The translations under genes and the position numbers were made by a program. The notes beneath the pieces were generated by a model. The model had not been told where the DNA came from. It searched no databases and worked only from the letters and a program-made list of their open reading frames with translations. From Flavobacterium sp. (GTDB lineage: Bacteria > Bacteroidota > Bacteroidia > Flavobacteriales > Flavobacteriaceae), in the NCBI RefSeq assembly GCF_031411595.1, contig NZ_JANOBI010000023.1:304-64303 (forward strand): a stretch of 64,000 nucleotides of DNA, written 5' to 3'. How positions within the stretch are numbered: position 1 is the first letter of the stretch; every line of letters starts with the position of its first letter. Positions 1 through 64,000 of the stretch are shown here, piece after piece.

Positions 1-2424
1 TTCAACTGTTGGCGGTAAATCGATACCTTCAAAATCCCAAGTTAGGGTATTATTAACACGTTTTAAAACAAACGGATGACTCGAAGTAAGCATTCTCATG
101 CTGCTTTCGTCAAGTTGACTGTCGAGCACATCATTGACTTTGACATTCACGGCATTGGCGGTTCCGGTATTTTCAAAACGAATGGTATACGTTAAATAAT
201 CATCGGCTGAAAAAGTCGAAAACACTACTTCACCGGAATGACTTTCAGATTTATCATTCGGATCATAAGAACCCACAATAGTTTGTGTCAGACTTGAAGC
301 ATTGTTGTTTGTATTGGTGTCATTTGCAGGAATTGAAATCGAACAAGAGTTGGTTAATTGTTGTCCTAAAGCAATGGTAGGAATCGTAGGAACTTGCATG
401 TTTACCGTAATGTATCGTGTTTGGTTGGGTAATAAGTTTACGAAATCAAACGCAAATCCATTAGCATTTGTGATGGCCCCAGATTCTGAAATACTGGTGA
501 TAGTCAATAGTGGATCTTTAACAAAAGTAACTGTTCCCGAAGCTATAGTTTGGTTGCCATAATTGGTGTAACTCAGATAATTTTGATAGATAAATCCAGG
601 ACGAGGTGGCGCACTGTAATTATAGAGTTGTACAGCCAAATCAGAATATGGCGTAACTGTTATCGGAAAATTATAAGTGGTTATTCCTGAACCAAGCGCA
701 ACGGTAATGTTCGAGTATGATGCAGGATTTACGGTATAATGAGTCGCAAATTCACCGTTGATTGTATAACTTAGATTGTAAGAATTGGTAGCGTTCGATT
801 CGTAAATAAAATGCATGCCATTAGAAGTTGAAACGTTATTAGCCGTGCCGCCGTTAATGGCATAGTGGAATTCGCCATAGGTAAAATTAGGTTCAACATC
901 ATCCTGAATACTGTTCGTATTGTAATCATAAAAAGCATTGAGTTTGATGCCGTCAGGAATATTCAAATGCACGGTTGTTGAATCCAATGAAAGCAAAAAA
1001 ACTTCACCATAATATCCCAATACTTTAGCATGCTTTTCAACCATACCCGTTGTAATATCTTCTTGCGTTAAAACATGCGTGCCTATAAAAGCACTATTGT
1101 TGGTTTCATTAGCTTGTAATGAAATCGGATCTCCTGAAACGCTCAATTCAGTGCTCGTTACAGTCACATTGGTAGCTGTTGTTGCACAAGAATGATTTGT
1201 TACTACAAATTGATAATTAATTACATCACCAACATCGGTTATATCATCGGCATTGAAATCTACATAACTTCCAATCATATCTAATGAAAGACCATTGTTT
1301 TGATAGATGGTAAACCAAACAGGATATGATCGATAACAACCTGCAAGTAAAATATCTTCTGCTAAAACGTCTAACGAATAAAGACCATTTGCCAAATTAG
1401 GTATTGAAAAAGTTTCTCCAGTGCCATTATAAGTAGTAATGTTGTTTTCGTTTGTTAACGTGATTGTCCATGTTCCTACAGCCGGCAATCCCGATAAATT
1501 CACTATTCCGTCATTGACTTCATTACATAAAGGTTGAACAATAGAATCAATTACAGGCGTATTGGCTCTGCAAAAATCGACGAGGATGGTTACCGTAGCA
1601 TTATCGCAATTGTTCGGATTATTCAATTCGCAAATTTGGTATATTAGAGAATAGGTACCACTCGACATCATTGTATTGACATGAATCTGACCATTAGCAT
1701 CCAAATCGATTCCGTCATTACTCACCCATATTAATGAAAGAGCCACTTGATTTAGAGAAACAGGAAGCGCATTTAAAAAATCATTACTCAAGATGTTTCC
1801 AACACCAGGAGGTGAGATACCGCCATCTAAATTACTCAAAAAAACGGTATCATCATTAGCATTGATGGTTTGTGGAATGGAGCTATTCATCGTGCCTGAA
1901 CCCATGCACCCATTGGCATCAGTGACCGTAACAGTATAGGTTCCGGAAGGCAAATTAAGCACATAAACATCATTGCCCGTTTCGCCGGTTAGTGGCGTGC
2001 CATTGTAACTCCATTGGTAAGTGTAGGGTTGTTGTCCGCCACTTGGCATGGCAATGATATTGGATGATGGAAAGTTCAAAGTAGCCGACATTTGAACATT
2101 CAGCATTGTGTTCACAATCAAATTAAAAGGAATGATTGTAATGGCTCCTGAAGTTAAATTTTGTAAGCGACCAAAAAGCACCTGTTGTGAGGATGTCGAT
2201 TGATAATTTGTCGTCTCAACAATCGCATTGCTGTTAGCAGCGGCATCACTTTGTGTTAAGTGATAAGTAACGGCAAAGTCATTTGGATTTTGATTTGACA
2301 AAAGTATAGCATTCATCGGTGTTAAATCGAAAGTAGTATTGCCACAATAATTATTCAATTCATTCAATTGGGCATTACCAGCAAAACTGATTAGTAGCAG
2401 CAATAGGAAAATTGATTTTTTCAT
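1..2424 (-). CDS. Secreted repeat-rich cell-surface adhesin-like protein, N-terminal 808 codons only (3' end lies beyond window start); tandem paralog of 2440..5034
   Basis: Absent from the ORF track because no stop lies in the window. ATG at 2424-2422 followed by signal peptide MKKSIFLLLLLISFAGNAQ. 2424 nt is exactly 808 codons, and no shorter minus-strand ORF is listed here, so the frame appears open to nt 1. Nt 1-300 closely match nt ~2860-3130 of the neighbour (YDPNDKSESH / YTIRFENTGTANA / LTW.F.GI.LPP region). Confidence 0.8.
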   Translation of the reverse strand, partial: MKKSIFLLLLLISFAGNAQLNELNNYCGNTTFDLTPMNAILLSNQNPNDFAVTYHLTQSDAAANSNAIVETTNYQSTSSQQVLFGRLQNLTSGAITIIPFNLIVNTMLNVQMSATLNFPSSNIIAMPSGGQQPYTYQWSYNGTPLTGETGNDVYVLNLPSGTYTVTVTDANGCMGSGTMNSSIPQTINANDDTVFLSNLDGGISPPGVGNILSNDFLNALPVSLNQVALSLIWVSNDGIDLDANGQIHVNTMMSSGTYSLIYQICELNNPNNCDNATVTILVDFCRANTPVIDSIVQPLCNEVNDGIVNLSGLPAVGTWTITLTNENNITTYNGTGETFSIPNLANGLYSLDVLAEDILLAGCYRSYPVWFTIYQNNGLSLDMIGSYVDFNADDITDVGDVINYQFVVTNHSCATTATNVTVTSTELSVSGDPISLQANETNNSAFIGTHVLTQEDITTGMVEKHAKVLGYYGEVFLLSLDSTTVHLNIPDGIKLNAFYDYNTNSIQDDVEPNFTYGEFHYAINGGTANNVSTSNGMHFIYESNATNSYNLSYTINGEFATHYTVNPASYSNITVALGSGITTYNFPITVTPYSDLAVQLYNYSAPPRPGFIYQNYLSYTNYGNQTIASGTVTFVKDPLLTITSISESGAITNANGFAFDFVNLLPNQTRYITVNMQVPTIPTIALGQQLTNSCSISIPANDTNTNNNASSLTQTIVGSYDPNDKSESHSGEVVFSTFSADDYLTYTIRFENTGTANAVNVKVNDVLDSQLDESSMRMLTSSHPFVLKRVNNTLTWDFEGIDLPPTVE

Positions 2425-2439
2425 AACCAAAAATTTAGA

Positions 2440-5034
2440 TTATTCTTTAATGATTTTAACGGTTTTCTCTTCGTTTTTGGCTTTTACTTTTACGAAATAA
2501 ATGCCTTTAGAAAGCAGCGACAAATCGATTGTTGCTTCAGAGGCTTCGATGTTTTTTGTCAAAATCGTTTGTCCTAAAACAGAAGTGATGGTCATCGAAT
2601 CCATAACAACATCATTGCTTATGTGAAATGCATTTTTCACAGGATTAGGATAGAAACTAAACTGATCAAAAGCAAAACCTTTCGTAGCTAAAGTGTTTAC
2701 AAATTCCGTAGTGCAAGTATTCGTTACAATGGCCGGATTAAAATCAAAGAAGATATCCGCAGTATTCGGAATAATATCGCCAAGCGAATAACCTGCTTTT
2801 GGTTTTACTTGAAATACAATATAACCATGACCAATGTTAGTATCTTCAACAGATGGCGGTAATTCGATGCCGTTGAATTTCCAGGTCAAATGCGAGCCTA
2901 CTCTTTCTAAAATATAAGGATGACTTGAGCGCACCATGCTCACCGTAGTTTCATCTAAATGGTTGTCTAAGATGTCGCTTACATTAACATTGATTGCATT
3001 GGCCGTTCCGGTATTTTCAAAACGAATGGTATACGTTAAATAATCATTAGCTGTAAAGGTTGAAAACAACACTTTTCCACCATGGCTTTCACTTTTGTCG
3101 TTCGGATCATAAGACCCAACAATGACTTGAGAATAACTGCTGTTGTTATTGGCAGGATTAATATCGCCAACAGGAATAGTAATCGAAGCGCTATTGGTCA
3201 ATAAATTGCCAATGCTAACAATAGGAATAACTGGAACCTGCATGTTTACAGTAAAACCTCTGACTTCATTTGGAAGTAAATTGCTGAAATTGTATGTAAA
3301 ACCGGTAGCATTACTTACTGTTCCTGCTTGAGAAACAGATAGAATCGTAACCAAATTGTCTTTAGTAAAACTAACCGTTCCTGATGGGATAGCAACGTTT
3401 CCTGAATTGCGATAGCTTACGTAATTATAATAAGTAAAACCAGGTCTTGGGGATACACCGTAAGGATATACTACAATTTCAAGATCTTTGAAAGGAACCA
3501 CGGTAACGGCAAAATAGAAAGTGGTTATTCCAGAACCAGCCGCGACTGTAATGTTATTGTAATTTGCGTTAGTGACTGTATATTGTGCCGCATTAGCACT
3601 GTTTACGGTATAACTTAAGTCGTATGAAGTAGCAGGATTGCTTTCATACAAATAATAATCTCCATTAGAAGCAACGTTAGTGGGAACGCCGCTGTCATTA
3701 ATGTCGTAATGATACTCGCCTAAAGAGAAATTATGCTCGGAAGCATCTTTAATTCCGTTACTGTTTGCATCAAGGAAAGCTACTAATTTGATGCCGTCTG
3801 TTACATTCAAAGTAGTGGTTGCAGCCGAAGCCGAAGTCACAGTTCCGGAGCTTGCCGTTCCTGTAGCGGTTATTGTTTTATACACAAAACCAGTATTAAT
3901 ATCATTTTGAGTCAGCGGATAAGTCGCAGAAAAAGTGGTAGTGTCTGTCGCACCTGCAGCCAGAGAAACTGGATTTCCGGTTACATTCAACCCAATACTA
4001 TTGACAATAACATCAGTCAAATTACAACTGCTGATATTAGTGACCCCAATATTATAAGTGATAATATCGCCTACATTGGTAATGCCATCAGCATTAAAAT
4101 CAACATAAGTTGCAGTCAATGCGGTGGTGAGATAGCCGACTTCAATATTTAGAGGTGGCGAAAAACAACCAGTAGCATTCGCGACATTGATCGTGTATTT
4201 TCCGGGAGTGATACCGGTTAGTGTTGTTACGACCCCGCTGCCGGTTTTGATTATGACTCCGTTGCTATAGATATTCCATGTGCCAACCGCAGGCAATCCC
4301 GACAATTGAATGGTCGACAATGAATTAAAACAAGAAGGTTGTGTGATAGTAGCAACCGGCGTAGTAACGGTACATCCAATGCTTACCGCTGCAAAACCAG
4401 ATGCACAGTTGTTCGGATTTGCGTTTTCACAGATATAATAGTTTATCGTATAAGTGCCCGTCGGAGCAGGACCATTAGAGAAAACTACACCGCCGTTTTC
4501 ATTAATAGAAAGATAATTACTGGTCGAGGAAACTTGAGAAATAGAAACTTGAGATAAAGTCAGCGGCAAGCCATTTAAAGTATCATTCGCCAAAACATCT
4601 TGAATTACAACCACCGGAGCAGATCCATTCGGAGTGTTTGCATAATCTTTTACAGCTCGAATTTGATTGGGAACTACACTAACGAAAATATCAGCTTGGG
4701 CACAATTGCCAGCGTTGTTGGCATCACAAATCTCATAACCTAAATAATAATTTCCAATAGGTGCAGGCCCATTGAATAGCACAGAACCAGTTGATGGATT
4801 TATAGAAAAATAACTACTGGTTGAAGAAATCTGAGCAATAGTGACTTGTGAAATCGTTATTGGAAAGCCATTCAAACTGTCATTGTTCAAAAGATCTTGA
4901 ATGACAACCGTTGTACCAGTATTATTGATAATGGAGCCACTATCATTGTTTGCTACTATTTGAGAAAAAATAGGATTGCTAAAAAGCCCAATGATAACCA
5001 AGATAAAACCTAAAAATGAGGATTTTTTTTTCAT
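2440..5034 (-). CDS. T9SS-sorted repeat-rich adhesin-like surface protein (864 aa)
   Basis: N-terminal signal peptide. Two ~99-aa tandem repeats (VIQDLLNNDSLNG.P.T.SQV...GPAP.G.Y...Y.IC). C-terminus FYPNPVKN...GIYFVKVKAKNEEKTVKIIKE is a typical type-A T9SS C-terminal sorting domain. Confidence 0.85.
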   Translation of the reverse strand: MKKKSSFLGFILVIIGLFSNPIFSQIVANNDSGSIINNTGTTVVIQDLLNNDSLNGFPITISQVTIAQISSTSSYFSINPSTGSVLFNGPAPIGNYYLGYEICDANNAGNCAQADIFVSVVPNQIRAVKDYANTPNGSAPVVVIQDVLANDTLNGLPLTLSQVSISQVSSTSNYLSINENGGVVFSNGPAPTGTYTINYYICENANPNNCASGFAAVSIGCTVTTPVATITQPSCFNSLSTIQLSGLPAVGTWNIYSNGVIIKTGSGVVTTLTGITPGKYTINVANATGCFSPPLNIEVGYLTTALTATYVDFNADGITNVGDIITYNIGVTNISSCNLTDVIVNSIGLNVTGNPVSLAAGATDTTTFSATYPLTQNDINTGFVYKTITATGTASSGTVTSASAATTTLNVTDGIKLVAFLDANSNGIKDASEHNFSLGEYHYDINDSGVPTNVASNGDYYLYESNPATSYDLSYTVNSANAAQYTVTNANYNNITVAAGSGITTFYFAVTVVPFKDLEIVVYPYGVSPRPGFTYYNYVSYRNSGNVAIPSGTVSFTKDNLVTILSVSQAGTVSNATGFTYNFSNLLPNEVRGFTVNMQVPVIPIVSIGNLLTNSASITIPVGDINPANNNSSYSQVIVGSYDPNDKSESHGGKVLFSTFTANDYLTYTIRFENTGTANAINVNVSDILDNHLDETTVSMVRSSHPYILERVGSHLTWKFNGIELPPSVEDTNIGHGYIVFQVKPKAGYSLGDIIPNTADIFFDFNPAIVTNTCTTEFVNTLATKGFAFDQFSFYPNPVKNAFHISNDVVMDSMTITSVLGQTILTKNIEASEATIDLSLLSKGIYFVKVKAKNEEKTVKIIKE

Positions 5035-5135
5035 AGCGTAAGAGTTTAATTCTCAAATGTATGAAATAAAATCTCACAAAATATTAAATGGATATTACCA
5101 TTTAGAATTCGGCGGTTTTGAATTAGAATTCGCAA

Positions 5136-5573
5136 TTACTGCAAATAAACACAATGATTATAATAGTCGATGATGGCCTTTCCTTCTAACAAAACATCAG
5201 CGCCAATAATGCCTTGAACGGGTTTGGATTTATGCTGTGTCAACGCTTCATTCACATGCGATAAATCGAAAATAACCAAATGAAAATGGTTGTTTTTCCA
5301 TGTTCCAATTTGCAATTGATTGCCTTTAGCCAATTGTGTAAACATTCCGGTTGCTCCGGCGCCTGCGGCTTTGGTTTTCGATTTTCCTGCGGTAAGTTGA
5401 AACAATTCGATACACTCAAAACCAACACAACTGTTGCTCGCTCCGGTATCGAGAATGAAATTTCCACGAACACCATTGATGCGTGCTTTGATTAGCAAAT
5501 GCTGGGTTTTAGTTACTTTAAAGCGAATCTTTTTGTACTTTTCTTTTTTAAGAATATCGTGTAAGTCTTTCAT
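5136..5573 (-). CDS. Retropepsin-like (clan AA) aspartic protease
   Basis: 145 aa with catalytic motif ILDTGASNS and C-terminal IIGADVL, as in single-domain bacterial retropepsin-like proteases. Confidence 0.7.
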   Translation of the reverse strand: MKDLHDILKKEKYKKIRFKVTKTQHLLIKARINGVRGNFILDTGASNSCVGFECIELFQLTAGKSKTKAAGAGATGMFTQLAKGNQLQIGTWKNNHFHLVIFDLSHVNEALTQHKSKPVQGIIGADVLLEGKAIIDYYNHCVYLQ

Positions 5574-5574
5574 T

Positions 5575-5628
5575 TTTTTACCGCAAAGGCACTAAGTTTT
5601 GCGCTAAGGTCGCAAAGTTTTAGGAAAT
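5575..5628. repeat. CGCAAAG-family intergenic motif (TTTTTACCGCAAAGGCACTAAGTTTTGCGCTAAGGTCGCAAAG)
   Basis: Shares the ACCGCAA(A)GG...CGCAAAG word pattern with copies at 37035, 56018, 56119, 58018, 60301 and 63171. Confidence 0.7.
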
Positions 5629-5679
5629 AGTTTGTTTTATGTCGTAATTTTGAACTTTAAAATTTGCATTTAAAAACCG

Positions 5680-6447
5680 ATGATAATTACCGATACACAC
5701 ACCCATCTTTACAGCGAAGAATTTGATCAAGACCGAAATGAAATGATACAAAGAGCTATCAATAAAGGTGTTTCTCGTTTTTTTATTCCCGCAATTGATT
5801 CCACTTGTACCGAATCAATGTATGATTTGGAACAAGCTTTTCCTGAAAATGTATTCCTAATGATGGGCTTGCATCCAACGTATGTCAAAGACAATTATAA
5901 AGATGAATTGCTTCATGTCGAAACCGAATTGTCGAAAAGAAAATTCTACGCCATCGGTGAAATCGGAATCGACTTGTATTGGGATAAAACACATCTCAAA
6001 GAACAGCAAGACGCATTTCGCCATCAAATCAAATTGGCGAAACAATTTCAATTGCCCATTGTCATTCACTGTCGTGAAGCTTTCGATGAAATTTTCGATG
6101 TACTCGAAGCGGAGAAATCGCCGGATTTGTTCGGAATTTTTCATTGCTTTACTGGAACTTATGAGCAAGCGTTACGTGCCATTTCCTTCAATATGAAACT
6201 CGGAATCGGTGGTGTAGTCACATTCAAAAACGGCAAAATCGACCAATTTCTAAATCAAATCGATTTGAAACATATTGTTCTTGAAACCGATTCACCTTAT
6301 TTAGCGCCCATTCCATACCGAGGCAAACGAAATGAAAGCAGCTACATCATCAATGTGGTTCAAAAATTGGCCGAAATTTACAAGCTTTCACCAGAGGAAA
6401 TCGCCCGAATTACTACCGTAAATTCTAAAACTGTTTTTGGGATTTAA
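5680..6447 (+). CDS. TatD family metal-dependent hydrolase/DNase
   Basis: 255 aa. N-terminal DTHTHL metal-binding motif and the length are typical of TatD/YcfH. A TAATTTTG -7-like box lies at 5645-5652. Confidence 0.85.
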   Translation: MIITDTHTHLYSEEFDQDRNEMIQRAINKGVSRFFIPAIDSTCTESMYDLEQAFPENVFLMMGLHPTYVKDNYKDELLHVETELSKRKFYAIGEIGIDLYWDKTHLKEQQDAFRHQIKLAKQFQLPIVIHCREAFDEIFDVLEAEKSPDLFGIFHCFTGTYEQALRAISFNMKLGIGGVVTFKNGKIDQFLNQIDLKHIVLETDSPYLAPIPYRGKRNESSYIINVVQKLAEIYKLSPEEIARITTVNSKTVFGI

Positions 6448-6513
6448 TCGAAAAAGTAACTTAGGATGTCAATAAAATTTTGTTCTTTTGTTGCATTAAA
6501 ATAAATTTGTAAG

Positions 6514-7650
6514 ATGCAGAAATTTGATGCGATTCGCCCGTTTTATGACACGGAAGTCAATGAAGGAATGCGATCGTCAGTCAATCATCCGATGATGAAA
6601 GCGCTGATGAATTTTACGTTTCCTGATACACCCGATGAAGTCTGGAAAGAACAATTACTGAAAACGCATTCGATTCGTGATTTTCAATGCAATTTTATTT
6701 ATCAATCGGTTCAAAAAGTTTTAGAGAAAAGCTCCGATGGGCTTTCGACTTCAGGTTTCGAAAAACTCGAAAAAAATACCGCTTACCTTTTTATTTCCAA
6801 TCATCGCGATATTATTCTCGATACTTCTTTGCTCAATGCCGCCTTATTCGAGCACGGTTTGGTCATGACGGCTTCGGCGATTGGGGATAATTTAGTCAAG
6901 AAATCTTTTCTGTTGACGTTGTCAAAACTCAATCGAAATTTTCTTGTGCAGCGCGGTTTAGCACCAAGAGAATTGTTGCAAAGTTCCAAATTGATGTCGG
7001 AATACATTGGGCAATTGTTGCTTCGTGAAAATCGCTCCGTATGGATTGCACAGCGCGAAGGCAGAACCAAAGATGGCAATGATGCGACGCATACCGGTGT
7101 TTTGAAAATGCTCGCGATGGGTTCGGATGAAGAAAATCTGATGGACTATTTCAAAAAAATTAAAGTGGTTCCGGTTTCAATTTCTTATGAATACGATCCG
7201 ACCGATGCGCTCAAAATGCCGCAACTAATGGCCGAAGCGAATAATGAAATTTACATCAAAGAAAAGAATGAAGATTTCATGACATTATTAAGTGGTATTA
7301 TGGGACAAAAGAAACGTATTCACATTCATATTGGCGATGTGCTTGACAGTGAATTGGATCAAATTGCCAATGAAAATGACAACACCAACAAGCGAATTCA
7401 AGCTTTAGCCCAAGCCATTGATGATTCGATATTGAACAGTTATAAATTGTGGCCAACGAATTATATCGCCTACGATATCCTCAATAAAACCAATACATAC
7501 GAAACGTTTTACACCGAAAATGAAAAGAAACTTTTCGAAAAAAGACTCGACATCAAAATCGACCAAGACAACCCGATTGCTTTAGAAGGATTTTTAAATA
7601 TGTATGCCAATCCGGTGGTCAATAAAATGAAATATCAAAATGCTCACTAA
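6514..7650 (+). CDS. 1-acyl-sn-glycerol-3-phosphate acyltransferase family protein
   Basis: 378 aa with the acyltransferase HX4D motif (NHRDIILD). Confidence 0.7.
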   Translation: MQKFDAIRPFYDTEVNEGMRSSVNHPMMKALMNFTFPDTPDEVWKEQLLKTHSIRDFQCNFIYQSVQKVLEKSSDGLSTSGFEKLEKNTAYLFISNHRDIILDTSLLNAALFEHGLVMTASAIGDNLVKKSFLLTLSKLNRNFLVQRGLAPRELLQSSKLMSEYIGQLLLRENRSVWIAQREGRTKDGNDATHTGVLKMLAMGSDEENLMDYFKKIKVVPVSISYEYDPTDALKMPQLMAEANNEIYIKEKNEDFMTLLSGIMGQKKRIHIHIGDVLDSELDQIANENDNTNKRIQALAQAIDDSILNSYKLWPTNYIAYDILNKTNTYETFYTENEKKLFEKRLDIKIDQDNPIALEGFLNMYANPVVNKMKYQNAH

Positions 7651-8668
7651 GCCCAACATTCTGCTGATTTATACCGGTGGAACGATTGGTATGATGAAAG
7701 ATTTTGAAACCGGAGCACTCAAAGCGTTCAACTTTAGTAAGCTGTTACAGAAAATTCCCGAACTCAAACAACTCGATTGCCAAATCGAAACCATTTCGTT
7801 CGAGCATCCAATCGATTCCTCGAATATGAATCCGTCGATGTGGATCAGAATGGCGACTATCATCGAAGAAAATTACACCAAGTTCGATGGATTTGTTGTC
7901 TTGCACGGTTCCGACACGATGTCTTATTCTGCGTCAGCATTGAGTTTTATGTTAGAGAATTTAGGCAAACCGGTTGTGTTTACAGGGTCGCAATTGCCGA
8001 TTGGAGATTTACGAACTGATGCGAAAGAGAATTTAATTACGGCCATTCAAATCGCTTCGTTGCAACAAAAAGGCAAGCCCGTCATTCATGAAGTGTGTTT
8101 GTATTTTGAATATAAATTACATCGCGGCAACAGAACTACAAAGATTAATGCGGAACATTTCAATGCGTTTACATCACCCAATTATTCGCCTCTAGCCGAA
8201 TCGGGCGTGCATTTGAAAGTGAATCACCATTTGATGCTACCGAAAAACAACAATAAGAAATTCATCGTTCATAAAGAGCTCGATGATAATGTGGTCATTT
8301 TAAAAATATTTCCGGGCATTAATGAAAATGTTTTGACTTCCATCCTAAGTATTCCAAACCTCAAGGGAATGATTCTAGAAACTTATGGTTCGGGAAATGC
8401 ACCGACCGAAGAATGGTTTCTTTCTGCTTTGAAAAAAGCCATCAAAAAAGGATTGCATATCGTCAATGTCACACAATGCTCCGGCGGAAGTGTTAATATG
8501 GGACAATACGAAACCAGCACAGGCTTGAAGAAAATTGGAGTGATTTCAGGAAAAGACAGCACCACAGAAGCTGCCGTCACCAAGTTGATGTATCTTTTGG
8601 GACAGCATGTTTCGGCAAATGTTTTCAAAACCATTTTTGAAACTTCACTGCGTGGAGAATTATCCTAA
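7640..8668 (+). CDS. ansA: L-asparaginase, type I
   Basis: 342 aa. N-terminal LLIYTGGTIGM threonine active-site motif plus HGSDTM. Overlaps the upstream gene by 11 nt. Confidence 0.85.
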   Translation: MLTKPNILLIYTGGTIGMMKDFETGALKAFNFSKLLQKIPELKQLDCQIETISFEHPIDSSNMNPSMWIRMATIIEENYTKFDGFVVLHGSDTMSYSASALSFMLENLGKPVVFTGSQLPIGDLRTDAKENLITAIQIASLQQKGKPVIHEVCLYFEYKLHRGNRTTKINAEHFNAFTSPNYSPLAESGVHLKVNHHLMLPKNNNKKFIVHKELDDNVVILKIFPGINENVLTSILSIPNLKGMILETYGSGNAPTEEWFLSALKKAIKKGLHIVNVTQCSGGSVNMGQYETSTGLKKIGVISGKDSTTEAAVTKLMYLLGQHVSANVFKTIFETSLRGELS

Positions 8669-8710
8669 AAAATAGGTTTTTTAATTTCTGTAACTGAATT
8701 TTTTTGTAGT

Positions 8711-8730
8711 TATTTGCACCCGCAATCAAT
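8711..8730 (+). promoter_or_regulatory. Putative tRNA promoter/leader motif TATTTGCACCCGCAATCAAT
   Basis: Abuts the tRNA-Ser 5' end. Nearly the same string (TATTTGCACCCACAATTGA) abuts the tRNA-Leu 5' end at 48089-48109. Contains the TTTG of the Bacteroidota -7 box. Confidence 0.45.
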
Positions 8731-8815
8731 AGAAAGGTGGCCGAGTGGCTGAAGGCGCACGCTTGGAAAGCGTGTTTATGGTAACATAACGTGGGTTCGA
8801 ATCCCATCCTTTCTG
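8731..8815 (+). tRNA. tRNA-Ser (anticodon GGA)
   Basis: Hand-folded. Acceptor stem AGAAAGG/CCTTTCT; anticodon stem CACGC/GCGTG with loop TTGGAAA; long variable arm; T-loop GGGTTCGAATCCC. No encoded CCA. Confidence 0.9.
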
Positions 8816-8818
8816 CAA

Positions 8819-8847
8819 TAAAACCGAAGCGGGAGCTTCGGTTTTTC
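8819..8847 (+). terminator. Rho-independent terminator after tRNA-Ser
   Basis: AAACCGAAGC-GGGA-GCTTCGGTTT hairpin followed by a T-run. Confidence 0.75.
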
Positions 8848-8901
8848 TTATATAAAAAACTGCGTTGAAAGTTCACTTTCATAAGCAGTTTTTTATATAA
8901 G
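8847..8901. repeat. Perfect 17-bp inverted repeat (CTTATATAAAAAACTGC / GCAGTTTTTTATATAAG) with 21-nt loop
   Basis: Read directly. Arms at 8847-8863 and 8885-8901. Confidence 0.85.
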
Positions 8902-9077
8902 AAAAACAGCCTTTGCAAAAGGCGAAGTTTTATTGACAGGTTCCCCCACAAGGGATCACCGCAGGTAATCCCTATGAAGTTCAGTTCCAACGCAATTTTA
9001 TAAAAGAAAAACAGCCTTTGCAAAAAGCATAGTTTTATTCACAGATTACTCCACCAAGACTCGCCGCAATTAATCCC
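8899..9077 (+). repeat. Two diverged ~74-nt direct repeat units spaced 105 bp (AAGAAAAACAGCCTTTGCAAAA...CCACAAG...AATCCC)
   Basis: Units at 8899-8972 and 9004-9077. The first 22 nt are identical. The CCACAAGGG / AATCCC words recur in the palindromic elements at 31963 and 49663. Confidence 0.7.
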
Positions 9078-9220
9078 AACTTATATTAACCAAGCCTTCA
9101 TATAAGCGAAAGCGAATGCTTTAATTCATTTACTTACAATTCATCTTCTAAGTTATTCTAAGGAACACCATTTTTTAAAATCCTCAGAACTTATTTCAAA
9201 AAAACTTAAAGAAAATTTGC

Positions 9221-9255
9221 GTAACCGAATTATTACATATATTTGTAACCGATTG
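9221..9255 (+). promoter_or_regulatory. Putative promoter (-7 box TATATTTG at 9238-9245) flanked by direct repeats GTAACCGAAT / GTAACCGATT
   Basis: Matches the TAnnTTTG consensus 33 nt upstream of the ArsR-family ATG. The repeats bracket the box and may be an operator. Confidence 0.35.
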
Positions 9256-9278
9256 GTTTCATAATTAAATAAAAACAC

Positions 9279-9623
9279 ATGAGAAGAGACGTATTTCAAG
9301 CCATAGCAGATCCGACACGTAGAGACATTCTGCATTTGATTTCGAATCAATCTTTGAATTTAAATGCGGTGTCAGACAAATTTAATATCAGCAGACCGGC
9401 AATATCGAAGCATATTAAAATATTGACGGAATGCGGATTGGTTACCATCAATCAAGTGGGGCGCGATCGTTTTTGTGAAGCCAGACTCGACAAGCTTTCA
9501 GAAGTTTCGGTTTGGGTAGAACAGTATAAAAAATTCTGGGAATCCAAGTTCGATTCGCTCGAAGGTTATTTAAATCAATTGCAAACTGTGGATCATAAAA
9601 AGCAGACCAAAAATGGTAAATAA
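9279..9623 (+). CDS. ArsR/SmtB family transcriptional regulator
   Basis: 114 aa. N-terminus FQAIADPTRRDILHLI is the ArsR-type wHTH signature. Confidence 0.85.
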   Translation: MRRDVFQAIADPTRRDILHLISNQSLNLNAVSDKFNISRPAISKHIKILTECGLVTINQVGRDRFCEARLDKLSEVSVWVEQYKKFWESKFDSLEGYLNQLQTVDHKKQTKNGK

Positions 9624-10062
9624 CATCAAAGATAGAACCATCGAAATCGAAAGAACTTTCCATGCGCCAATTGAATTGGTTTGGGAAGTATGGACGAATC
9701 CCGAACACCTCAAAAACTGGTGGGGACCCAATGATTTCACCAACACCATATCAAAAATGGAAGTGCAACCCGGTGGCGAATGGAATCTCGTCATGCATGG
9801 GCCCGACGGAACCGATTACAAAAACAAAAGTGTTTTCAAAGAAGTGATTCATCATAAAAAATTGGTCTATGATCATATTTCAGGACCGAAATTTACAGCA
9901 ACCGTTGTGTTTGAAAGTCGTGGCAACTCAACCCATATTCATTGGCAAATGCTTTTCCTAAGTAAAAAGCAATTGATTGAAGTGGTCAAAAAATTTAACG
10001 CAGCCGAAGGATTGAAACAGAATATTGAAAAACTAGATGCTTACTTAAACCAATTAAAATAA
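9613..10062 (+). CDS. SRPBCC (AHSA1/START-like) domain protein
   Basis: 149 aa. ERTFHAPIELVWEVWTNPEHLKNWWGP is typical of the Aha1/SRPBCC family that commonly follows ArsR genes. Confidence 0.8.
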   Translation: MVNNIKDRTIEIERTFHAPIELVWEVWTNPEHLKNWWGPNDFTNTISKMEVQPGGEWNLVMHGPDGTDYKNKSVFKEVIHHKKLVYDHISGPKFTATVVFESRGNSTHIHWQMLFLSKKQLIEVVKKFNAAEGLKQNIEKLDAYLNQLK

Positions 10063-10080
10063 TCACTCAAATAAAATCAT

Positions 10081-10518
10081 ATGAATTCAAATGTAATACA
10101 ACTCGAAAGGTTATTCGATGCTCCAGTCGCAACGATTTGGAAAGCATTGACCGACAAAACTGAAATGAAAAAATGGTATTTCGACCTTGAAGAATTTAAA
10201 GCCGAAGTGGGTTTCAAATTCTCCTTTACCGGAGGTCCAAGTCCGGAAAAGCAATACGTACATCTTTGTGAAGTTACTGAGGTTATTCCACAACAAAAGC
10301 TCACTTATAGTTGGGCTTATGAGGGTTACGCGGGAATTTCGCATGTCACTTTTGAATTGTCGTCGCAAGAAAATAAAACACTTTTAAAATTGAAGCATAC
10401 CGGAATCGATACTTTCCCACAATCGCAACCTGATTTTGCAATATTCAATTTCAATGCAGGATGGAATGGTATTCTAAACAAAAGTCTCGAAGCGTACGTA
10501 GAATCTATTAATCAATAA
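10081..10518 (+). CDS. SRPBCC (AHSA1/START-like) domain protein, second copy
   Basis: 145 aa. LERLFDAPVATIWKALTDKTEMKKWYF. Confidence 0.8.
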   Translation: MNSNVIQLERLFDAPVATIWKALTDKTEMKKWYFDLEEFKAEVGFKFSFTGGPSPEKQYVHLCEVTEVIPQQKLTYSWAYEGYAGISHVTFELSSQENKTLLKLKHTGIDTFPQSQPDFAIFNFNAGWNGILNKSLEAYVESINQ

Positions 10519-10522
10519 TAAA

Positions 10523-10882
10523 ATGACAACAGAAAACAACAAAGCTGTCATCCGAAAACTCAACAAAGGATTTGAAGCCGATAGTGATGACATGATTTTG
10601 TCTTGCTTAGCCGATGATGTTCGTTGGGATGTTGAAGGACATTTCACAGCGATTGGGAAGTCAGAATTTAGGGATAATATACGCGGCGAAATGGCAGATG
10701 GCCCGCCAACAATTACCATTAAAAATGAAGTCGCGGAAGGGAATTATGTAGCTGTTGAAGGTCATGTATCTTGCGGAATGAAAAATGGAATGGTGTTTAA
10801 AGGCGTATTCCACAATGCGTATTATCTCGAAAACGGGCTCGTCAAAAGGATGAATTCGTACGTCGTGCCTTTATCAATGTAA
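10523..10882 (+). CDS. NTF2/SnoaL-like (ketosteroid isomerase fold) protein
   Basis: 119 aa. NKAVIRKLNKGFEADSDDMILSCLADDVRWDV pattern. Confidence 0.65.
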   Translation: MTTENNKAVIRKLNKGFEADSDDMILSCLADDVRWDVEGHFTAIGKSEFRDNIRGEMADGPPTITIKNEVAEGNYVAVEGHVSCGMKNGMVFKGVFHNAYYLENGLVKRMNSYVVPLSM

Positions 10883-10969
10883 GTCCAAACCGCATTTGGA
10901 AGAGAGCCTAGATTGCTTGACAATTCTGATGAGTAAGAACTGCAGTCTGTGAAACAGGAAGTTGTGTAT

Positions 10970-11233
10970 TTATTTATTACCTGAATGCTTTATTAATCCT
11001 TTGGATTCGGATTCTAAAATCCAGATAATTCGCTTTTCAATCATAGATAATTGCGATAATGCAATGTTGGCGACTTCATGAGCGTGAGCATAAGTGGCAA
11101 TTTTTGGAAGAAACTCTTCAAGTTCTTTTTTTGCCCAATAGATTTCAAGTAATTGTTCGTCGAGCGAATATTCGCTGCCAATAGGTGATCCGAGCACATT
11201 CTTGTCTCGGGCTTGAGGTAGGTTGGTGTTCAT
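10970..11233 (-). CDS. Hypothetical small protein (87 aa)
   Basis: Isolated ORF in an otherwise empty interval. No recognisable motif. Confidence 0.4.
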   Translation of the reverse strand: MNTNLPQARDKNVLGSPIGSEYSLDEQLLEIYWAKKELEEFLPKIATYAHAHEVANIALSQLSMIEKRIIWILESESKGLIKHSGNK

Positions 11234-11340
11234 GCAAAATAGATTAAGGGTGCAATAAAGGTAAGAATATTACATTGTTTTTTATTGTTAAACTTTGCTT
11301 TTTTGTTATAAAGTTACCACCAGTAAAATATTTAATAAAA

Positions 11341-11367
11341 AAAGAGCCTCAACATTTGAGGCTCTTT
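11341..11367 (-). terminator. Rho-independent terminator downstream of 11389..12147
   Basis: AAAGAGCCTC-AACATT-TGAGGCTCTTT hairpin with a flanking A/T-run. Confidence 0.7.
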
Positions 11368-11388
11368 ATACATCTATTTTTTTTAAAC

Positions 11389-12147
11389 TTATTTTCCTTT
11401 GTTCGCTTCTGCAATATACCTTTCCAAAGCCATGGTCATCGAAGGTGTTTCCGGAGTTGGTGCCAAAATATCGATACGCAATCCGTGCTCCAAAGCTTCT
11501 TTCTGTGTTGTGCTTCCAAAAACTGCAATACGCGTATTGTTCTGTTGGAAATCAGGGAAATTCATAAACAATGATTTGATTCCGGTTGGACTGAAGAACG
11601 CCAATATATCGTAATATACATCAGCCAAATCAGACAAGTCACTCATCACGGTTTTGTAGAAAGTTGCTTGCGTCCAATTGACTTTAAGGTTGTTCAAAGT
11701 TTGCGGTGCATCTGCATTCAATTGATCAGAAGCAGGCAACAAGAATTTTTCGTCTTTGTATTTTTTAATCAATGGTGATAAATCTGCAAAATCTTTTTGA
11801 CCTACATAAATCTTACGTTTTCTATACACGACATATTTTTGCAAGTAAAAAGCAATGGCTTCTGACTGACAAAAATATTTCAAGCCTTCAGGAACTTTAT
11901 AACGCATTTCCTCAGCCACTCTAAAAAAGTGATCGACAGAATTTTTACTGGTTAAGATTATCGCTGAGTAGTTGTTGAGGTCAATTTTTTGAAGACGAAC
12001 GTCTTTCGCATTAACACCCTCAACGTGTATAAAAGGTCTGAAATCAACTTTTACTTTATGCTTTTGTTGCAGCTCAAAGTAAGGAGAATTCTCTACTTTA
12101 GGCTCAGGCTGTGACACCAAAATTGTTTTCACTTTCATATTTGACAT
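11389..12147 (-). CDS. hemD: Uroporphyrinogen-III synthase-like protein
   Basis: 252 aa. N-terminus KTILVSQPEP...F.L......V.F.PFI matches the Bacteroidota HemD-like family. Paired with a DUF4271 gene, as is usual. Confidence 0.65.
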   Translation of the reverse strand: MSNMKVKTILVSQPEPKVENSPYFELQQKHKVKVDFRPFIHVEGVNAKDVRLQKIDLNNYSAIILTSKNSVDHFFRVAEEMRYKVPEGLKYFCQSEAIAFYLQKYVVYRKRKIYVGQKDFADLSPLIKKYKDEKFLLPASDQLNADAPQTLNNLKVNWTQATFYKTVMSDLSDLADVYYDILAFFSPTGIKSLFMNFPDFQQNNTRIAVFGSTTQKEALEHGLRIDILAPTPETPSMTMALERYIAEANKGK

Positions 12148-12159
12148 TTTCTAAATATG

Positions 12160-12828
12160 CTAACTTTTTGTAAACCAATAACAGATGAAATAATATGGGG
12201 CTATTTCAAGTGCGCAAAGATATAAAATAAAATAAAACAACTTGCCAATTAATAAATTTTGATAATTCTTTAAGGAAATGACGTAAGTTAACAAATTTGT
12301 TAGCAATACGGCAACTATTAAAACGTATAACAATAAATCTGGTAAACTCGAATTGTAAAACAGAATCGTGTCTACCGGCAGAAGCAGCAATCCGACATAC
12401 GTTCTGTAGCTAACTTTCTGTAAATTGAATTGGTCTGAGAATTCTTCAATGTTGAAAGAAGTCGCAATAATCTTTTCAATAAGGAATTTTGAAAGTACAA
12501 ATACACTCAAAAAAGTAGTAATCTGAATGAAAAGAATACCGTCGGTTTTAGAAGTATGAAAAAAATGATTTAAACAAAGTTGAATAAAAAACGCCAACGA
12601 AACCAATTGCACGACAAACAGAAAAATCGTAAAACCGCTCATGAGATACATCGAATCACGGTACATTTTGATGTATTTATCCGAAACAATCAACTTCATA
12701 AAATCCTGAAACCGACTTTCAAAAACCGATTTTACAATAGCAATAATGACAAACATTAAAACGAATACAATCGTCGCCCAATCGCGTGCTCCGATAATCC
12801 GTGGTTGCAAAATGGTTTCCATCATCAT
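12160..12828 (-). CDS. DUF4271-like polytopic membrane protein
   Basis: 222 aa with about 6 hydrophobic segments. Conserved position upstream of the hemD-like gene. Confidence 0.6.
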   Translation of the reverse strand: MMMETILQPRIIGARDWATIVFVLMFVIIAIVKSVFESRFQDFMKLIVSDKYIKMYRDSMYLMSGFTIFLFVVQLVSLAFFIQLCLNHFFHTSKTDGILFIQITTFLSVFVLSKFLIEKIIATSFNIEEFSDQFNLQKVSYRTYVGLLLLPVDTILFYNSSLPDLLLYVLIVAVLLTNLLTYVISLKNYQNLLIGKLFYFILYLCALEIAPYYFICYWFTKS

Positions 12829-13007
12829 GCCGCAAAATTAGTAAAATTAACGGTATTTTGGCTTTTGTTTTTTCTTTTTGAGGTGAATTCAATTCCCATT
12901 TTATTTTCAAAAGAAATTTTATTAACATTTGGTACTTTTATTATCGTTTTCTTAAGAGGCAACTGCCATAAAAAGTTTATTTTTGCTCCATAAATTGTCC
13001 GTTTGCC

Positions 13008-13733
13008 ATGAATGATGGAATTGTAATCATCCCTACTTATAACGAAATTGAAAACATCGAAACGATTGTGAGAGCCGTATTTTCGTTGCATAAAACGTTT
13101 GATGTTTTAGTCGTAGATGACAATTCTCCAGATCATACAGCAGACAAAGTAATTGCGTTACAAGAAGAATTTAAAGACCGATTGCACCTCGAAAAGCGCC
13201 ATAAAAAATCAGGATTGGGAACCGCTTATGTGCACGGATTTCATTGGGCTTTGGCAAGGCATTATCAATATTTTTTTGAAATGGATGCCGATTTTTCTCA
13301 CAATCCGAATGATTTGGAAAAGCTATACAACGCATGTCATTTAGGCGAAGCCGATGTTGCCATTGGTTCGCGCTACGTTACTGGTGTGAATGTCGTCAAT
13401 TGGCCATTAAGTCGGGTTCTGATGTCGTACTTTGCATCGGTTTATGTGAAGACGATTACGGGCATGAAAATTCACGATGCGACTGCCGGATTCATCTGTT
13501 ATAAACGCACCGTTTTAGAGCAAATCAATATTGATAGAATAAAATTTATCGGTTATGCTTTTCAGATCGAAATGAAATACAGAGCTTACGCCAAAGGATT
13601 TCATCTTGCGGAAGTGCCGATTATTTTTACAGACCGCACCAAAGGGCAATCGAAAATGAGTAATGCCATTATTAAAGAAGCCGTTTTTGGCGTGATTTCT
13701 TTGCGAATCAGAAAGTTTTTCAATCAATTATAA
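13008..13733 (+). CDS. Polyprenol-phosphate mannosyltransferase (GT2)
   Basis: 241 aa. IIPTYNE...VVDDNSPD...DAD motifs of Dpm1-like GT2 enzymes. Confidence 0.85.
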   Translation: MNDGIVIIPTYNEIENIETIVRAVFSLHKTFDVLVVDDNSPDHTADKVIALQEEFKDRLHLEKRHKKSGLGTAYVHGFHWALARHYQYFFEMDADFSHNPNDLEKLYNACHLGEADVAIGSRYVTGVNVVNWPLSRVLMSYFASVYVKTITGMKIHDATAGFICYKRTVLEQINIDRIKFIGYAFQIEMKYRAYAKGFHLAEVPIIFTDRTKGQSKMSNAIIKEAVFGVISLRIRKFFNQL

Positions 13734-15073
13734 TGAAAAGAATTTTAATTAAAAATGCCAAAATAGTCAATGAAGGACAAGTCTTTGAAGGCGATGTTTT
13801 AATTGAAGACGAATACATTGTTGACATCGCTGAAAGCATCAGCGCCAAGTCGACCAATACTACTATCATTGATGCCGAAGGAAATTTCCTGATTCCCGGA
13901 ATGATCGACGATCAAGTGCATTTCAGAGAACCAGGCCTCACGAACAAAGGCGATATCGCTTCCGAATCGAGAGCTGCTATTGCCGGCGGAATCACTTCTT
14001 TTATTGAACAACCCAACACGATCCCCAACGCGGTAACACAAAAAATTCTCGAAGAAAAATATCAAATCGCTGCACAAAATTCGTATGCCAACTATTCCTT
14101 TATGATGGGCGCAACGAATGACAATTTAGAAGAAGTTTTGAAAACCAATCCTAAAAATGTAGCCGGAATTAAAATCTTTTTGGGTTCGTCAACGGGCAAT
14201 ATGCTCGTTGATAATGAAGCGGTTTTAGAAAAAATATTTGCATCAACACCAATGCTCATTGCGGTTCATTGCGAAGATGAGCAAACCATCAAAAATAATC
14301 TTGAAGAATATATTGCTGAGTATGGCGACGATGTTCCGGTAACGGCGCATCATTTAATCAGGAGCGAAGAAGCGTGTTATTTATCATCTTCCAAAGCGAT
14401 TGCTTTAGCTAAAAAAACGGGTGCTCGATTGCATGTTTTTCATTTGTCGACCGCTAAAGAAATGGCTTTATTCACCAATAAAATTCCATTACAAGACAAG
14501 AAAATCACGGCTGAAGTTTGCATTCATCATTTGTGGTTTACCAATGAAGATTATGCCGCCAAAGGCAATTTCATCAAATGGAATCCAGCTGTAAAAACTG
14601 CCAATGATCGCGCAGCACTTTGGGAAGCTTTGCTCGACGACCGTATAGATGTCATAGCGACCGATCACGCGCCACATACATTAGAAGAAAAAAAACAATC
14701 CTACTTGAAAGCTCCATCGGGCGGACCATTAGTGCAACATGCTTTGGTTGCGATGTTTGAAGCCTACCATCAAGGGAAAATTGCTATCGAAAAAATCGTA
14801 GAAAAAACGGCACATAATCCCGCAATTGTTTTCAAAATAGAAAAAAGAGGATTCATCAAAAAAGGCTATTATGCCGATTTGGTCATTATAAATGCAGGTT
14901 TGCCTTGGAGCGTTAAAAAAGAAAACATCTTATACAAATGTGGTTGGTCGCCATTTGAAGGATTTACGTTTACTTCAAGAATTACCCATACTTTTGTGAA
15001 CGGACAATTGGTGTATCACAATTTCAAAGTCAAAGAAATCCGTTGTGGAAAACGCTTGTTGTTTGACCGATAA
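13733..15073 (+). CDS. pyrC: Dihydroorotase
   Basis: 446 aa. PGMIDDQVHFREPG metal-binding motif. TAATG stop/start overlap with the upstream gene. Confidence 0.85.
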   Translation: MKRILIKNAKIVNEGQVFEGDVLIEDEYIVDIAESISAKSTNTTIIDAEGNFLIPGMIDDQVHFREPGLTNKGDIASESRAAIAGGITSFIEQPNTIPNAVTQKILEEKYQIAAQNSYANYSFMMGATNDNLEEVLKTNPKNVAGIKIFLGSSTGNMLVDNEAVLEKIFASTPMLIAVHCEDEQTIKNNLEEYIAEYGDDVPVTAHHLIRSEEACYLSSSKAIALAKKTGARLHVFHLSTAKEMALFTNKIPLQDKKITAEVCIHHLWFTNEDYAAKGNFIKWNPAVKTANDRAALWEALLDDRIDVIATDHAPHTLEEKKQSYLKAPSGGPLVQHALVAMFEAYHQGKIAIEKIVEKTAHNPAIVFKIEKRGFIKKGYYADLVIINAGLPWSVKKENILYKCGWSPFEGFTFTSRITHTFVNGQLVYHNFKVKEIRCGKRLLFDR

Positions 15074-15176
15074 AATAGAGCTATGAAATCGCCACTAACA
15101 AAAGTTTGTGCCAACAAACACCGATAAATAAAAAGGCGATACCATATATGACCGCTAATAAATAAATTCTACATAT

Positions 15177-15572
15177 ATGAAAAAATATTTATGCATAATC
15201 TGCCTTGTGCTTTTTTTGTCAAGTTGTAATCATACAACCATCGAAAAACCGAACAACCTCATTGATGAAGAGGTGATGACGGATATTCTTTATGACTTGT
15301 CGATTATGGATGCGATTAAATCTCAAAGCCCTTATGACGCCAAAAATCAATCGATAAATCCTAAAGAATACATCTTTAAAAAATATAAAATTGACAGTTT
15401 GCAATTCACGGAAAGCAATCGCTATTATGTTTCGCAAATCGAACAATACAAGAAAATGTACGACAAAGTAGCCGAGCGCATCGAAAAAGAAAAAGCAACT
15501 GCTGAAGCGTCAGAAACAAAAAAAATCCCAGCATCGAGCATCCCAACTGCTGAAGCAGGACAAGTGCGATAA
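15177..15572 (+). CDS. DUF4296-like lipoprotein
   Basis: 131 aa. Lipobox LFLSSC. Usual position after pyrC in Flavobacteriia. Confidence 0.6.
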   Translation: MKKYLCIICLVLFLSSCNHTTIEKPNNLIDEEVMTDILYDLSIMDAIKSQSPYDAKNQSINPKEYIFKKYKIDSLQFTESNRYYVSQIEQYKKMYDKVAERIEKEKATAEASETKKIPASSIPTAEAGQVR

Positions 15573-15573
15573 G

Positions 15574-16578
15574 TTACTTTTGTTTGGGATAATATTTTGC
15601 GATTTCAATAATACTGGACTCAATATTCTGAAACTGAAAACCCAACTCCGACTTTATTTTTTCACTCGAATACCAATCGGTTTGATGTAAAGAACGCGCC
15701 ATCGATTGACTCAAAATTCTTTTCTTATTAAATAGCATCGACAGCAATCCATCAATTCGCCAATAGATTTCTGTCATCCAAGGTCTTGCGTAAAGATTTG
15801 GTATTTTTACTTTCAAAGCCAGTGCGATGGTTTTTACTATTTTTTCGTAGGAAGCATTCTCAGCCACAACAATAAATCGCGCACCGCTCGTTTGATTTTC
15901 CATGCATTGAATCATGCTTTTTACTACATCGGTTACACACACAAATCCAGTTGAACCTTTGGTAAAAAACGACAATCCTTGTGCCACTTGCGTGAATAAC
16001 AATCCGCTGCCGGTCTTCCAAAAACCGGAACCAAGTATGACTCCGGGATTGACGATGGTTACCGATAAACCTTCTTGTTGTCCGCGCCAAACTTCCATTT
16101 CTGCACCGTATTTTGAAATGGCGTAATCGCTATGGGTTGCTTCGGGATTCCATTCGGTTGCTTCGGTGATGGTATCTTCGAATTCTTTCAAATCGCCTAA
16201 AGCTGCAATCGAACTTACATAACACAGCTTTTTAACTTTATAATTTAAACAGAAATTAACTATGTTGGCGGTGCCTTCAATATTGGTTTTCCGCAATAGT
16301 TTTTCATCGTTTGGATTGAATGAAATCAATGACGCACAATGATAAACATAATCGATGTTTTGAAACACATGCTCTAGCGAAGGCACATCGATAATGTCGG
16401 CTTGAATCCATTCGATATGATCCAATAAATCAACTTTGTTATAACTGTGAAATAATGATTTTGTTTTCTCAAGAGTGGCTGCATTGCGATACAACGCACG
16501 GACTTTTTGATTGTCTTTCAACAACTGCAATAGTAAATGCGATCCGACCAAACCTGTGGCTCCTGTGACTAGTATCAT
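15574..16578 (-). CDS. NAD-dependent epimerase/dehydratase family protein
   Basis: 334 aa. N-terminal Rossmann motif VTGATGLVGSHL. Confidence 0.85.
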   Translation of the reverse strand: MILVTGATGLVGSHLLLQLLKDNQKVRALYRNAATLEKTKSLFHSYNKVDLLDHIEWIQADIIDVPSLEHVFQNIDYVYHCASLISFNPNDEKLLRKTNIEGTANIVNFCLNYKVKKLCYVSSIAALGDLKEFEDTITEATEWNPEATHSDYAISKYGAEMEVWRGQQEGLSVTIVNPGVILGSGFWKTGSGLLFTQVAQGLSFFTKGSTGFVCVTDVVKSMIQCMENQTSGARFIVVAENASYEKIVKTIALALKVKIPNLYARPWMTEIYWRIDGLLSMLFNKKRILSQSMARSLHQTDWYSSEKIKSELGFQFQNIESSIIEIAKYYPKQK

Positions 16579-16592
16579 GTTGTAAAAATAGT

Positions 16593-16625
16593 GTTTAATC
16601 GTTTAATCGTGGAATCGTTTAATCG
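16593..16625. repeat. Tandem octamer array (GTTTAATC)x4, one unit GTGGAATC
   Basis: Read directly in the divergent intergenic region between 16578 and 16684. Confidence 0.85.
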
Positions 16626-16683
16626 AAAAAAAGGACTCTACGAATCCACATTAAATTTTATCTTTGCCAAAAATTGATTTGAA

Positions 16684-17979
16684 ATGAAAAATTTAATAGC
16701 AGAATTACAATGGCGCGGAATGGTTCACGATGTAATGCCAGGAACCGAAGAACAATTGCTCAAAGAAATGACGACTACTTATGTAGGTTTTGATCCGACA
16801 AGTGATTCGTTGCACATTGGAAATTTAGTTCCGATTATTCTGTTGGTTCATGTTGCCAAATGTGGGCACAAACCTATTGCTTTGGTTGGTGGCGCTACGG
16901 GTATGATTGGCGATCCGTCTGGAAAATCTGACGAAAGAAATTTGCTCGATGAAGTGACTTTAAATCATAATGTAGAAGGCATCAAACGGGTTTTATCTCG
17001 CTTTCTTGATTTCAAATCAACCGAAAAAAACGCAGCCATTCTGGTCAATAATTATGATTGGATGAAGACTTTTACGTTTATCGATTTCGCGCGAGAAGTA
17101 GGAAAACGCATCACGGTCAATTATATGATGGCGAAAGATTCTGTGAAGAAGCGATTGTCGGGTGAAGGCGAAGGCATGTCGTTTACGGAATTCACTTACC
17201 AATTGATTCAAGGGTATGATTTTTACCATTTACACAAGCATTACAACTGTTTGCTTCAAATGGGCGGCAGCGATCAATGGGGCAATATTACGACAGGAAC
17301 AGAATTGGTAAGGCGAATGAATCCCGAAGGTGCGAAAGCTTTTGCGATGACGTGTCCATTAATAACAAAAGCCGATGGTTCGAAATTTGGAAAATCGGAA
17401 GGCGGTAATATTTGGCTTGATGCCGATAAGACTTCTGTGTATAAATTCTATCAGTTTTGGCTGAATACGACCGATGTTGATGCAGAAAAATACATTAAGA
17501 TTTTTACTTTTTTGGATGAAGCTACGATTAATGCATTAATTGAAGAACATCATGAAGCGCCGCATTTACGAGTATTACAACGCAAATTGGCGGAAGAAGT
17601 AACAACGCTAGTGCATTCAAAAGAAGATTTGGATAAAGCGATTCAGGCTTCGAATATTTTGTTCGGTAATGCGACTTCAGAAGATTTAAAGCAACTTGAT
17701 GCAACGACTTTTTTAGAAGTTTTTGACGGCGTTCCGCAAGCAGAAATTTCAAAATCGGATATCACAAATGGTATTGATATCGTAACGGTATTAAACGAAA
17801 AAACAGGATTTTTAAAATCGAATGGTGAAGCCAGACGGGCATTGACAGAAAACTCCATTGCTGTGAATAAGGAAAAAGTGGCGGAAGGTTTTGTGTTATC
17901 AACCAATGATTTGATCAACAATCAGTTTGTATTATTACAACGCGGCAAGAAAAATTATTTTGTACTTCGAATCGTCTAA
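16684..17979 (+). CDS. tyrS: Tyrosine--tRNA ligase
   Basis: 431 aa. HIGN (HIGH-type) and KFGKS (KMSKS-type) class I motifs. C-terminal S4-like domain. Confidence 0.95.
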
Positions 17980-18023
17980 AAATCCAAAGTTAAGCGTGTC
18001 TATATCCGCAGGCGTGTGTCTCT

Positions 18024-19004
18024 TTACAAAACCATCAAATTACAACCCCGAATATCACTATTATCAAAACGTCCCAATACTTCGAAAGTGGTGTTGGGAT
18101 TTTTTTTGCCTAAATCTTGCGTTGCGATAAACGAACACGAATTGATGTTTGCCAAATCGATGACGTTGATGCCGCCGGTTTTGCCATTATCAACATAAGT
18201 TAGTGCATCTTCGGTGTCGCGAATTAAAATGTGCATCCAAGCCGGACATTCGAAAACGCCGCCACCCAAAGAATACGCTTGTGATAGCAATTCGGTCATG
18301 CCGTATTCGGAATGAATCGCATCGACACCCAATCCGTCACACAATTGCTCGTGCAAATCTTCGCGGATGAGTTCTTTGCGTTTGCCTTTCATACCGCCGG
18401 TTTCCATGATAATGGTGTTGTTTAATTGAAATTTTTGCGTTTCAATCAAATCCAATAAAGCGTAAGTGACGCCAATCAGAATTACATTTTGACCTGATTG
18501 GTCTAGTGTGATGAGTTTGGATATTAGTTCGTCGTAATTGTGAAGGTAAAAACCGCTGTCGGGATTCTGACTTAAATCGATTAAATCCTGCACCATATAA
18601 ATCAATGACGAACCTTCTCGTTCGAGATACGACGGAAGCAAAGCCAGTATTGTATAATCTTCGATGTTGCCATAGAATTGAGAAAACCCTTTGCGGTAAC
18701 TTTCTTCGTATAAAGTGATATCAGTAATTAGATGTTTGCTCGTAATCATTCCGGTGGTGCCGCTACTTGTGAATGTTTGCTGAATCGCATTTTCTCCGGT
18801 AACGACTTCATGGCTTTTAAAAAACTGAATCGGTAGAAATGGAATTTGCGTAATGGACTTTACAACTTGTTTGTCAATTTGTAAATACTGACAAAATGTT
18901 CTGTACACGAGGTTATTGTCGTATTGAAAACGAAACACTTTGAGTGCTATTTTTTCAAATTGCTTATGACTCGAAATTGAAAATATGTCGGAATGAGGAA
19001 TCAA
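18024..19004 (-). CDS. LuxE/PaaK-like acyl-protein synthetase (adenylate-forming)
   Basis: 326 aa with adenylation motif TSSGTTG. Confidence 0.65.
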   Translation of the reverse strand: MIPHSDIFSISSHKQFEKIALKVFRFQYDNNLVYRTFCQYLQIDKQVVKSITQIPFLPIQFFKSHEVVTGENAIQQTFTSSGTTGMITSKHLITDITLYEESYRKGFSQFYGNIEDYTILALLPSYLEREGSSLIYMVQDLIDLSQNPDSGFYLHNYDELISKLITLDQSGQNVILIGVTYALLDLIETQKFQLNNTIIMETGGMKGKRKELIREDLHEQLCDGLGVDAIHSEYGMTELLSQAYSLGGGVFECPAWMHILIRDTEDALTYVDNGKTGGINVIDLANINSCSFIATQDLGKKNPNTTFEVLGRFDNSDIRGCNLMVL

Positions 19005-19030
19005 GAATTTTTTTGGTAAAAGTAGGAAAT

Positions 19031-19064
19031 AAAAAAAACTCCAACGTTGCGGTTGGAGTTTTTA
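19031..19064 (-). terminator. Rho-independent terminator downstream of 19083..20786
   Basis: AACTCCAAC-GTTGCG-GTTGGAGTT hairpin. A-run on plus equals a T-run on minus. Confidence 0.75.
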
Positions 19065-19082
19065 ATATGAGGTGTAATTAAA

Positions 19083-20786
19083 TTACTTAATCACCAATTT
19101 ACTTGTAGCAGTTTTACCAGCTTCTGTAATTTTAAGAATGTAAACACCACCTTTTAATGAAGCTACATTGATAGCATTATTAGCAGTAGTAGTATTGAAT
19201 ACTTGTTTTCCTAATACGTCGTAGATTACTATGTTTTTCTCAGCGTTAGCTTTTGTGTCGATAAACAAAGTTCCGTTGGTTACAGGATTTGGATATACTT
19301 TCAAACCAGTAATTTCGTTTTGAGCAACACCTAATGAATTAGGAATTGTAGTTGCGATTCTTAATTCATCCATAATCATAGTTGGGGTTTTGTTGTCAGC
19401 ATCTTGACGGATTACAAATCCACCCAATTCCGTGATTGCAGTTACAGGAGTTGCAGTTAAATTAGCAGGAGTTGCGGCATTCAATGTAGTTAAATCAGGA
19501 TTGAACCAAGCACTTAAAGTATTCGTGTTGAAATCATAACCCATTACTACAAATACAACTTCACCTACATTTCTTAAAGTAGCATCGTAGTTCGTAGTAG
19601 TTGATGGAGCATCAAAACCTAATTGGTATTGTGTACCGTTTTTCTTTAAAAACAATCTTGCTTTAAAACTTCTGCTAGCATCTGATAATATAGCAAAATA
19701 AGTTTCAGATAAATCGGTAGTAAGAAGTGCCATGTCAGTTACATTAATCATAAAAGAAGCATATACCGTTCCAGAAGTAGTTGGCGTGAATGGAGAGAAA
19801 CTGTCAATACCAGTTCCTGAAAAAGTAATTGAATTCCCAGCTGGGCTAGTGTTAGGATAATTCAAACTACCTGCAGCGCCTACAATAAGATCAGTACCAG
19901 CAGTAAGGTTAGTCCATTTTTCTTGAGATCCTAAAGCACTATCAACAGCGTATGGAAATGCGTCAGAAAAAGGAAGTGTATTTACTGGCTTACATTCAGG
20001 GGAGTTAACACCAACAGAGGTATTACAAGTGCCACCAGTAACAGCAACAGTAAGCGCAGTTCCTTCAGGAATACCATTAATTACGATATTACCGGTTGCA
20101 TTAGTAGAAGGATCGTCTCCTCCAATAGTACCTGCGTTAGGAACTAATGAATAAACTGCATTACCACCACCTGTAAAAGGAATAGTTGCAGTATACGTGT
20201 CTGGGCCAAAGTTAAAACCATCACAAACAGCCGTTACGTTACCCAGTGCTAAAGTACAAGAAGCAGAAACACTGCTCAATTTAATGTCATCAAGTCTGAA
20301 TTGGGAAGTTGAAGTTGATTTAAAACGGATTGAAAGCGTTGCAGAAGATGGAATAACGCCACCGCTAATTGTTGTCAATGTCCAACCTGTTGCTGATGGA
20401 GTATAAGTTATAGGTGTCCATACAGTAGCATCTGTACTTACCTCAACGATTAATACGTTTGTTATTGGAGATGGTGTGTTAATTCCAAAAGCAAGTTGAA
20501 GGTCAGCAGTGTTATATGCTGATGAATTCAAACCATCAATTTGGAAATACTCATCAATAGCGTTTATAAATACATTTCCGCCACCTGTAGCACCATTGTA
20601 TCCGCTTGAAACAGCAGTAGCACGCACGTCTGCAGTTCCTGAATAAACAATTGGAGTTGTGTTTTGGAATACATTCAAAGCAATTGCTGTAGTTCCAGCA
20701 GGAGTTCCCATGTTTTCAGAGTAGAAAGTTTGCCCGAAAGACGCAGAACCAACTACCGCTAATAGTAAAATGTAAAGTTTTTTCAT
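19083..20786 (-). CDS. T9SS-sorted secreted protein, unknown function (567 aa)
   Basis: Signal peptide MKKLYILLLAVVGSASFGQ. C-terminus VYPNPVTNGTLFID...GGVYILKITEAGKTATSKLVIK is a T9SS sorting domain. Confidence 0.8.
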   Translation of the reverse strand: MKKLYILLLAVVGSASFGQTFYSENMGTPAGTTAIALNVFQNTTPIVYSGTADVRATAVSSGYNGATGGGNVFINAIDEYFQIDGLNSSAYNTADLQLAFGINTPSPITNVLIVEVSTDATVWTPITYTPSATGWTLTTISGGVIPSSATLSIRFKSTSTSQFRLDDIKLSSVSASCTLALGNVTAVCDGFNFGPDTYTATIPFTGGGNAVYSLVPNAGTIGGDDPSTNATGNIVINGIPEGTALTVAVTGGTCNTSVGVNSPECKPVNTLPFSDAFPYAVDSALGSQEKWTNLTAGTDLIVGAAGSLNYPNTSPAGNSITFSGTGIDSFSPFTPTTSGTVYASFMINVTDMALLTTDLSETYFAILSDASRSFKARLFLKKNGTQYQLGFDAPSTTTNYDATLRNVGEVVFVVMGYDFNTNTLSAWFNPDLTTLNAATPANLTATPVTAITELGGFVIRQDADNKTPTMIMDELRIATTIPNSLGVAQNEITGLKVYPNPVTNGTLFIDTKANAEKNIVIYDVLGKQVFNTTTANNAINVASLKGGVYILKITEAGKTATSKLVIK

Positions 20787-20894
20787 TTTTAAGTTTTTAA
20801 AATTTTTAAGACTACAAATATAGAAAGTATTTTCCTTTGTATAAAAGAAATTATTGTAAAATAAAGATTAAGGAAAGGGTTGGTGTAAAAATAA

Positions 20895-21218
20895 CTACTT
20901 GACAATCAATTTTCTAGTAGCTGTAGCTTCGCCTTCGCGGATTTTGATTATATAAACACCTGGAGAAAGACTCGCTATGGAAAGTTCTTTAGCATTGATT
21001 GTTGCTTGAAGTACTTTCTTTCCCAAGACATCAAAAATAGTAATGTCTTTGTCTAAAGAAGATTTGGAGGTGATATAAATTTTACCCGTGTTTACCGGAT
21101 TAGGATAGAAACTCAAACCATCAATTGCAGTCGATTGCTGTCTGTTTTCCTGAGCCATTAGCGTCAGCGAAAACAAACAAAATAAAAACGAGATGGTATA
21201 AACGTATTTTTTTCTCAT
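20895..21218 (-). CDS. Mini-protein made of a signal peptide plus a T9SS C-terminal sorting domain only (107 aa from ATG 21218)
   Basis: MRKKYVYTISFLFCLFSLTLMAQ, then ~11 residues, then FYPNPVNTGKIYI...GVYIIKIREGEATATRKLIVK. The ORF-track start at 21257 is upstream of a better ATG. Confidence 0.65.
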   Translation of the reverse strand: MRKKYVYTISFLFCLFSLTLMAQENRQQSTAIDGLSFYPNPVNTGKIYITSKSSLDKDITIFDVLGKKVLQATINAKELSIASLSPGVYIIKIREGEATATRKLIVK

Positions 21219-21267
21219 GAGTTCTTTCAATGCGGTAAAGATAGGAATTAATTTCAAAATAAAATCA

Positions 21268-21303
21268 TAAAAAAAACACCCCTTGTTTAAGAGGTGTTTT
21301 TAA
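21268..21303 (-). terminator. Rho-independent terminator downstream of 21323..22510
   Basis: AACACCCC-TTGTTTAA-GAGGTGTT hairpin with a flanking A/T-run. Confidence 0.65.
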
Positions 21304-21322
21304 TATTAATTATAGTATTTAA

Positions 21323-22510
21323 TTACTGAATTAAATTGGTACCATCAACGTTTGACCAGCTTCCGTTTGTGATTACAGCACCGGTAGCACTTTGACTTGT
21401 TGTAAAGTTCCCTACAGGAAAAGATACTGAAATTCCAGCGGCACCAGTCGGGTCAACCAATGAAGTATTTGTGATTTTTACGTTGGTTAATTTTAATTTA
21501 CCTCCGTTTACCTGATCTGTATTGGTGCTCGTATCCAAAATTCTTACTACTGTAGCGGTAAAAAGTGTTGCTCCAACGGTATAATTTAGATAACCGTCAA
21601 CAACGATATTGTCATATTCGCCATTACCTTGTTTCTTAAACTGAAAAGCATCCACTTGAACATCAGTATCTACTTCCGGTGTTGTTCCGGTAGCTCTTTT
21701 TAAAGTAATGTTAACCACTTTAGGACCGAAAGCATTGTTGTTGTTTGAAGCTTCCACTTCCATACCGAAGTTTCCTTTTCCGGTTTGGTAAGCATACCAA
21801 TTTGAGTTCAATTGACCTTTCCATCCATCTTGCCAGTCGAAAGCATCGTCATAATTTCCGTAAGAAACTAAATTCGTTGCACTTACAGTTCCTCCGAAAA
21901 ACTCGTATCCGTCATCAGCACCTTTATAAGCTACCAAGTGATCTAATACGGTTCCTGATCCGCAAGAGTAAAATGTGAAAGCGTTGTTTTCTTTTTGTCC
22001 GTCACCTAGTTTTTTACCGGCATATTCTACACGTACATAACGCAATGTACCACCATTGTGCGTTGGATTTGTTCCGCCATAAGTTTGTACGTTTCCATCT
22101 TCTGAAGCCGCTGTTGCTGCTCCGGAAGCCGCTGTTATAGGAGCATCGCCATACATGATGATACCACCCCAGTTTCCAGGAACTTTATTTTTTTCTGTAA
22201 ACACTACTGGTTGAGAAGCGGTTCCATTCACAATTAATTTTCCGCCATTCAATACTACTAATGCATTGTCTCCAGTTGCGATATCACAAGTAATAGTTGA
22301 ACCTGCATCGAAAGTAACAGTGACTCCAGGGTTAATTTTTACAATACCTGCAAGCGTATAAGTTCCGCTTGGGAAAGTGGTGTTTGTCGTAATGATTCCT
22401 GTAATTGAACCAACTACTGGAGCTGGTGTTGTATCTTCATCATCAGAAGAAGAACAAGACGATGACACAATACCTGCAATAAAAAGTAATGCTAAAAATG
22501 AATTTTTCAT
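21323..22510 (-). CDS. Surface lipoprotein, probable partner of the adjacent TonB-dependent receptor
   Basis: Start moved to ATG 22510 (MKNSFLALLFIAGIVSSSC lipobox followed by an SSSDDEDTT linker). Beta-rich, G/T/N-rich sequence. Immediately downstream of the receptor gene. Confidence 0.65.
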   Translation of the reverse strand: MKNSFLALLFIAGIVSSSCSSSDDEDTTPAPVVGSITGIITTNTTFPSGTYTLAGIVKINPGVTVTFDAGSTITCDIATGDNALVVLNGGKLIVNGTASQPVVFTEKNKVPGNWGGIIMYGDAPITAASGAATAASEDGNVQTYGGTNPTHNGGTLRYVRVEYAGKKLGDGQKENNAFTFYSCGSGTVLDHLVAYKGADDGYEFFGGTVSATNLVSYGNYDDAFDWQDGWKGQLNSNWYAYQTGKGNFGMEVEASNNNNAFGPKVVNITLKRATGTTPEVDTDVQVDAFQFKKQGNGEYDNIVVDGYLNYTVGATLFTATVVRILDTSTNTDQVNGGKLKLTNVKITNTSLVDPTGAAGISVSFPVGNFTTSQSATGAVITNGSWSNVDGTNLIQ

Positions 22511-22651
22511 GTTGTGTGTTTTTTTGTTTTTTAATTGATACAAATGTAGATTGTGCTATTTTTTTAGCGGTTAGATGAATGTTACAAAAAGGTTATATAA
22601 ACGAAATGAAAATGTCAATTTAATGTTACCAAAAGCAATTAACTTAACATA

Positions 22652-22680
22652 AAAAAAGCGACTTGTTGAAAGTCGCTTTG
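22652..22680 (-). terminator. Rho-independent terminator downstream of the TonB-dependent receptor gene
   Basis: AAAGCGACT-TGTTGAA-AGTCGCTTT hairpin preceded by A7 on plus (T-run on minus). Confidence 0.7.
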
Positions 22681-22690
22681 GTATGAAATC

Positions 22691-25474
22691 TTAGAAAGTA
22701 TACCCTAAATTTAAAGAGAAACCAATACCTCGTTTATAATCTTGAATCGTTTTCGTATCGGTGTGAATCTCCACTTTACTATCGTCACCCAAAACAAAAT
22801 TTTCTTTAGGATTCAGCAGGTTGTCGGCAGAGAATTTCAAGCTCCAGTTTTGACCTAATTTATTGGTCCAGATAAAATCGAGTTTGCTCACTGGCAATTC
22901 ATAAATATGATCCAAACCGGCAGTTCCGACACTGTAGATTCGTTTTCCAAATACAGAATAAACCAACGACATCGTATTGCTCCAGTTTTTATTAAAGTTA
23001 AATTGGTATTTCAAATCCGAATTGATAATCCATTTCGAAGCACCTTGCAGTTCACGACTTTGGTGTGTTTCAATCGATTGTGTCGCAACGCCATCAGGAT
23101 TTAAGGTAGTTGGCGCAATATTGACTTTAGTCTGCATCAAAGAAGTATTGAATCCAAAAGAGAAATCAGACAAGCTTTTACTGATTCTGCTCAATTCGAC
23201 CAACAACTCCAATTCGGCACCAAACAAAGTCGCGTCATTCGAGTTTAGAAAAGTTGTGATTTGTCCACCGGCATCAGCTTTGTATGTTCGCTCAATTGGG
23301 TTGTCAATCTTTTTTCCAAAGACACCAACTACAACCATTTCCTTAGCGGTTGGGAACAATTCGTATTTCAAATCGACATTCAAATTATCGCTATTCACAG
23401 CAAACGGATTCCCTTGTTGGCTCGTATTGTCACCATTTACAATCGTAATTGGCATCGCTTCCATGATAATCGGTTTGGTATAAGTTTTAGAAACTGCAAA
23501 ACGCAAATTGCTGTTTTCATTCACCGCATATTTCACATTCAAAGAAGGCAATACATAAGTTTTGTCTGTCGTCTTTTTTAAATAAGGATCGGTAAACAAA
23601 CCGTTGTATTTATACTTAATTTCACGATTGTATTTTTCTGCACGAACACCACCATTGATTTCAAGCGCATTGAATTTTAAAAACAAATTCGCATAACCTG
23701 CATTCGTAAATTCATTGAGCTTTGTTTTGTACGATGGGCTTGAACCTTCCAAATAATATATATTATTGTTATCAAAATCGTCATTCAAAAACGAATCGAT
23801 GCTGTTGATAGGCACGTTGAATGAACCTTGACTTGGCGAATTTTCTCTAAGGAAAACAAATCGATACGAGGTTTGGGCGTTGTTTCCATTGCCGTTATAA
23901 CCCACTGTCAGTTTGTTGTTTTTGTCTTCACCGCCAAATTTCCAGTTGTATTCTAATAAATGGGAATAAAAATAATTTCCATGAATGTCAAGATATTGCT
24001 TGATGAAATTATTCCCGCCATAATTCAAAATAAAACTGCCGTCAGCTTGCGGTGCTGCAGTAAAGAATTTTCTGTCTGGCAATTGATAACTCGTTTTCGC
24101 GAATGAACTACCGAATTTAATCGTATGATTTTTATCTTTGGTCAATGCATATTCTCCGAAAAGTTGTCCGTTGAGGTAATCCGATTCTTCAAACTGGTTG
24201 GTTCTCGTTGTGCCGATGCTGCTGGTGTTTCCGTCAGTAGTTCCCAATTGGTCTAAAATCATGCTTTCTGTTGAATGTAAATACATCGCATTTCCAGAAA
24301 GATTCCAACGGTTGGTTTTGAAATTCACACCAACCAAGGATGACATCGAAGTTTTGTAGATGTTTTCATTGCCTTGCAAATGATTGTTGAATTCACCATT
24401 GGCATTGATCGTATTGTTGGCTCCTTTTCTGTTTTCAAAACTATTGTCGAAATTCAATGACAATAAATACGAAATCTTGCGGTCTTTTGAAAGTTCAAAT
24501 TTTTCTGAATGTAAAAACCCAATACTGCTATTCAAAGGGCTTTGTGTAGCGTCAACATCCCAACCATTTTCAATTTTTTTAGAATCTTCCGATGTCAAGA
24601 TTTTACTCGAAGGTTTTTTCCCGAAAAGTCCAGAAATTTCTCGACCATTTCCATTCATACCAAAGAAACCTTTTGTAGTGTTGGCATCTTGTGAAATCAG
24701 AAAATCATTGAGGTTATTGTTGGTTGTATACCCAACTCCAATACTCACTTTGGTTTGACTTTTTCCGCTCAATGAAGTTGCAATATTGAATGTTCCTCCA
24801 GCAAAATCACCGTAAATATTTGGGTTGAATGTTTTAAAAACTTCAATCACACTAACGATATCGGTTGGAAATAAATCTAGTGGAATGATTTTTTTAAACG
24901 GATTGTTCGTCGGTGCCGCCAAATCATTAATCAATAAATTATTGTAACGATCTTCGAGTCCACGCACAAACAAACCACGCGAACCTACTTTGGTAATTCC
25001 GGTAATTTTCGTCAAACCTTCTTCCACATCACTCACGCCTTTTCTCGCCATTTCTTGCGCACCGATGCTTTGTTTGATTTCCACCGCTTTCTTCTGATCG
25101 AGCAATAATGCAGTTTCTTTTTCTCGTCCACCGGTAGCTTTCACGACTACATCTTCGAGTTTATAACTTCCCGAGCCTAGTGTTTTATTAACAGTAAGCG
25201 TTTCGCCGGCTTTTACTGTGACAGGAACTTCTACATTTTCATATCCTAAAAAACTAAAGACTAAAGTATAATTACCGGCAGCGATAGTGAAGCTGTATTT
25301 TCCGTTTTCATCGGTTGTTGTGCCAATTGTGGTGCCTTTAATGGCAGCGTTGGCAAAAGGTAAAGTTGCGTTGTTGGCCTCTTTGTCCCTAAGTACACCG
25401 GTGATGGTGCCTTTGGTTTGCGCGAATGTAAAAGAACAAATAAAAAGAGTAAGTATGATTAATTTAAATTTCAT
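22691..25474 (-). CDS. TonB-dependent receptor with N-terminal carboxypeptidase-regulatory-like domain
   Basis: Start moved to ATG 25474 (MKFKLIILTLFICSFTFAQ). GVLRDKEANN..LPFANAAIKGT..GTTTDENGKYSF is the CarbopepD_reg-like motif. Plug and beta-barrel length fit, and the protein ends in a terminal aromatic residue (...LGYTF). Confidence 0.85.
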   Translation of the reverse strand: MKFKLIILTLFICSFTFAQTKGTITGVLRDKEANNATLPFANAAIKGTTIGTTTDENGKYSFTIAAGNYTLVFSFLGYENVEVPVTVKAGETLTVNKTLGSGSYKLEDVVVKATGGREKETALLLDQKKAVEIKQSIGAQEMARKGVSDVEEGLTKITGITKVGSRGLFVRGLEDRYNNLLINDLAAPTNNPFKKIIPLDLFPTDIVSVIEVFKTFNPNIYGDFAGGTFNIATSLSGKSQTKVSIGVGYTTNNNLNDFLISQDANTTKGFFGMNGNGREISGLFGKKPSSKILTSEDSKKIENGWDVDATQSPLNSSIGFLHSEKFELSKDRKISYLLSLNFDNSFENRKGANNTINANGEFNNHLQGNENIYKTSMSSLVGVNFKTNRWNLSGNAMYLHSTESMILDQLGTTDGNTSSIGTTRTNQFEESDYLNGQLFGEYALTKDKNHTIKFGSSFAKTSYQLPDRKFFTAAPQADGSFILNYGGNNFIKQYLDIHGNYFYSHLLEYNWKFGGEDKNNKLTVGYNGNGNNAQTSYRFVFLRENSPSQGSFNVPINSIDSFLNDDFDNNNIYYLEGSSPSYKTKLNEFTNAGYANLFLKFNALEINGGVRAEKYNREIKYKYNGLFTDPYLKKTTDKTYVLPSLNVKYAVNENSNLRFAVSKTYTKPIIMEAMPITIVNGDNTSQQGNPFAVNSDNLNVDLKYELFPTAKEMVVVGVFGKKIDNPIERTYKADAGGQITTFLNSNDATLFGAELELLVELSRISKSLSDFSFGFNTSLMQTKVNIAPTTLNPDGVATQSIETHQSRELQGASKWIINSDLKYQFNFNKNWSNTMSLVYSVFGKRIYSVGTAGLDHIYELPVSKLDFIWTNKLGQNWSLKFSADNLLNPKENFVLGDDSKVEIHTDTKTIQDYKRGIGFSLNLGYTF

Positions 25475-25704
25475 CTTCTTTATGTATGTTAAATTTTGGT
25501 GCAAAGAAACGTCCGTCTTGTAAAGTTCATGTTACTTACTTGTTACGATTTGGTTTCTTAATGATTACGGAATTGTTAACAGATTAAATTACAGTTAATA
25601 CGATTTAACGATATTCTTTTATCTTTACATTTACAATCGCAAAGGAATGCATCAACCTTAATTTGTAAATGGAATGATGTTATAAAACCATTAATTTTGC
25701 TATT

Positions 25705-26391
25705 ATGAAGAAAAAAGACATCAAGATTTTATTGGTAGACGACGAACAAGATATCCTAGAAATTGTAGGATACAACCTCGCTCAAGAAGGTTATCAAATT
25801 GTTACGGCATCCAATGGTAAAGAAGCGATTGTGAAAGCCAAAAAAGAGTTGCCACAACTGATTATTATGGATGTTATGATGCCCGAAATGGATGGGATGG
25901 AAGCTTGCGAAAACATCCGAAGAATTCCCGAATTGAGTCACGTTATCATTACTTTCCTTACAGCAAGAAGCGAAGATTATTCTCAAGTAGCCGGTTTCGA
26001 TGCCGGTGCCGATGATTACATCACCAAACCCATCAAACCAAAATTGTTGGTTAGTAAAGTGAAAGCATTGTTGCGCCGATTGAAAGAAGACGAAGCCAAA
26101 GGTTCAGAGACGTTGAATGTAGGCGATATCGAAATCAATCGCGAAGAATATAAAATCATCAAAGACAACCGAGAAATCGTTTTACCAAGAAAAGAATTTG
26201 AACTCTTTTATTTGTTGGCTTCCAAACCTGGGAAAGTATTCAAAAGAGAAGAGATTCTTGACAAAGTATGGGGCAATGAAGTCATTGTCGGCGGCAGAAC
26301 CATCGATGTTCACATTCGTAAATTAAGAGAAAAAATTGGTGATGATTTCTTCAAAACCATCAAAGGTGTAGGTTATAAATTTGAAGTCTAA
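25705..26391 (+). CDS. OmpR/PhoB-family response regulator
   Basis: 228 aa. Receiver domain (LLVDDE...DVMMPEMDG...K) plus a winged-helix output (...TIKGVGYKFE). Confidence 0.9.
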   Translation: MKKKDIKILLVDDEQDILEIVGYNLAQEGYQIVTASNGKEAIVKAKKELPQLIIMDVMMPEMDGMEACENIRRIPELSHVIITFLTARSEDYSQVAGFDAGADDYITKPIKPKLLVSKVKALLRRLKEDEAKGSETLNVGDIEINREEYKIIKDNREIVLPRKEFELFYLLASKPGKVFKREEILDKVWGNEVIVGGRTIDVHIRKLREKIGDDFFKTIKGVGYKFEV

Positions 26392-26461
26392 CTAAAGCAT
26401 CAAAGTACCATATTTACGCTATCTTTGTTGTTTCTTGTTAGGCATTTTGTAACTACTTATC

Positions 26462-27502
26462 ATGGCGGTTAATTTTAAAAAAACATACACTTTTGCTGTT
26501 AAGTCAGCCCTATATATCACTTTTTTTTCTACAGGTGTTGTTGGTTTTCTTACCTATTATTTTTTTGAATTCTCACTCGAATTTTGTCTCTGTTTTGCAA
26601 TAGCCATAGCCCTTTTCGCTTTTTTTGTATTGCAATACCGGGTAGAACATTTCATCTACCGCAGGGTAAAAAAAATCTACGATGATGTGTCACTTTTAGA
26701 ATCTTCAAGCTTCAGAAGTCAACCCATCACGACCGATATGGCCACATTAACAAGAGAAGTTAAAAAATTCGCCACCGATAAAAAACTCGAAATCGAAATG
26801 CTCAAAGTGCGTGAAGAATACCGTCGCGAATTTATTGGCAACGTATCACATGAATTAAAAACGCCTTTATTCACCGTGCAAGGTTATCTTTCTACATTGC
26901 TTGATGGTGCGATGAATGATAAAAGCATCCGCAAAAAATACTTACAACGAGCTGAAAAAGGCGTAGAACGATTGATTTACATCGTGCAGGATTTAGACAT
27001 GATTTCCAAACTCGAAATGGGCGATTTAAACCTCGAAACACACACTTTCGACATTGTAAAACTCGTGCAAAACGTATTCGATTTACTCGAAATGGAAGCT
27101 TCTAAAAAAGATATTTTGTTGTTGTTCGATATGCAATATAACAAACCCATTATCGTACTTGGCGATAGTGAAAAAATCGAGCAAGTCTTAATCAATCTCG
27201 TGATGAATTCCATCAAATATGGTAAAGAAAAAGGCTCCACAGAAGTGAGTATTGAAGGTCTCACAGAAAATAAAGTAATCGTTCGCATCAAAGATGATGG
27301 GGAAGGCATCGAAAAACACAACATTTCAAGACTTTTCGAACGGTTTTTCCGCGTCGATAAAAGTGGTGCTAGAAGCGAAGGTGGTTCTGGTTTAGGATTG
27401 TCAATCGTAAAACACATTATCGAAGCCCACGACGAAAAAATTTATGTAGAAAGCGAATTCGGCAAAGGATCAGAATTCTCCTTTACGCTCGAAAAGGCAT
27501 AA
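26462..27502 (+). CDS. Sensor histidine kinase
   Basis: 346 aa. Two N-terminal TM segments, H-box FIGNVSHELKTPL, N and G boxes (DDGEGI, GGSGLGLS). Confidence 0.9.
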   Translation: MAVNFKKTYTFAVKSALYITFFSTGVVGFLTYYFFEFSLEFCLCFAIAIALFAFFVLQYRVEHFIYRRVKKIYDDVSLLESSSFRSQPITTDMATLTREVKKFATDKKLEIEMLKVREEYRREFIGNVSHELKTPLFTVQGYLSTLLDGAMNDKSIRKKYLQRAEKGVERLIYIVQDLDMISKLEMGDLNLETHTFDIVKLVQNVFDLLEMEASKKDILLLFDMQYNKPIIVLGDSEKIEQVLINLVMNSIKYGKEKGSTEVSIEGLTENKVIVRIKDDGEGIEKHNISRLFERFFRVDKSGARSEGGSGLGLSIVKHIIEAHDEKIYVESEFGKGSEFSFTLEKA

Positions 27503-28534
27503 TAAATTCTTCCAATGAATGGGTTCGTTTTTTAAAGCGGCGTTTTTATACAAATCCATTTCCAGTAATTTATCGAATGAAAAATCTTCTTGTTTCGAAT
27601 ACGGAAACAATCCGTTTTTCTTCAATCTTTTGGCTAAATATTCTTGCTCATATTGTCCAGGCGTTGGAATGAAAAACGCTTTTTTCTCTAGTTTAGCCAA
27701 ATCCATAACTGTGGTGTAACCCGAACGACAAAGTACCATTTTGCTTTCGTTGAAGGTTTGTTCGAGTTGAGACGTAGTCATAAAATTATAGAAAGTCACA
27801 TGGTCAATCTCTATTTTCGATTGCTGCAAAGCCATTTTGCCACAGATAAAAACGACATTACCTTCGAAGTCATCAATCATATCGCGCAGTCGATGTTCTA
27901 AAATACTGCGTTGCGGTTCCGGCCCCGAAAGGATTACCATCAAATCGTATTTTATCGGAACCTCTTTTTTCTCCAATCGACTCAGTGGACCGATATATTT
28001 GATATGATCTATAGGCGTTTTCAAATGGCCTAACTTTCCAGTTAAGTTCGGTGTATCTTCATAATCAGGAACCCAACATTCGTCGAATTTTTTGATGATG
28101 TGTTGGTGTAATTTACTCGTAATCCAAGTGGTGTTTCCCGTCAATACATTCAATTGGTGTGTGATAAAAACGGCATGCACTTTTTTGCTAAAAACACCCA
28201 ATCGATTGTCGGAAATAATGCCGACGAGGTTATATTCTTTAACCCATTGTTTGACAGTTTTCTTCTCTTCCCGAATCGCATCCATCATTTTAGGCATGTT
28301 CTTGAGCATTTTCCATTTGAAATCTGCGCCATCTTTGGCATATTCAATTTCATACGAAGGCAATTCTAGTGATTTCAAATGTGGAAATTCTTTTCGAAGC
28401 ATTGTCAAAGCATCTCCGTCGGAGGCAATAATCGGAGTAAAGTTGTTTTCTTCCAAAGCTTTAATAATCGGAATGCAGCGCGTGGCATGACCTAAGCCCC
28501 AATTTAAAGGAGCAACCAAAATATTTTTTTGCAT
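27470..28534 (-). CDS. GT-B fold glycosyltransferase (GT28/MurG-like)
   Basis: Start moved to ATG 28534 (MQKNILVAPLNWGLGHATRCIP). The 3' end overlaps the convergent kinase gene by 33 nt. Confidence 0.7.
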   Translation of the reverse strand: MQKNILVAPLNWGLGHATRCIPIIKALEENNFTPIIASDGDALTMLRKEFPHLKSLELPSYEIEYAKDGADFKWKMLKNMPKMMDAIREEKKTVKQWVKEYNLVGIISDNRLGVFSKKVHAVFITHQLNVLTGNTTWITSKLHQHIIKKFDECWVPDYEDTPNLTGKLGHLKTPIDHIKYIGPLSRLEKKEVPIKYDLMVILSGPEPQRSILEHRLRDMIDDFEGNVVFICGKMALQQSKIEIDHVTFYNFMTTSQLEQTFNESKMVLCRSGYTTVMDLAKLEKKAFFIPTPGQYEQEYLAKRLKKNGLFPYSKQEDFSFDKLLEMDLYKNAALKNEPIHWKNLLCLFERKGEF

Positions 28535-28637
28535 TACACTCAAGGAAATATAAAATGATTAAGTTTTAAAACGCGAAGATAAAAACATTCTAGGTCTTGT
28601 ATATTTCGCTAATTTTGCCAAAACATTAAATAATATC

Positions 28638-29312
28638 GTGGGAAGTAAAAATAAGTTAAAAAGATTTAAAGAAAACGAAACCTTCGAAAACGTTTTTCAA
28701 CCAACTCGAGAAGAAGTCGTGTCAGGAAGTTTTCCACTCAAAGGCAAATGGAACAGCGATTTTTTCAAAAATGAAAATCCGTTAATTTTAGAATTGGGTT
28801 GTGGTAAAGGCGAATATTCAGTTGGTTTAGCAGAACGTTATCCCAATAAAAATTTTATAGGAATCGACATCAAAGGCGCGCGTTTCTGGCGTGGTGCGAA
28901 AACTGCTGTTGAAGACGGTTTGCACAATGTAGCCTTCATCCGTACCCAAATCGAATTAATCGACCATCTTTTTGCTGAAAATGAAGTCGACGAAATCTGG
29001 ATTACTTTTCCCGATCCGCAAATCAAATACAAACGCACCAAACACCGCATGACCAATACGGAGTTCTTGAAACTCTATAAAAAAATACTCAAAAAAGACG
29101 GTGTGGTCAATCTAAAAACCGACAGCGAGTTCATGCACGGATACACGTTAGGATTGCTGCACGGCGAAGGCCACGAAGTGTTGTATGCGAACCACAATGT
29201 GTATAAAAATGAGGGAAGTCCAGATGAAGTAACCGCCATTCAAACCTTCTACGAAAAACAATATTTGGAAATCAACAAAGCAATTACGTATATTCGTTTT
29301 AAAATCAAATAG
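28638..29312 (+). CDS. trmB: tRNA (guanine-N7)-methyltransferase
   Basis: 224 aa. LELGCGKGEY SAM motif and ITFPDPQIK motif. GTG start. Confidence 0.9.
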   Translation: MGSKNKLKRFKENETFENVFQPTREEVVSGSFPLKGKWNSDFFKNENPLILELGCGKGEYSVGLAERYPNKNFIGIDIKGARFWRGAKTAVEDGLHNVAFIRTQIELIDHLFAENEVDEIWITFPDPQIKYKRTKHRMTNTEFLKLYKKILKKDGVVNLKTDSEFMHGYTLGLLHGEGHEVLYANHNVYKNEGSPDEVTAIQTFYEKQYLEINKAITYIRFKIK

Positions 29313-29939
29313 ATGGCGATTGTGTTACCACTTTTCTTGGGTTTTAGTATTGCTTTTCTTGCGGTTATTCTTCCGGGATTAATCAATATGACAGCAGCAA
29401 AAATCAGCTTAGAAGAAGGTAAAACACAAGCTATGAGTTTCGCTATTGGTGCCTCGATTGTTGTTTTTTTTCAAACGTATCTTGCGGTACTTTTCGCCAG
29501 ATTCATCAGTATTCACACCGAAATCATTTCGATGTTGCAGGAAATCGGCATCTTGATTTTTACGGGATTGAGCATTTTCTTTTTCTGGATTGCCAAGAAA
29601 CCAAAAAAGCCCAAAGCTGATATTAAAATCAAAGGCAAATCAAACCGTTTTTTCTTTGGCATATTGATGTCGATGATCAATTTTCTGCCGATTCCGTTTT
29701 ATGTTTTCGCGAGTATGAGTATTGCGAGTTCAGGGTATTTTCATTTCGAACGCTATGAAATTTTGAATTTCGTTCTCGGCGTCGTTCTCGGATCGTTTAC
29801 CGTTTTTTATATTTACCTCGTAGCCTTCAAATCGATTGAAAACAAAACCAAATTTTTGATGAAAAACATCAACACGATTATTGGTTGCGTCACTTTGAGT
29901 ATGGCGCTTTTCACTTTATTCAAACTCATTTACCATTAA
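29313..29939 (+). CDS. LysE-family translocator-like membrane protein
   Basis: 208 aa, about 6 TM segments. Starts immediately after the trmB stop. Confidence 0.6.
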   Translation: MAIVLPLFLGFSIAFLAVILPGLINMTAAKISLEEGKTQAMSFAIGASIVVFFQTYLAVLFARFISIHTEIISMLQEIGILIFTGLSIFFFWIAKKPKKPKADIKIKGKSNRFFFGILMSMINFLPIPFYVFASMSIASSGYFHFERYEILNFVLGVVLGSFTVFYIYLVAFKSIENKTKFLMKNINTIIGCVTLSMALFTLFKLIYH

Positions 29940-29941
29940 TC

Positions 29942-30274
29942 ATGGAACCCAATTTCTTCGAACGTGTTTACGCCGTTGCCAAACAAATTCCATACGGTAA
30001 AGTCACTTCGTATGGCGCCATTGCCAAAGCACTAGGCACCGGAAGATCTGCAAGAATGGTTGGCTGGGCCATGAATGCATCCCACAGTATGGAAGATATT
30101 CCCGCACATCGCGTGGTCAACAGAAAAGGATTGCTCACCGGAAAACACCATTTCGACGGCACGAATTTAATGCAGCAACTACTCGAAAGCGAAGGCATCA
30201 AAGTAGTCGATAATCAAATCATCGATTTCGAAAAACATTTTTGGGAGCCGGAAGTTGATGGTTGTTTGTTGTAG
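29942..30274 (+). CDS. MGMT-family (methylated-DNA--protein-cysteine methyltransferase DNA-binding domain) protein
   Basis: Start moved to ATG 29942 (MEPNFFERVYAVAKQIPYGKVTSYGAIA...PAHRVV). The ORF-track N-terminus overlaps the LysE-like gene. Confidence 0.8.
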   Translation: MEPNFFERVYAVAKQIPYGKVTSYGAIAKALGTGRSARMVGWAMNASHSMEDIPAHRVVNRKGLLTGKHHFDGTNLMQQLLESEGIKVVDNQIIDFEKHFWEPEVDGCLL

Positions 30275-30412
30275 GTTGTTTGTTGCGTTTACTTTTTTTT
30301 GAACGGTACTTTTCAATTTGCATTTTGTCTTGCATCTTCAAATATGAACTGAAAAATACTCGTTCTGATTTACGAATAGTAACCTACAACCTACAACTTA
30401 CAACTGTCAACT
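30253..30412. repeat. Inverted arms built of tandem GTTGTAGG/GTTGTTTG octamers (30253-30284 vs 30381-30412, 26/32 match) around a ~96-bp spacer
   Basis: Aligned by eye. The left arm overlaps the last codons of 29942..30274. Confidence 0.75.
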
Positions 30413-30503
30413 AAACTTTGAAACTTCATAACTTCTTCACTATCTTTGCAATCTAAAATCAGTTTAAATAAAGATAACTTTTAAACGGTCAATAGTTCTT
30501 CAA

Positions 30504-31631
30504 ATGAAATTAGACAGAAAAGAAATCCTCAAAGCACTCGAAACCATTACGATTGCAGGAGAAGGAAAAAATATGGTTGAAAGTGGGGCAGTAGTGAAAG
30601 TACTCACGTTCGGCGATGAAGTTGTAGTCGAATTGGTCCTACACACACCCGCGATGCACATCAAAAAACGCGCGGAAGACGACATCAGAAAAACGATACA
30701 CGATTTGGTTTCACCCGAAGCCAAAGTCAAAGTCAATATCAAAGTCGAAACACCCGAGAAAAACGAAATCAAAGGAAAATCGATTCCCGGAATCAAAAAC
30801 ATCATTGCTGTTGCTTCAGGAAAAGGCGGCGTTGGGAAATCTACGGTTACTGCAAATCTAGCCGTAACCCTAGCCAAAATGGGATTCGCAGTTGGCGTTC
30901 TTGATGCCGATATCTACGGACCATCGATGCCCATTATGTTTGATGTTGAATCGGAAAAACCAATTTCAATCACCGTCGACGGTCGTTCCAAAATGAAACC
31001 CATCGAAAGCTACGAAGTTAAAATTCTATCGATTGGATTCTTCACTGCGCCAAGTCAAGCCGTTATCTGGCGAGGCCCTATGGCTTCGAAAGCTTTAAAC
31101 CAAATGATATTCGACGCCGATTGGGGCGAACTCGATTTCATGCTAATTGATTTACCACCGGGAACAGGCGACATCCACTTATCGATCATGCAATCTTTAC
31201 CGATTACAGGAGCCGTTGTTGTCAGCACACCACAAGCCGTGGCACTAGCCGATGCCAAAAAAGGCGTATCGATGTTTTTATCCGAAAGCATCAATGTTCC
31301 CGTATTGGGAATCGTCGAAAACATGGCGTATTTCACACCAGAAGAATTGCCAAACAACAAATATTATATTTTCGGAAACGGTGGCGCACGCAACCTCGCA
31401 GAAGATTTACAAGTACCGTTTTTAGGCGAAGTGCCAATAGTGCAAAGCATCCGAGAAGCAGGCGATTTTGGTCGACCAGCCGCCATGCAAACCGCATCAG
31501 TGATTGAAAAAGTATTCGAAGAAATCACCAGAAATATCGTGCAAGAAGTAGTCAGCAGAAACGAAAGCTTGCCGCCAACAGAAGCGATTAAAATCACGAC
31601 AATGGCGGGTTGTTCTGCAGTAAAAAAATAG
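30504..31631 (+). CDS. apbC: Mrp/NBP35 family Fe-S cluster carrier ATPase
   Basis: 375 aa. Deviant Walker A VASGKGGVGKST. N-terminal DUF59-like region. Confidence 0.9.
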   Translation: MKLDRKEILKALETITIAGEGKNMVESGAVVKVLTFGDEVVVELVLHTPAMHIKKRAEDDIRKTIHDLVSPEAKVKVNIKVETPEKNEIKGKSIPGIKNIIAVASGKGGVGKSTVTANLAVTLAKMGFAVGVLDADIYGPSMPIMFDVESEKPISITVDGRSKMKPIESYEVKILSIGFFTAPSQAVIWRGPMASKALNQMIFDADWGELDFMLIDLPPGTGDIHLSIMQSLPITGAVVVSTPQAVALADAKKGVSMFLSESINVPVLGIVENMAYFTPEELPNNKYYIFGNGGARNLAEDLQVPFLGEVPIVQSIREAGDFGRPAAMQTASVIEKVFEEITRNIVQEVVSRNESLPPTEAIKITTMAGCSAVKK

Positions 31632-31695
31632 ATTGTAAGACTGTAAGATTTTAAGATTTGTTCTGACTATCTTGAAATCTTACAGTCTCACAGTC
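31631..31695. repeat. 27-bp-stem hairpin built from (G)ACTGTAAG-type octamers, 11-nt loop
   Basis: GATTGTAAGACTGTAAGATTTTAAGAT (31631-31657) versus ATCTTGAAATCTTACAGTCTCACAGTC (31669-31695), 24/27 complementary. Lies between apbC and nifU. Confidence 0.8.
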
Positions 31696-31717
31696 CTAAA
31701 ATTTAAAAAACCTAAAA

Positions 31718-31957
31718 ATGACCACAGAAGAATTAACCATCAACGTAGAAAAAGCCCTCGAGGAAATTCGCCCTTTTCTGAATTCCGACGGCGGCGACAT
31801 CACCTTGATTTCTATAGAAGCAGACAAACACGTCACCGTACGTCTCGAAGGCGCGTGCACGAGTTGTAGTGTCAATCAAATGACTTTGCGCGCGGGCGTA
31901 GAAACGACCATCAAGAAGTTCGCACCGCAAATCGAGACGGTTGTTAATATTGCTTAA
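31718..31957 (+). CDS. NifU-like (C-terminal domain type) Fe-S assembly protein
   Basis: 79 aa. LEEIRPFLNSDGGDI...GACTSCS CxxC motif. Confidence 0.85.
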   Translation: MTTEELTINVEKALEEIRPFLNSDGGDITLISIEADKHVTVRLEGACTSCSVNQMTLRAGVETTIKKFAPQIETVVNIA

Positions 31958-31962
31958 TGTAT

Positions 31963-32048
31963 GGGCGTGCCCACAAGGGCCGGGCTTTCCACTAAATCTT
32001 TTGCGTCGAACGCCGACACAAAAGGATACCGTTCCAATCCCTCACGCG
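31963..32048 (+). repeat. Palindromic intergenic element, copy A
   Basis: GGGCGTGCCCACAAGGGCCGGGCTTTCCACT...CTTTTGCGTCG-AACGC-CGACACAAAAG...CCAATCCCTCACGCG. Central hairpin plus flanks shared with copies at 37141, 38021, 49663 and 62481. Confidence 0.8.
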
Positions 32049-32126
32049 ATATCGCATACCATAGTAATTTCGTCTAAAAATGATAATTATCAGTTCACGC
32101 AAGTTCTGCTTTTCTGACCTTTGTGC

Positions 32127-32166
32127 CTCAGCAACTCAGTAACTCAGCAACTCAGTAACTCAAAAA
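32127..32166 (+). repeat. Tandem octamer array (CTCAGCAA/CTCAGTAA) x4.5 abutting the start codon at 32169
   Basis: Read directly. Confidence 0.9.
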
Positions 32167-32168
32167 GA

Positions 32169-33224
32169 ATGATTAAAACAGATATACTCATCATCGGCGC
32201 CGGTCCAACCGGACTTTTCACCGTTTTCGAAGCCGGGCTTTTAAAACTAAAATGCCACATCATCGATGCTTTGCCACAAATCGGCGGGCAACTTTCAGAA
32301 CTCTATCCCAAAAAACCCATTTTCGATATTCCCGGATTTCCCGAAGTATTAGCAGGCGATTTGGTTGATAATCTGATGGAACAAATCAAACAATTCCAAC
32401 CCGGATTTACATTGGGCGAACGCGCTGAAACTATACAGAAATTAGAAGACGGAACGTTCATCGTAATCACTGATAAAGGCACAAAACACCACGCCAATTC
32501 CATAGCCATTGCCGGTGGATTGGGTAGTTTTGAACCCAGAAAACCACTCATTGAAGACATCGAATTCTACGAAGGCAAAGGTGTCAAATACTTCATCAAA
32601 AACCCTGAGAAATTCCGCGACAAAAGAGTCGTGATTTCAGGTGGTGGCGACTCAGCTTTAGACTGGAGCATTTTCCTGTCAAACATAGCTTCAGAAGTAA
32701 CTTTAATACACCGACGTAACGAATTTCGTGGCGCTTTAGATTCGGTTGAAAAAGTACAAGAATTAAAAAATCTAGGAAAAATAAAACTGATTACACCCGC
32801 AGAAGTGGTTGGACTCAACGGTTCTGAACACCTTGAGTCTGTTGACTTACAAGATGATAAAGGAGCCCATAGAAAAATAGAAACCGATTATTTCATTCCG
32901 CTTTTTGGACTCACACCCAAATTAGGGCCAATTGCTGATTGGGGTTTAGAAATCGAGAAAAATGCGATAAAAGTCAACAATGCACTCGATTACCAAACTA
33001 ATATTCCAGGAATATACGCGATTGGCGATGTCAATACATATCCCGGAAAACTCAAACTGATTTTGTGCGGATTCCATGAAGCGACTTTAATGTGTCAAAG
33101 CGTGTATCAAAGAATGAATCCCGGAAAAAAATACGTGATGAAATACACTACAGTTTCGGGTGTTGACGGTTTTGACGGTACGAGAAAAGAAGCAGAGAAA
33201 GCCGTTATAAAATCGATTGATTAA
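32169..33224 (+). CDS. Thioredoxin-reductase-like ferredoxin--NADP(+) reductase
   Basis: Start moved to ATG 32169 (MIKTDILIIGAGPTGLF FAD motif). Second dinucleotide motif VISGGGDSALD. The upstream track extension is translated octamer repeat. Confidence 0.85.
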   Translation: MIKTDILIIGAGPTGLFTVFEAGLLKLKCHIIDALPQIGGQLSELYPKKPIFDIPGFPEVLAGDLVDNLMEQIKQFQPGFTLGERAETIQKLEDGTFIVITDKGTKHHANSIAIAGGLGSFEPRKPLIEDIEFYEGKGVKYFIKNPEKFRDKRVVISGGGDSALDWSIFLSNIASEVTLIHRRNEFRGALDSVEKVQELKNLGKIKLITPAEVVGLNGSEHLESVDLQDDKGAHRKIETDYFIPLFGLTPKLGPIADWGLEIEKNAIKVNNALDYQTNIPGIYAIGDVNTYPGKLKLILCGFHEATLMCQSVYQRMNPGKKYVMKYTTVSGVDGFDGTRKEAEKAVIKSID

Positions 33225-33225
33225 A

Positions 33226-33798
33226 ATGAAATTAGACCATCCGGAATTAGTCGATTTGCTCAGGAAAGCCTATTCTGCAGAAAAAGCGGCATCTTTCGCT
33301 TATCAAGGTCACGCCGCTTCGGTTAAGGATGAAAATGAAAAAACAGCCATCCACCAAATTGAAATGGATGAATGGTTGCACCGGAAGGAAGTACTTCAAA
33401 TAATGAACGATTTTGATATTGCTGTTTCCAAATGGTATGAATTGAAGTTTCATATAATTGGAAAAACAATTTCTTTAAGCTGTCACATCATCGGTTGGTT
33501 TATGCCTTTTTATTTTGCAGGCCGTCTTGAAAGTGGTAATGTCTGTGAATATTTCAGAATGAAGCATTTCTTCAATGCACTAGGTATTACCAAATACGAT
33601 CAGGTTCTATATGATATGGGTATGAAGGAAAAAGAACATGAAGTTTATTTCCTTGAAAAAATTAAAGACAACAAACTGCTGCCGTTTTTCGAGAAAGTGT
33701 TTTCGTGGGGCGGCGGTCAAGGATTCAACAACATCGACCTCGATAAGAAGTATCCGTTGGAAAATTCCGACCATTACTGTAAAAATAATCAGATTTAA
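33226..33798 (+). CDS. Ferritin-like di-iron-carboxylate family protein
   Basis: Start moved to ATG 33226. Two E...ExxH pairs (SAEKAA / EMDEWLH and RLESGN / EKEHEVYF). Hydrophobic segment in the middle. Confidence 0.6.
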   Translation: MKLDHPELVDLLRKAYSAEKAASFAYQGHAASVKDENEKTAIHQIEMDEWLHRKEVLQIMNDFDIAVSKWYELKFHIIGKTISLSCHIIGWFMPFYFAGRLESGNVCEYFRMKHFFNALGITKYDQVLYDMGMKEKEHEVYFLEKIKDNKLLPFFEKVFSWGGGQGFNNIDLDKKYPLENSDHYCKNNQI

Positions 33799-33799
33799 A

Positions 33800-34126
33800 A
33801 TGGACGTTTTAATAAAAATCACCGACCGAGAAGGCATCACCCACAAAGTAGATGCTCCAACCGACATGAACATGAACATCATGGAACTTGTGCGCGCCTT
33901 CGAACTCGCACCCGAAGGAACCATCGGAATTTGTGGCGGCATGGCCATGTGCGCTTCTTGCCAATGCTATATTCTGAACGATGTGGTATTGCCCGAAAAA
34001 GGCGATGACGAAGAAGCCATGTTATCAGAAGCTTTTCATGTGAAGTCTAACAGCCGATTGGGTTGCCAAATTCATATTACAGAAAACCTAGAAGGACTCG
34101 AAATAGCACTTGCACCTGAAGCATAA
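33800..34126 (+). CDS. 2Fe-2S ferredoxin (adrenodoxin/putidaredoxin type)
   Basis: Start moved to ATG 33800 (MDVLIKITDREG...). Cys cluster CGGMAMCASC plus a distal C (LGCQI). Confidence 0.85.
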   Translation: MDVLIKITDREGITHKVDAPTDMNMNIMELVRAFELAPEGTIGICGGMAMCASCQCYILNDVVLPEKGDDEEAMLSEAFHVKSNSRLGCQIHITENLEGLEIALAPEA

Positions 34127-34150
34127 AAAAAGAAAAGAAATTCTCGTGTT

Positions 34151-34861
34151 TTAATTGGTGAGTATAACTCTAGCTTTGGGGAAAATGCGTTCCACAAATT
34201 TTGCATACGCCAAACCCGATGGATGCAAACCATCGGAAGCTACGAGTTCAGGATGCATCAAGCCTTGTTGTGTAATATCCGTAATATCGACAAACTCAAT
34301 TTGGTTTCTATTGCAATATTCTTGAGCAAAAGTATTGTATTGTGCAATTTCCGAAGAGATACTCTCAGCGCCATGCCCATAAGGTGTAAACGCATAATCC
34401 GGAATCGAAACCACGATCACATTGGTTTTATCGCCTTTGGCTAAAGCAACCGCCTTATCAACCAATTGTGGGAATTCCTGCTCATATAAAGCGAAAGGCT
34501 TGTGTTGGTATTGGTTGTTGACGCCAATTAGTAGGGTTACCAAATCATAATCACTAGTTGGGTTTTGCGTGTTGATGGCATTGATTAAATTCGTGGTTGT
34601 CCAACCGGTTGTAGCTATAATTTTTAAAGAAAAACTGTCGTTAGGAAAGGTTCGATGTATACCGGATTTTAATTGTTCCGGAAATCGACATGTATCGCAA
34701 ACGTTTTGCCCGATAGTATAACTGTCGCCCAAAGCCAAATACTTTAATTGTTTTGGAGCGCTATTTAGGTTGTTATAATAGGGTAAGGTTTGCTCTTGAC
34801 TGCAATTGCAAAACAACAGCAGGCTATATAAAGCGAACAATATTTTCGGGAACCATTTCAT
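34151..34861 (-). CDS. SGNH/GDSL hydrolase family lipoprotein
   Basis: 236 aa. LALGDSYT block I, GVNN block III, DGLHP block V. Confidence 0.8.
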   Translation of the reverse strand: MKWFPKILFALYSLLLFCNCSQEQTLPYYNNLNSAPKQLKYLALGDSYTIGQNVCDTCRFPEQLKSGIHRTFPNDSFSLKIIATTGWTTTNLINAINTQNPTSDYDLVTLLIGVNNQYQHKPFALYEQEFPQLVDKAVALAKGDKTNVIVVSIPDYAFTPYGHGAESISSEIAQYNTFAQEYCNRNQIEFVDITDITQQGLMHPELVASDGLHPSGLAYAKFVERIFPKARVILTN

Positions 34862-34908
34862 AAGCTGCTTTTTTTATTAACAGTTACGAGAATGCTGCAC
34901 TAGTGGTT

Positions 34909-35691
34909 TTACGCCATAGTTACATTCATCATAATCTTTTCTTCAATAGCATCCCAAAGACCAACGCGTTTTTCTAAAGCAAGGATAGAGGTTTCGGTTA
35001 CTTCTTGCCATTTTACGGCGTCATCTCCGCAAAGCTCGGTAATCATTTGCATTGCCATTGGACCGTGTTCGTCGGCATCGAGTTCGATGTGTCTTTCAAA
35101 ATAATAAATGAGTTGGCGTAAATCGGTTTCGGGAAAATGCTTCTCAAAATTTCTGAGAATTTCAGTAAACATGGCCGGAATTAAATCTTCTCTACCAAAC
35201 GTAAAGGCTGCTGCAATTTTATGCGATTTGCCTTCTTCAATGGTTCTAAATGTAAAATCTAAAAAAGCTTTCACATTTGGATGTAAATGACTTTGCTTGA
35301 TGGCAACGAATATGTTTTGTAGTGAAAAGACATTCGCTATAAATTTTTCAATTTCTTGAGTATTGGCGCCACACGATTGCATCGCATTGATATACATTTC
35401 AAAATGACTTTGGCGTTTTCCATCTAAAGTCAAATCGCTTTCTTCAGCCAAAACAATTTCATTAATCAAATAACGCATTTCCGAATTTGGAGTCGCAAAC
35501 CAAGGCGTTGTTGTACAAGTGAGTTTCGATTGCAGTGCTTTGAGCAGCGACATAAAATCCCAAACGGCATACACGTGCGTTTCTAAAAAGCCATGCAAAT
35601 CTTCTAAAGTCTGCACTTTTTGATACAACGAATGCTGCAGCAATTGTTCTTTTTGAGTTTGAATACTATCGTTGATGGTTTGAATGGTCAT
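34909..35691 (-). CDS. DUF3050-like (heme-oxygenase-like fold) protein
   Basis: 260 aa. All-helical pattern and HVYAVWDFMSLLK motif, as I recall for DUF3050. Not verified by search. Confidence 0.55.
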   Translation of the reverse strand: MTIQTINDSIQTQKEQLLQHSLYQKVQTLEDLHGFLETHVYAVWDFMSLLKALQSKLTCTTTPWFATPNSEMRYLINEIVLAEESDLTLDGKRQSHFEMYINAMQSCGANTQEIEKFIANVFSLQNIFVAIKQSHLHPNVKAFLDFTFRTIEEGKSHKIAAAFTFGREDLIPAMFTEILRNFEKHFPETDLRQLIYYFERHIELDADEHGPMAMQMITELCGDDAVKWQEVTETSILALEKRVGLWDAIEEKIMMNVTMA

Positions 35692-35713
35692 AGCAATTTT
35701 TTTGTAAAAGTAA

Positions 35714-35742
35714 AAAAGCTTCCTGTTTCCAAGAAGCTTTTG
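35714..35742 (-). terminator. Rho-independent terminator downstream of 35779..36957
   Basis: AAAAGCTTC-CTGTTTCCAA-GAAGCTTTT hairpin with A/T-runs. Confidence 0.7.
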
Positions 35743-35778
35743 TATTGAATTTATCGATACTTTAATAGTTTTTGACTC

Positions 35779-36957
35779 CTATTTAAAAGCCGGAATACCC
35801 GTAATATCCGCACCCGTAATGAGCAAGTGAATGTCATGTGTTCCTTCATAAGTAATCACCGATTCTAAGTTCATACTGTGACGCATGATTGAATATTCAC
35901 CCGTAATGCCCATGCCGCCTAAAATCTGACGTGCTTCACGAGCGATATGAATCGCCATATCGACGTTGTTTCTTTTCGCCATCGAGATTTGTGCTGTAGT
36001 AGCTTTACCTTCATTTCTCAAAACACCCAAACGCCAAGTTAGCAATTGAGCTTTGGTGATTTCAGTAATCATTTCCGCTAATTTTTTCTGTTGCAATTGG
36101 AACGAAGCAATCGGTTTGTCGAACTGAATTCTTTCTTTCGCATAACGTAAAGCCGTGTCATAGCAATCCATTGCAGCACCGATAGCGCCCCAAGCGATTC
36201 CGTAACGCGCCGAATCCAAACATTGCATCGGAGCACCCAAACCGGATTTACCAGGCATTAAATTTTCTTTCGGAACTTTTACGTTATTGAAAACCAATTC
36301 ACCCGTAGCCGAAGCACGAAGCGACCATTTGTTGTGTGTTTCCGGCGTTGTAAAACCTTCCATACCACGTTCTACGATAAGCCCGTGAATTCTTCCTTCT
36401 TCGTTTTTTGCCCAAACCACAGCAATGTCTGCGAAGGGTGCATTCGAAATCCACATTTTGGCGCCGTTCAATAAATAGTGGTCGCCCATATCTTTAAAAT
36501 TCGTAGTCATGCCACTTGGATTGGAACCGTGATCCGGCTCCGTCAAACCAAAGCAACCCATGAATTCTCCTGTAGCTAATTTTGGTAAATATTTTTGGCG
36601 TTGTTCTTCGGTTCCGAATTTCCAAATTGGGTACATCACCAAAGACGATTGCACTGATGACGTAGAACGAACACCAGAATCACCGCGTTCAATTTCTTGC
36701 ATGATCAATCCGTAAGAGATTTGGTCTAAACCGGCACCGCCATATTCCTCGGGAATGTAAGGTCCAAAACCACCAATTTCGCCCAAACCTTTAATGATTT
36801 GTTTCGGAAATTCGGCACGTTGTGCATAGTCTTCAATGATCGGAGAAACTTCGCGTTTCACCCAAGCACGAGCGGAATCACGCACTAATTTATGTTCTTC
36901 GGTGAGTAAATCATCCAACAAATAATAATCTGGAGCTTGAAATAAATCTGGTCGCAT
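35779..36957 (-). CDS. Acyl-CoA dehydrogenase (glutaryl-CoA dehydrogenase-like)
   Basis: 392 aa. ACAD signatures GCFGLTEPDHGSNP and the C-terminal QILGGMGIT...YEGT. Confidence 0.85.
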   Translation of the reverse strand: MRPDLFQAPDYYLLDDLLTEEHKLVRDSARAWVKREVSPIIEDYAQRAEFPKQIIKGLGEIGGFGPYIPEEYGGAGLDQISYGLIMQEIERGDSGVRSTSSVQSSLVMYPIWKFGTEEQRQKYLPKLATGEFMGCFGLTEPDHGSNPSGMTTNFKDMGDHYLLNGAKMWISNAPFADIAVVWAKNEEGRIHGLIVERGMEGFTTPETHNKWSLRASATGELVFNNVKVPKENLMPGKSGLGAPMQCLDSARYGIAWGAIGAAMDCYDTALRYAKERIQFDKPIASFQLQQKKLAEMITEITKAQLLTWRLGVLRNEGKATTAQISMAKRNNVDMAIHIAREARQILGGMGITGEYSIMRHSMNLESVITYEGTHDIHLLITGADITGIPAFK

Positions 36958-37034
36958 AATGTTTAATTTGGTTTACGAAAACGTTTGCAAATTTAAGGAA
37001 ACATTTTCGAGAAAACAGCTAAGAATGGTTATAA

Positions 37035-37105
37035 TTTTTTCGCGGCTTTGCGTCTTTGCGAGCCATAAAATAATTTCTCGCGAAGCCGCAAAGCCGCAAA
37101 GTTTG
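37035..37105. repeat. CGCAAAG-family imperfect palindrome (CGCGGCTTTGCGTCTTTGCGAG ... CTCGCGAAGCCGCAAAGCCGCAAAG)
   Basis: The arms are reverse complements of each other with a few mismatches. Same word family as 5575, 58018 and the others. Confidence 0.75.
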
Positions 37106-37140
37106 AAATGATTTAATTGTTTTTTTGATTTAATTTTTTA

Positions 37141-37220
37141 GGAGCCGGGAACCTGCTATCATTCCAATCTTTTGTGTCGAAAATGACACAAAAGGATTTT
37201 CCCTTCTATCAGGGCTAGGG
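37141..37220 (-). repeat. Palindromic intergenic element, copy C (reverse orientation)
   Basis: Its reverse complement aligns with copies D and E: TAGCCCTGAT...ATCCTTTTGTGTC-loop-GACACAAAAGAT...CAGCAGGTTCCCGGCT. Abuts the stop codon of 37221..37928. Confidence 0.8.
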
Positions 37221-37928
37221 CTACATTTTCAAATAGAAATCCTTCGTAAGGCTGATGTATTCCGGAGTATAGACGTGTCTTTCAGTTTCAATCACGAGTT
37301 CGTCTGTGGGAATATCAACGATTTCATGTCTGCTAAAAGCCAATAAACTTCTTTTGATTTCTGTTGTCGTCGTTCCTTTAACACGCGTAATTTTAATGGG
37401 AAATAAATCAAAGTCTTCTGCCAAAGCAATCAATTTGGCTTCTTCTTTATAAGGTATAATGACGGCAAAAACACCGTTTTCTGAAAGCAACAAATCGGAG
37501 GCTTCTACCAAATCTTCAAAAGGCATGGCGTCTTGAAACCTTGCTAAATCGCGTTGTTCGTTTTCGGGTTTAAAATCTTCGGAATAAAACGGTGGATTAG
37601 AAACAATCAAGTCGTACTCGTCTTCTGGTTCTTCGATGAATTCGTCGAGTTCGGCATGAAAACAAAACAGTCGCCCGCTCCAAGGGGAATTTTCGAAATT
37701 ATCTACAGCTTGTTCGTAAGCATCTTCGTCGATTTCTAGTGCGTCGATTTGTTCGGCTGCCGTTCTTTGGGCCAACATCATCGCGATGATTCCGGTTCCG
37801 GTTCCGATATCGAGGATAGAAAATGGGTTGTGATTTACCGGTGCCCATGCGCCGAGCAAGACGCCGTCGGTGCCGATTTTCATGGCGGTTTTGTCTTGGT
37901 TGATGGAGAATTGTTTGAATTGGAACAA
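37221..37928 (-). CDS. tRNA1(Val) (adenine37-N6)-methyltransferase (YfiC/TrmN6-like)
   Basis: 235 aa. MFQFKQF...MKIGTDGVLLGAW, SAM motif ILDIGTGTG, catalytic NPPF. Apparent TTG start. Confidence 0.8.
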   Translation of the reverse strand: MFQFKQFSINQDKTAMKIGTDGVLLGAWAPVNHNPFSILDIGTGTGIIAMMLAQRTAAEQIDALEIDEDAYEQAVDNFENSPWSGRLFCFHAELDEFIEEPEDEYDLIVSNPPFYSEDFKPENEQRDLARFQDAMPFEDLVEASDLLLSENGVFAVIIPYKEEAKLIALAEDFDLFPIKITRVKGTTTTEIKRSLLAFSRHEIVDIPTDELVIETERHVYTPEYISLTKDFYLKM

Positions 37929-37936
37929 GATTGGTA

Positions 37937-37996
37937 GATTTTAAGATTATTAGACTGTAAGACTGTAAGACTGTAAGACTGTAAGATTTTGGGATT
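37937..37996 (+). repeat. Octamer array including (GACTGTAA)x4 at 37953-37984
   Basis: Read directly. 37937-37971 is about 28/35 complementary to 38145-38179. Confidence 0.9.
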
Positions 37997-38020
37997 TGTG
38001 TGTTAATGGAATTGGGTGTC

Positions 38021-38098
38021 TAGCCCTGATGGTAGTGGAAATCCTTTTGTGTCAGTGTTTGGCGCAAAAGATTGTATCGGACAGCAGGTTCCCGGCTT
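38021..38098 (+). repeat. Palindromic intergenic element, copy D
   Basis: TAGCCCTGATGGTAGTGGAAATCCTTTTGTGTC-AGTGTTTGG-CGCAAAAGATTGTATCGGACAGCAGGTTCCCGGCTT. Confidence 0.8.
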
Positions 38099-38141
38099 CT
38101 TATTACACTACGTTCCATACAATTCGGCCGCATTGCGCCTC

Positions 38142-38179
38142 GGGTCTTAAGGTCTTATAGTCTTGAAATCTTACAATCT
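38142..38179 (-). repeat. Inverted partner of the 37937 octamer array (GGTCTTAAGGTCTTATAGTCTTGAAATCTTACAATC)
   Basis: Its reverse complement GATTGTAAGATTTCAAGACTATAAGACCTTAAGACC aligns with 37937-37971. Confidence 0.75.
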
Positions 38180-38180
38180 C

Positions 38181-38705
38181 CTAAAGATACATCTCGATCA
38201 ATCCTTCGGGCAAATCCATGATAACTTTTTTGTTGTCGCGGTCGATTTTGACAAGGAAATGATCAATCATTGGGACTAATATTTCTACTTCGCCGTTGAG
38301 CACTTCGAACAAAGGTTGTGCTGTACTGTCATTGACTGCAACGATTTTTCCGAAAACGCCGAGACGTTGGTCTTCAATTTCGAAACCGATGACTTCGTGG
38401 AAATAGAATTTGTTGCCTGTGAGTTTCGGCAGCATTTTTAAGGGCAGATAAACAGCGCTTCCCAACATTCGGTCGGCTTCTTCTTCGTTTTTGACATCTT
38501 CGAAACGCACGCGTAGGAAATCGTTTTTGTGCAGGGAACTGTTTTCAATAAAAAATGGAACCAGATTGTTGTTGAATTCAACAAACACTGATTCCATGTT
38601 TTCATATAATTCGGGTTCATCTGTGTCTAAATAGATTAGCACTTCACCCTTGAAACTGAATTTTTTTGCGATTTTACCTAAATAGAAACAATCTTCTTTA
38701 CGCAT
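38181..38705 (-). CDS. rimM: Ribosome maturation factor RimM
   Basis: 174 aa. Position directly downstream of rpsP. N-terminal GKI.K.F..KGE motif and PRC-barrel length. Confidence 0.85.
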   Translation of the reverse strand: MRKEDCFYLGKIAKKFSFKGEVLIYLDTDEPELYENMESVFVEFNNNLVPFFIENSSLHKNDFLRVRFEDVKNEEEADRMLGSAVYLPLKMLPKLTGNKFYFHEVIGFEIEDQRLGVFGKIVAVNDSTAQPLFEVLNGEVEILVPMIDHFLVKIDRDNKKVIMDLPEGLIEMYL

Positions 38706-38718
38706 TATCGCTTGTCAA

Positions 38719-39420
38719 TTAAGCTTCTGTTTCTTCGCTTGCTTCTTCAGCAGCTGGAGCTTCTTCTGTAGTTTCTGCAACCGGAGCTTCTTCAACTTCA
38801 GCAACAACTTCTTCAGCAGCAGGAGCTTCTGGAGTTTCCACTTCAGCAACTGGAGCTTCTTCTACTACTTCTTCTGTTGCAACTTCAGCTACAGGAGCAT
38901 CAGCAACCACTTCGTCAGCAACCACTTCTTCTGTAGTTTCTTCAACAGCAGCTTCTTCAACAGCAGCTTCAGCTTGTGCAGCTACAGCGATACGTTTTTC
39001 GTTAGCTACTTTTTCAGCTTTTAAAGCTTTGGTTCTAGCATCAGCTTGCGCTTTTGATAAACCATCTTTTTTAGCATCTACTTTACCTGCTTTTGATTCT
39101 AACCAAGCCGCTAATTTAGCATCTGCTTGCTCTTGAGTTAAAGCACCTTTACGAACGCCACCATCAAGGTGATGTTTCAATAACGCTCCTTTGTAAGAAA
39201 GAATTGCTCTTGCTGTATCGGTTGGTTGAGCACCATTGTGCAACCATTGTACTGCGCTATCCAAGTTTAAATCGATAGTTGCAGGATTGGTGTTTGGATT
39301 GTAAGTACCGATTTTCTCTAAGTATTTACCGTCTCTTTTTGAGCGAGCATCTGCCGCTACAACCCAGTAAAAAGGTTTCCCTTTTTTACCATGTCTTTGT
39401 AATCTAATTTTTACTGACAT
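38719..39420 (-). CDS. rpsP: 30S ribosomal protein S16 with a ~150-aa low-complexity Ala/Glu/Val-rich C-terminal extension
   Basis: N-terminus MSVKIRLQRHGKKGKPFYWVVAADARSKRDGKYLEKIGTYNP is canonical S16. The remainder is AEEVV/APVAE-type repeats. Confidence 0.9.
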   Translation of the reverse strand: MSVKIRLQRHGKKGKPFYWVVAADARSKRDGKYLEKIGTYNPNTNPATIDLNLDSAVQWLHNGAQPTDTARAILSYKGALLKHHLDGGVRKGALTQEQADAKLAAWLESKAGKVDAKKDGLSKAQADARTKALKAEKVANEKRIAVAAQAEAAVEEAAVEETTEEVVADEVVADAPVAEVATEEVVEEAPVAEVETPEAPAAEEVVAEVEEAPVAETTEEAPAAEEASEETEA

Positions 39421-39469
39421 AATCGTATGATTAAATTTTGAGGTACTCGACCTCGGTTAATTAAGGGCG

Positions 39470-39477
39470 CAAAGATA
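39470..39477 (-). promoter_or_regulatory. Putative -7 box TATCTTTG for rpsP-rimM
   Basis: Matches TAnnTTTG on the minus strand about 50 nt upstream of the rpsP ATG. Confidence 0.35.
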
Positions 39478-39633
39478 CAGTTTAATTTGAAAAATACTAA
39501 TGCTAAGGTTGTTTTTTAAAAAAGAAAAATCAAATAAAAATTTGAAGCAAACTGTTAAACTATTTTTTTTTCAAATTTTAATTAGAAAATATGTTTTAAA
39601 AAGCTATTTTTGTTTCTCAAAATTGGAAAAGTA

Positions 39634-40134
39634 ATGAAAAGATTTCTTTGTTTTATAATTATTGCTTCGACTTTAATTTCGTGTGGAGAAGACATCAGCA
39701 ATGATAATACAGGTGTTTTTAGAGGTGTTAAAGACAATGGTTTGTGGGAAGGTGGCAATGCTAAGGCTACTATTGGAGTAGGCAGTAAGTTGACTATACA
39801 GGCGGTTACTTTAACAGAAATTATGTCATTAAAAATTCCAATTCCACCGGCTACAATAGATCCAAGAAACCCAGCAACATTTGTGACTTACATTCTTGGT
39901 ACAAGCACTACGAAAAAAGCATCTTATGTTTTAACGGCTAACGATACTCAATATGTTTATGAAACAGGCATCGGAGTGGGCGATGGAGAAGTAGTGATTT
40001 CGCAATATGATGGTTCTAGTATTTCGGGAACTTTTCGATTTAATGCTTTAAATGCTGATCCGAACTCAGAAGGACAACCTTTGGTTAATTTGCAAGATGG
40101 TGTTTTTTATAAAGTACCTGTAGTTTTACCTTAA
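39634..40134 (+). CDS. Lipoprotein of unknown function
   Basis: Start moved to ATG 39634 (MKRFLCFIIIASTLISC lipobox). Confidence 0.65.
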   Translation: MKRFLCFIIIASTLISCGEDISNDNTGVFRGVKDNGLWEGGNAKATIGVGSKLTIQAVTLTEIMSLKIPIPPATIDPRNPATFVTYILGTSTTKKASYVLTANDTQYVYETGIGVGDGEVVISQYDGSSISGTFRFNALNADPNSEGQPLVNLQDGVFYKVPVVLP

Positions 40135-40156
40135 AATCTGTTATTAAAAATAAATG

Positions 40157-40190
40157 AAGCCGTTTCAACAAAATTTGAGACGGCTTTTTT
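40157..40190 (+). terminator. Rho-independent terminator of the lipoprotein gene
   Basis: AAGCCGTTTC-loop-GAGACGGCTT followed by T6. Confidence 0.7.
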
Positions 40191-40234
40191 GTTTTATGAA
40201 AATACGTTTTGAAGCAAAGTTTTAATGATAACCA

Positions 40235-40267
40235 CAAAAAAAGCCCTTCTTTTCAGAAGAGCTTTTT
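40235..40267 (-). terminator. Orphan rho-independent terminator, probably the original tRNA-Leu terminator displaced by island insertion
   Basis: The minus strand reads AAAAAGCTCTTCT-GAAA-AGAAGGGCTTTTTTT immediately after the 13-bp copy of the tRNA-Leu 3' end (40268-40280). Confidence 0.65.
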
Positions 40268-40280
40268 GTGCGGATAATAG
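40268..40280. repeat. attL core (GTGCGGATAATAG), duplicate of the tRNA-Leu 3' end
   Basis: Exact 13-nt match to 48006-48018. A chance occurrence in 64 kb is very unlikely (about 1e-3). Confidence 0.75.
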
Positions 40281-40407
40281 TTATAGAACCTAACATTAGT
40301 CTAAATTAATTAAAATTAAAAAATCCTCATTTTATAGTACTTAACAAGCATTTATTTGAAATTTAATCATATTTAATTCTGTTGAATTAAGCTTAATTAA
40401 TAAATTT

Positions 40408-40425
40408 AGGGGAATAATAGGGGAA
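40408..40425 (+). repeat. 18-bp direct repeat AGGGGAATAATAGGGGAA (left copy), candidate integrase arm-type site
   Basis: Exact second copy at 47933-47950. Internally it is two GGGGAA hexamers 11 bp apart. Confidence 0.6.
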
Positions 40426-40439
40426 TTAAAAAATAGTTT

Positions 40440-40447
40440 TATATTTG
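40440..40447 (+). promoter_or_regulatory. Putative -7 box TATATTTG for the integrase gene
   Basis: Matches TAnnTTTG 15 nt upstream of ATG 40463. It also covers the TTG used as the start by the ORF track. Confidence 0.35.
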
Positions 40448-40462
40448 AGAAAATATGAAATC

Positions 40463-41752
40463 ATGGCTACCGGTAAATTTAGAATTAAGACAACCAACGA
40501 TTGGAATACTATCTTTTACAGATTTAAACATAGTAATCAATTTGATATAGAATGTTCAACAGGAATTCAAATTCCCAACAAACGTTGGAGCGATTCTAAG
40601 CAAGAAGTTTTATCTACAAATGATGTTAACTATACTGACATTAATTCTAGGTTGAAAGGGCTTGATTCATCGATTAGAAAGGAATATGAAAATTCAAAAC
40701 TTAAATCGGAAACAATAAATACAAGTTGGCTCAAAGAAAAGATTAATATCTATTTCAATCGGGAAACTAAAAACGTCGATGTTGACGCAATTATCTTTTT
40801 ATCAAATTACATTGTTGCATTTATTGAAGAAGCAAAAACTAAGAAAACAAGAAATAACACTCTAATTAAACACAGAACGATTCAACATTACACCACAACT
40901 TTAAATAAAATATTGGCTTTCGAAACTCATACTAGAAGTAAATTAAAACTTGTGGATTTAAGCTTAAATTTTCATACCAAATTCATTGAGTTTTTAGAAA
41001 CAGAACAAAAGCTTAACCCAAACACTATTGGCGGTTATGTTGATGATTTAAAATTGTTTTGCAATAATGCTGACAAAAAAGGAATTGCAATTTCTAAGGA
41101 ATTTAAACTTTCCGAATTTTATACACCATCAAATAAAACCAAAGACATTTATTTGAATGAAAAAGAGATTAATCAAATATATAATGCTGTCTTTGAGCAA
41201 GATTATTTAGACAATGCAAGAGATTGGTTTATTATAGGTTTAAGAACTGGATTTAGAGTTTCAGATTTTCTAAAACTTACCCCAAAAAACCTTATTGATG
41301 GTTTCATTGAAAAGCAAACTTTAAAAACTGACTTTCCGGTAATTATCCCAATTCACGATCAAGTGAAAGCTATATTAGAAAAAAGGAATGGAGATTTTCC
41401 TAGAAAAATCAGCGACCAAAAGTTTAATGACTATATCAAAATTATTTGCAAAGAAATAGAACTGAATGAAATGGTAGATGGTGCTAAAATTGCACCGATT
41501 AAGTTAAAAGAGAATGGGAAGGAGGTAATACATCGTAAAAAGTTTGACAAATTTCCTAAACACGAATTGGTTACTTCTCATATTTGTAGACGATCATTTG
41601 CTACAAATTTATATGGTAAAATAGATACTTTAACAATAATGAAAATTACTGGTCATAAAACAGAAAGTCAATTTTTGGCTTATATAAAAATTACTCCTAG
41701 AGAGTATGCGGAGAAGTTAAAAACTTATTGGAAGAATGCCCAAATTGCATGA
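40463..41752 (+). CDS. Tyrosine-type site-specific integrase (Bacteroidota phage-integrase family with N-terminal arm-binding domain)
   Basis: Start moved to ATG 40463 (MATGKFRIKTT...). Catalytic residues visible in GLRTGFRVSD (R), SHICRRSFAT (HxxR) and GHKTESQFLAYI (H...Y). Confidence 0.9.
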   Translation: MATGKFRIKTTNDWNTIFYRFKHSNQFDIECSTGIQIPNKRWSDSKQEVLSTNDVNYTDINSRLKGLDSSIRKEYENSKLKSETINTSWLKEKINIYFNRETKNVDVDAIIFLSNYIVAFIEEAKTKKTRNNTLIKHRTIQHYTTTLNKILAFETHTRSKLKLVDLSLNFHTKFIEFLETEQKLNPNTIGGYVDDLKLFCNNADKKGIAISKEFKLSEFYTPSNKTKDIYLNEKEINQIYNAVFEQDYLDNARDWFIIGLRTGFRVSDFLKLTPKNLIDGFIEKQTLKTDFPVIIPIHDQVKAILEKRNGDFPRKISDQKFNDYIKIICKEIELNEMVDGAKIAPIKLKENGKEVIHRKKFDKFPKHELVTSHICRRSFATNLYGKIDTLTIMKITGHKTESQFLAYIKITPREYAEKLKTYWKNAQIA

Positions 41753-41831
41753 AATTGACTATCAGAAACCTAAAAAACAAAGGTTTTACAAATAAAATGT
41801 TTAAAATAGAACAGTAATTAAAATGAAAAAT

Positions 41832-44800
41832 CTACGCTAGTATTTGCTCAACCTTACTTAATGCTTCTCTAAAATTTAATGCTTTAGATTTTGAATTAAC
41901 ATAACCATCTGTTGCATCATCAATTAATTTATTGATATAAAATATACCGGTATCCGATTTGGCAGTTTCCAATTTTGCTTTTATCTCTATTAATTTCGCA
42001 AAAGTTTTTTTATAGCCTTCAGTAGATTTTGAAAGATTTGAAACATATGTTGTAAGGAATGAGCTAAGTCCACTAAAACCAATATGACCCCTATCTTCAA
42101 GATAAATTATTTTAAACAGTTTTTCTAAAATATTATAGTCCGCAATAGTGTTGTAATGTGTATATGAGTTTTCTTTTAAGGATGGTATTGATTTTTGATT
42201 AAGAAATGAAAATAAATATTTTAAAGCATTCAAAGAATTTAGTTCGAACAAAATCGCAAGTGCATTGGAATAATAATAATTTTTTTCTGGGTCAATTTCC
42301 GCTTCTAGAAATTCTATTGCTTTTTTAATACAGAATTCGGGTTCTAGTTTAAAATCCATCATTATTTTTAAAGCAGACCAGCAGTGATGAGATTTAGCAT
42401 CTACACAGCAATCTTTCAACAAATAAATATCATTTGTTAATTGATAAAGTTGTTCAAGTTTCTTGTCAATATTAAAACTATGACTAGCACTAAACAGATA
42501 CTGCCTAATTTTATCGAATGTTGCAACAAGGTTATTATCTAACGCATATTGAATATGTTTTGATAAAGTAATATAGGTTAAATCCCGGTTCAATAAGTTA
42601 TAAATTATTCTTTCATCAAACTGTTTTTTATCACTTATTCTTTTCGAAAGTTTTTGAAAGTTTTTATCTTCATCACTCGACTTCTCCACATCAAAAAACT
42701 CCATCGAGTTTAGATAAAATTCCTGAGACAATTCGAAATTTAATTTATGCATAAAGAACAGTACCAACTTCAATTTTTCATAATCTTCAAGTATGACGAA
42801 ATGATTACCTTTAGATTGCATTATTTTATCAAATCTGATTTTTTGAGAAACTTTCGTACACCATAACTGTATAAATTCCTTTTGATTCTCTCTAACCACA
42901 AATCTATCTCCCGAATTTTTTAAGCCCTCAACTTGTGATTTAATTTTAGAGATGATTACTAATGGGTTTTTCAATATTTTCTTAACTTCATTGTAGTCTA
43001 AAGAATCCTTTATATCATAAATTATCCTGCTAAGAACTGTATAAGACATGTCGATTGTACTCCCATGTCCATTGTTGTCGTACCACTTCATATCGATGGT
43101 TCTGATTTTCTTTTCATCAATCAGTTCGCCATTTTCATCAAATATTTTTTTAATTTTTGACAACAATTTTCTTTTATTAAAAAGCAAGTCGAAATTTTCT
43201 TGTGCTTTATTATCACTTTTAGCTTTGACCACCGCAAATTCTTTTTCAAATAAGAATTGATGGTTAAAGGTAAAGCCTGCCTCAATCATAGTGTTATTAA
43301 ATTTACCAGCCAACTCCCGATTACCATGATTGGCAATAACATTTCTGTAAAAATCCAAATCCTTACTTTCGATTGAACCGTCTTTGAAATTTTCAATAAC
43401 AATATCAATGGTTTTTTCATTTGTAATCGATGCAAGGAAATAGCCGACGTTATTAGACGTAAAGTTTTTAATTAAATATTGAAACGCAGCAATTTGAGAT
43501 TCTGGTTTACTTTTTAAAATCAATGTCCGTAGATAATTTTCCCGTAGATGGTATTTTGTTTTATCTTCAAAAGAAGATAATAAATCTACCAAAAAGCCTT
43601 CTTCAGAATTATCAAAATGCAAACACTTCTCTATTATTTCTTCTGCAAATTTGTTGTCACTAAAGTTATTTGTGTTTTCATCAAAATAGTACTTCGCAAA
43701 TTCAATAAAATGTGCAGAAGATTTGAATCTTATGATTATTTGCTCGAGAGTCCAACTGTTTCCTCTCATCACATCATCTACTATATCTCTTGGTATAATT
43801 TTTTTATCACGTAAAAATTCATCTTTGACATACCAAAAGAAATCATCAATGGGTTCGTGTTTTTCAATTAAAGAAAGTAATGCTTTATTAATTTGTTTAC
43901 TGGTTTCTTTTTTGAATAGCTCAAATATTTTTTCTAAATACTTGTTGTCGCTTTCGCAAAGTTTTTGATCGTATATAAAATCTAGAATATGCGATTTTAT
44001 ATCTTCTGTTGTACTTTTTAACAACCCAAATAAATCATTTTTTAATTTTTCCTTTTTGGAAGTCGGAATAGTAAAATGGCCAAGCAAATCTAAAGCAGAA
44101 ATTCTTACGCGAAAATGACTTGTATTATCATTAATTATTGTGTTTAAATAATCGAAATTTTCTTCGCAATTGCCAAATTCAGCAATTTCCTTTACGCTTG
44201 AAACTTTACTATTATTAATCCAATAGGTCTTTTCAATGCATTCTGATTGGAAATATCCCTGAAAAACTTTTACCCTAAAATTGCTAATCCTGTTTTTGTC
44301 TGCTTTAAAGAGGAGTTCCGGCTGATTGTCAATGAACCATTGAACCAAAGAATCATACTTTGCATCACTCAAAATATTAATTAAAAAGGTAACTGTATTG
44401 AATAGAGAAGGGTGCGTTTTATCAGTCCCATCGATGAGGATAAATTTTTTTATTTCTTCAAAATCAAGACTAGATATTAATTCCGCAGCAAAATACTCTT
44501 GAATATTTCTATGCTCAAAAAAATAGTTTTCCAGACCCGGCTTTTTATCTATTAAGGGATTCTTTTTAAATTCATTAAAGTCACTTGTGTTGTCTTTAAT
44601 CGAACAAAATAAATTGTCTTCCGTTATTATATTGCTTTTCATTAACTCATTAATAAGGGAAATTTTTTTGGAGAATTTTTTTATTAATGGAGTATTCAAC
44701 TCAACTTTTTTCAGCTTATCATTTTTATCATGCGTCAATCTTGTGTTGATGTATGTTTCCCAAAGCTCAAAAGTATTAAGTGGTGTTTTTTTATATTGGT

Positions 44801-45995
44801 TAATATAATTTGCTAATATCTCAACCTGAAATGGAGTTTTTAAAAAATCATAAAGCATTTCATTAAAGCTAAGACTGTCAATTATAGACCCGCATTTATA
44901 TGTCAATAATTTTAAACTTTTATAACGAGACAAATCTTTTAAATAATATTTTTTAAATCCTTTGATATCCTTGACAATACTTTCATAAACATTAGTCCTG
45001 CAACTTATTATGCATTTATATTTATCAGAATTATCTTCTTTGCTTAAAAAAACGACCAACTTAGATTTAAAATACTCAATATCTGCTATCTCATCGATAC
45101 CATCAAGTATTAGTAATACATTGCTTAACTCATCGATTTGGGGTGGCAAATAATCTTCTATTGTATCTGTATTTGTAAAATCCCTCAAGTTTCTAAATAT
45201 TGGAACAGAGCCTTGAACTTCTCCTGTTTTCCAATTTTTTAAAGCAAATGTCATGAGTTCTGTCGTTTTTCCTGTGCCGGGATTACCCAAGAGAAATATT
45301 TTACTTTCTTTTTCAAGAATTTTAATAAGCTCATTTGCCCTTTTATCTTCATCCCATAAGAAAGTATATCCGTCTGTTTTATCTTCTGAGAATTCTCTTT
45401 CGATTAAGTTGTCAGTTAACTTAATATCCCCAAGATAATTCGACTTGTCCTTCTCGGATATTAAAACTTTTTTAAATGGTTTTCTGGATAAAATTATACT
45501 CTTAAACCGCTCTATTTCTTTTTCCTCATCAACAGCAAAATCTACATCTTTTCCATATAGTTGTTTATAAAAGGAGTTGTTTAAAGCAAATAGTTCTTTG
45601 ATACCATTTGACAGGTCTAATTGGTAATAACTGAATTTAAATTTTTCGCTTAATGTTGGAGATAATTTCTCTGAATTATCATCATTTGAAAAATTAGATC
45701 TAGGGTTGATGGCTATAAATAAATCATTTCTATCCAACGTATAATTTGACTCTAAGTTTAAGCCCTTTTTTAATATGTTACCAATCGCCACATCAGACTT
45801 ATAATTTTTACATTCTATAAAAATTCTACTCTCATTGTAATCTTTAGAAATCATTATTAAGATATCAAATCCATTTTGATTTCCAGATTTCATAGGTAGT
45901 GTTTGTGTAACGGTAAAGCCAATTTTTTCAAATAACCAGACGAAAAATTCTTGGGTAATTATTTCGAAACTACTTCCTATTTGCTGACTTGTCAT
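41832..45995 (-). CDS. NLR-like STAND protein: N-terminal PD-(D/E)xK (Mrr-like) nuclease, NACHT NTPase and ~850-aa helical C-terminal region
   Basis: GFD(43)...IE(61)CK(63) nuclease motif. Walker A GNPGTGKTT (237-245), Walker B LLILDGIDE (294-302), CIISCRTN, and the NACHT winged-helix signature FFEHRNIQEYFAAE. Confidence 0.8.
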   Translation of the reverse strand: MTSQQIGSSFEIITQEFFVWLFEKIGFTVTQTLPMKSGNQNGFDILIMISKDYNESRIFIECKNYKSDVAIGNILKKGLNLESNYTLDRNDLFIAINPRSNFSNDDNSEKLSPTLSEKFKFSYYQLDLSNGIKELFALNNSFYKQLYGKDVDFAVDEEKEIERFKSIILSRKPFKKVLISEKDKSNYLGDIKLTDNLIEREFSEDKTDGYTFLWDEDKRANELIKILEKESKIFLLGNPGTGKTTELMTFALKNWKTGEVQGSVPIFRNLRDFTNTDTIEDYLPPQIDELSNVLLILDGIDEIADIEYFKSKLVVFLSKEDNSDKYKCIISCRTNVYESIVKDIKGFKKYYLKDLSRYKSLKLLTYKCGSIIDSLSFNEMLYDFLKTPFQVEILANYINQYKKTPLNTFELWETYINTRLTHDKNDKLKKVELNTPLIKKFSKKISLINELMKSNIITEDNLFCSIKDNTSDFNEFKKNPLIDKKPGLENYFFEHRNIQEYFAAELISSLDFEEIKKFILIDGTDKTHPSLFNTVTFLINILSDAKYDSLVQWFIDNQPELLFKADKNRISNFRVKVFQGYFQSECIEKTYWINNSKVSSVKEIAEFGNCEENFDYLNTIINDNTSHFRVRISALDLLGHFTIPTSKKEKLKNDLFGLLKSTTEDIKSHILDFIYDQKLCESDNKYLEKIFELFKKETSKQINKALLSLIEKHEPIDDFFWYVKDEFLRDKKIIPRDIVDDVMRGNSWTLEQIIIRFKSSAHFIEFAKYYFDENTNNFSDNKFAEEIIEKCLHFDNSEEGFLVDLLSSFEDKTKYHLRENYLRTLILKSKPESQIAAFQYLIKNFTSNNVGYFLASITNEKTIDIVIENFKDGSIESKDLDFYRNVIANHGNRELAGKFNNTMIEAGFTFNHQFLFEKEFAVVKAKSDNKAQENFDLLFNKRKLLSKIKKIFDENGELIDEKKIRTIDMKWYDNNGHGSTIDMSYTVLSRIIYDIKDSLDYNEVKKILKNPLVIISKIKSQVEGLKNSGDRFVVRENQKEFIQLWCTKVSQKIRFDKIMQSKGNHFVILEDYEKLKLVLFFMHKLNFELSQEFYLNSMEFFDVEKSSDEDKNFQKLSKRISDKKQFDERIIYNLLNRDLTYITLSKHIQYALDNNLVATFDKIRQYLFSASHSFNIDKKLEQLYQLTNDIYLLKDCCVDAKSHHCWSALKIMMDFKLEPEFCIKKAIEFLEAEIDPEKNYYYSNALAILFELNSLNALKYLFSFLNQKSIPSLKENSYTHYNTIADYNILEKLFKIIYLEDRGHIGFSGLSSFLTTYVSNLSKSTEGYKKTFAKLIEIKAKLETAKSDTGIFYINKLIDDATDGYVNSKSKALNFREALSKVEQILA

Positions 45996-46015
45996 GGGAT
46001 ATAAGTGTTGTTTAT

Positions 46016-46023
46016 CAAATGTA
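46016..46023 (-). promoter_or_regulatory. Putative -7 box TACATTTG for the NLR-like gene
   Basis: Matches TAnnTTTG on the minus strand 20 nt upstream of ATG 45995. Confidence 0.3.
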
Positions 46024-46492
46024 ACTTTTAATACAATCGATTTATATTTTAATCACAAAAAATATGTGGGTGTCATTGGTATACCTCGTTTTTTAACAAC
46101 CAATCATGAACCTAATTGAATTGTTTCAAGGATAATTGTTTCATGTCACACCATGAATAAAAAGATCTTATAAAATTTGACTAAATCAAAAAGTGCATTT
46201 CTCATGTTACACATTAAATAAAACAATCGTTGGAAATTGCATCAAATAAGGATTTGATTAGGATTCTCTATGGTTGAATGGTGATGTATTCCTATATGGG
46301 GAATTGACACGGCTGAAATCCTAAGTCGTAAAACTTTTTTTAAATATTAAATAATATGAAAAAGTAAAAATTTTCATGTCCGAAAAGTATCATCATGAAT
46401 AAATAATTTGCCCACGTAAATATTTTATAACCAAATGAAAATATGTTGATTTTTTTCTAAAACCAACATATTTATATATAAACATAAATACT

Positions 46493-46684
46493 ATGAAAAA
46501 TAATACAAAACAAAAAAGACTAACTATGAAAACGACTAGAATTTTAAAGACGGTAATTATTCTTATAATTATAATTTATCATTATCAAAATCATGATTTT
46601 GAATCAATTGTTAAAAGTCTATTTTTCTTAATAGACGAAATTAAAATTCCAAACAAAGAAAAGGAAGAAGACAACGACAAATAA
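46493..46684 (+). CDS. Hypothetical 63-aa single-TM peptide
   Basis: ATG start, one hydrophobic segment (ILKTVIILIIIIY) and an acidic/lysine-rich tail. No homology recognisable by eye and may not be expressed. Confidence 0.3.
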   Translation: MKNNTKQKRLTMKTTRILKTVIILIIIIYHYQNHDFESIVKSLFFLIDEIKIPNKEKEEDNDK

Positions 46685-46700
46685 CATTTTCCACCTATAA

Positions 46701-47548
46701 CTTAGGTGTTTTTGTTATCATTAATTTTGAAACACTACCAGTTATCTATGATTGCTTTTAAACTTTACTATTATTAAATTTTAAGCCCAAAAATAAATCT
46801 TCAAAATACTGTGTAAAACACTAAAGCTCCTCGAAAAGCAAATCGTTTTTCTACCTAAGCGTTTCAAATGAGTTCGTAAAGTCAAATTGTTTCGCTCAAT
46901 AATATTGGTGCAATATTGAAACCGTTTATGGATAGTATTAGGAATCAAAGCAGGATAAATATTTAATCGGTCAGTATAGATATGCTTGGGTGCAGATAAA
47001 ATCAATTGGTTAACCAAAGGTTGAATATTCTCCTTTGTTTTAGCACCCAATACAAAGCCAACAATAGCCCTGCTTTTCCTTTCTATGGCATAAGTAATCC
47101 ATGCAACATTAGTTTTATTGCCGATAAATGTCCAAATCTCATCCATTTCATAAGAGCATCCATTTTGTAAAAGTGGTTTTGGCTTTAATTTTTTTCCAAT
47201 GGATATGATGCGGGTTAGAACCGTATTCTTTGATATATTCAGAATTCTGCCTATACTTCTGATGCCACAACTCTCTTTCAACAATGTGATTATTGAAGCA
47301 TTGGTAGTATGTATATAAGCTTGATACTTATAAGTAGTTTGAAATTTATTTTGGCACAGCTTACATTTATATCGCTGTACTTTTGATTGAAATCCATTTT
47401 TAACAGATGTTCCGCTACACTTAGGGCAATATACTTTTTCCATCCCCTAATTTAATACACGTAGGCAAAACAAAGCCTCTATTCAGACAATCTAATAAAA
47501 TTTAAATCTTGAAGGCATAGATTTCTATAAGAAAAAACAACACTTAGA
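46701..47548 (-). mobile_element. IS1-family insertion sequence (boundaries tentative)
   Basis: Transposase ORF 46781..47443. Only weak candidate terminal inverted repeats (CTTAGGTGTTTTTGTT at 46701 versus the reverse complement TCTAAGTGTTGTTTTTT at 47532-47548). No target-site duplication identified. Confidence 0.55.
46781..47443 (-). CDS. IS1-family transposase (fused InsA-like zinc finger/HTH plus DDE domain)
   Basis: 220 aa. N-terminal CPKCSG...YKCKLC zinc finger, an HTH-like segment, and DDE-region length typical of single-ORF IS1-family elements. Confidence 0.75.
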   Translation of the reverse strand: MEKVYCPKCSGTSVKNGFQSKVQRYKCKLCQNKFQTTYKYQAYIHTTNASIITLLKESCGIRSIGRILNISKNTVLTRIISIGKKLKPKPLLQNGCSYEMDEIWTFIGNKTNVAWITYAIERKSRAIVGFVLGAKTKENIQPLVNQLILSAPKHIYTDRLNIYPALIPNTIHKRFQYCTNIIERNNLTLRTHLKRLGRKTICFSRSFSVLHSILKIYFWA

Positions 47549-47602
47549 TTTTTTACTAGATGCTGTTTTTCAGCGTTTTAATTTCAAAATTAAGTGCATG
47601 CC

Positions 47603-47875
47603 CTAAGTTGATACATTACCGGCATCAAGAACTTCATTAAGAAAAGCTTCATTTAATTTGTAATTTTCACCATCTAATTCAAAATCATTACCTAAATACT
47701 TAGGATAATTATTGGAACTTCTTTCAAATTCATGTTCGTGATAATTATAATTTGGATAATCATTTTTTCCAATAACATAGACTTCTAATTTTACCAATAA
47801 TGATTTTTTCTCTGCTTCAGATTTGGCTGAAAACTCTAACGAATTAAGAATATTAAAGAACGATTGTTTTTTCAT
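47603..47875 (-). CDS. Hypothetical 90-aa protein (island cargo)
   Basis: ATG start in an isolated interval. Acidic, Asn/Tyr-rich. No motif recognised. Confidence 0.4.
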   Translation of the reverse strand: MKKQSFFNILNSLEFSAKSEAEKKSLLVKLEVYVIGKNDYPNYNYHEHEFERSSNNYPKYLGNDFELDGENYKLNEAFLNEVLDAGNVST

Positions 47876-47932
47876 TGTCAGATTAATTATAGTTAATCTA
47901 AGTTAATGAATTCAAGAAAGGAAAAGTAAAAA

Positions 47933-47950
47933 GGGGAATAATAGGGGAAG
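47933..47950 (+). repeat. 18-bp direct repeat AGGGGAATAATAGGGGAA (right copy)
   Basis: Exact copy of 40408-40425. Confidence 0.6.
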
Positions 47951-47954
47951 ATAA

Positions 47955-48000
47955 AATTAAAAAATCTCTAAATCGCTATATTTAAACGTTTTAGAGATTT
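47955..48000 (-). terminator. Island-encoded rho-independent terminator now serving tRNA-Leu
   Basis: Perfect 10-bp stem AATCTCTAAA (47964-47973) / TTTAGAGATT (47991-48000). On the minus strand it is followed by TTTTTAATTTT. Confidence 0.65.
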
Positions 48001-48005
48001 TTAAA

Positions 48006-48018
48006 GTGCGGATAATAG
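48006..48018. repeat. attR core (GTGCGGATAATAG) within the tRNA-Leu 3' end
   Basis: Exact match to 40268-40280. Confidence 0.75.
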
Positions 48019-48088
48019 GACTCGAACCTACACGCCTTGCGGCACCAGATCCTAAGTCTGGCATGTCTACCAATTTCACCATATCCGC
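48007..48088 (-). tRNA. tRNA-Leu (anticodon UAG)
   Basis: Hand-folded. Acceptor GCGGATA/TATCCGC; anticodon stem CCAGA/TCTGG with loop CTTAGGA; long variable arm GCCGCAAGGCG; T-arm GTAGG-TTCGAGT-CCTAT; discriminator A. Confidence 0.9.
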
Positions 48089-48109
48089 TCAATTGTGGGT
48101 GCAAATATA
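48089..48109 (-). promoter_or_regulatory. Putative tRNA promoter/leader motif TATATTTGCACCCACAATTGA (contains TATATTTG -7 box)
   Basis: Matches TAnnTTTG and is nearly identical to the tRNA-Ser upstream string at 8711-8730. Confidence 0.5.
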
Positions 48110-48115
48110 AATATA

Positions 48116-48147
48116 ATTCTCAATTATCAATTCTCAATTCTCAATTT
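48116..48147. repeat. Tandem 7-8-mers (AATTCTCA/ATTATCA)
   Basis: Read directly between tRNA-Leu and the dipeptidase gene. Confidence 0.7.
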
Positions 48148-48199
48148 TTTTATCAGTGTTTATTTTATACATTTGAAACTATAAAACTTTCAAACCAAC

Positions 48200-49588
48200 A
48201 TGGACACTATAAAATCGTACGTGCAGCAGCACAAAGATCGCTTCATTGAAGAATTAATCGAATTGCTTAAAATCCCTTCCGTCAGTGCTGATCCTGTTTA
48301 TTCTCAAGATGTTATCGATACTGCAGATGCCGTAAAAGCAAGCCTTGAAAAAGCAGGTTGTGATTTCGTGGAAATTTGCGACACACCGGGTTATCCAATC
48401 GTTTACGGAGAAAAAACCATCGACAAAAATCTACCTACGATATTAGTCTACGGACATTACGACGTTCAACCGCCAGATCCAATGGATTTGTGGACATCGC
48501 CACCCTTCGAACCTGTCATCAAAACCACCGACATTCATCCCGAAGGTGCTATTTTCGCACGCGGTTCTTGTGACGACAAAGGTCAAATGTATATGCACGT
48601 GAAAGCGTTAGAATATATGGTGCAATCCAATACGCTGCCTTGCAATGTCAAGTTTATGATTGAAGGCGAAGAGGAAGTCGGCTCCAAAAGCTTAAGCTGG
48701 TTCGTCGAGCGCAATCAAGAAAAACTCAAAAACGATGTCATCTTGATTTCCGATACGGGTATGATTTCAAACCAACAGCCATCCATCACCACCGGTTTAC
48801 GCGGATTGAGTTATGTAGAAGTAGAAGTAACCGGCCCAAACCGCGACCTACATTCCGGATTATACGGCGGCGCAGTGGCCAATCCAATCAACGTTTTAGC
48901 CAAAATGATTGCGTCGCTTCACGATGAAAACAACCACATTACGATTCCGGGTTTTTACGACAAAGTAGAAGAACTCACGACAGCCGAAAGAGCTGAAATG
49001 GCCAAAGCACCATTCAATTTAGAAAATTATAAAAAAGCATTAGACCTTAACGATATCTATGGCGAAAAAGGCTACGTAACCAACGAAAGAAACTCCATCA
49101 GACCAACGCTAGATGTCAACGGAATTTGGGGCGGTTACACCGGTGAAGGCGCAAAAACTGTTATAGCCAGTAAAGCCTACGCCAAAATTTCGATGCGTTT
49201 GGTACCACACCAAGATTGGGAAGAAATCACCGAATTGTTCACCAAACATTTCGAAAGCATTGCTCCAGCAGGCGTGACCGTAAAAGTAAAACCACACCAT
49301 GGCGGGCAAGGTTATGTGACGCCCATCGACAGTATCGGCTATCAAGCTGCGAATAAAGCCTACACCGAAACCTTTGGCGTTCCTGCCATTCCGGTGCGTT
49401 CGGGTGGTAGTATTCCGATTGTCGCGCTGTTCGAAAAGGAACTCAAAAGTAAAACCATTCTGATGGGATTTGGTCTCGATAGCGATGCGATTCACTCGCC
49501 AAATGAGCATTTTGGGATTTTTAATTACCTCAAAGGCATTGAAACGATTCCGTTGTTTTACAAATATTTTGTAGAATTAAGTAAATAA
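48200..49588 (+). CDS. M20-family dipeptidase
   Basis: 462 aa. HYDVQP, GSCDDKG and EGEEEVGS motifs of M20 metallopeptidases. Confidence 0.85.
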   Translation: MDTIKSYVQQHKDRFIEELIELLKIPSVSADPVYSQDVIDTADAVKASLEKAGCDFVEICDTPGYPIVYGEKTIDKNLPTILVYGHYDVQPPDPMDLWTSPPFEPVIKTTDIHPEGAIFARGSCDDKGQMYMHVKALEYMVQSNTLPCNVKFMIEGEEEVGSKSLSWFVERNQEKLKNDVILISDTGMISNQQPSITTGLRGLSYVEVEVTGPNRDLHSGLYGGAVANPINVLAKMIASLHDENNHITIPGFYDKVEELTTAERAEMAKAPFNLENYKKALDLNDIYGEKGYVTNERNSIRPTLDVNGIWGGYTGEGAKTVIASKAYAKISMRLVPHQDWEEITELFTKHFESIAPAGVTVKVKPHHGGQGYVTPIDSIGYQAANKAYTETFGVPAIPVRSGGSIPIVALFEKELKSKTILMGFGLDSDAIHSPNEHFGIFNYLKGIETIPLFYKYFVELSK

Positions 49589-49593
49589 AATTC

Positions 49594-49652
49594 AACACGG
49601 ATTTCACTAATTAGCACTAATTTTTTTCGTGTTAATTCGTGAAATCCGTGTT
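49594..49652 (+). terminator. Perfect 14-bp-stem hairpin (AACACGGATTTCAC / GTGAAATCCGTGTT, 31-nt loop) after the dipeptidase gene
   Basis: Read directly. The large loop makes it an atypical terminator. The loop contains a CACTAATT tandem. Confidence 0.5.
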
Positions 49653-49662
49653 TATAATTTTT

Positions 49663-49751
49663 GGGCGTTACCACAAGGGTCGGGCTTTCCACTCTCAACC
49701 TTTTGTGACGGTGTTCCTCACAAAAGGTTTTCCACTACAATCCCTAACGCG
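49663..49751 (+). repeat. Palindromic intergenic element, copy B
   Basis: GGGCGTTACCACAAGGGTCGGGCTTTCCACT...CCTTTTGTGA-CGGTGTTC-CTCACAAAAGG...TCCACTACAATCCCTAACGCG. Closest to copy A. Confidence 0.8.
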
Positions 49752-49790
49752 GACCGAACAGACCAAGTAAAGCCATTGCAAAGCATAGGT

Positions 49791-52259
49791 TTAATACTTT
49801 TGCATAATCTCCATAATTTTTCGTGCAGGCTCTCTAATCTCAACCGCTTTACTGTTTAAATAACCTTCACTGTCTTTTTCTGTTAACGCTTTAATGGCGA
49901 CATAGTAAGGAGCCAAAATAGTATTAAACCCATTTTCTTCAAGAAGGGTTGCCAGCCAATTGCCATACCCTAATTTGGTAACCACAGCTCCAAAACGCCA
50001 CCAATCGTCTTGAGTATTGTTTGGCAATCGATCTTCAATTTTTTGAAAAGCATTTAGTAAATGTTCTTTTGCAGTACCTTCATTTCGTTTGTACAATTCA
50101 AATAACGATTTATTCAACCAATGTGAATCTTCAATCTCTTTATTGATGTCTTTATCCAAAGAATTAAATATATCTTCAGACTCTGTAAGCTTATTGATTT
50201 TATCTCTGTAGAGAAAAACCAAGTTATATTTTGCGTAAATATTATCCGGACTAATTTTAATGGCATTTATAAAAGCCTCCTCCGCTTTTTGATATTCTTG
50301 AAGATAATCAAGGTATAAATTCCCTAATCTATTATATAGGAAAGAATTATCTTCATTCAACTCAATGGCTTTTAAATATGCATCTTCCGATTTTTTATAG
50401 TCTTGAAAATGATCTCGATATAAATATGCTAATCCATTCCAAGGATTAGCATATTTATTATCAAACTCAATGGCTTTTAAATATGCATCTTCCGATTTTT
50501 TATAGTCTTGCAAATAACTTTGATATAGATTTCCTAAATTATACCATGGATAAACATATTTTTCATCAATCTCAATGGCTTTTAAAAATGCGGCTTCCGA
50601 TTTTTTATAATCTTGCAAATAATCTTGATAAAGAACTCCTAAATTATTCCATGAGTTAGGGTCTTCTTTATCCAGTTCTATCGCTTTTAAATACGCTTTT
50701 TCTGCTTCATCGAATTTCTTCAAATTCACGTGATATAAATACGCTAAATCAAACCATGTATCAGCATCTTTATTATTCTTTTTTAACTTGGCTAAATAGG
50801 TTTTCTCTAACTTAATAAAGTCTGTTTTTTCTTTATCAGTTTCCGGCTCTTTACTCAATCCAAATTTTTCATATACTTCAGGATTGGTTTTGGCTTCTTC
50901 TTTTAGTTCGTTATGACATGCTTCTTTGATTTGTTTTTTTAAATTTTTGTCCGTTACTGCTTCGGCTAAAGCCAATTTATAGGTTATTTGGTTTACGTTT
51001 TCACTTTTTACAGACAAGCTGTTTTTTGCCACTTCATGCAAATCATCGCCATAAAAAGTTTCTAAAAACTTAGACAAACAATACAGTTCTTTCTTTTGTC
51101 TGCGGCTGCTTCTGCGCATTAAAAACCAAATATTAAAAAAACGTTCACTAATTTGATACGCACTGCCTTTGGCTTTATAAGCGTCTAATCTTTCTATCCA
51201 TCCCAGTTCTACCAATCGTTTTAATTGTGGTGAAAGCTGTCCGTTTTCTAATTTGGTTTCGTTACGCAATTGCTCTAAATTCATTGGGTCCCAATGCAAT
51301 GCAATGGCGTCAACAATAATTTGAGATTGGTTGGACAATTCTTCAAAACGAGCTTTATATAAGGGCGTTATTTCATCTAGTAACGCTTCTAAATCGTCGT
51401 TAATTTCTTTAGAAAATCCTTTTACAATAATTTTAAAAAGCATTACAGCCGTTCTTGGATTTCCACCGGTTAATTGGTGAATCGTTTTGAGTCGACCAAT
51501 TTCGTCATGAATATTGGCTAAAACTTCTTGCGCATTCGTCAACTGGGCCAGATTGTTTAAAATGTCTAAAAGCTCTTCAAACTTTAATCTGTTTAGATGG
51601 GTTGTTTGAAAAGCATCATAAAATGGTGCTCCATAATTTATAGTATCTTCAATATCTACAGCACTGGCTCCTATTAAAATTGGCGCGTTATTTTGCATCA
51701 ACCAAGCCCGTAAAATATGTTGTTCACTTTTATCTAGTCGGTCAAAAATAAAACTCATATTATCAATTAATAATACAGGTCTTTTATTAATCTTATTAGA
51801 CATTTCAATCAAAAATTGAAAAGCTTGTCGGGCTACTTCATCATCATCTTTGCTTTTTTGAAGTTCTTTAACTTTTGAGTCAATTAAGTTTACTTCGTCT
51901 TTGCTTTTCACCAACTCTAATGCATCAGCCATCGCATCTAAGCTATTGAGCCAAAACTCTGCTAGGTTACTCAAATTGTATTGTTCTTCTGGAAAAAGTA
52001 AAGGAATGAATTTTGAATCTTTTTTTCTTAACTCAACTTCTATTCGCTTCAATAAGGTGCTTTTTCCCATGCCTCTTTGACCAATAAACAGGTAATGTTG
52101 CGGAATACTGTTGGCTTTTTCTTTTTTAATTTTATCCATTAGCAAGAGAAAATATTTTTGTCTAACTACAAATAAATTTTCCACGGTTTCATCATCCAAT
52201 CGCTGCGGATTGTACAAGCCTAATTGGCTTAATGACAGTTGTTTTATTTTTTTCATCAT
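49791..52259 (-). CDS. STAND-like P-loop ATPase with winged helix and five 35-aa TPR-like repeats (822 aa)
   Basis: Walker A GQRGMGKST (60-68), Walker B PVLLIDNMSF (about 161-170), GGNPR sensor-like motif, wHTH-like LSPQLKRLVELGWIER. Repeats W.NLG.LY.DYLQDYKKSE.A.LKAIE at aa ~495-690. Confidence 0.8.
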   Translation of the reverse strand: MMKKIKQLSLSQLGLYNPQRLDDETVENLFVVRQKYFLLLMDKIKKEKANSIPQHYLFIGQRGMGKSTLLKRIEVELRKKDSKFIPLLFPEEQYNLSNLAEFWLNSLDAMADALELVKSKDEVNLIDSKVKELQKSKDDDEVARQAFQFLIEMSNKINKRPVLLIDNMSFIFDRLDKSEQHILRAWLMQNNAPILIGASAVDIEDTINYGAPFYDAFQTTHLNRLKFEELLDILNNLAQLTNAQEVLANIHDEIGRLKTIHQLTGGNPRTAVMLFKIIVKGFSKEINDDLEALLDEITPLYKARFEELSNQSQIIVDAIALHWDPMNLEQLRNETKLENGQLSPQLKRLVELGWIERLDAYKAKGSAYQISERFFNIWFLMRRSSRRQKKELYCLSKFLETFYGDDLHEVAKNSLSVKSENVNQITYKLALAEAVTDKNLKKQIKEACHNELKEEAKTNPEVYEKFGLSKEPETDKEKTDFIKLEKTYLAKLKKNNKDADTWFDLAYLYHVNLKKFDEAEKAYLKAIELDKEDPNSWNNLGVLYQDYLQDYKKSEAAFLKAIEIDEKYVYPWYNLGNLYQSYLQDYKKSEDAYLKAIEFDNKYANPWNGLAYLYRDHFQDYKKSEDAYLKAIELNEDNSFLYNRLGNLYLDYLQEYQKAEEAFINAIKISPDNIYAKYNLVFLYRDKINKLTESEDIFNSLDKDINKEIEDSHWLNKSLFELYKRNEGTAKEHLLNAFQKIEDRLPNNTQDDWWRFGAVVTKLGYGNWLATLLEENGFNTILAPYYVAIKALTEKDSEGYLNSKAVEIREPARKIMEIMQKY

Positions 52260-53428
52260 TTTGAAAATCGGTTATACCAAAAATCTCTTAAAAGCGGCGA
52301 ACGAAAGGCGTATTTTAATTCTTCTTCGATTAAATAACCATCGTTTTGTAGCATGTATAAAAGTTTACTTAAAATTGATTCTGTTTTTTCTTCATCATTA
52401 ATCTTAGCGTTTAAAACGGTAAAAAGCATACCTCTGCTTTCTCCTTGTTTATTTATTGAAAGCCTTTTTAACAATAGACGCGCATAGATTTCCAAAACAT
52501 TATATTCATTTAAGCGTTCTTCCCAAGTATTTAAGTGTTTTTCGCTTATTAATAATGTATAAGCTTCGTCAACAGTTTTAGTTGTTATTTCCCTATCCTC
52601 AACTTGAACTAAATGATAAAATTTAAAAAATAAAATTTGAATAAAATAGGGAAGTAGCCAACCTAACTTATTCAATTTATATTCAATTACTTCTTCAGAA
52701 AGAATAATTCCCTCTGATCTCGCTAACTCTAATAACAATTCTTTTGCTTTTTCTCTTTTAAACGCACCTATTGGATAAGGATCAACATCATTAAAAGTAT
52801 AACTCAAATTATGTTGGTTGGTAAAATTGTCAATCCCAATAGAACTACAAAATATCCAGCGAATTTTTGTACCGGAAACTTGTCTAAAACTTCGTAACCA
52901 ATTCAGAAAAAATTCAGCATTCTTCTTTCCTTCTTCAGGATCATTATCTATGAAGCTACTTAATACCACTGTTAATTCGTCAACCATAATCAAGGTTTCC
53001 TTTTCATGATTTAAAAGTTTTTTTAAGTTTTCATACACATCGCTTTTAGATGATCTCCATTCCAATGTTGCTTTTGCGCCTTCATATTCAATTGATGTCT
53101 TAATACTTTCAAGAATTTTTTCTATTTTATTTGCTGATGTATTTACAACCTTAGTCCACCAACTTTGACTAGTTAATTGTTCAACAAACTTTTTAACGAA
53201 GCCTTCTTCTGATTTTACTTCTTCCAAATTTATCTCTAAAGTGTCCCATCCATTTTCTTTTGCTTCCTTCAAAACTCTTTTAGCGAGAGACGATTTCCCT
53301 ACTCTTCTTGGCGCAGAAAGTATAATGGAATTACCTTTTTTAATATGTCTCCAAACGAATTCTAATTCTTTTTCTCTTCCAAAAAAATCGTTTCCTTCAA
53401 CTGGAGAGCCTGTAATATTGTTTATCAT
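52256..53428 (-). CDS. Arch-ATPase-like (PF01637-type) AAA ATPase with C-terminal helical/wHTH-like region (~390 aa)
   Basis: Start moved to ATG 53428 (MINNITGSPVEGNDFFGREKELEF...SAPRRVGKSSL Walker A; LIMVDELT Walker B). The stop overlaps the start of the 822-aa gene (ATGA). Confidence 0.75.
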   Translation of the reverse strand: MINNITGSPVEGNDFFGREKELEFVWRHIKKGNSIILSAPRRVGKSSLAKRVLKEAKENGWDTLEINLEEVKSEEGFVKKFVEQLTSQSWWTKVVNTSANKIEKILESIKTSIEYEGAKATLEWRSSKSDVYENLKKLLNHEKETLIMVDELTVVLSSFIDNDPEEGKKNAEFFLNWLRSFRQVSGTKIRWIFCSSIGIDNFTNQHNLSYTFNDVDPYPIGAFKREKAKELLLELARSEGIILSEEVIEYKLNKLGWLLPYFIQILFFKFYHLVQVEDREITTKTVDEAYTLLISEKHLNTWEERLNEYNVLEIYARLLLKRLSINKQGESRGMLFTVLNAKINDEEKTESILSKLLYMLQNDGYLIEEELKYAFRSPLLRDFWYNRFSK

Positions 53429-53446
53429 AAACTTAATTTTAAAACA

Positions 53447-53454
53447 CAAATATA
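53447..53454 (-). promoter_or_regulatory. Putative -7 box TATATTTG for the two-ATPase operon
   Basis: Matches TAnnTTTG on the minus strand about 18 nt upstream of ATG 53428. Confidence 0.35.
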
Positions 53455-53522
53455 CATATTTAAATATATGCAAAAATGAATATTTAATTTTATAATTCAA
53501 ATGTTAAAACAAATCCTACATC

Positions 53523-54761
53523 TTATTTGTTTTTTGCTTCAATCCACCGCGACATATATTGGGTGCTTGCCATCGTGTGATGCATCAATAACGAACCGAT
53601 GAAATTATCGTTTCGGTGTTTTTTTATATTCACTAACACTTCCAAAATACTTTCGATGAAATCAGTTTCAAATAAAGTTTTTTCATAGCGCTGATTCACA
53701 ATCGCAATACCATTTTGTTGCGCCTTTTTCCAAAGCAATTCTTTTTGATAAAGCGCAATCGCAGCATCAACAATACTTTCAATGTCATCGGCAATCATGC
53801 CATTCCAAGGCAAATCTCCCGACATCGATTCCGCTCCAATGGTTGTGGTGACACTTGGTGTTCCGCATTGCATCGCTTCTAATAATTTCCCTTTGGCTCC
53901 GGCTCCAAAGCGAATGGGTGCTAAAACCACGCGTGCTTTTCGAACTACTTCTTTCGCATTTTCCGCTCTTCCTAAAACCAAAAAGCGGTCTTTGGGTTGG
54001 TGCAATTGCAATACTTTCTGGGACGGATAGGCGCCATAAATCAACATCGATGCTTCGGGAAGTAATTTGTGAATTCGTGGCCAAATCGATTCTTTGAGAT
54101 ATTGCACCGCATTCCAATTGGGTTCGTGCAAAAAGTTGCCGATAAAAACAAAGTCTTTTCGGTCTTCAAATTTCAACCAGTTTTCAGTGGTTTTAGTATT
54201 AATTTCATCAACCAAAAAAGGCAGATAATACAACAAGTTCTTATCAATTTTAAATTGATTTTGTAACAAATCCATTTCAACCTCAGAAATAATTAACGAA
54301 ATATCAGAGCGTAAAATGCTTGCGATTTCTCTTTTGGCCACATCAGAATATAAATCGTCAAACTGAAAATCTTTTTTTTCTTGAAAATCTTTTTGTCTTG
54401 CCAAACGCAAACAATGCAAATCAACAGTTTCTAATATTCGCATAGCATTCGGGCATTGTTTTGCAACACGCCAACCAAATTGTTCTTCCACCATAAAGCG
54501 ATCAAACAATACTATCGTCGGATTCAAACCTTTAATAAAAACATCAAAATTTGAGTCGTTGATATTAATGGAAACTTTTTCAATACCTAATGAAATCACA
54601 TCAAACATAAAATCACTATACGAAGCAGCGCTCGCAAAAGTCACGGTCCAACCTTGTTTTTGAAACAAAGCAATCAGTTGTAGCATTCGCGTTCCAGCAG
54701 CCGAAGAATTGGGTTCCGGCCACACAGAACCAATGATAAGTATTGATATTGGTGTTTTCAT
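53523..54761 (-). CDS. GT-B fold glycosyltransferase (GT4-like)
   Basis: Start moved to ATG 54761 (MKTPISILIIGSVWPEP). C-terminal GAKGKLLEAMQCGTPSV matches the E-x7-E region of retaining GT-B enzymes. Confidence 0.7.
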   Translation of the reverse strand: MKTPISILIIGSVWPEPNSSAAGTRMLQLIALFQKQGWTVTFASAASYSDFMFDVISLGIEKVSININDSNFDVFIKGLNPTIVLFDRFMVEEQFGWRVAKQCPNAMRILETVDLHCLRLARQKDFQEKKDFQFDDLYSDVAKREIASILRSDISLIISEVEMDLLQNQFKIDKNLLYYLPFLVDEINTKTTENWLKFEDRKDFVFIGNFLHEPNWNAVQYLKESIWPRIHKLLPEASMLIYGAYPSQKVLQLHQPKDRFLVLGRAENAKEVVRKARVVLAPIRFGAGAKGKLLEAMQCGTPSVTTTIGAESMSGDLPWNGMIADDIESIVDAAIALYQKELLWKKAQQNGIAIVNQRYEKTLFETDFIESILEVLVNIKKHRNDNFIGSLLMHHTMASTQYMSRWIEAKNK

Positions 54762-54904
54762 ATTGTCGTTGCAAAATAACACTTTTAAAAACAGAGTTTA
54801 AAATAAATTGCTGTGATATAACAAGCTGAAACTTTTGGCGTTACTTTTGTACTAATCATCATCATCAATCAGTTTCGGGAAACCGGCACTACTAATCAAT
54901 CATC

Positions 54905-56005
54905 ATGTTAAAATCCTTTTTCATCCTCTGTTCCGGAGCCGATAAAAATCTGCTACAAGATTGCTCCGAAGGCGAACAAACCAAATTTGTTGGTATTGGC
55001 GCAACTGTTTTCTTTACTGCTGTTATGGCATTTATCGCGAGCTCATACGCACTGTTCACTGTGTTCGACAGCATTTATCCCGCATTACTTTTTGGTGTTG
55101 TTTGGGGTTTTTTAATTTTCAATCTCGACCGGTTTATTGTTTCCACGATCCGCAAACGCGATAGTTTTTGGAGTGAGTTTTTGCAAGCTTCCCCAAGAAT
55201 CATTTTAGCGGTTATCATTGCAATTGTAATTTCAAAACCATTAGAAATTAAAATTTTCGAAAAGGAAATCAATACCGTTTTACTCAAAGAAAAAAATGCC
55301 ATGGCCTTGAATAACAAGAAAGAAGTTTCGAATTATTTTCAATCCGATTTAGATAAAAACAAAACAGAAATCGACAGTTTGAAATCTGAAATCACTAAAA
55401 AAGAAACGGAAGTCAATGCGCTTTACGAAACGTATATCACCGAAGCTGAAGGTACAAAAGGCACGATGAAACTCGGAAAAGGACCAGTGTTTAAAGAGAA
55501 AATCGCCAAACACAATCTTGCCAAAACAGAACTCGATACGTTGCAAAAAAACAACCTTATTAAAATTGCCGAACGCGAGAAAAAGACCAAAACACTACAA
55601 GCCGACCTTGATAGAAAAGTAACCGAAACCCAACCGATTATTGATGGTTTTGATGGATTGATGGCGCGCATCAATGCGTTAAATAAATTGCCATTAATCC
55701 CATCGCTGTTTATCATGTTGTTGTTTCTCGCCATTGAAACTTCGCCAATCATCGCCAAATTATTGTCTCCAAAAGGCGAATACGATTTTAAATTGGAAGA
55801 TATCGAAACGGCATTAAAAGCCACTTTATCACAAGACAAATACCAGCGCGAATTGCTCGTGAGAACCAGCGCTTCGATGCATGATCGGGTTTATGAAGAT
55901 ATTGCACAAGACAAAAAACTGTACGATTTGCAACGCAAAAAAGCTACTGAATTGTTAGAGTTGCAGGCGAATGGGTTTTTGGAAAAACAGAAGAGAACTT
56001 TATAA
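54905..56005 (+). CDS. DUF4407-like membrane protein with long coiled-coil insert
   Basis: 366 aa. Three N-terminal TM segments, a ~150-aa Lys/Glu-rich coiled coil and one further TM. Family assignment from memory of this architecture. Confidence 0.55.
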   Translation: MLKSFFILCSGADKNLLQDCSEGEQTKFVGIGATVFFTAVMAFIASSYALFTVFDSIYPALLFGVVWGFLIFNLDRFIVSTIRKRDSFWSEFLQASPRIILAVIIAIVISKPLEIKIFEKEINTVLLKEKNAMALNNKKEVSNYFQSDLDKNKTEIDSLKSEITKKETEVNALYETYITEAEGTKGTMKLGKGPVFKEKIAKHNLAKTELDTLQKNNLIKIAEREKKTKTLQADLDRKVTETQPIIDGFDGLMARINALNKLPLIPSLFIMLLFLAIETSPIIAKLLSPKGEYDFKLEDIETALKATLSQDKYQRELLVRTSASMHDRVYEDIAQDKKLYDLQRKKATELLELQANGFLEKQKRTL

Positions 56006-56017
56006 CCACATTGTTTT

Positions 56018-56140
56018 TTACCGCAAGGTTCGCTAAGATTTATAAATATGAAACCCGACAATTTATAGTTGCCGGGTTTTTATTTTAATATTATTTTTCA
56101 TTGCGCGCTTTGCGTAAACCTTTGCAAACCTTGCGGTTAA
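56018..56140. repeat. Inverted ACCGCAAGGTTCGC-type arms (56018-56037 vs 56119-56140) enclosing a terminator hairpin (56051-56081)
   Basis: TTACCGCAAGGTTCGCTAAG versus CCTTTGCAAACCTTGCGGTTAA (reverse-complementary with 3 mismatches). Inner hairpin AACCCGACAA-TTTATAG-TTGCCGGGTT followed by a T-run. Confidence 0.7.
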
Positions 56141-56502
56141 CCCTCTAAAACTTCGCCCTGAATTTTCTTCGTCAAGCTTTTAAAGACCAAGTCATACGAA
56201 TGATCAATCAATTCTTTGAGGAAACGATCGGTCACATCGCGATTGACTTTCACTGTATTCCAATGGGTTTTACTCATGTGAAAACCGGGTTCGATGTCAT
56301 CATACTGCGCGCGCAATTCTTCTGCCCGATCCGGATCGCATTTGAGATTCACCGCCGGATTGCCTTTTTCCCATTCCTTCAATGATGCCAAAGCAAACAT
56401 TTTTCCGCCGACTTTAAACACTAATGTGTCTTGGTCAAAAGGTAAATGTTCAGTGACTCCTTTTTTGGAAAGGCAATATTCGAAGTAATTTTCAATATTC
56501 AT
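56137..56502 (-). CDS. MmcQ/YjbR family DNA-binding protein
   Basis: 121 aa. YCLSKKGVTEHLPFD...LVFKVGGKMFA is the YjbR signature. Confidence 0.8.
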   Translation of the reverse strand: MNIENYFEYCLSKKGVTEHLPFDQDTLVFKVGGKMFALASLKEWEKGNPAVNLKCDPDRAEELRAQYDDIEPGFHMSKTHWNTVKVNRDVTDRFLKELIDHSYDLVFKSLTKKIQGEVLEG

Positions 56503-56858
56503 TTGGATGATTTTTCTAGTGAACCTAGATGTGTGAATTTGAATCCCGTTTCATATTTCAATCCATAACCAAACAATCGATCCATGGATGAATGCGCGAA
56601 TAAGATGATTCCAATTAATTGAACGATTGGATTTGAAATATAAATCCCAAGCAAATACAGCACAATCGCAATGCCGCGATGGTGAAAAACATTATACATC
56701 CATGCTCCGGTTTTATTGCCAAAAGCATAACCAACCATGCCAATATCGGGCGTGAGAATTAAAACTAAAAACCACCACCAAGCGTAATCCAGTTGGTTGA
56801 AAAGGAATATTCCCAAAAGGAATAAAGCAAGTTCTTCAAGTTGAATGATTGTTTTCAT
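56499..56858 (-). CDS. DUF4260-like small membrane protein
   Basis: 119 aa, 4 hydrophobic segments. 4-nt overlaps on both sides. Confidence 0.55.
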   Translation of the reverse strand: MKTIIQLEELALFLLGIFLFNQLDYAWWWFLVLILTPDIGMVGYAFGNKTGAWMYNVFHHRGIAIVLYLLGIYISNPIVQLIGIILFAHSSMDRLFGYGLKYETGFKFTHLGSLEKSSK

Positions 56859-57256
56859 GATACTATTTTCTCCATCATTTTCTCCGGATGGGCCAACGGT
56901 TTAAATCCATATTTCTCATATAAGAAATGGGCATCTGAAGTCGCAAGCCGCCAAATTTTGACTTGCTGTAATTGCGGTTCTTGCATCATCGCATCGATTA
57001 ATACCGAAGCATAACCTTTACCACGATGGGCTTCGTCAATAAAAACATCCATTAGATAAGCGAAGACTACATAATCGGTAATCACGCGTGCGAAGCCAAT
57101 TTGTTCACCATCGAGATAAATGCCAAAGCAAAACGAATGGTCGATGGTTGTTTGCACTTCTTCCAACGTTCGTCCCGCTGCCCAATAAATATCTTTCAAG
57201 AAATGTTGAATGAACGGCACATTGAGGTGTGTTTTATCTGTTGAAACGGTAATCAT
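56855..57256 (-). CDS. GNAT family N-acetyltransferase
   Basis: 133 aa. Acetyl-CoA motif VFIDEAHRGKGYASVLI. Confidence 0.8.
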   Translation of the reverse strand: MITVSTDKTHLNVPFIQHFLKDIYWAAGRTLEEVQTTIDHSFCFGIYLDGEQIGFARVITDYVVFAYLMDVFIDEAHRGKGYASVLIDAMMQEPQLQQVKIWRLATSDAHFLYEKYGFKPLAHPEKMMEKIVS

Positions 57257-58017
57257 ATGGAATATAAAACGGGTTTGCTCGGGCTGGCGTCATTTTCAAA
57301 CGAAGCGATTTGAATGTTGAGTAAATAATTTCCATCTTCAACGTCATCTGATACAAAAATCATTTCGGTAATAGTTGCATCCATTCGCGCATCGGCATTC
57401 AAATTATTAACATCTTTTACATTCCAGAATGCTTTGTGCGCGGCTAATTTTCCGTCGTCATGTTCTTTGTCAACACTAGGCAAATCAATCAGTAAATGAT
57501 TTACGCCAATCTCAAGAAGGAATTGCGCAGCAACATCTTCGAGGTAAGGCGGATTGGTATTCGAATAATTTTGATGTAATTTATGTTCGTCGTTTGGCAA
57601 AGTCCGGATGATAATCGCTTCCGGTGTTTTTCCTGCTAGCGCTTTTTCGATTTGATTTTTAGTGATGACCCAATCCTCGGTTTGCCATTCGGGTGCTATT
57701 GAAACGAGTTCGGCTAAGAAAAAAAACTGTTTTAACGATTGATTGATACTATAAAACTCACGCGTAATATGCCCCAAACATTCAGTATGTGTGCCATGTC
57801 CGTGTGGGTTGAAAAAGATGTTGTTGAAATTCGTCGAGGAACTTCCTTCCGAAACTTTCCCAACCCAATCTCCAAAACGGACAGGTTCGATCACAGGTTT
57901 ATCGATATACCAAGCGATTGGGTTTTTATCGGTATTGGTTAATGGAATCGAAATGTCGATGGGTTTTGACAGATTGACTTCGAAGTTTTGGTTTTGTGTG
58001 GTGATTGTAGCTTTCAT
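57253..58017 (-). CDS. Cyclase-family (kynurenine-formamidase-like) protein
   Basis: 254 aa with a His-rich metal motif NPHGHGTHTECLGH. Confidence 0.7.
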   Translation of the reverse strand: MKATITTQNQNFEVNLSKPIDISIPLTNTDKNPIAWYIDKPVIEPVRFGDWVGKVSEGSSSTNFNNIFFNPHGHGTHTECLGHITREFYSINQSLKQFFFLAELVSIAPEWQTEDWVITKNQIEKALAGKTPEAIIIRTLPNDEHKLHQNYSNTNPPYLEDVAAQFLLEIGVNHLLIDLPSVDKEHDDGKLAAHKAFWNVKDVNNLNADARMDATITEMIFVSDDVEDGNYLLNIQIASFENDASPSKPVLYSI

Positions 58018-58125
58018 TTTTTACCGCAAGGTTCGCAAAGGTTTAATTTATTTCTCGCAAAGTCGCAAAGTCGCAAAGAAATACATTGACAATATCTTTG
58101 CGCCTCTGCGCCTTTGCGTGATGAC
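58018..58125. repeat. CGCAAAG-family cluster (ACCGCAAGGTTCGCAAAGG, (TCGCAAAG)x3, then inverted CTTTGCGCC x2)
   Basis: Read directly. Fills the entire gap between the cyclase-like gene start and the hemW stop. Confidence 0.8.
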
Positions 58126-58128
58126 TAT

Positions 58129-59262
58129 TTATTCCAAATTTATCAAAAATAAATCACTCGCAATTCCATCAGTCAAAAACTTTCCTTTGGAGGTGGTTTT
58201 TAGAATGCTATTTTCAATTATAAGCAATTCATCATCAAGGAATTTTTGTGCTTGTTGTTTTAAATAAACCAATTGTTTGCTGCCAAATTCTGTTTCAATG
58301 CGATTCAAATCGACACCCCAAATGGTTCGCAATCCGGTCATGATGTATTCGTTGTAACGATCCTGCATCGAAAGGATTTCCGTTTCATTCGGCAATTGAT
58401 TTTCTTGAATTGATTTCAAATACAACGCATTGTTCGCTACATTCCAACTTCTTGAAACACCGTCGTAACTGTGCGCTGATGGACCGATTCCTAAGTATTT
58501 TTTACCGAGCCAATAACTCGAATTGTTTTTTGAAAAGTAGTTTTTCTTTCCGAAATTCGACAGTTCATAATGAATGAAATCATGCGCTTGGAGCGTTTCT
58601 GTTAAAATTACAAATTGCTCTTGAGCTGCTTCATCACTGGGTTCGACAATTTTCCCTGTTTGAATGAGTTTCTTCAACGCGGTTTTAGGTTCAACTGTCA
58701 AAGCGTAACTCGAAATATGCGCAATGTTGAATGACAACGCGGTTTCAATATTTTGTTTCCATTGTTCATTGCTCATGCCTGGAATTCCATAAATCAAATC
58801 GATTGAAATGTTGTCGAAATGCTTCGTGGCTTCCGTTAAACATGCTTTGGCTTCATCGGCATTGTGCGCGCGATTCATGAGTTTTAAATCCTCTTCAAAA
58901 AAAGATTGAATGCCTATCGATAAACGGTTGATGCGATTGTTAGAAAGTTCGATGATTCGATTGTTGGATAAATCGTCTGGATTGGCTTCGAGTGTGATTT
59001 CGGGATTTTCAGCAACCGTGTAATTTTCATAAACCGCATCAATCAAGAATTTCAATTCAGCAATCTCTAATACACTTGGCGTTCCGCCTCCAAAATATAT
59101 GGTTTCTACGATTTGATTTTTAAATTCATTGGAGCGCATAGTCAACTCTTTCGCCAATGCCAAAACCATTTCGTCTTTCTTGTTCATCGAAGTTGAGAAG
59201 TGGAAGTCACAGTAATGACACGCTTGCTTGCAAAAAGGAATATGTATGTAGATGCCAGACAT
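58129..59262 (-). CDS. hemW: Radical SAM heme chaperone HemW
   Basis: 377 aa. IYIHIPFCKQACHYCDF CxxxCxxC radical SAM motif. HemN-like C-terminal domain. Confidence 0.85.
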   Translation of the reverse strand: MSGIYIHIPFCKQACHYCDFHFSTSMNKKDEMVLALAKELTMRSNEFKNQIVETIYFGGGTPSVLEIAELKFLIDAVYENYTVAENPEITLEANPDDLSNNRIIELSNNRINRLSIGIQSFFEEDLKLMNRAHNADEAKACLTEATKHFDNISIDLIYGIPGMSNEQWKQNIETALSFNIAHISSYALTVEPKTALKKLIQTGKIVEPSDEAAQEQFVILTETLQAHDFIHYELSNFGKKNYFSKNNSSYWLGKKYLGIGPSAHSYDGVSRSWNVANNALYLKSIQENQLPNETEILSMQDRYNEYIMTGLRTIWGVDLNRIETEFGSKQLVYLKQQAQKFLDDELLIIENSILKTTSKGKFLTDGIASDLFLINLE

Positions 59263-59265
59263 TTT

Positions 59266-59301
59266 GGAGTGTTCAGTGTTCAGGTTTTTAGTGTTCAGTG
59301 G
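59266..59301. repeat. Octamer array (GTGTTCAG)x2-GTTTTTA-GTGTTCAG
   Basis: Inverted counterpart of 59701-59740. Flanks the four-helix-bundle gene. Confidence 0.85.
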
Positions 59302-59316
59302 ATTCGGATTTGAAGA

Positions 59317-59688
59317 TTATTCTTTTTTCGAACCAAACTTTTCGGGATTTAATATCATATAGTTGATGAGTCTTCCAACTTCTTGGCTTTCTGAAGTTAA
59401 TTCATCAAAAAATTTTTCTGAAATATATTGACATGAAAATGCAAACGCTAACCATACTTGTGTTTCTGAGTTTTCTGCATCAGAATCGGTCAATTTGCTA
59501 TAATAGTTTTTTGGGTAAATCCTCTTTCTATAGGCTTCTGCAATCGTTACCGGAACACTTCTGGAGGAACGTCTAATCTGATCAGTCAATGAATATGTTT
59601 CTTCTTTTGGAAACGATTTTGTCATTTCAAAAATTTTCATCGCCAAAGCAAACGATTTCTTATAAGCCAATAAATCCTGAAATGTCAT
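59317..59688 (-). CDS. Four-helix-bundle protein (23S rRNA intervening-sequence protein family)
   Basis: 123 aa. LLAYKKSFALAMKIFEMTKSFPKEETYSLTDQIRRSSRSVPVTIAEAY is the family signature. Confidence 0.85.
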   Translation of the reverse strand: MTFQDLLAYKKSFALAMKIFEMTKSFPKEETYSLTDQIRRSSRSVPVTIAEAYRKRIYPKNYYSKLTDSDAENSETQVWLAFAFSCQYISEKFFDELTSESQEVGRLINYMILNPEKFGSKKE

Positions 59689-59700
59689 CGATATCTATTT

Positions 59701-59740
59701 AAACTGAATACTAAAAAACTGACCACTGACCACTGACCAC
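59701..59740. repeat. Octamer array AAACTGAATAC-TAAAAAA-(CTGACCAC)x3
   Basis: Its reverse complement (GTGGTCAG)x3-TTTTTTA-GTATTCAG mirrors 59266-59301 with a one-unit difference. Confidence 0.85.
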
Positions 59741-60294
59741 TACTTCTTAACCCGTTCCTCATTCTGTTTCACAAAAGCATCCCAACCCGTATAACTTTTC
59801 TCACCAACGATTTTACCGGAATTGAAAAAATGACAAACCGCAGCCGCCAAACCATCGGTGCTGTCGAGGTTTTTGGGTAATTCTTTCAAACCTAATAATT
59901 GTTGCAACATCTTGGCAACTTGTTCTTTGCTTGCATTTCCGTTTCCGGTAATCGCCATTTTGATTTTCTTGGGTTCGTATTCGGTGATCGGAATTTGGCG
60001 TGACAAACCTGCAGCCATAGCAACGCCTTGTGCTCTTCCGAGTTTGAGCATCGATTGTACGTTCTTACCGAAGAATGGCGCTTCAATCGCAATTTCGTCG
60101 GGATGATGCGTTTCGATGAGTTCTATGGTGCGTTCGAAAATGACTTTGAGTTTGGTGTAATGGTCGTCGTATTTGCTCAGAATTAATTCGTTGAGTTGCA
60201 CAAATTCCATTTTTTTGTTGACGACTTTAATCAAGCCGAAACCCATGATGGTTGTGCCGGGATCGATGCCTAAGATGATGCGTTCGTTTGCCAT
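59740..60294 (-). CDS. ruvC: Crossover junction endodeoxyribonuclease RuvC
   Basis: Start moved to ATG 60294 (MANERIILGIDPGTTIMGFG). Catalytic D and E residues in the expected context. Confidence 0.9.
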   Translation of the reverse strand: MANERIILGIDPGTTIMGFGLIKVVNKKMEFVQLNELILSKYDDHYTKLKVIFERTIELIETHHPDEIAIEAPFFGKNVQSMLKLGRAQGVAMAAGLSRQIPITEYEPKKIKMAITGNGNASKEQVAKMLQQLLGLKELPKNLDSTDGLAAAVCHFFNSGKIVGEKSYTGWDAFVKQNEERVKK

Positions 60295-60300
60295 GTATTT

Positions 60301-60335
60301 CTCGCTAAGGCGCAAAGGCGCAAAGTCTCGATTGA
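60301..60335. repeat. CGCAAAG-family motif (CTCGCTAAGGCGCAAAGGCGCAAAGTCTCG)
   Basis: Read directly upstream of ruvC. Confidence 0.7.
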
Positions 60336-60372
60336 TTCGTTATTGTAAAGTGTTTTGCTTTACTTTGCAACA

Positions 60373-61314
60373 ATGATTGCAATTCCCCACAAAGCTAAAC
60401 AATTCCTTGTTTTTATAATCAAAGTTTTGATTGTATCGGGCGCATTTTATTTTATTTACCGGCAATTGGCAGACAACGACCAACTCGATTGGCAAAAGTT
60501 TACCGCTTTGTTCCATAAAAACCAATCGGTTGGTGGGATTTTATTTTTGTTGTCACTCAGTTTTCTGAACCGATTTTTTGAAATTTTGAAATGGCAGAAT
60601 CTCGTCGCTTCATTTGAAAAAATTTCTTTAAGTGCAGCAACAGCACAGGTTTTAGGAGCTTTAACCGCAGGAATTTTTACACCGAATGGTTTGGGTGAAT
60701 ACGCCGGAAAGGCTTTGTTTTTTGAGAAAGCCAAAACCAAGAAAATCGTGTTTTTGAATTTAATCTGCAACGGCATTCAAATGCTATTGACGGTGGTGTT
60801 TGGCGTTTTTGGGTTGCTGTATTTCAATGCCGAGTTCAATATCATTACGACTAAAACCATTGCGATTCTTTTCGGATTGTTGCTTGTATTAGTTGTTGCT
60901 TCGTTCTTCTTAAAAACCATTTCAATTAAAGGGTATTCGCTTGAAAAACTCGTGCATAAAATCAACCAAATTCCGAAACCAATTCATCAGAAAAATATCG
61001 TTTTGGGATTGTGCCGTTATTTGGTTTTCTCGCATCAGTATTACTTTTTATTTCTGGCTTTCGATGTGCATTTGCCGTATTTGATTTTGATGTCGGCCAT
61101 TACGAGTATCTATTTTCTCGCATCGTCATTACCCAGTTTTCAGTTTTTGGATTTTGCAGTGAAAGGAAGCGTAGCCGTTTATTTCTTCGGATTGTTGGGC
61201 GTTAACGAATGGATTGTTATTTTTATCACGACGCTGATGTGGTTGTTGAATGTCGTGATTCCTGTGGTCATCGGAAGTTATTATGTGTTGAATTTTAAAA
61301 TGAAATCCAAATGA
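60373..61314 (+). CDS. Lysylphosphatidylglycerol-synthase-TM-region-like (flippase-like) membrane protein
   Basis: Start moved to ATG 60373. About 8 TM segments. ATGA overlap with the downstream GT2 gene, a common pairing. Confidence 0.6.
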   Translation: MIAIPHKAKQFLVFIIKVLIVSGAFYFIYRQLADNDQLDWQKFTALFHKNQSVGGILFLLSLSFLNRFFEILKWQNLVASFEKISLSAATAQVLGALTAGIFTPNGLGEYAGKALFFEKAKTKKIVFLNLICNGIQMLLTVVFGVFGLLYFNAEFNIITTKTIAILFGLLLVLVVASFFLKTISIKGYSLEKLVHKINQIPKPIHQKNIVLGLCRYLVFSHQYYFLFLAFDVHLPYLILMSAITSIYFLASSLPSFQFLDFAVKGSVAVYFFGLLGVNEWIVIFITTLMWLLNVVIPVVIGSYYVLNFKMKSK

Positions 61315-62432
61315 TGATTTTGATTTTGCTTTTGATTTTGTTGGTCTATGTGGTCACAATCGCACAACTCATTGTGGGTTTTGACAAGATTAAAACCACA
61401 CACTTTACCCAAAGCAAACCCAAAACTTTTTTCGCGATTGTCGTTCCGTTTCGCAATGAAAGCGCCAATTTACCGATACTCTTAGAAAGCATTAAAAACC
61501 TGAATTATCCAAAAGAGTTATTCGAGATTATTTTGATTGACGACTTTTCTGAAGACGATTCGGTGCGTCAGGTTTACAATTGGCGCATGGAAAATGGTGT
61601 GTTTCAAACAACGCTTTTAGAGAATATCCGATTGTCGAATTCGCCCAAAAAAGATGCGATTTCGCGTGCGATTCCGATTGTCAAAAAGGAATGGTTGGTT
61701 ACGACTGATGCAGATTGCGTTGTTCCCGAAAATTGGCTGATGGCTTTGGATCAATATATTCAACAATATGATGTTGAAATGATTGTTGGTTCGGTTGTTT
61801 ATGATTGCAAGAAATCGTTTTTGCATTATTTCCAACAATTGGATTTGATCAGTTTGCAAGGCGCAACGATTGGAAGTTTCGGAATGGGATTGGGGTTTTT
61901 GTGCAATGGCGCGAATTTCTGTTACACCAAATCGATGTTTGAGAAGCTGCATGGTTTTAAAGGGAATAATCAAATGGCGAGTGGCGATGATGTTTTTCTA
62001 TTGCAAAAAGCGATGCATGAATATCCTGAGAAAGTACATTTTTTGAAATCTAAAGAAACGATTGTCCATACAAAACCGACGGCAAGTTGGACTGAATTGT
62101 TTTCGCAACGTGTGCGTTGGGCATCGAAAGCGGGTTCGTATCAAAGTGTGTTTGGAAGAGATTTGGCGGTGATTGTGTTTGGCGGAAACCTAGCTTTGGT
62201 TGTAGGTTGTATGTTAGCAGTTTTTGGTTGGTCTTCTTGTGCAGTTGTTGGAATTTTGTTTGGGTTGAAGTTTGTGGTGGATTGTATTTTACTTTATAAA
62301 GCCAATCGATTTTTGAGGAAGAAGCGCATGCGGTATTTGTTGATGGGTAGTTTGTTGTATCCGTTTTTTTGCGTAGTGGTTGCTGTGTTTTCTTGGTTTG
62401 GGAAATATGAATGGAAGGGAAGGCGGTTTTAG
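61311..62432 (+). CDS. Family 2 glycosyltransferase, membrane-anchored
   Basis: 373 aa. VVPFRNE...LIDDFSEDD...TDADC and QRVRWA motifs (processive GT2-like). Confidence 0.8.
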   Translation: MMILILLLILLVYVVTIAQLIVGFDKIKTTHFTQSKPKTFFAIVVPFRNESANLPILLESIKNLNYPKELFEIILIDDFSEDDSVRQVYNWRMENGVFQTTLLENIRLSNSPKKDAISRAIPIVKKEWLVTTDADCVVPENWLMALDQYIQQYDVEMIVGSVVYDCKKSFLHYFQQLDLISLQGATIGSFGMGLGFLCNGANFCYTKSMFEKLHGFKGNNQMASGDDVFLLQKAMHEYPEKVHFLKSKETIVHTKPTASWTELFSQRVRWASKAGSYQSVFGRDLAVIVFGGNLALVVGCMLAVFGWSSCAVVGILFGLKFVVDCILLYKANRFLRKKRMRYLLMGSLLYPFFCVVVAVFSWFGKYEWKGRRF

Positions 62433-62480
62433 ATTTCTCGATGCACTCCGAATGACAGGTTTCGAATGGATGATAAGACC

Positions 62481-62559
62481 TAGCCCTGATGGCAGTGAGC
62501 ATCCTTTTGCGGCGGCGTTCGACGCAAAAGATAAAACGGACAGCAGGACCCGAGCTCCT
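62481..62559 (+). repeat. Palindromic intergenic element, copy E
   Basis: TAGCCCTGATGGCAGTGAGCATCCTTTTGCGGCG-GCGTTCGA-CGCAAAAGATAAAACGGACAGCAGGACCCGAGCTCC. Confidence 0.8.
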
Positions 62560-62587
62560 AAAAGCGAACAGGCGAAGCAAATAGCTC

Positions 62588-63073
62588 CTACTTATGCGCT
62601 ACATTTAAAATTACCGGAAGTATAAATTGTGTCTTTACAGGAATGCCGCGCTTGATGGCGGGATTGACTTTTGGAAAATCGATGAGTCGTGTTTTGATGA
62701 TGCTGTCGATTTTGGTCGTGTCGTATGAAAGCGTGTCTTTGAATTGTGGCTCGAACTCGAATGTGGCGTTGGGTAACACCGTTACTTTTACGTTGATGGT
62801 ATCGAGTTGTGGGTATAAAACACTCAGGGTATCGGTGTTTAATTTTTGTTGGATGAGTTGCGTGAGGTAATCAAAAAAGCATTGTTTTTTTTGTGTTTTG
62901 TCGACTACGGAATCGCAATTGGTGAAGTTTGGTAATTCGTCTACTTGATTCCAATTGATGCTTTTTAGCTCTTTTTGCAATAGTGCGTCTTGATCAGGAA
63001 TTTGTCTGTTGACATACTGACACGATACGAAACTCAGAAGTAGTAGCAATAATAGTGGAATTCTTTTTCTCAT
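62588..63073 (-). CDS. Lipoprotein of unknown function
   Basis: 161 aa. MRKRIPLLLLLLLSFVSC lipobox. Confidence 0.6.
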   Translation of the reverse strand: MRKRIPLLLLLLLSFVSCQYVNRQIPDQDALLQKELKSINWNQVDELPNFTNCDSVVDKTQKKQCFFDYLTQLIQQKLNTDTLSVLYPQLDTINVKVTVLPNATFEFEPQFKDTLSYDTTKIDSIIKTRLIDFPKVNPAIKRGIPVKTQFILPVILNVAHK

Positions 63074-63170
63074 ATTCTTTAGGCAACCGGTTCGGTCTAA
63101 GACGGACTAAAAGTACAATTTTATTTTAAAAGTTAGAAAAATAGTTGTCGGTTGTGGGTTGTTAGTTGGT

Positions 63171-63235
63171 TTTTTACCGCAAGGTTCGCAGAGTTTTTGT
63201 GTTGTAATTGACGCAAAGAACGCAAAGAGTACTGT
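63171..63235. repeat. CGCAAAG-family motif (TTTTTTACCGCAAGGTTCGCAGAG ... GACGCAAAGAACGCAAAGAG)
   Basis: The first 24 nt are nearly identical to 58018-58042 and 56014-56037. Confidence 0.75.
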
Positions 63236-63898
63236 TTATCTTTTAAGTAAATAAGGTTTGATTTCTTTGATCCAGATATCGTAACCGAGATTGTTCATGT
63301 GTATATTGTCTTCGCGGAATAATTCGGGTTTTGATTTTCCTTCGGGTGTTAGCATCAAACTGTATACATCAATAAAATGGATGTTTTTTTGAGTGGCGAT
63401 GTAATCACGGATCAGCTTGTTGGCCTCGATTACTTTTGTTAGGTATTTTTCTCTTGACGGGCTGGGTTTGATTGAAATATAAACGATGGGCGCGTTGGGT
63501 AGTCTTTCTCTTATGAGTGTCAATAAATGTTTGGTGTCTTTTAGAACGGTTTCGCTCGTGGCTTCATTGGCGATATCATTTTCTCCTACATAAATAAAAA
63601 TTTGACGCGGTTTGTATGGCGTTATCAAATCGTCAATGTAATACGTTATGTCCTTAATTACGGCGCCACCAATACCTCTGTTGAGCACCGCGTAGTCTGC
63701 AAAAGTTCTTTCCAGATCGTTCCAAAGTCTGAATGAAGAACTTCCGATAAATAAGATGGGTTCTTTTGGCGGCGCATAAATCTTATCATACTGCTTGATG
63801 GTTTGGATGTCGTTTTGAAACCTCGAGGCATCTTGCGAAAACAGTAGGGAAGTGCAAAAAAGAATGGATAAAATATGAAGGAAAGTTATTTTTTTCAT
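63236..63898 (-). CDS. SGNH/GDSL-type esterase
   Basis: Start moved to ATG 63898 (MKKITFLHILSILFCTSLLFSQ signal). FIGSSS block I, GIGG, GENDI, and D..H near the C-terminus. Confidence 0.75.
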   Translation of the reverse strand: MKKITFLHILSILFCTSLLFSQDASRFQNDIQTIKQYDKIYAPPKEPILFIGSSSFRLWNDLERTFADYAVLNRGIGGAVIKDITYYIDDLITPYKPRQIFIYVGENDIANEATSETVLKDTKHLLTLIRERLPNAPIVYISIKPSPSREKYLTKVIEANKLIRDYIATQKNIHFIDVYSLMLTPEGKSKPELFREDNIHMNNLGYDIWIKEIKPYLLKR

Positions 63899-64000
63899 GA
63901 TGTAGACTTGATACACGAAAGATAAGGGAATTGCCCTAAAAAACAAAAAAGCCATCCACAAAAGTGGAAAGCTTTTCATTGGTCTAACTACTAAACCTGC

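What the first reader, a model, noticed from the sequence alone, without database searches (positions are those of the whole stretch)
40268..48018. 7.7-kb integrase island inserted into the 3' end of tRNA-Leu(UAG)
Seen: the last 12 nt of tRNA-Leu plus 1 nt (GTGCGGATAATAG, 48006-48018) are repeated exactly at 40268-40280. A tyrosine integrase gene (R...HxxR...H...Y visible) starts 183 bp inside the left repeat. Between the repeats lie the NLR-like gene, a ~500-bp non-coding AT-rich stretch, an IS1-family element and two small orphan ORFs. There are no phage structural, replication or conjugation genes. Known: integrases commonly target tRNA 3' ends and regenerate the tRNA, leaving a short direct repeat. 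Inference: this is a minimal integrative defence islet, possibly mobilisable only in trans. The integrase lies at the end distal to the intact tRNA, which is the less common arrangement.
Basis: partly seen in the sequence, partly recalled or inferred. Interest (0 to 1): 0.65.

Follow-up and report, generated by a model that had tools for sequence, protein, structure and literature searches.

The report
IS1-truncated integrase island in tRNA-Leu
A 7.7-kb piece of foreign DNA carrying an integrase and a likely anti-phage gene was inserted into the end of a leucine tRNA gene of a Flavobacterium; it is a real but ordinary mobile island, and this copy has lost its putative excision/regulator and replication genes next to an insertion sequence.

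Summary
GTGCGGATAATAG occurs only at 40268 and 48006, and the second copy is the 3' end of an intact tRNA-Leu(UAG). The insertion is well supported. A related species (L084/L085) keeps both flanks but has no island, and joins 40267 to 48006 as predicted. The native tRNA terminator now sits orphaned just outside the left repeat. Island GC is 28%, against 37-39% in the flanks.

The islet belongs to a large Flavobacteriaceae family of tRNA-Leu elements. Members have int at the far end, variable cargo in the middle (often defence genes), then a VapE/DUF5906 helicase-primase, a ~105-aa protein, an HTH_17 protein and a ~300-aa protein next to the tRNA. A tandem arm motif (GGGGAAnnnnnGGGGAA) lies at fixed distances inside both ends and co-varies with the integrase lineage.

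The window copy is not natively minimal. Compared with its closest relative (21.8 kb), 13.3 kb is missing exactly where the IS1 sits. "orf90" is the first 84 codons of the ~300-aa backbone gene. What remains is an intact integrase, both att sites, a nuclease-NACHT STAND gene, orf63 and IS1.

Verdict: a new, decayed member of a known kind. Mobility was not tested. Interest is modest.

The parts
40238..40267 (-). Orphaned native terminator of tRNA-Leu. It was displaced to the far side of the island and marks the chromosomal flank of attL.
   Evidence: A hairpin plus T-run is found by the scan. It folds at -19.1 kcal/mol, z = -5.6, and the 43 nt folded here are identical to the first 40 nt of the hairpin region that directly follows the tRNA in the empty-site relative L084. 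The same type of terminator abuts the tRNA in 12 other Flavobacterium loci.
40268..40280 (.). attL core: the displaced copy of the tRNA-Leu 3' end (GTGCGGATAATAG).
   Evidence: Exact repeat, chance expectation 0.01. Identity to attR stops at both edges of the 13-mer here, and at the inner edge of the left copy in the siblings L086, L091 and the L001 contig.
40409..40425 (+). P-arm tandem motif GGGGAATAATAGGGGAA (11-nt period), 141 nt from the attL core and 37 nt upstream of the int start. Putative arm-type binding site, overlapping the likely int promoter region.
   Evidence: It is identical and at the same distance (141-142 nt) in L086, L090, L091 and the L001 contig, while the surrounding arm sequence has diverged. 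Other element lineages carry a different motif that is repeated in both of their own arms.
40463..41752 (+). Tyrosine integrase, 429 aa, apparently intact.
   Evidence: Pfam PF13102 and PF00589 and PHROG integrase. It is 76-83% identical to the closest homologues in other assemblies, and 80.5% identical to the integrase of the complete element L086. R261, HxxR373-376, H398 and Y407 are invariant.
41832..45995 (-). Cargo: a 1387-aa STAND NTPase. It has an N-terminal PD-(D/E)xK Mrr-like nuclease domain, a NACHT domain, and then about 1000 aa with no family match. Putative anti-phage sensor-effector.
   Evidence: NACHT and nSTAND3 pass the Pfam cut-offs. Mrr_cat scores 21.2 bits against a cut-off of 21 when the N-terminus is scanned alone. 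D...ExK, Walker A (GNPGTGKT) and Walker B (LILDGIDE) can be read directly. There are 196 relatives, almost all Flavobacteriaceae where a source names them; some carry a Trypsin_2 (PF13365) domain that this protein lacks. No PADLOC match.
45996..46492 (.). AT-rich non-coding region between the divergent STAND gene and orf63. It is part of the cargo cassette.
   Evidence: It aligns colinearly with the L001-contig element. Conservation is patchy, with blocks of 94-98% identity at 46200-46250 and 46450-46500. No Rfam match.
46493..46684 (+). orf63, a small hydrophobic protein conserved next to the STAND gene.
   Evidence: A 63-aa gene is called at the same position beside the 76%-identical STAND gene in L094 and L095. 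DNA homology to that element ends at its stop codon. No family match.
46700..47609 (-). IS1-family insertion sequence (transposase 46781-47443, 220 aa, intact). The ends are approximate. It occupies the deletion junction.
   Evidence: NCBIfam transpos_IS1 equivalog, E = 1e-48, full length. Pfam DDE_Tnp_IS1. Imperfect terminal inverted repeats lie around 46700/46721 and 47593/47607. A separate 966-bp assembly contig, L093, equals w46674-47639. No target-site duplication was found. Single copy in the window.
47603..47875 (-). orf90: the truncated 5' end (first 84 codons) of the ~300-aa backbone gene next to attR. A pseudogene fragment that runs into IS1.
   Evidence: 87% identical to residues 2-84 of the 296-aa protein of L001. 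Full-length homologues are 296-301 aa. DNA homology starts at w47628.
47933..47949 (+). P'-arm tandem motif GGGGAATAATAGGGGAA, 73 nt before the attR core, in the same orientation as the P-arm copy.
   Evidence: (D4). The same position holds it in L086 (19233) and L001 (9688).
47960..48002 (-). Element-borne hairpin plus T-run that replaces the native terminator just 3' of the tRNA.
   Evidence: Folds at -16 kcal/mol, z = -6.3. Non-native hairpins, differing in sequence between groups of loci, sit at this position in the occupied-type loci shown.
48006..48018 (.). attR core: the 3' end of the intact tRNA.
48006..48088 (-). tRNA-Leu(UAG), intact. This is the integration target.
   Evidence: ARAGORN and Rfam at 58.7 bits. 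It is 100% identical over 83 nt to the tRNA in about two dozen Flavobacterium genomes.

Best explanation
**What it is.** Window 40268-48018 is an integrative element, 7,738 bp from repeat to repeat.

**How it got there.** It entered the chromosome by tyrosine-integrase site-specific recombination. The exchange took place between a 13-bp core in the element's attP and the identical 3' end of tRNA-Leu(UAG). Three consequences can be read in the sequence:
- The tRNA was regenerated from the element's own core copy.
- The element supplied a replacement terminator hairpin for the tRNA.
- The original tRNA end and its terminator were displaced 7.7 kb away, to attL.

**The family.** It belongs to a widespread Flavobacteriaceae family, laid out as follows:
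- int lies next to attL.
- A variable cargo slot follows, often holding defence genes.
- A leftward module lies next to attR: VapE/DUF5906 helicase-primase, a ~105-aa protein, an HTH_17 protein and a ~300-aa protein.
- Paired 11-nt-phased motifs sit in both arms. I infer these are arm-type sites for the integrase's N-terminal domain.

**This copy.** An IS1 insertion with an adjoining ~13-kb deletion removed the HTH_17, ~105-aa and VapE-like genes and all but 84 codons of the ~300-aa gene. What remains:
- an intact integrase
- both att sites and both arm motifs
- a nuclease-NACHT STAND gene with orf63
- the IS

**Inferred state.** I infer the STAND gene acts as a phage sensor that triggers DNA cleavage. 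The islet is now probably a largely fixed defence locus. Excision, if it still happens, would rest on the integrase alone or on factors supplied in trans. Transfer would need a helper.

**Shown versus inferred.**
- Shown: insertion, att structure, family membership and truncation.
- Inferred: arm-site function, the defence role and the present state of mobility.
For: 1. **Repeat and tRNA.**
2. **Empty site.** L084 and L085 come from a related species (81-87% nt identity). They carry pepM20, tRNA-Leu, the native terminator, DUF6252 and rpsP (and rimM in L085) with no island. The junction is ...CAGAAGAGCTTTTT|GTGCGGATAATAGGACTCG, which is 40267 joined to 48006.
3. **Terminator.** The terminator left of attL is the one that follows the tRNA in the empty sites.
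4. **Composition.** GC is 0.282 in the island against 0.386 and 0.372 in the flanks.
5. **Siblings.** Elements with 76-81% identical integrases (88% nt identity for the L001 contig) show the same architecture: L086-L089, L091, L096, L098 and the L001 contig (L094+L001). Where the right end lies within the fetched locus (L086, L001 contig), it abuts the same tRNA-Leu/pepM20 site. More distant lineages at the same site are L005, L028 and L031, and L078 shows the same layout in Tenacibaculum.
6. **Arm motifs.** They sit at +141/142 and -73 from the cores. They co-vary between both arms in five lineages. An exact tandem with an 11-nt period occurs in at least 8 occupied loci, against a 6.9% background.
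7. **Truncation.** Homology to the 21.8-kb element on the L001 contig runs over w40263-41758, w41839-46683 and w47628-49588. IS1 fills the gap where 13.3 kb is missing. orf90 equals residues 2-84 of a 296-aa protein. No HTH_17 or VapE remnant exists anywhere in the window.
8. **Cargo.** NACHT/nSTAND3 plus an Mrr-like nuclease. Sibling cargos include Abi_2, type IIG and type I restriction-modification, a SLFN-like ATPase and SMODS+S_4TM.
Against: - No circular attP form and no same-species empty allele was seen. The only other copies are 100% identical occupied alleles in two samples of one study.
- The direction of the size difference from the L001-contig element is inferred. Part of its 13.3 kb (S8 peptidase and T9SS proteins) could be a later gain there rather than a loss here. 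The truncated ~300-aa gene is the direct evidence of loss.
- No target-site duplication or clean inverted repeats define the IS ends.
- The STAND protein matches no PADLOC model, and its nuclease domain is only borderline by Pfam.
- An IntN1-like integrase from a Riemerella island both integrates and excises without accessory genes (PMC6764341). 'Locked in' is therefore not established.
- The left flank differs between the window and its closest relative L001.
Confidence: 0.8

Rival explanations
1. The islet is a functional, natively minimal 'integrase plus cargo' defence island. It still excises with its integrase alone and is moved between cells by a helper phage or conjugative element.
For: - The integrase is full length with invariant catalytic residues.
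- The 13-bp cores are perfect, and both arm motifs and the replacement terminator are intact.
- Precedents exist. The Riemerella 10K island excises with its integrase and attP alone (PMC6764341). Pseudomonas tmRNA islands carrying only intY plus defence cargo are transduced by jumbo phages (PMC12595487).
Against: - Every sibling whose right end could be read keeps a VapE/DUF5906 gene and an HTH_17 gene, and five of them (L086, L091, L096, L001 contig, L098 in part) keep the full leftward module of VapE/DUF5906, ~105-aa, HTH_17 and ~300-aa genes. Those genes are therefore part of the family's normal make-up.
- Here that module is replaced by IS1, and the remaining ORF is a gene fragment.
- No second location or host of this exact derivative was found.
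Confidence: 0.15
2. The family, and so this remnant, is a phage satellite of the P4/PICI/VEIME kind rather than a plain genomic island or a conjugatively mobilised element. In this reading the lost module served helper-dependent replication and packaging, and the cargo slot is a satellite defence hotspot.
For: - The siblings combine int, an AlpA/Xis-like HTH_17 protein and a VapE/primase-helicase in 7-22 kb, with no structural genes. The VapE gene matches PHROG phage primase/helicase families.
- This is the gene set described for satellites and for marine VEIMEs, some of which were found integrated in Flavobacteria (PMC9618062).
- No relaxase was seen in any sibling.
Against: - No capsid, terminase-small-subunit or packaging-interference genes were recognised.
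- No relative of the integrase was found in IMG/VR viral contigs with the single-sequence scan.
- The ~300-aa and ~105-aa backbone proteins have no detectable homology or fold match.
- No helper is known. The window copy lacks the whole module in any case.
Confidence: 0.3
3. The repeat is coincidental, or the region is a recombination-generated variable segment or degraded prophage rather than a site-specific insertion.
For: - The region downstream of this tRNA varies in nearly all Flavobacterium genomes.
- The left flank is not syntenic with the closest relative.
- A second low-GC variable segment without an integrase lies just beyond pepM20.
Against: - Chance expectation for the 13-mer is 0.01.
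- The empty site has the exact predicted junction.
- The native terminator sits at attL.
- In every element where both ends could be read, the repeat coincides with the island boundaries.
- No phage structural genes occur in this copy or its siblings.
Confidence: 0.03

Closest known systems
NBU1 / MTnPi4-type integrative mobilizable elements of Bacteroidota (IntN1 family)
   Same: - Same phylum and roughly 10 kb in size.
- A tyrosine integrase inserts into the 3' end of a tRNA-Leu gene (PMC5704250, table).
- A short common core is used.
- Direct-repeat arm sites bound by the integrase are reported for NBU1 (Wood et al. 2013, cited in PMC5704250; details from my own knowledge).
- NBU1 excision needs an RDF plus further element genes, including a primase-like gene.
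   Different: - No MobP relaxase or oriT was recognised in the window or in any sibling.
- The backbone is VapE/DUF5906, a ~105-aa protein, an HTH_17 protein and a ~300-aa unknown.
- The cargo is mostly defence genes rather than toxin-antitoxin or resistance genes.
- Similarity of this integrase to IntN1 was not measured.
Phage satellites (P4-like, PICI) and marine VEIMEs
   Same: - The siblings carry int, an AlpA/excisionase-type HTH protein and a primase/helicase, and lack virion genes.
- Sizes are 7-22 kb and the integration site is fixed.
- Defence genes sit in a variable slot. VEIMEs were reported integrated in Flavobacteria (PMC9618062).
- P4 is known to carry defence hotspots (my own knowledge: Rousset et al. 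2022).
   Different: - No capsid-remodelling or packaging genes were found, and no helper is known.
- There is no evidence of encapsidation.
- The window copy has lost the regulatory and replication module altogether.
Integrase-only defence islands next to tmRNA/tRNA genes (for example the Pseudomonas I55-type islands and VPI-1)
   Same: They are flanked by direct repeats, lie immediately downstream of a small RNA gene, and encode a tyrosine integrase plus phage-defence cargo with no autonomous transfer genes. Transfer is in trans by phage (PMC12595487).
   Different: - Different phylum, target (tmRNA) and integrase family.
- Those islands are natively integrase-only, whereas this one became so by truncation.
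Riemerella anatipestifer 10K genomic island
   Same: Same order (Flavobacteriales). It is a ~10-kb island at a tRNA gene with an IntN1-like tyrosine integrase. Excision and a circular form were demonstrated (PMC6764341).
   Different: It targets Arg-tRNA, has a 53-bp repeat, and its integrase lies next to the tRNA. The integrase alone suffices for excision, which is untested here.
Avs / bacterial NLR-like (bNACHT) antiviral STAND proteins (for the cargo gene)
   Same: It has a tripartite layout: an N-terminal nuclease effector, a STAND NTPase and a long C-terminal sensor. The N-terminal domain differs among relatives. It lies in a mobile defence slot.
   Different: It matches no PADLOC model. 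The NCBIfam EruA hit scores 21.7 bits against a cut-off of 1000. The C-terminal ~1000 aa match no family. Function is untested.

Membership tests
tRNA-targeting tyrosine-integrase integrative element (genomic island) | Tyrosine recombinase with the catalytic R...HxxR...H...Y residues | tested here: met
   PF00589 and PF13102. R261, H373xxR376, H398 and Y407 are invariant in 120 homologues.
tRNA-targeting tyrosine-integrase integrative element (genomic island) | Direct repeats at both ends that equal the 3' end of the target tRNA, with an intact tRNA at one end | tested here: met
tRNA-targeting tyrosine-integrase integrative element (genomic island) | An unoccupied site in relatives that joins the outer flank directly to the tRNA | tested here: met
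   L084 and L085: the native terminator abuts the tRNA, and synteny is conserved on both sides. These come from a related species, not the same species.
tRNA-targeting tyrosine-integrase integrative element (genomic island) | Excision to a circular attP form and a repaired attB | not testable with these tools
   No read-level data are available. Only occupied alleles were found.
Flavobacteriaceae tRNA-Leu element family (int ... VapE/DUF5906, ~105 aa, HTH_17, ~300 aa) | Integrase of the same clade, plus arm motif pairs at +141/142 and -73 from a 13-bp core in tRNA-Leu | tested here: met
   Integrase 76-83% identical at the protein level. DNA 88% identical to the L001-contig element. Motif positions.
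Flavobacteriaceae tRNA-Leu element family (int ... VapE/DUF5906, ~105 aa, HTH_17, ~300 aa) | A VapE/DUF5906 helicase-primase gene and an HTH_17 gene | tested here: not met
   No trace is present anywhere in the window. These genes are present in L086, L091, L096, L098 and L001. The window copy is therefore a truncated derivative, not a complete member.
Flavobacteriaceae tRNA-Leu element family (int ... VapE/DUF5906, ~105 aa, HTH_17, ~300 aa) | A full-length ~300-aa gene next to attR | tested here: not met
   Only codons 1-84 remain.
Phage satellite (P4-like / PICI / VEIME) | Helper-phage-dependent induction and packaging, with genes that redirect the capsid or packaging | not testable with these tools
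   No such genes were recognised. No relatives were found in IMG/VR with a single-sequence scan. The unknown backbone proteins have no fold match.
NBU-type integrative mobilizable element | Relaxase (MobP) and oriT | tested here: not met
   There are no relaxase domains in the window ORFs, nor in the precomputed Pfam of the sibling loci. oriT was not searched for.
Avs / bNACHT antiviral STAND (cargo) | STAND NTPase core with Walker A and Walker B, plus an N-terminal effector domain | tested here: met
   NACHT 28.4 bits and nSTAND3 29.6 bits, both above their cut-offs. Mrr_cat 21.2 bits against a cut-off of 21, with D...ExK present. GNPGTGKT and LILDGIDE can be read.
Avs / bNACHT antiviral STAND (cargo) | A match to a curated defence-system model, and demonstrated phage protection | tested here: not met
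   No PADLOC hit. EruA scores far below its cut-off. Protection cannot be tested here.
IS1 family insertion sequence | IS1 DDE transposase, terminal inverted repeats and a target-site duplication | tested here: inconclusive
   The transposase meets the equivalog model. The inverted repeats are imperfect, with a 12-nt perfect core at 46721/47582. No target-site duplication was found, which fits an adjacent deletion.

The most novel reading that the evidence does not exclude
The family this islet belongs to may be an undescribed, Flavobacteriaceae-wide class of helper-dependent 'hitcher' elements, such as phage satellites. Its features would be:
- a dedicated tRNA-Leu(UAG) site
- lineage-specific, 11-nt-phased arm-site pairs
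- two backbone proteins with no known fold (~300 aa and ~105 aa)
- a swap-in defence-cargo slot

The window copy would then be a snapshot of how such an element is domesticated into a fixed defence locus by an IS-mediated deletion that spares the integrase and the immune gene.
Probability: 0.3. Interest if true: 0.55.

Novelty: new member of a known kind. Interest (0 to 1): 0.35.

Why it matters
**For annotation**
- It shows that the STAND gene is recently acquired mobile cargo.
- 'orf90' is a pseudogene fragment.
- The hairpin at 40238-40267 is a displaced tRNA terminator.

**More broadly**
- The comparison reveals a large, coherent family of tRNA-Leu elements in Flavobacteriaceae. The integrase has more than 3,900 homologues at E <= 1e-20.
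- Where it could be read, the variable middle of these elements often holds defence genes: type IIG and type I restriction-modification, Abi_2, a SLFN-like ATPase, SMODS+S_4TM and NACHT proteins. That slot could be a practical place to mine for new defence genes in this group.
- The co-varying arm motifs give a testable model of integrase specificity that could be turned into site-specific integration tools for Flavobacterium.

The islet itself is an ordinary, decayed example.

Tried and rejected
- **Same-species empty allele or other locations.** Exact-protein look-ups of DUF6252, the integrase and the IS1 transposase returned only 100%-identical copies of this same locus, in two runs with neighbouring SRA accession numbers. 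The contig breaks in L082, L083 and L093 gave no alternative junctions.
- **Most genome loci.** The scan of 80 genome loci with pepM20 did not reproduce the window's left flank. Only L054 and L070 place rpsP next to pepM20, and there the tRNA lies on the other side. The empty site came from the metagenome pattern scan instead.
- **IMG/VR.** The scan with the integrase found no relatives. It is a single-sequence scan that reaches only close relatives, so this is weak negative evidence.
- **PDB sequence searches.** Neither the integrase nor the STAND N-terminus gave a hit.
- **The ~300-aa backbone protein.** Pfam, PHROGs, an AlphaFold2 model (pLDDT 81.6 for the best model, the other four below 52) and Foldseek against PDB and BFVD all returned nothing with E < 1. 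Its function remains unknown.
- **PADLOC.** No hits for any island ORF.
- **Rfam.** Only the tRNA and the S16 leader matched in 39400-48300.
- **IS1 ends.** No target-site duplication was found, and the exact ends remain uncertain.
- **Sigma-70 promoter scan.** Uninformative: 56 sites found against 50.6 expected. Bacteroidota use a different promoter consensus.
- **Rejected readings.** Chance repeat, prophage remnant, and conjugative or relaxase-bearing IME. See the rival explanations and the membership tests.


Full report
**1. The observation**

ARAGORN finds tRNA-Leu(tag) on the minus strand at 48006-48088. Rfam places it at 48007-48088 with 58.7 bits. GTGCGGATAATAG is the reverse complement of the tRNA's last 13 nt. 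It occurs exactly at 40268-40280 and 48006-48018 and nowhere else in the window, even with one mismatch allowed. Chance expectation is 0.01. Weak similarity continues to 25 nt (D12).

- a tyrosine integrase, with its ATG at 40463, 183 bp inside the left repeat
- a 1387-aa NACHT/nSTAND3 protein on the opposite strand
- a 497-bp AT-rich gap
- a 63-aa ORF
- an IS1-family transposase
- a 90-aa ORF

The flanks are core genes. On the left are rimM, rpsP (with its S16 leader) and a DUF6252 lipoprotein. On the right is an M20 dipeptidase. Island GC is 0.282, against 0.386 and 0.372 for the flanks.

**2. Is it an insertion?**

The dipeptidase was used to fetch 80 loci from Flavobacteriaceae genomes. 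The window is a Flavobacterium; the closest locus is the MAG L001, with 96% aa identity in the dipeptidase. tRNA-Leu lies next to the dipeptidase throughout the genus, and the tRNA is 100% identical in about two dozen loci. Homology to the window almost always stops at 48006 or a few bases beyond.

Reading the 150 nt downstream of the tRNA in each locus gave two classes.
- Twelve loci have a hairpin of the form AAAAAAGCTTCT...AGAAGCTTTTTT directly after the tRNA. I take this to be the native terminator.
- The remaining loci do not have it. At least eleven of them instead carry a different hairpin preceded by a tandem short motif.

In the window, the native-type terminator (aaaaaagcccttcttttcagaagagcttttt) is not next to the tRNA. 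It sits immediately outside the left repeat, at 40238-40267. It folds at -19.1 kcal/mol, z = -5.6. That position is what integration into the tRNA 3' end predicts.

The direct test was a metagenome scan for the left flank plus the core. It returned two contigs, L084 and L085, from a related species with 81-87% nt identity. Their gene order is pepM20, tRNA-Leu, native terminator, DUF6252, rpsP (and rimM in L085), with no island. The junction reads ...cagaagagcttttt|GTGCGGATAATAGGACTCGAACC.

The pattern forced 16 nt of flank identity. The kilobases of synteny on both sides are independent evidence.

Exact-protein look-ups found the occupied allele, 100% identical, in two sequencing runs with neighbouring SRA accession numbers. 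No same-species empty allele was found.

**3. What family is it?**

The integrase has more than 3,900 homologues at E <= 1e-20, and the close ones that carry a source name are from Flavobacteriaceae. I examined contexts of integrases 76-81% identical to this one and the element on the L001 contig, whose attL-int segment is 88% identical at the DNA level. In five of the seven contexts (L086, L091, L096, L098, L001 contig) they share one architecture. Of the other two, L090 (F. amniphilum) showed different genes within the 10 kb fetched, including a DUF3987 primase/helicase-type gene, and L097 ran off the fetched locus before any such module appeared.

| Position | Content |
|---|---|
| attL | native terminator plus the 13-bp core |
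| about 142 bp inside attL | the motif GGGGAATAATAGGGGAA |
| next | int, reading inward |
| middle | a variable cargo block |
| leftward module | VapE/DUF5906 helicase-primase, a ~105-aa protein, an HTH_17 protein, a ~300-350-aa protein |
| 73 nt before attR | a second copy of the GGGGAA pair |
| next | an element-borne hairpin |
| attR | the 13-bp core at the end of tRNA-Leu, followed by pepM20 |

Cargos seen in the siblings:

| Locus | Cargo |
|---|---|
| L086 | Abi_2 and a type IIG restriction-modification enzyme |
| L091 | NYN, a SLFN/AlbA_2 ATPase and an MmeI-like restriction-modification enzyme |
| L098 | DUF4325 with HATPase_c, and an MmeI-like restriction-modification enzyme |
| L097 | nucleases and a type I HsdR |
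| L096 | T9SS-secreted proteins and a Peptidase_M43 protein |
| L001 contig | a DUF4209 protein, a STAND gene 76% identical to the window's, orf63, an S8 peptidase and SMODS+S_4TM |

More distant lineages occupy the same site with the same polarity, their integrases being 31-45% identical: L005, L028 (32-nt repeat, 6.9 kb) and L031 (13-nt repeat, 9.2 kb). L078 shows the same layout in Tenacibaculum. These carry HTH_17, primase-VapE and, in L031, Fic.

In every element where both ends could be read, the integrase lies next to the distal repeat.

**4. Arm motifs**

The GGGGAA pair lies 141/142 nt from the attL core in the window, L086, L090 and L091. It lies 73 nt before the attR core in the window, L086 and L001. 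The surrounding arm DNA has diverged.

Other lineages carry a different pair with the same 11-nt period, and each has it in both of its arms:

| Lineage | Motif |
|---|---|
| Window, L086, L090, L091, L001 | GGGGAA |
| L005, L031 | TTCGGCAA |
| L028 | GGTTGGGCAA |
| L078 | TCGTGCAA |

An exact 6-mer tandem with an 11-nt period occurs in at least 8 occupied loci. No such 11-nt tandem occurs in any locus with a native terminator (one, L011, has an unrelated 13-nt one). The background rate is 6.9% of random windows.

Co-variation of the two arms within each element argues for an element-specific DNA-binding protein. I infer this is the integrase's N-terminal arm-binding domain. PF17293, which I know as an integrase arm-type DNA-binding domain (own knowledge, not checked here), is annotated in a 61%-identical homologue but did not score in the window protein. 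The left pair also sits just upstream of a TAnnTTTG box before int, so it may double as an operator. That is inference, and the promoter consensus is from my own knowledge.

Identity between attL and attR ends at both edges of the 13-mer in the window, and at the inner edge of the left copy in L086, L091 and the L001 contig. Strand exchange therefore lies within those 13 bp.

**5. This copy is truncated**

I aligned the window with the 21.8-kb element reconstructed from L094 and L001. That element lies on the same contig, with cores 21,751 bp apart. Three colinear blocks result:

| Window | Identity | Content |
|---|---|---|
| 40263-41758 | 88% | attL and int |
| 41839-46683 | 76% | STAND, upstream region and orf63 |
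| 47628-49588 | 84% | right arm, tRNA and pepM20 |

A 1.7-kb gene is absent between int and STAND. In addition, 13.3 kb is absent between orf63 and the right arm. The IS1, at about 46700-47609, fills that second gap to within about 20 nt on each side.

orf90 is 87% identical to residues 2-84 of the 296-aa gene next to attR in L001. Full-length relatives of that gene are 296-301 aa. No remnant of the VapE, ~105-aa or HTH_17 genes exists anywhere in the 64 kb.

The IS has an intact 220-aa transposase that meets the NCBIfam IS1 equivalog model. Its terminal repeats are imperfect, and no target-site duplication was found. This fits an IS-associated adjacent deletion. Which parts of the 13.3 kb were lost here, rather than gained in the relative, cannot be fully separated. 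The truncated gene is the hard evidence for loss.

**6. Cargo**

The 1387-aa protein has these features:
- a PD-(D/E)xK signature (D43...E60-x-K62), with Mrr_cat at 21.2 bits against a cut-off of 21 when the N-terminus is scanned alone, and a weak NA-iREase1 hit
- a NACHT core with GNPGTGKT and LILDGIDE
- about 1000 further residues with no family match

Relatives are almost all from Flavobacteriaceae, and some carry a Trypsin_2 (PF13365) domain that this protein lacks. That pattern is typical of NLR-like defence proteins. The protein hits no PADLOC model, and its EruA score is far below the cut-off. I therefore call it 'Avs/bNACHT-like' by architecture, not a member of a curated family.

The 497-bp upstream region and orf63 travel with it. 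The upstream region contains blocks of 94-98% identity.

**7. Mechanism and present state**

Shown:
- site-specific insertion into the tRNA 3' end
- regeneration of the tRNA
- provision of a substitute terminator (hairpin at -16 kcal/mol, z = -6.3)
- displacement of the native end

Inferred:
- The integrase binds the core and the paired arm sites.
- The family's HTH_17 protein is the excisionase or AlpA-type regulator.
- VapE/DUF5906 replicates the excised circle.

By that reading the window copy can no longer regulate or replicate itself and is on its way to becoming a fixed defence locus. However, a Riemerella island's IntN1-like integrase performs both integration and excision with attP alone (PMC6764341). 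NBU1, by contrast, needs an RDF and further genes (PMC5704250). Residual excision therefore cannot be excluded.

Transfer would need a helper in any case. No relaxase, T4SS or virion gene was seen in any member.

**8. Comparison and novelty**

The closest known kinds are:
- Bacteroidota NBU1/MTnPi4 IMEs, which share the tRNA-Leu 3' end target; here there is no relaxase
- phage satellites and VEIMEs, which share the int, AlpA and primase gene set; packaging is unproven here
- integrase-only defence islands next to tmRNA, which are transduced by jumbo phages (PMC12595487)
- the Riemerella 10K island

The islet is a new, decayed member of a known kind. The family-level picture has moderate interest: a dedicated site, co-varying arm motifs, unknown backbone proteins and a defence slot. 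I did not find it described in the papers searched. That is not proof of novelty.

**9. Verdict**

The insertion is strongly supported. 'Minimal islet' should be revised to 'IS1-truncated remnant'. Interest 0.35.

Noticed in passing
window 49750-53522: A second low-GC variable segment lies just beyond pepM20. It holds two STAND/AAA-type ATPase genes: an 822-aa ATPase_2/AAA_16 + TPR protein at 49791-52259, and a 414-aa AAA/nSTAND1 protein at 52256-53500. The segment is absent from L001. In L084 a ~440-bp stretch with a small unrelated ORF takes its place. No integrase or flanking repeat was seen.
   Followed up: partly
L084 3782-3907, L085 60-207, L018 4244-4350: The 'empty' sites in these relatives carry a second copy of [native terminator + first 14 nt of the tRNA-Leu 3' end] about 94-104 bp outside the tRNA. 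The two copies are separated by a 46-48-nt spacer that is homologous between species (..ATAAACTTCTCrTCCTT..CCAC). Within a genome the two terminator copies are near-identical. This could be a scar of an older integration. It remains unexplained.
   Followed up: partly
window 39430-39461 (minus strand): The Rfam S16-Flavobacteria ribosomal protein leader lies upstream of rpsP (38.1 bits, gathering score 35.7). This is ordinary.
   Followed up: no
window 46175-46252 and 46400-46500: Within the AT-rich region upstream of the STAND gene, some blocks are 94-98% identical to the L001-contig element, against 76% for the whole aligned block (STAND, upstream region, orf63). They include repeated CATGTnACA-like words. 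They may be regulatory sites or a small RNA. There is no Rfam hit.
   Followed up: partly
window 38181-40267 versus L094 17436-21925 / L091 4442-9646: The left flank of the island differs between the window (rimM, rpsP, DUF6252) and its closest relatives (mevalonate-pathway genes, UbiA, a pseudouridine synthase, SnoaL), although the right flank is the same. This suggests a chromosomal rearrangement with a breakpoint at this tRNA/island site.
   Followed up: no
L054 8581-11534, L070 7870-10955: In two Flavobacterium MAGs, rpsP lies directly next to pepM20. There tRNA-Leu sits on the other side of pepM20 in the opposite orientation, an alternative local gene order.
   Followed up: no
L022 8898-9144: Three copies of the tRNA-Leu 3' end (GTGCGGGTAATAG) occur at 82-nt spacing. 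They look like tandem tRNA genes or fragments.
   Followed up: no
window 49663-49750, 31962-32047, 37039-37102: A ~90-nt repeated intergenic element (..GGGCTTTCCACTCTCAACC..CAAAAGGTTTTCCACTACAATCCCTAACGC) is also present in L084. It is probably a REP-like repeat of Flavobacterium.
   Followed up: no
L094 1-1138 / L001 5162-6163: The 21.8-kb sibling element carries a SMODS nucleotidyltransferase next to an S_4TM effector, a CBASS-like pair. It also carries a DUF4209/EMARD_N 536-aa gene between int and the STAND gene.
   Followed up: no

Follow-up and report, generated by a model that had tools for sequence, protein, structure and literature searches.

The 64,000-nt window (the whole stretch of Flavobacterium sp. 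DNA analysed) contained a 7.7-kb AT-rich island delimited by a tyrosine integrase together with a duplication of the tRNA-Leu 3' end, with a GC content of 0.27-0.30 within the island versus 0.40-0.46 in the flanks. The following features were recognized:

40268..40292, no strand: distal att repeat of 25 nt that copies the tRNA-Leu 3' end imperfectly, with 13 exact nt, GTGCGGATAATAG (direct repeat D6)
40445..41752, plus strand: island tyrosine integrase, 435 aa (Phage_int_SAM_5 and Phage_integrase)
41832..45995, minus strand: NLR-like gene, 1387 aa, complete, with its stop codon at 41832-41834 (ORF list)
46781..47443, minus strand: IS1-family transposase ORF within the island (DDE_Tnp_IS1, 89 bits)
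48006..48088, minus strand: tRNA-Leu(tag), the integration target, whose 3' end (48006-48030) formed the proximal att repeat (ARAGORN; direct repeat D6)

The tRNA, att repeats, integrase, and GC content bore out the original prediction of a small AT-rich tRNA-Leu island with the NLR-like gene as its main cargo: this gene was essentially the sole cargo of the island (about 6.4 kb plus IS1), and its 1387-aa ORF was present exactly where it had been placed on the minus strand. A 4.2-kb ORF in 28%-GC DNA with about 200 homologues was far beyond chance; the protein database search yielded a 100% identical protein from Flavobacterium sp. and 196 homologues, and most homologues carried precomputed PF05729 plus PF20720 matches.

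The closest NLR homologue was found in L001, adjoining an integrase 94% identical to that of the present island, and homology between the two islands ran from 40263 to 46683. The L001 island lacked IS1, which was a secondary insertion into the present island. The integrase and nuclease head displayed 92-95% nucleotide identity to L001 while the NACHT-sensor body displayed 65-78%, with the drop from the former range to about 75% lying at codon ~151; this profile places a recombination breakpoint between the two islands in the linker, the backbone of the island being conserved and the NACHT-sensor body exchanged. Pairwise dN/dS against this relative was low (about 0.06, with dS saturated); it offered no direct evidence that the sensor is under positive selection, the saturation of dS making it uninformative for the body. 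Two additional ORFs in the island, a divergent 63-aa ORF (found only in the closest relative) and a 90-aa ORF, were considered as system partners and rejected because neither recurred anywhere beyond the closest relative.

Domain architecture of the 1387-aa protein

From its N terminus onward, the protein comprised a nuclease head of the PD-(D/E)xK type, a NACHT NTPase, and a C-terminal region of 850 aa, with boundaries and motifs as follows:

45486..45995, minus strand: predicted N-terminal PD-(D/E)xK (Mrr-like) nuclease head, residues 1-170 (Mrr_cat, conserved residues, AF2, Foldseek)
45963-45965, 45864-45866, 45813-45815, and 45807-45809, minus strand: nuclease catalytic candidates E11, D44, E61, and K63, respectively (conservation)
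45321..45485, minus strand: variable linker, residues 171-225 (highest entropy, 2.5 bits; pLDDT <50 at residues 208-219)
44376..45320, minus strand: NACHT NTPase module, residues 226-540 (Pfam NACHT and nSTAND3, motifs, Foldseek)
45261-45287, minus strand: Walker A GNPGTGKTT (K243; motif)
45090-45104, minus strand: Walker B DGIDE, inside LLILDGIDE (D298-G299-I300-D301-E302; motif)
44991-45008, minus strand: sensor-1 ISCRTN (R333; motif)
44484-44519, minus strand: winged-helix motif FEHRNIQEYFAA (H495; motif)
41835..44375, minus strand: C-terminal sensor, residues 541-1387, modelled as a HEAT-like all-alpha solenoid (AF2, Foldseek)

DefenseFinder/PADLOC and Pfam searches had been proposed with the original prediction: PADLOC-DB v2 profiles gave 0 matches to any model at E<=1 for the 1387-aa protein, and Pfam placed NACHT above its cut-off and Mrr_cat above its own on the isolated head. 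The NCBIfam scan assigned no model, its sole match being EruA (NF058535) at 21.7 bits versus an equivalog cut-off of 1000 and confined to the P-loop region 219-334; a literature search on 'EruA' found nothing. Single-sequence and profile searches of the PDB gave no match for the head or for the sensor.

The PD-(D/E)xK pattern first read at the N terminus was present, with E61 and K63 numbered correctly, but its Asp was D44 (G42-F43-D44) instead of D43. Mrr_cat stayed below its cut-off of 21 with the full-length protein (18.3 bits) and marginally exceeded it with the isolated head (21.6 bits). The AF2 model of the head (H3-25, E28-34, E45-51, E54-62, H71-84, E91-96) displayed an alpha-beta-beta-beta-alpha-beta core with the catalytic residues on alpha1, beta2, and beta3, i.e., the core and the E...D...ExK residues of PD-(D/E)xK/Mrr_cat members; E11, D44, E61, and K63 were invariant in alignments of 34-49 diverged homologues, and these four positions were unchanged down to proteins 33% identical to the query. 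Residues and model together point to a predicted PD-(D/E)xK DNA nuclease. The head also matched NA-iREase1, an 'inactive REase' family, weakly (E 0.031), a match showing that a NACHT protein can carry a REase-like head devoid of catalytic activity; a role of the head as an inactive adaptor was nevertheless rejected because all catalytic residues were invariant.

All four NACHT motifs named at the outset (GNPGTGKTT, LLILDGIDE, ISCRTN, and FEHRNIQEYFAA) were found, and the numbering of K243 was right. Pfam NACHT (PF05729) matched marginally (28.4 bits versus a cut-off of 26.7), and nSTAND3 scored slightly above it (29.6 bits versus 27.2). Among 46 sequences of all architecture classes, K243, D298-G-I-D301-E302, R333, and H495 were invariant or at least 90% conserved: (i) D298, D301, and E302 were invariant and G299 was at least 90% conserved, giving the Walker B signature D[GAS]hDE by which the NACHT clade is defined (Kibby et al.); and (ii) H495 was at least 90% conserved and Q499/E500 were invariant, giving a winged helix with the conserved His. 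The NLRP14 winged-helix motif aligned with FEHRNIQEYFAA, a marginal match and the sole PDB profile match for the whole family. When residues 1-565 as modelled by AF2 (pLDDT 85.8) were searched with Foldseek, EcAvs4 bound to portal (8dgf) was the best match (E 4e-12, about 600 columns); NLRP14, NLRC4, NOD2, and NLRP3 followed, with E values between 1e-10 and 1e-8. By its motifs and modelled fold, the NTPase can be assigned to the NACHT clade of STAND NTPases.

The C-terminal ~850 residues had been described as an unassigned sensor region without repeat periodicity, and both descriptions held at the sequence level: no Pfam or PDB sequence match was found in the sensor of the 1387-aa protein, and hhalign of seven segments detected no internal sequence repeats (probability <=1.4% between segments). 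At the structural level they did not hold, the fold being a recognisable, repeat-like alpha-solenoid. The AF2 model contained about 45 helices plus one small beta-hairpin (pLDDT 87.2, pTM 0.67), and the top 50 Foldseek matches were all HEAT/ARM solenoids (CRM1, karyopherins, and SF3B1) at E ~1e-4 with low TM of 0.15-0.23, i.e., generic HEAT solenoids with no specific structural relative among them; in addition, one relative (P0235) had a HEAT_2 Pfam match within the sensor. The sensor is a confidently modelled HEAT-like alpha-solenoid of the HEAT/ARM type, which such proteins use as a sensor more often than any other. It was more variable than the NACHT module (entropy 2.0-2.3 versus 1.6-1.8 bits). 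The Lys/Asn/Glu-richness ascribed to this region was real but not specific to it, both halves of the protein having the same composition.

Family, effector exchange, and proposed function

With no PADLOC match and an EruA score far below its cut-off, function was therefore assigned by architecture instead of orthology: the protein is probably a stand-alone NACHT-clade STAND/NLR immune receptor of the abortive-infection type, carried on a small tRNA-Leu island. Members of the family were rare and patchily distributed, about 102 of the 185,579 species genomes having one, and tblastn against phage and plasmid collections returned weak, partial relatives only, and thus the family was not phage- or plasmid-borne in those collections. 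The genes most often seen beside Mrr-headed homologues were integrases (6 of the 19 loci; the other 13 were not next to an integrase), and additional neighbours included GajA (Gabija), ResIII, PLD, and DrmC, with SMODS/S_4TM and MmeI-type RM near further homologues; known defence genes were found in only a minority of homologue neighbourhoods. No co-oriented abutting gene was found in the 19 loci of the Mrr-headed class.

These neighbourhoods bear on the proposal that the protein is a module serving the island itself, which would kill island-losing cells (addiction) or attack mobile elements at or near the same site (inter-element competition). Its status as essentially the sole cargo of a ~6.4-kb island plus IS1, the frequency of integrases among neighbours, and the retention of the island backbone (integrase and head) during exchange of the body would suit such a module, but no antitoxin-like partner was kept in the Mrr-headed class (the 19 loci lacking a co-oriented abutting gene and the divergent 63-aa ORF being limited to the closest relative), 13 of the 19 homologues were not beside an integrase, a large ligand-binding solenoid with an NTP-gated switch would be needless for simple addiction, and residence on islands is the norm for defence genes; this proposal is improbable.

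The NACHT-sensor body was common to about 600 cluster representatives, mostly from Flavobacteriales, and was found with different effectors: (i) fused heads, namely Mrr, a trypsin-like domain accompanied by an MBL gene that overlaps, and SIR2; and (ii) separate genes, namely an overlapping Metallophos gene and an abutting gene whose ~93-aa product is a 2-TM protein. The partner gene was strictly correlated with the head type (49 loci), and experiments have validated trypsin-MBL as an effector module of Avs2 (10.64898/2026.08.25.746987). Because the same body occurs with non-DNA effectors, it is best taken as a generic sensor-switch and not as a DNA-recognition machine. It is accordingly very unlikely that the protein acts as a type IV/Mrr-like restriction enzyme, dependent on NTP and on modification or structure, whose head cuts foreign DNA directly with no protein trigger, NACHT acting as motor or clamp and the solenoid as scaffold: the Mrr_cat match of the head and the ResIII/DEAD helicases and RM genes near some loci would fit, but the same body is paired with trypsin protease, SIR2, and the 2-TM protein, the REase core of the head starts at residue 3 and is thus not preceded by the winged-helix domain with which Mrr typically recognises DNA, and NACHT modules are oligomerisation switches, not translocases. 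Hardly credible is a non-immune signalling or regulatory STAND with the REase-like head as an inactive adaptor or DNA-binding unit (as in MalT/AfsR-type regulators or NA-iREase heads), to which the interspersion of defence and non-defence STAND clades (PMC13581612) and the weak NA-iREase1 match (E 0.031) would lend themselves, but which is opposed by the four catalytic positions unchanged at 33% identity, the lack of an HTH output domain, sister architectures with lethal effectors, the mobile island setting, and the patchy distribution.

The original prediction of a single-gene antiviral NLR is supported by architecture, conservation, and effector swapping (the validated trypsin-MBL included); this swapping, the defence and mobile-element genes nearby, and the patchy distribution point indirectly to an antiviral role: the NACHT match was accompanied by D[GAS]hDE and NLRC4/NOD2/NLRP3 folds, the catalytic residues did not vary among the diverged homologues, and homologues were located near integrases, Gabija, ResIII, and PLD genes and not within housekeeping operons. 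What the analysis displays directly is the domain architecture, the conservation of catalytic and NTPase residues, the likeness of the modelled structure to EcAvs4 and animal NLRs, effector modularity, and the mobile/defence context, while the receptor's trigger, oligomeric state, DNA substrate, and phenotype are those that we infer in the following scheme. In the uninfected cell, the receptor would be a closed, nucleotide-bound monomer; the HEAT-like solenoid would bind a phage protein, or sense a phage-caused change in a host factor, and thereby free the NACHT module for NTP exchange/binding and oligomerisation; the latter would pair the Mrr-like PD-(D/E)xK heads as active dimers, and indiscriminate DNA cutting by these dimers would halt phage replication and sacrifice the cell (abortive infection).

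It is tentatively suggested, at somewhat less than even likelihood, that the NACHT-solenoid body (~600 clusters, Flavobacteriales-centred) might represent a pattern-recognition family not yet characterised, whose sensor specificity lies outside those mapped so far (e.g., a Bacteroidota phage protein), and that islands might diversify the receptor by cassette-like swapping of the body at the head-NACHT linker, the integrase and head staying near identical. If true, a Bacteroidota-specific NLR family would be added to the bacterial pattern-recognition receptors; phage defence in Bacteroidota is far less explored than that in Proteobacteria. One sensor body with at least five effectors (Mrr nuclease, trypsin-MBL, SIR2, Metallophos, and small membrane protein) constitutes a natural experiment, the head/body breakpoint suggests how such receptors re-assort in nature, and the island, compact at 7.7 kb and bearing one cargo gene, would be a handy unit for transfer and testing.

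Comparison with known systems

The Avs1-5 PADLOC models were unmatched (0 at E<=1), and by profile searches (PADLOC 0, EruA 21.7 bits) the query was not a detectable member of a named Avs or bNACHT family. EcAvs4 (AVAST type 4; PDB 8dgf), the closest structural match to residues 1-565, combines an Mrr-type nuclease, activated by ligand-induced tetramerisation, with a STAND NTPase and an alpha-repeat C-terminal sensor; however, it shared no sequence-level similarity with the query in PADLOC and PDB profile searches, its TPR sensor was unmatched by the query sensor in Foldseek, and the query NTPase carried NACHT-specific motifs. Avs2-trypsin-MBL (10.64898/2026.08.25.746987) shares its trypsin-like head and overlapping upstream MBL gene with class B paralogues of the query family, while the query itself has an Mrr head and its NTPase and sensor are not those of Avs2 (no PADLOC match). 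Animal NLRs (NLRC4, NOD2, NLRP3, and NLRP14) have the same NACHT fold and D-G-h-D-E motif as the query, and NLRP14 additionally shares the winged-helix F-x-H-x-x-x-Q-E-F/Y-F-A-A at the sequence level, but they use an LRR sensor and a CARD/PYD adaptor effector, in contrast to the HEAT-like solenoid and enzymatic nuclease head of the query.

bNACHT25 and bNACHT32 (bacterial NACHT clade 6; Kibby et al. 2022/2023) resemble the query in architecture only, as compared by description: each is a single polypeptide composed of PD-(D/E)xK DNase, NACHT, and an all-helical C-terminal sensor, with a catalytic Asp near residue 45 (D48 there and D44 here) and a D[GAS]hDE Walker B. Their nuclease Asp is needed (D48A), and DNA is degraded on activation (PMC12169576). 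They derive from E. coli and contain the 'NCH1' helical domain, while the query sensor, of ~850 aa, forms a separate family of about 600 clusters. The anti-phage role of nuclease-NACHT-helical-repeat receptors has already been established, a concept that the query leaves unchanged: it is a putative, uncatalogued member of this well-described class and not a new kind of system.

The NLR gene and its island

The NLR gene encoded a 1387-aa protein with a nuclease-like head (residues 1-170), a linker (171-225), a NACHT module (226-540), and a C-terminal sensor (541-1387); a 100% identical database entry from Flavobacterium sp. was labeled "hypothetical / NACHT domain-containing protein." The NACHT motifs named in the original prediction were all found, and their positions were confirmed by a coordinate check. 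These motifs, the gene, and the neighboring features of the window were as follows:

41832..45995 (-): NLR ORF, 4,164 nt, 1387 aa
45261-45287 (-): GNPGTGKTT motif
45090-45104 (-): DGIDE motif
44991-45008 (-): ISCRTN motif
44484-44519 (-): winged-helix motif FEHRNIQEYFAA
48006..48088 (-): tRNA-Leu(tag)
48006-48030: 3' end of tRNA-Leu, with an imperfect copy (13 exact bases) at 40268-40292
40445..41752: tyrosine integrase gene (Phage_int_SAM_5, Phage_integrase), adjoining the 40268-40292 repeat
46781..47443 (-): IS1-family transposase ORF (DDE_Tnp_IS1, 89 bits), on the tRNA side of the NLR upstream region
49791..52259 (-): 822-aa ATPase_2/AAA plus TPR protein, its start overlapping the end of the 414-aa gene by 4 nt
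52256..53500 (-): 414-aa AAA/STAND-like ATPase gene (weak nSTAND1)

The DNA between the tRNA-Leu repeats had a GC content of 0.27-0.30, compared to 0.40-0.46 in the flanks (M20 peptidase and ribosomal-protein regions), and its gene content left the NLR gene as the sole substantial cargo. The IS1 ORF was a secondary insertion; homology shared with the island of L001 (locus of the closest relative, P0002) ran from 40263 to 46683 and ended short of IS1, which was missing from the L001 island. A second direct repeat was found just inside the island ends (40408-40435 and 47932-47959; 18 exact nt, AGGGGAATAATAGGGGAA), which could belong to the true att core or serve as arm-type sites bound by the integrase. 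Divergent from the NLR gene, at 46493-46684 (+), was a 63-aa ORF whose product has a hydrophobic segment; the closest related island (L001/L002/L008) had a counterpart in the matching position, 75% identical in aa sequence and annotated as a gene, and all other family loci lacked the ORF. A DUF6252 lipoprotein-like gene, 39610-40134 (+), of intermediate GC (0.30-0.35) was located just outside the distal att repeat. Past the M20 peptidase gene, a second AT-rich cluster, 49791-53500 (-), with GC of 0.29-0.34 was composed of the 822-aa and 414-aa ATPase genes, which gave weak PADLOC matches alone (mad8 and PDC-S01); the cluster is a possible further conflict system of the STAND type, adjacent to the island.

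Nuclease head, NACHT module, and sensor

The PD-(D/E)xK pattern proposed for the N-terminus was present, with its aspartate at D44 (G42-F43-D44) rather than D43, the sole numbering error. Pfam NACHT (28.4 bits; cut-off 26.7) and nSTAND3 (29.6 bits; cut-off 27.2) both matched residues 220-360, in agreement with the predicted NACHT assignment, whereas the expected Mrr_cat match was below the cut-off of 21 for the whole protein (18.3) and above it for the isolated head (21.6). Among 34 to 49 full-length homologues (the most distant 33% identical to the query), G7, F10, E11, G42, F43, D44, I60, E61, C62, and K63 were invariant in the head, so that the predicted catalytic residues E11, D44, E61, and K63 were kept throughout. 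Across 46 sequences of all architecture classes, invariant residues were found in Walker A (G237, G240, G242, and K243), Walker B (D298, D301, and E302; G299 at least 90% conserved), sensor-1 (R333), and the winged helix (Q499 and E500; H495 at least 90% conserved). D298-G-I-D301-E302 fitted the D[GAS]hDE signature, the mark splitting NACHT from other STAND clades (Kibby et al.).

The AF2 model of residues 1-565 (49-sequence alignment; pLDDT 85.8, pTM 0.80) predicted a canonical PD-(D/E)xK core (alpha 3-25, beta 28-34, beta 45-51, beta 54-62, alpha 71-84, and beta 91-96) with E11 on alpha1, D44 at the entry to beta2, and E61/K63 on beta3 and, beyond a disordered linker at residues 208-219, a P-loop NTPase together with its helical and winged-helix subdomains. 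The top Foldseek PDB match of this model was EcAvs4 with phage portal (8dgf; E 4e-12), and its roughly 600 aligned columns thus covered both head and NTPase; the runners-up were NLRP14, NLRC4, NOD2, and NLRP3 (E 1e-10 to 1e-8). At the sequence level, the family profile reached NLRP14 alone, via the WH motif (E 0.011).

The sensor (about 850 residues) was confidently modeled by AF2 (63-sequence alignment; pLDDT 87.2, pTM 0.67) as nearly all alpha: about 45 helices, each 8-20 residues long and arranged in hairpins, plus one beta-hairpin. Neither Pfam nor PDB sequence matches were found for it, and internal sequence repeats were not detectable. Its Foldseek matches (CRM1, karyopherins, SF3B1, FANCI, and condensin) were all eukaryotic HEAT/ARM solenoids (E about 1e-4, TM 0.15-0.23), did not include solved Avs or NLR sensors, and are read as generic solenoid resemblance. 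A distant relative, P0235, had a HEAT_2 Pfam match in the equivalent region. The sensor is on this evidence a degenerate HEAT-like alpha-solenoid. Alpha-helical repeats are the commonest sensor type among defense STANDs (Lee et al. 2026). The sensor had a column entropy of 2.0-2.3 bits, above that of the NACHT module (1.6-1.8 bits).

Family architectures and possible exchange of modules

A word-indexed search gave 196 relatives, nearly all from Flavobacteriaceae. An exhaustive sensor-only profile search of 1.84 billion cluster representatives gave 596 at E <= 1e-3 and 268 at E <= 1e-30, and a NACHT-sized module preceded the sensor in all full-length matches. A relative was present in about 102 of 185,579 species-representative genomes, mainly Flavobacteriales with a few Chitinophagaceae, Sphingobacterium, and Ekhidna; other phyla gave weak full-length matches (23-29% identity), and phage and plasmid collections gave weak, partial relatives alone.

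Family architectures sorted by N-terminal head and partner gene

Class A (19 loci): ~170-aa Mrr head; no co-oriented abutting partner
Class B (L004, L031): ~220-aa trypsin-like head (PF13365, 65.7 bits); overlapping ~345-aa metallo-beta-lactamase gene
Class C (8 loci): short stub as head; abutting gene for a ~93-aa 2-TM protein
Class D (15 loci): headless; overlapping ~365-aa Metallophos gene
Class D+ (4 loci): headless; ~140-aa C-terminal extension
Other (P0235): SIR2_2 head

The partner gene followed the head type without exception (49 loci), and no functional argument is stronger than this effector modularity. Experiments have validated the trypsin-MBL pair as an Avs2 effector module, in which sensor-driven tetramerization switches on the protease, and the protease in turn activates the MBL nuclease by cleavage (10.64898/2026.08.25.746987). 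SIR2 and PD-(D/E)xK heads are established effectors in Avs and bNACHT proteins. The four class D+ loci (L037, L038, L039, and L043; Chryseobacterium and Avrilella) lacked the Metallophos partner, and their conserved extension, for which no Pfam match was found, may serve as an effector or adaptor at the C-terminus. In F. johnsoniae, a class C operon (92-aa 2-TM gene plus NLR; L005 6853-7999) had a TatD_DNase gene ahead and RtcB, TROVE (Ro-like), and WYL genes farther upstream.

Homologue settings looked at contained no housekeeping operons. The 19 Mrr-headed genes had 131 proteins encoded within about 4 kb, and the Pfam families matched most often by these proteins were Phage_int_SAM_5 (6) and Phage_integrase (5), followed by ResIII (4), DEAD (3), GajA (2, best E 1.6e-159), PLDc_2 (2), and DrmC (2). 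The island of P0002 held a 94%-identical integrase, and SMODS and S_4TM genes were nearby; P0070 was located in an integrase island adjoining an MmeI-type RM gene and tRNA-Leu, and P0011 beside SMEK_N, Trypsin_2, PLD, and RHS/Tox-REase genes. In L001, an extra 536-aa gene (14171-15781, -; faint EMARD_N match), absent from the window island, separated the NLR gene from the integrase.

Compared to L001, the integrase was closely related (dS 0.66) and codons 1-150 of the head showed 92-95% nucleotide identity (dS 0.46; 97% aa identity); at codon ~151 there was a sharp drop to about 75% identity, and around codons 950-1250 identity was 65-70%, with synonymous sites saturated in the divergent body (pS 0.75-0.81). 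This NACHT-sensor body lay between conserved pieces. The simplest explanation of this one pairwise sequence comparison would be homologous exchange of the body, with the island backbone conserved and a single breakpoint located in the linker between head and NACHT module. The linker was the segment of highest variability and least order.

Proposed mechanism and relation to known systems

Beyond the architecture, residue conservation, fold, and context established here, the literature supports an analogy with EcAvs4 and bNACHT25/32, from which the trigger, stoichiometry, substrate, and phenotype of the NLR protein may be proposed. The resting protein would be an autoinhibited monomer; the solenoid would bind a phage protein or sense a perturbed host factor, the NACHT module would then oligomerize in an NTP-dependent manner, and the oligomer would gather and thereby activate the Mrr-like heads, leading to non-specific DNA degradation and abortive infection. 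In Avs3, Avs4, and Avs7, tetramerization turns on Cap4 and Mrr heads; in bNACHT25/32, defense requires the nuclease Asp (D48A), and the triggered proteins degrade DNA (PMC12169576).

By the definitions tested, the NLR protein was a NACHT-clade STAND NTPase with a predicted PD-(D/E)xK nuclease. It matched no PADLOC model and did not qualify for the NCBIfam EruA equivalog, and thus it had no detectable membership in a named Avs or bNACHT system. The STAND scheme of Lee et al. comprises 589 clades (198 defense-associated) and 684 sensor clusters; since NCBI nr holds several members of the family, the NLR protein is likely already included there, without a study of its own. The interest of the protein lies in its sensor specificity, within an under-studied phylum, in an unusually clean run of swapped effectors, and in a receptor body that may be exchanged as a cassette. 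Explicit descriptions and validation of the REase-NACHT-helical-repeat architecture exist for other lineages, and the NLR protein therefore joins an already known type.
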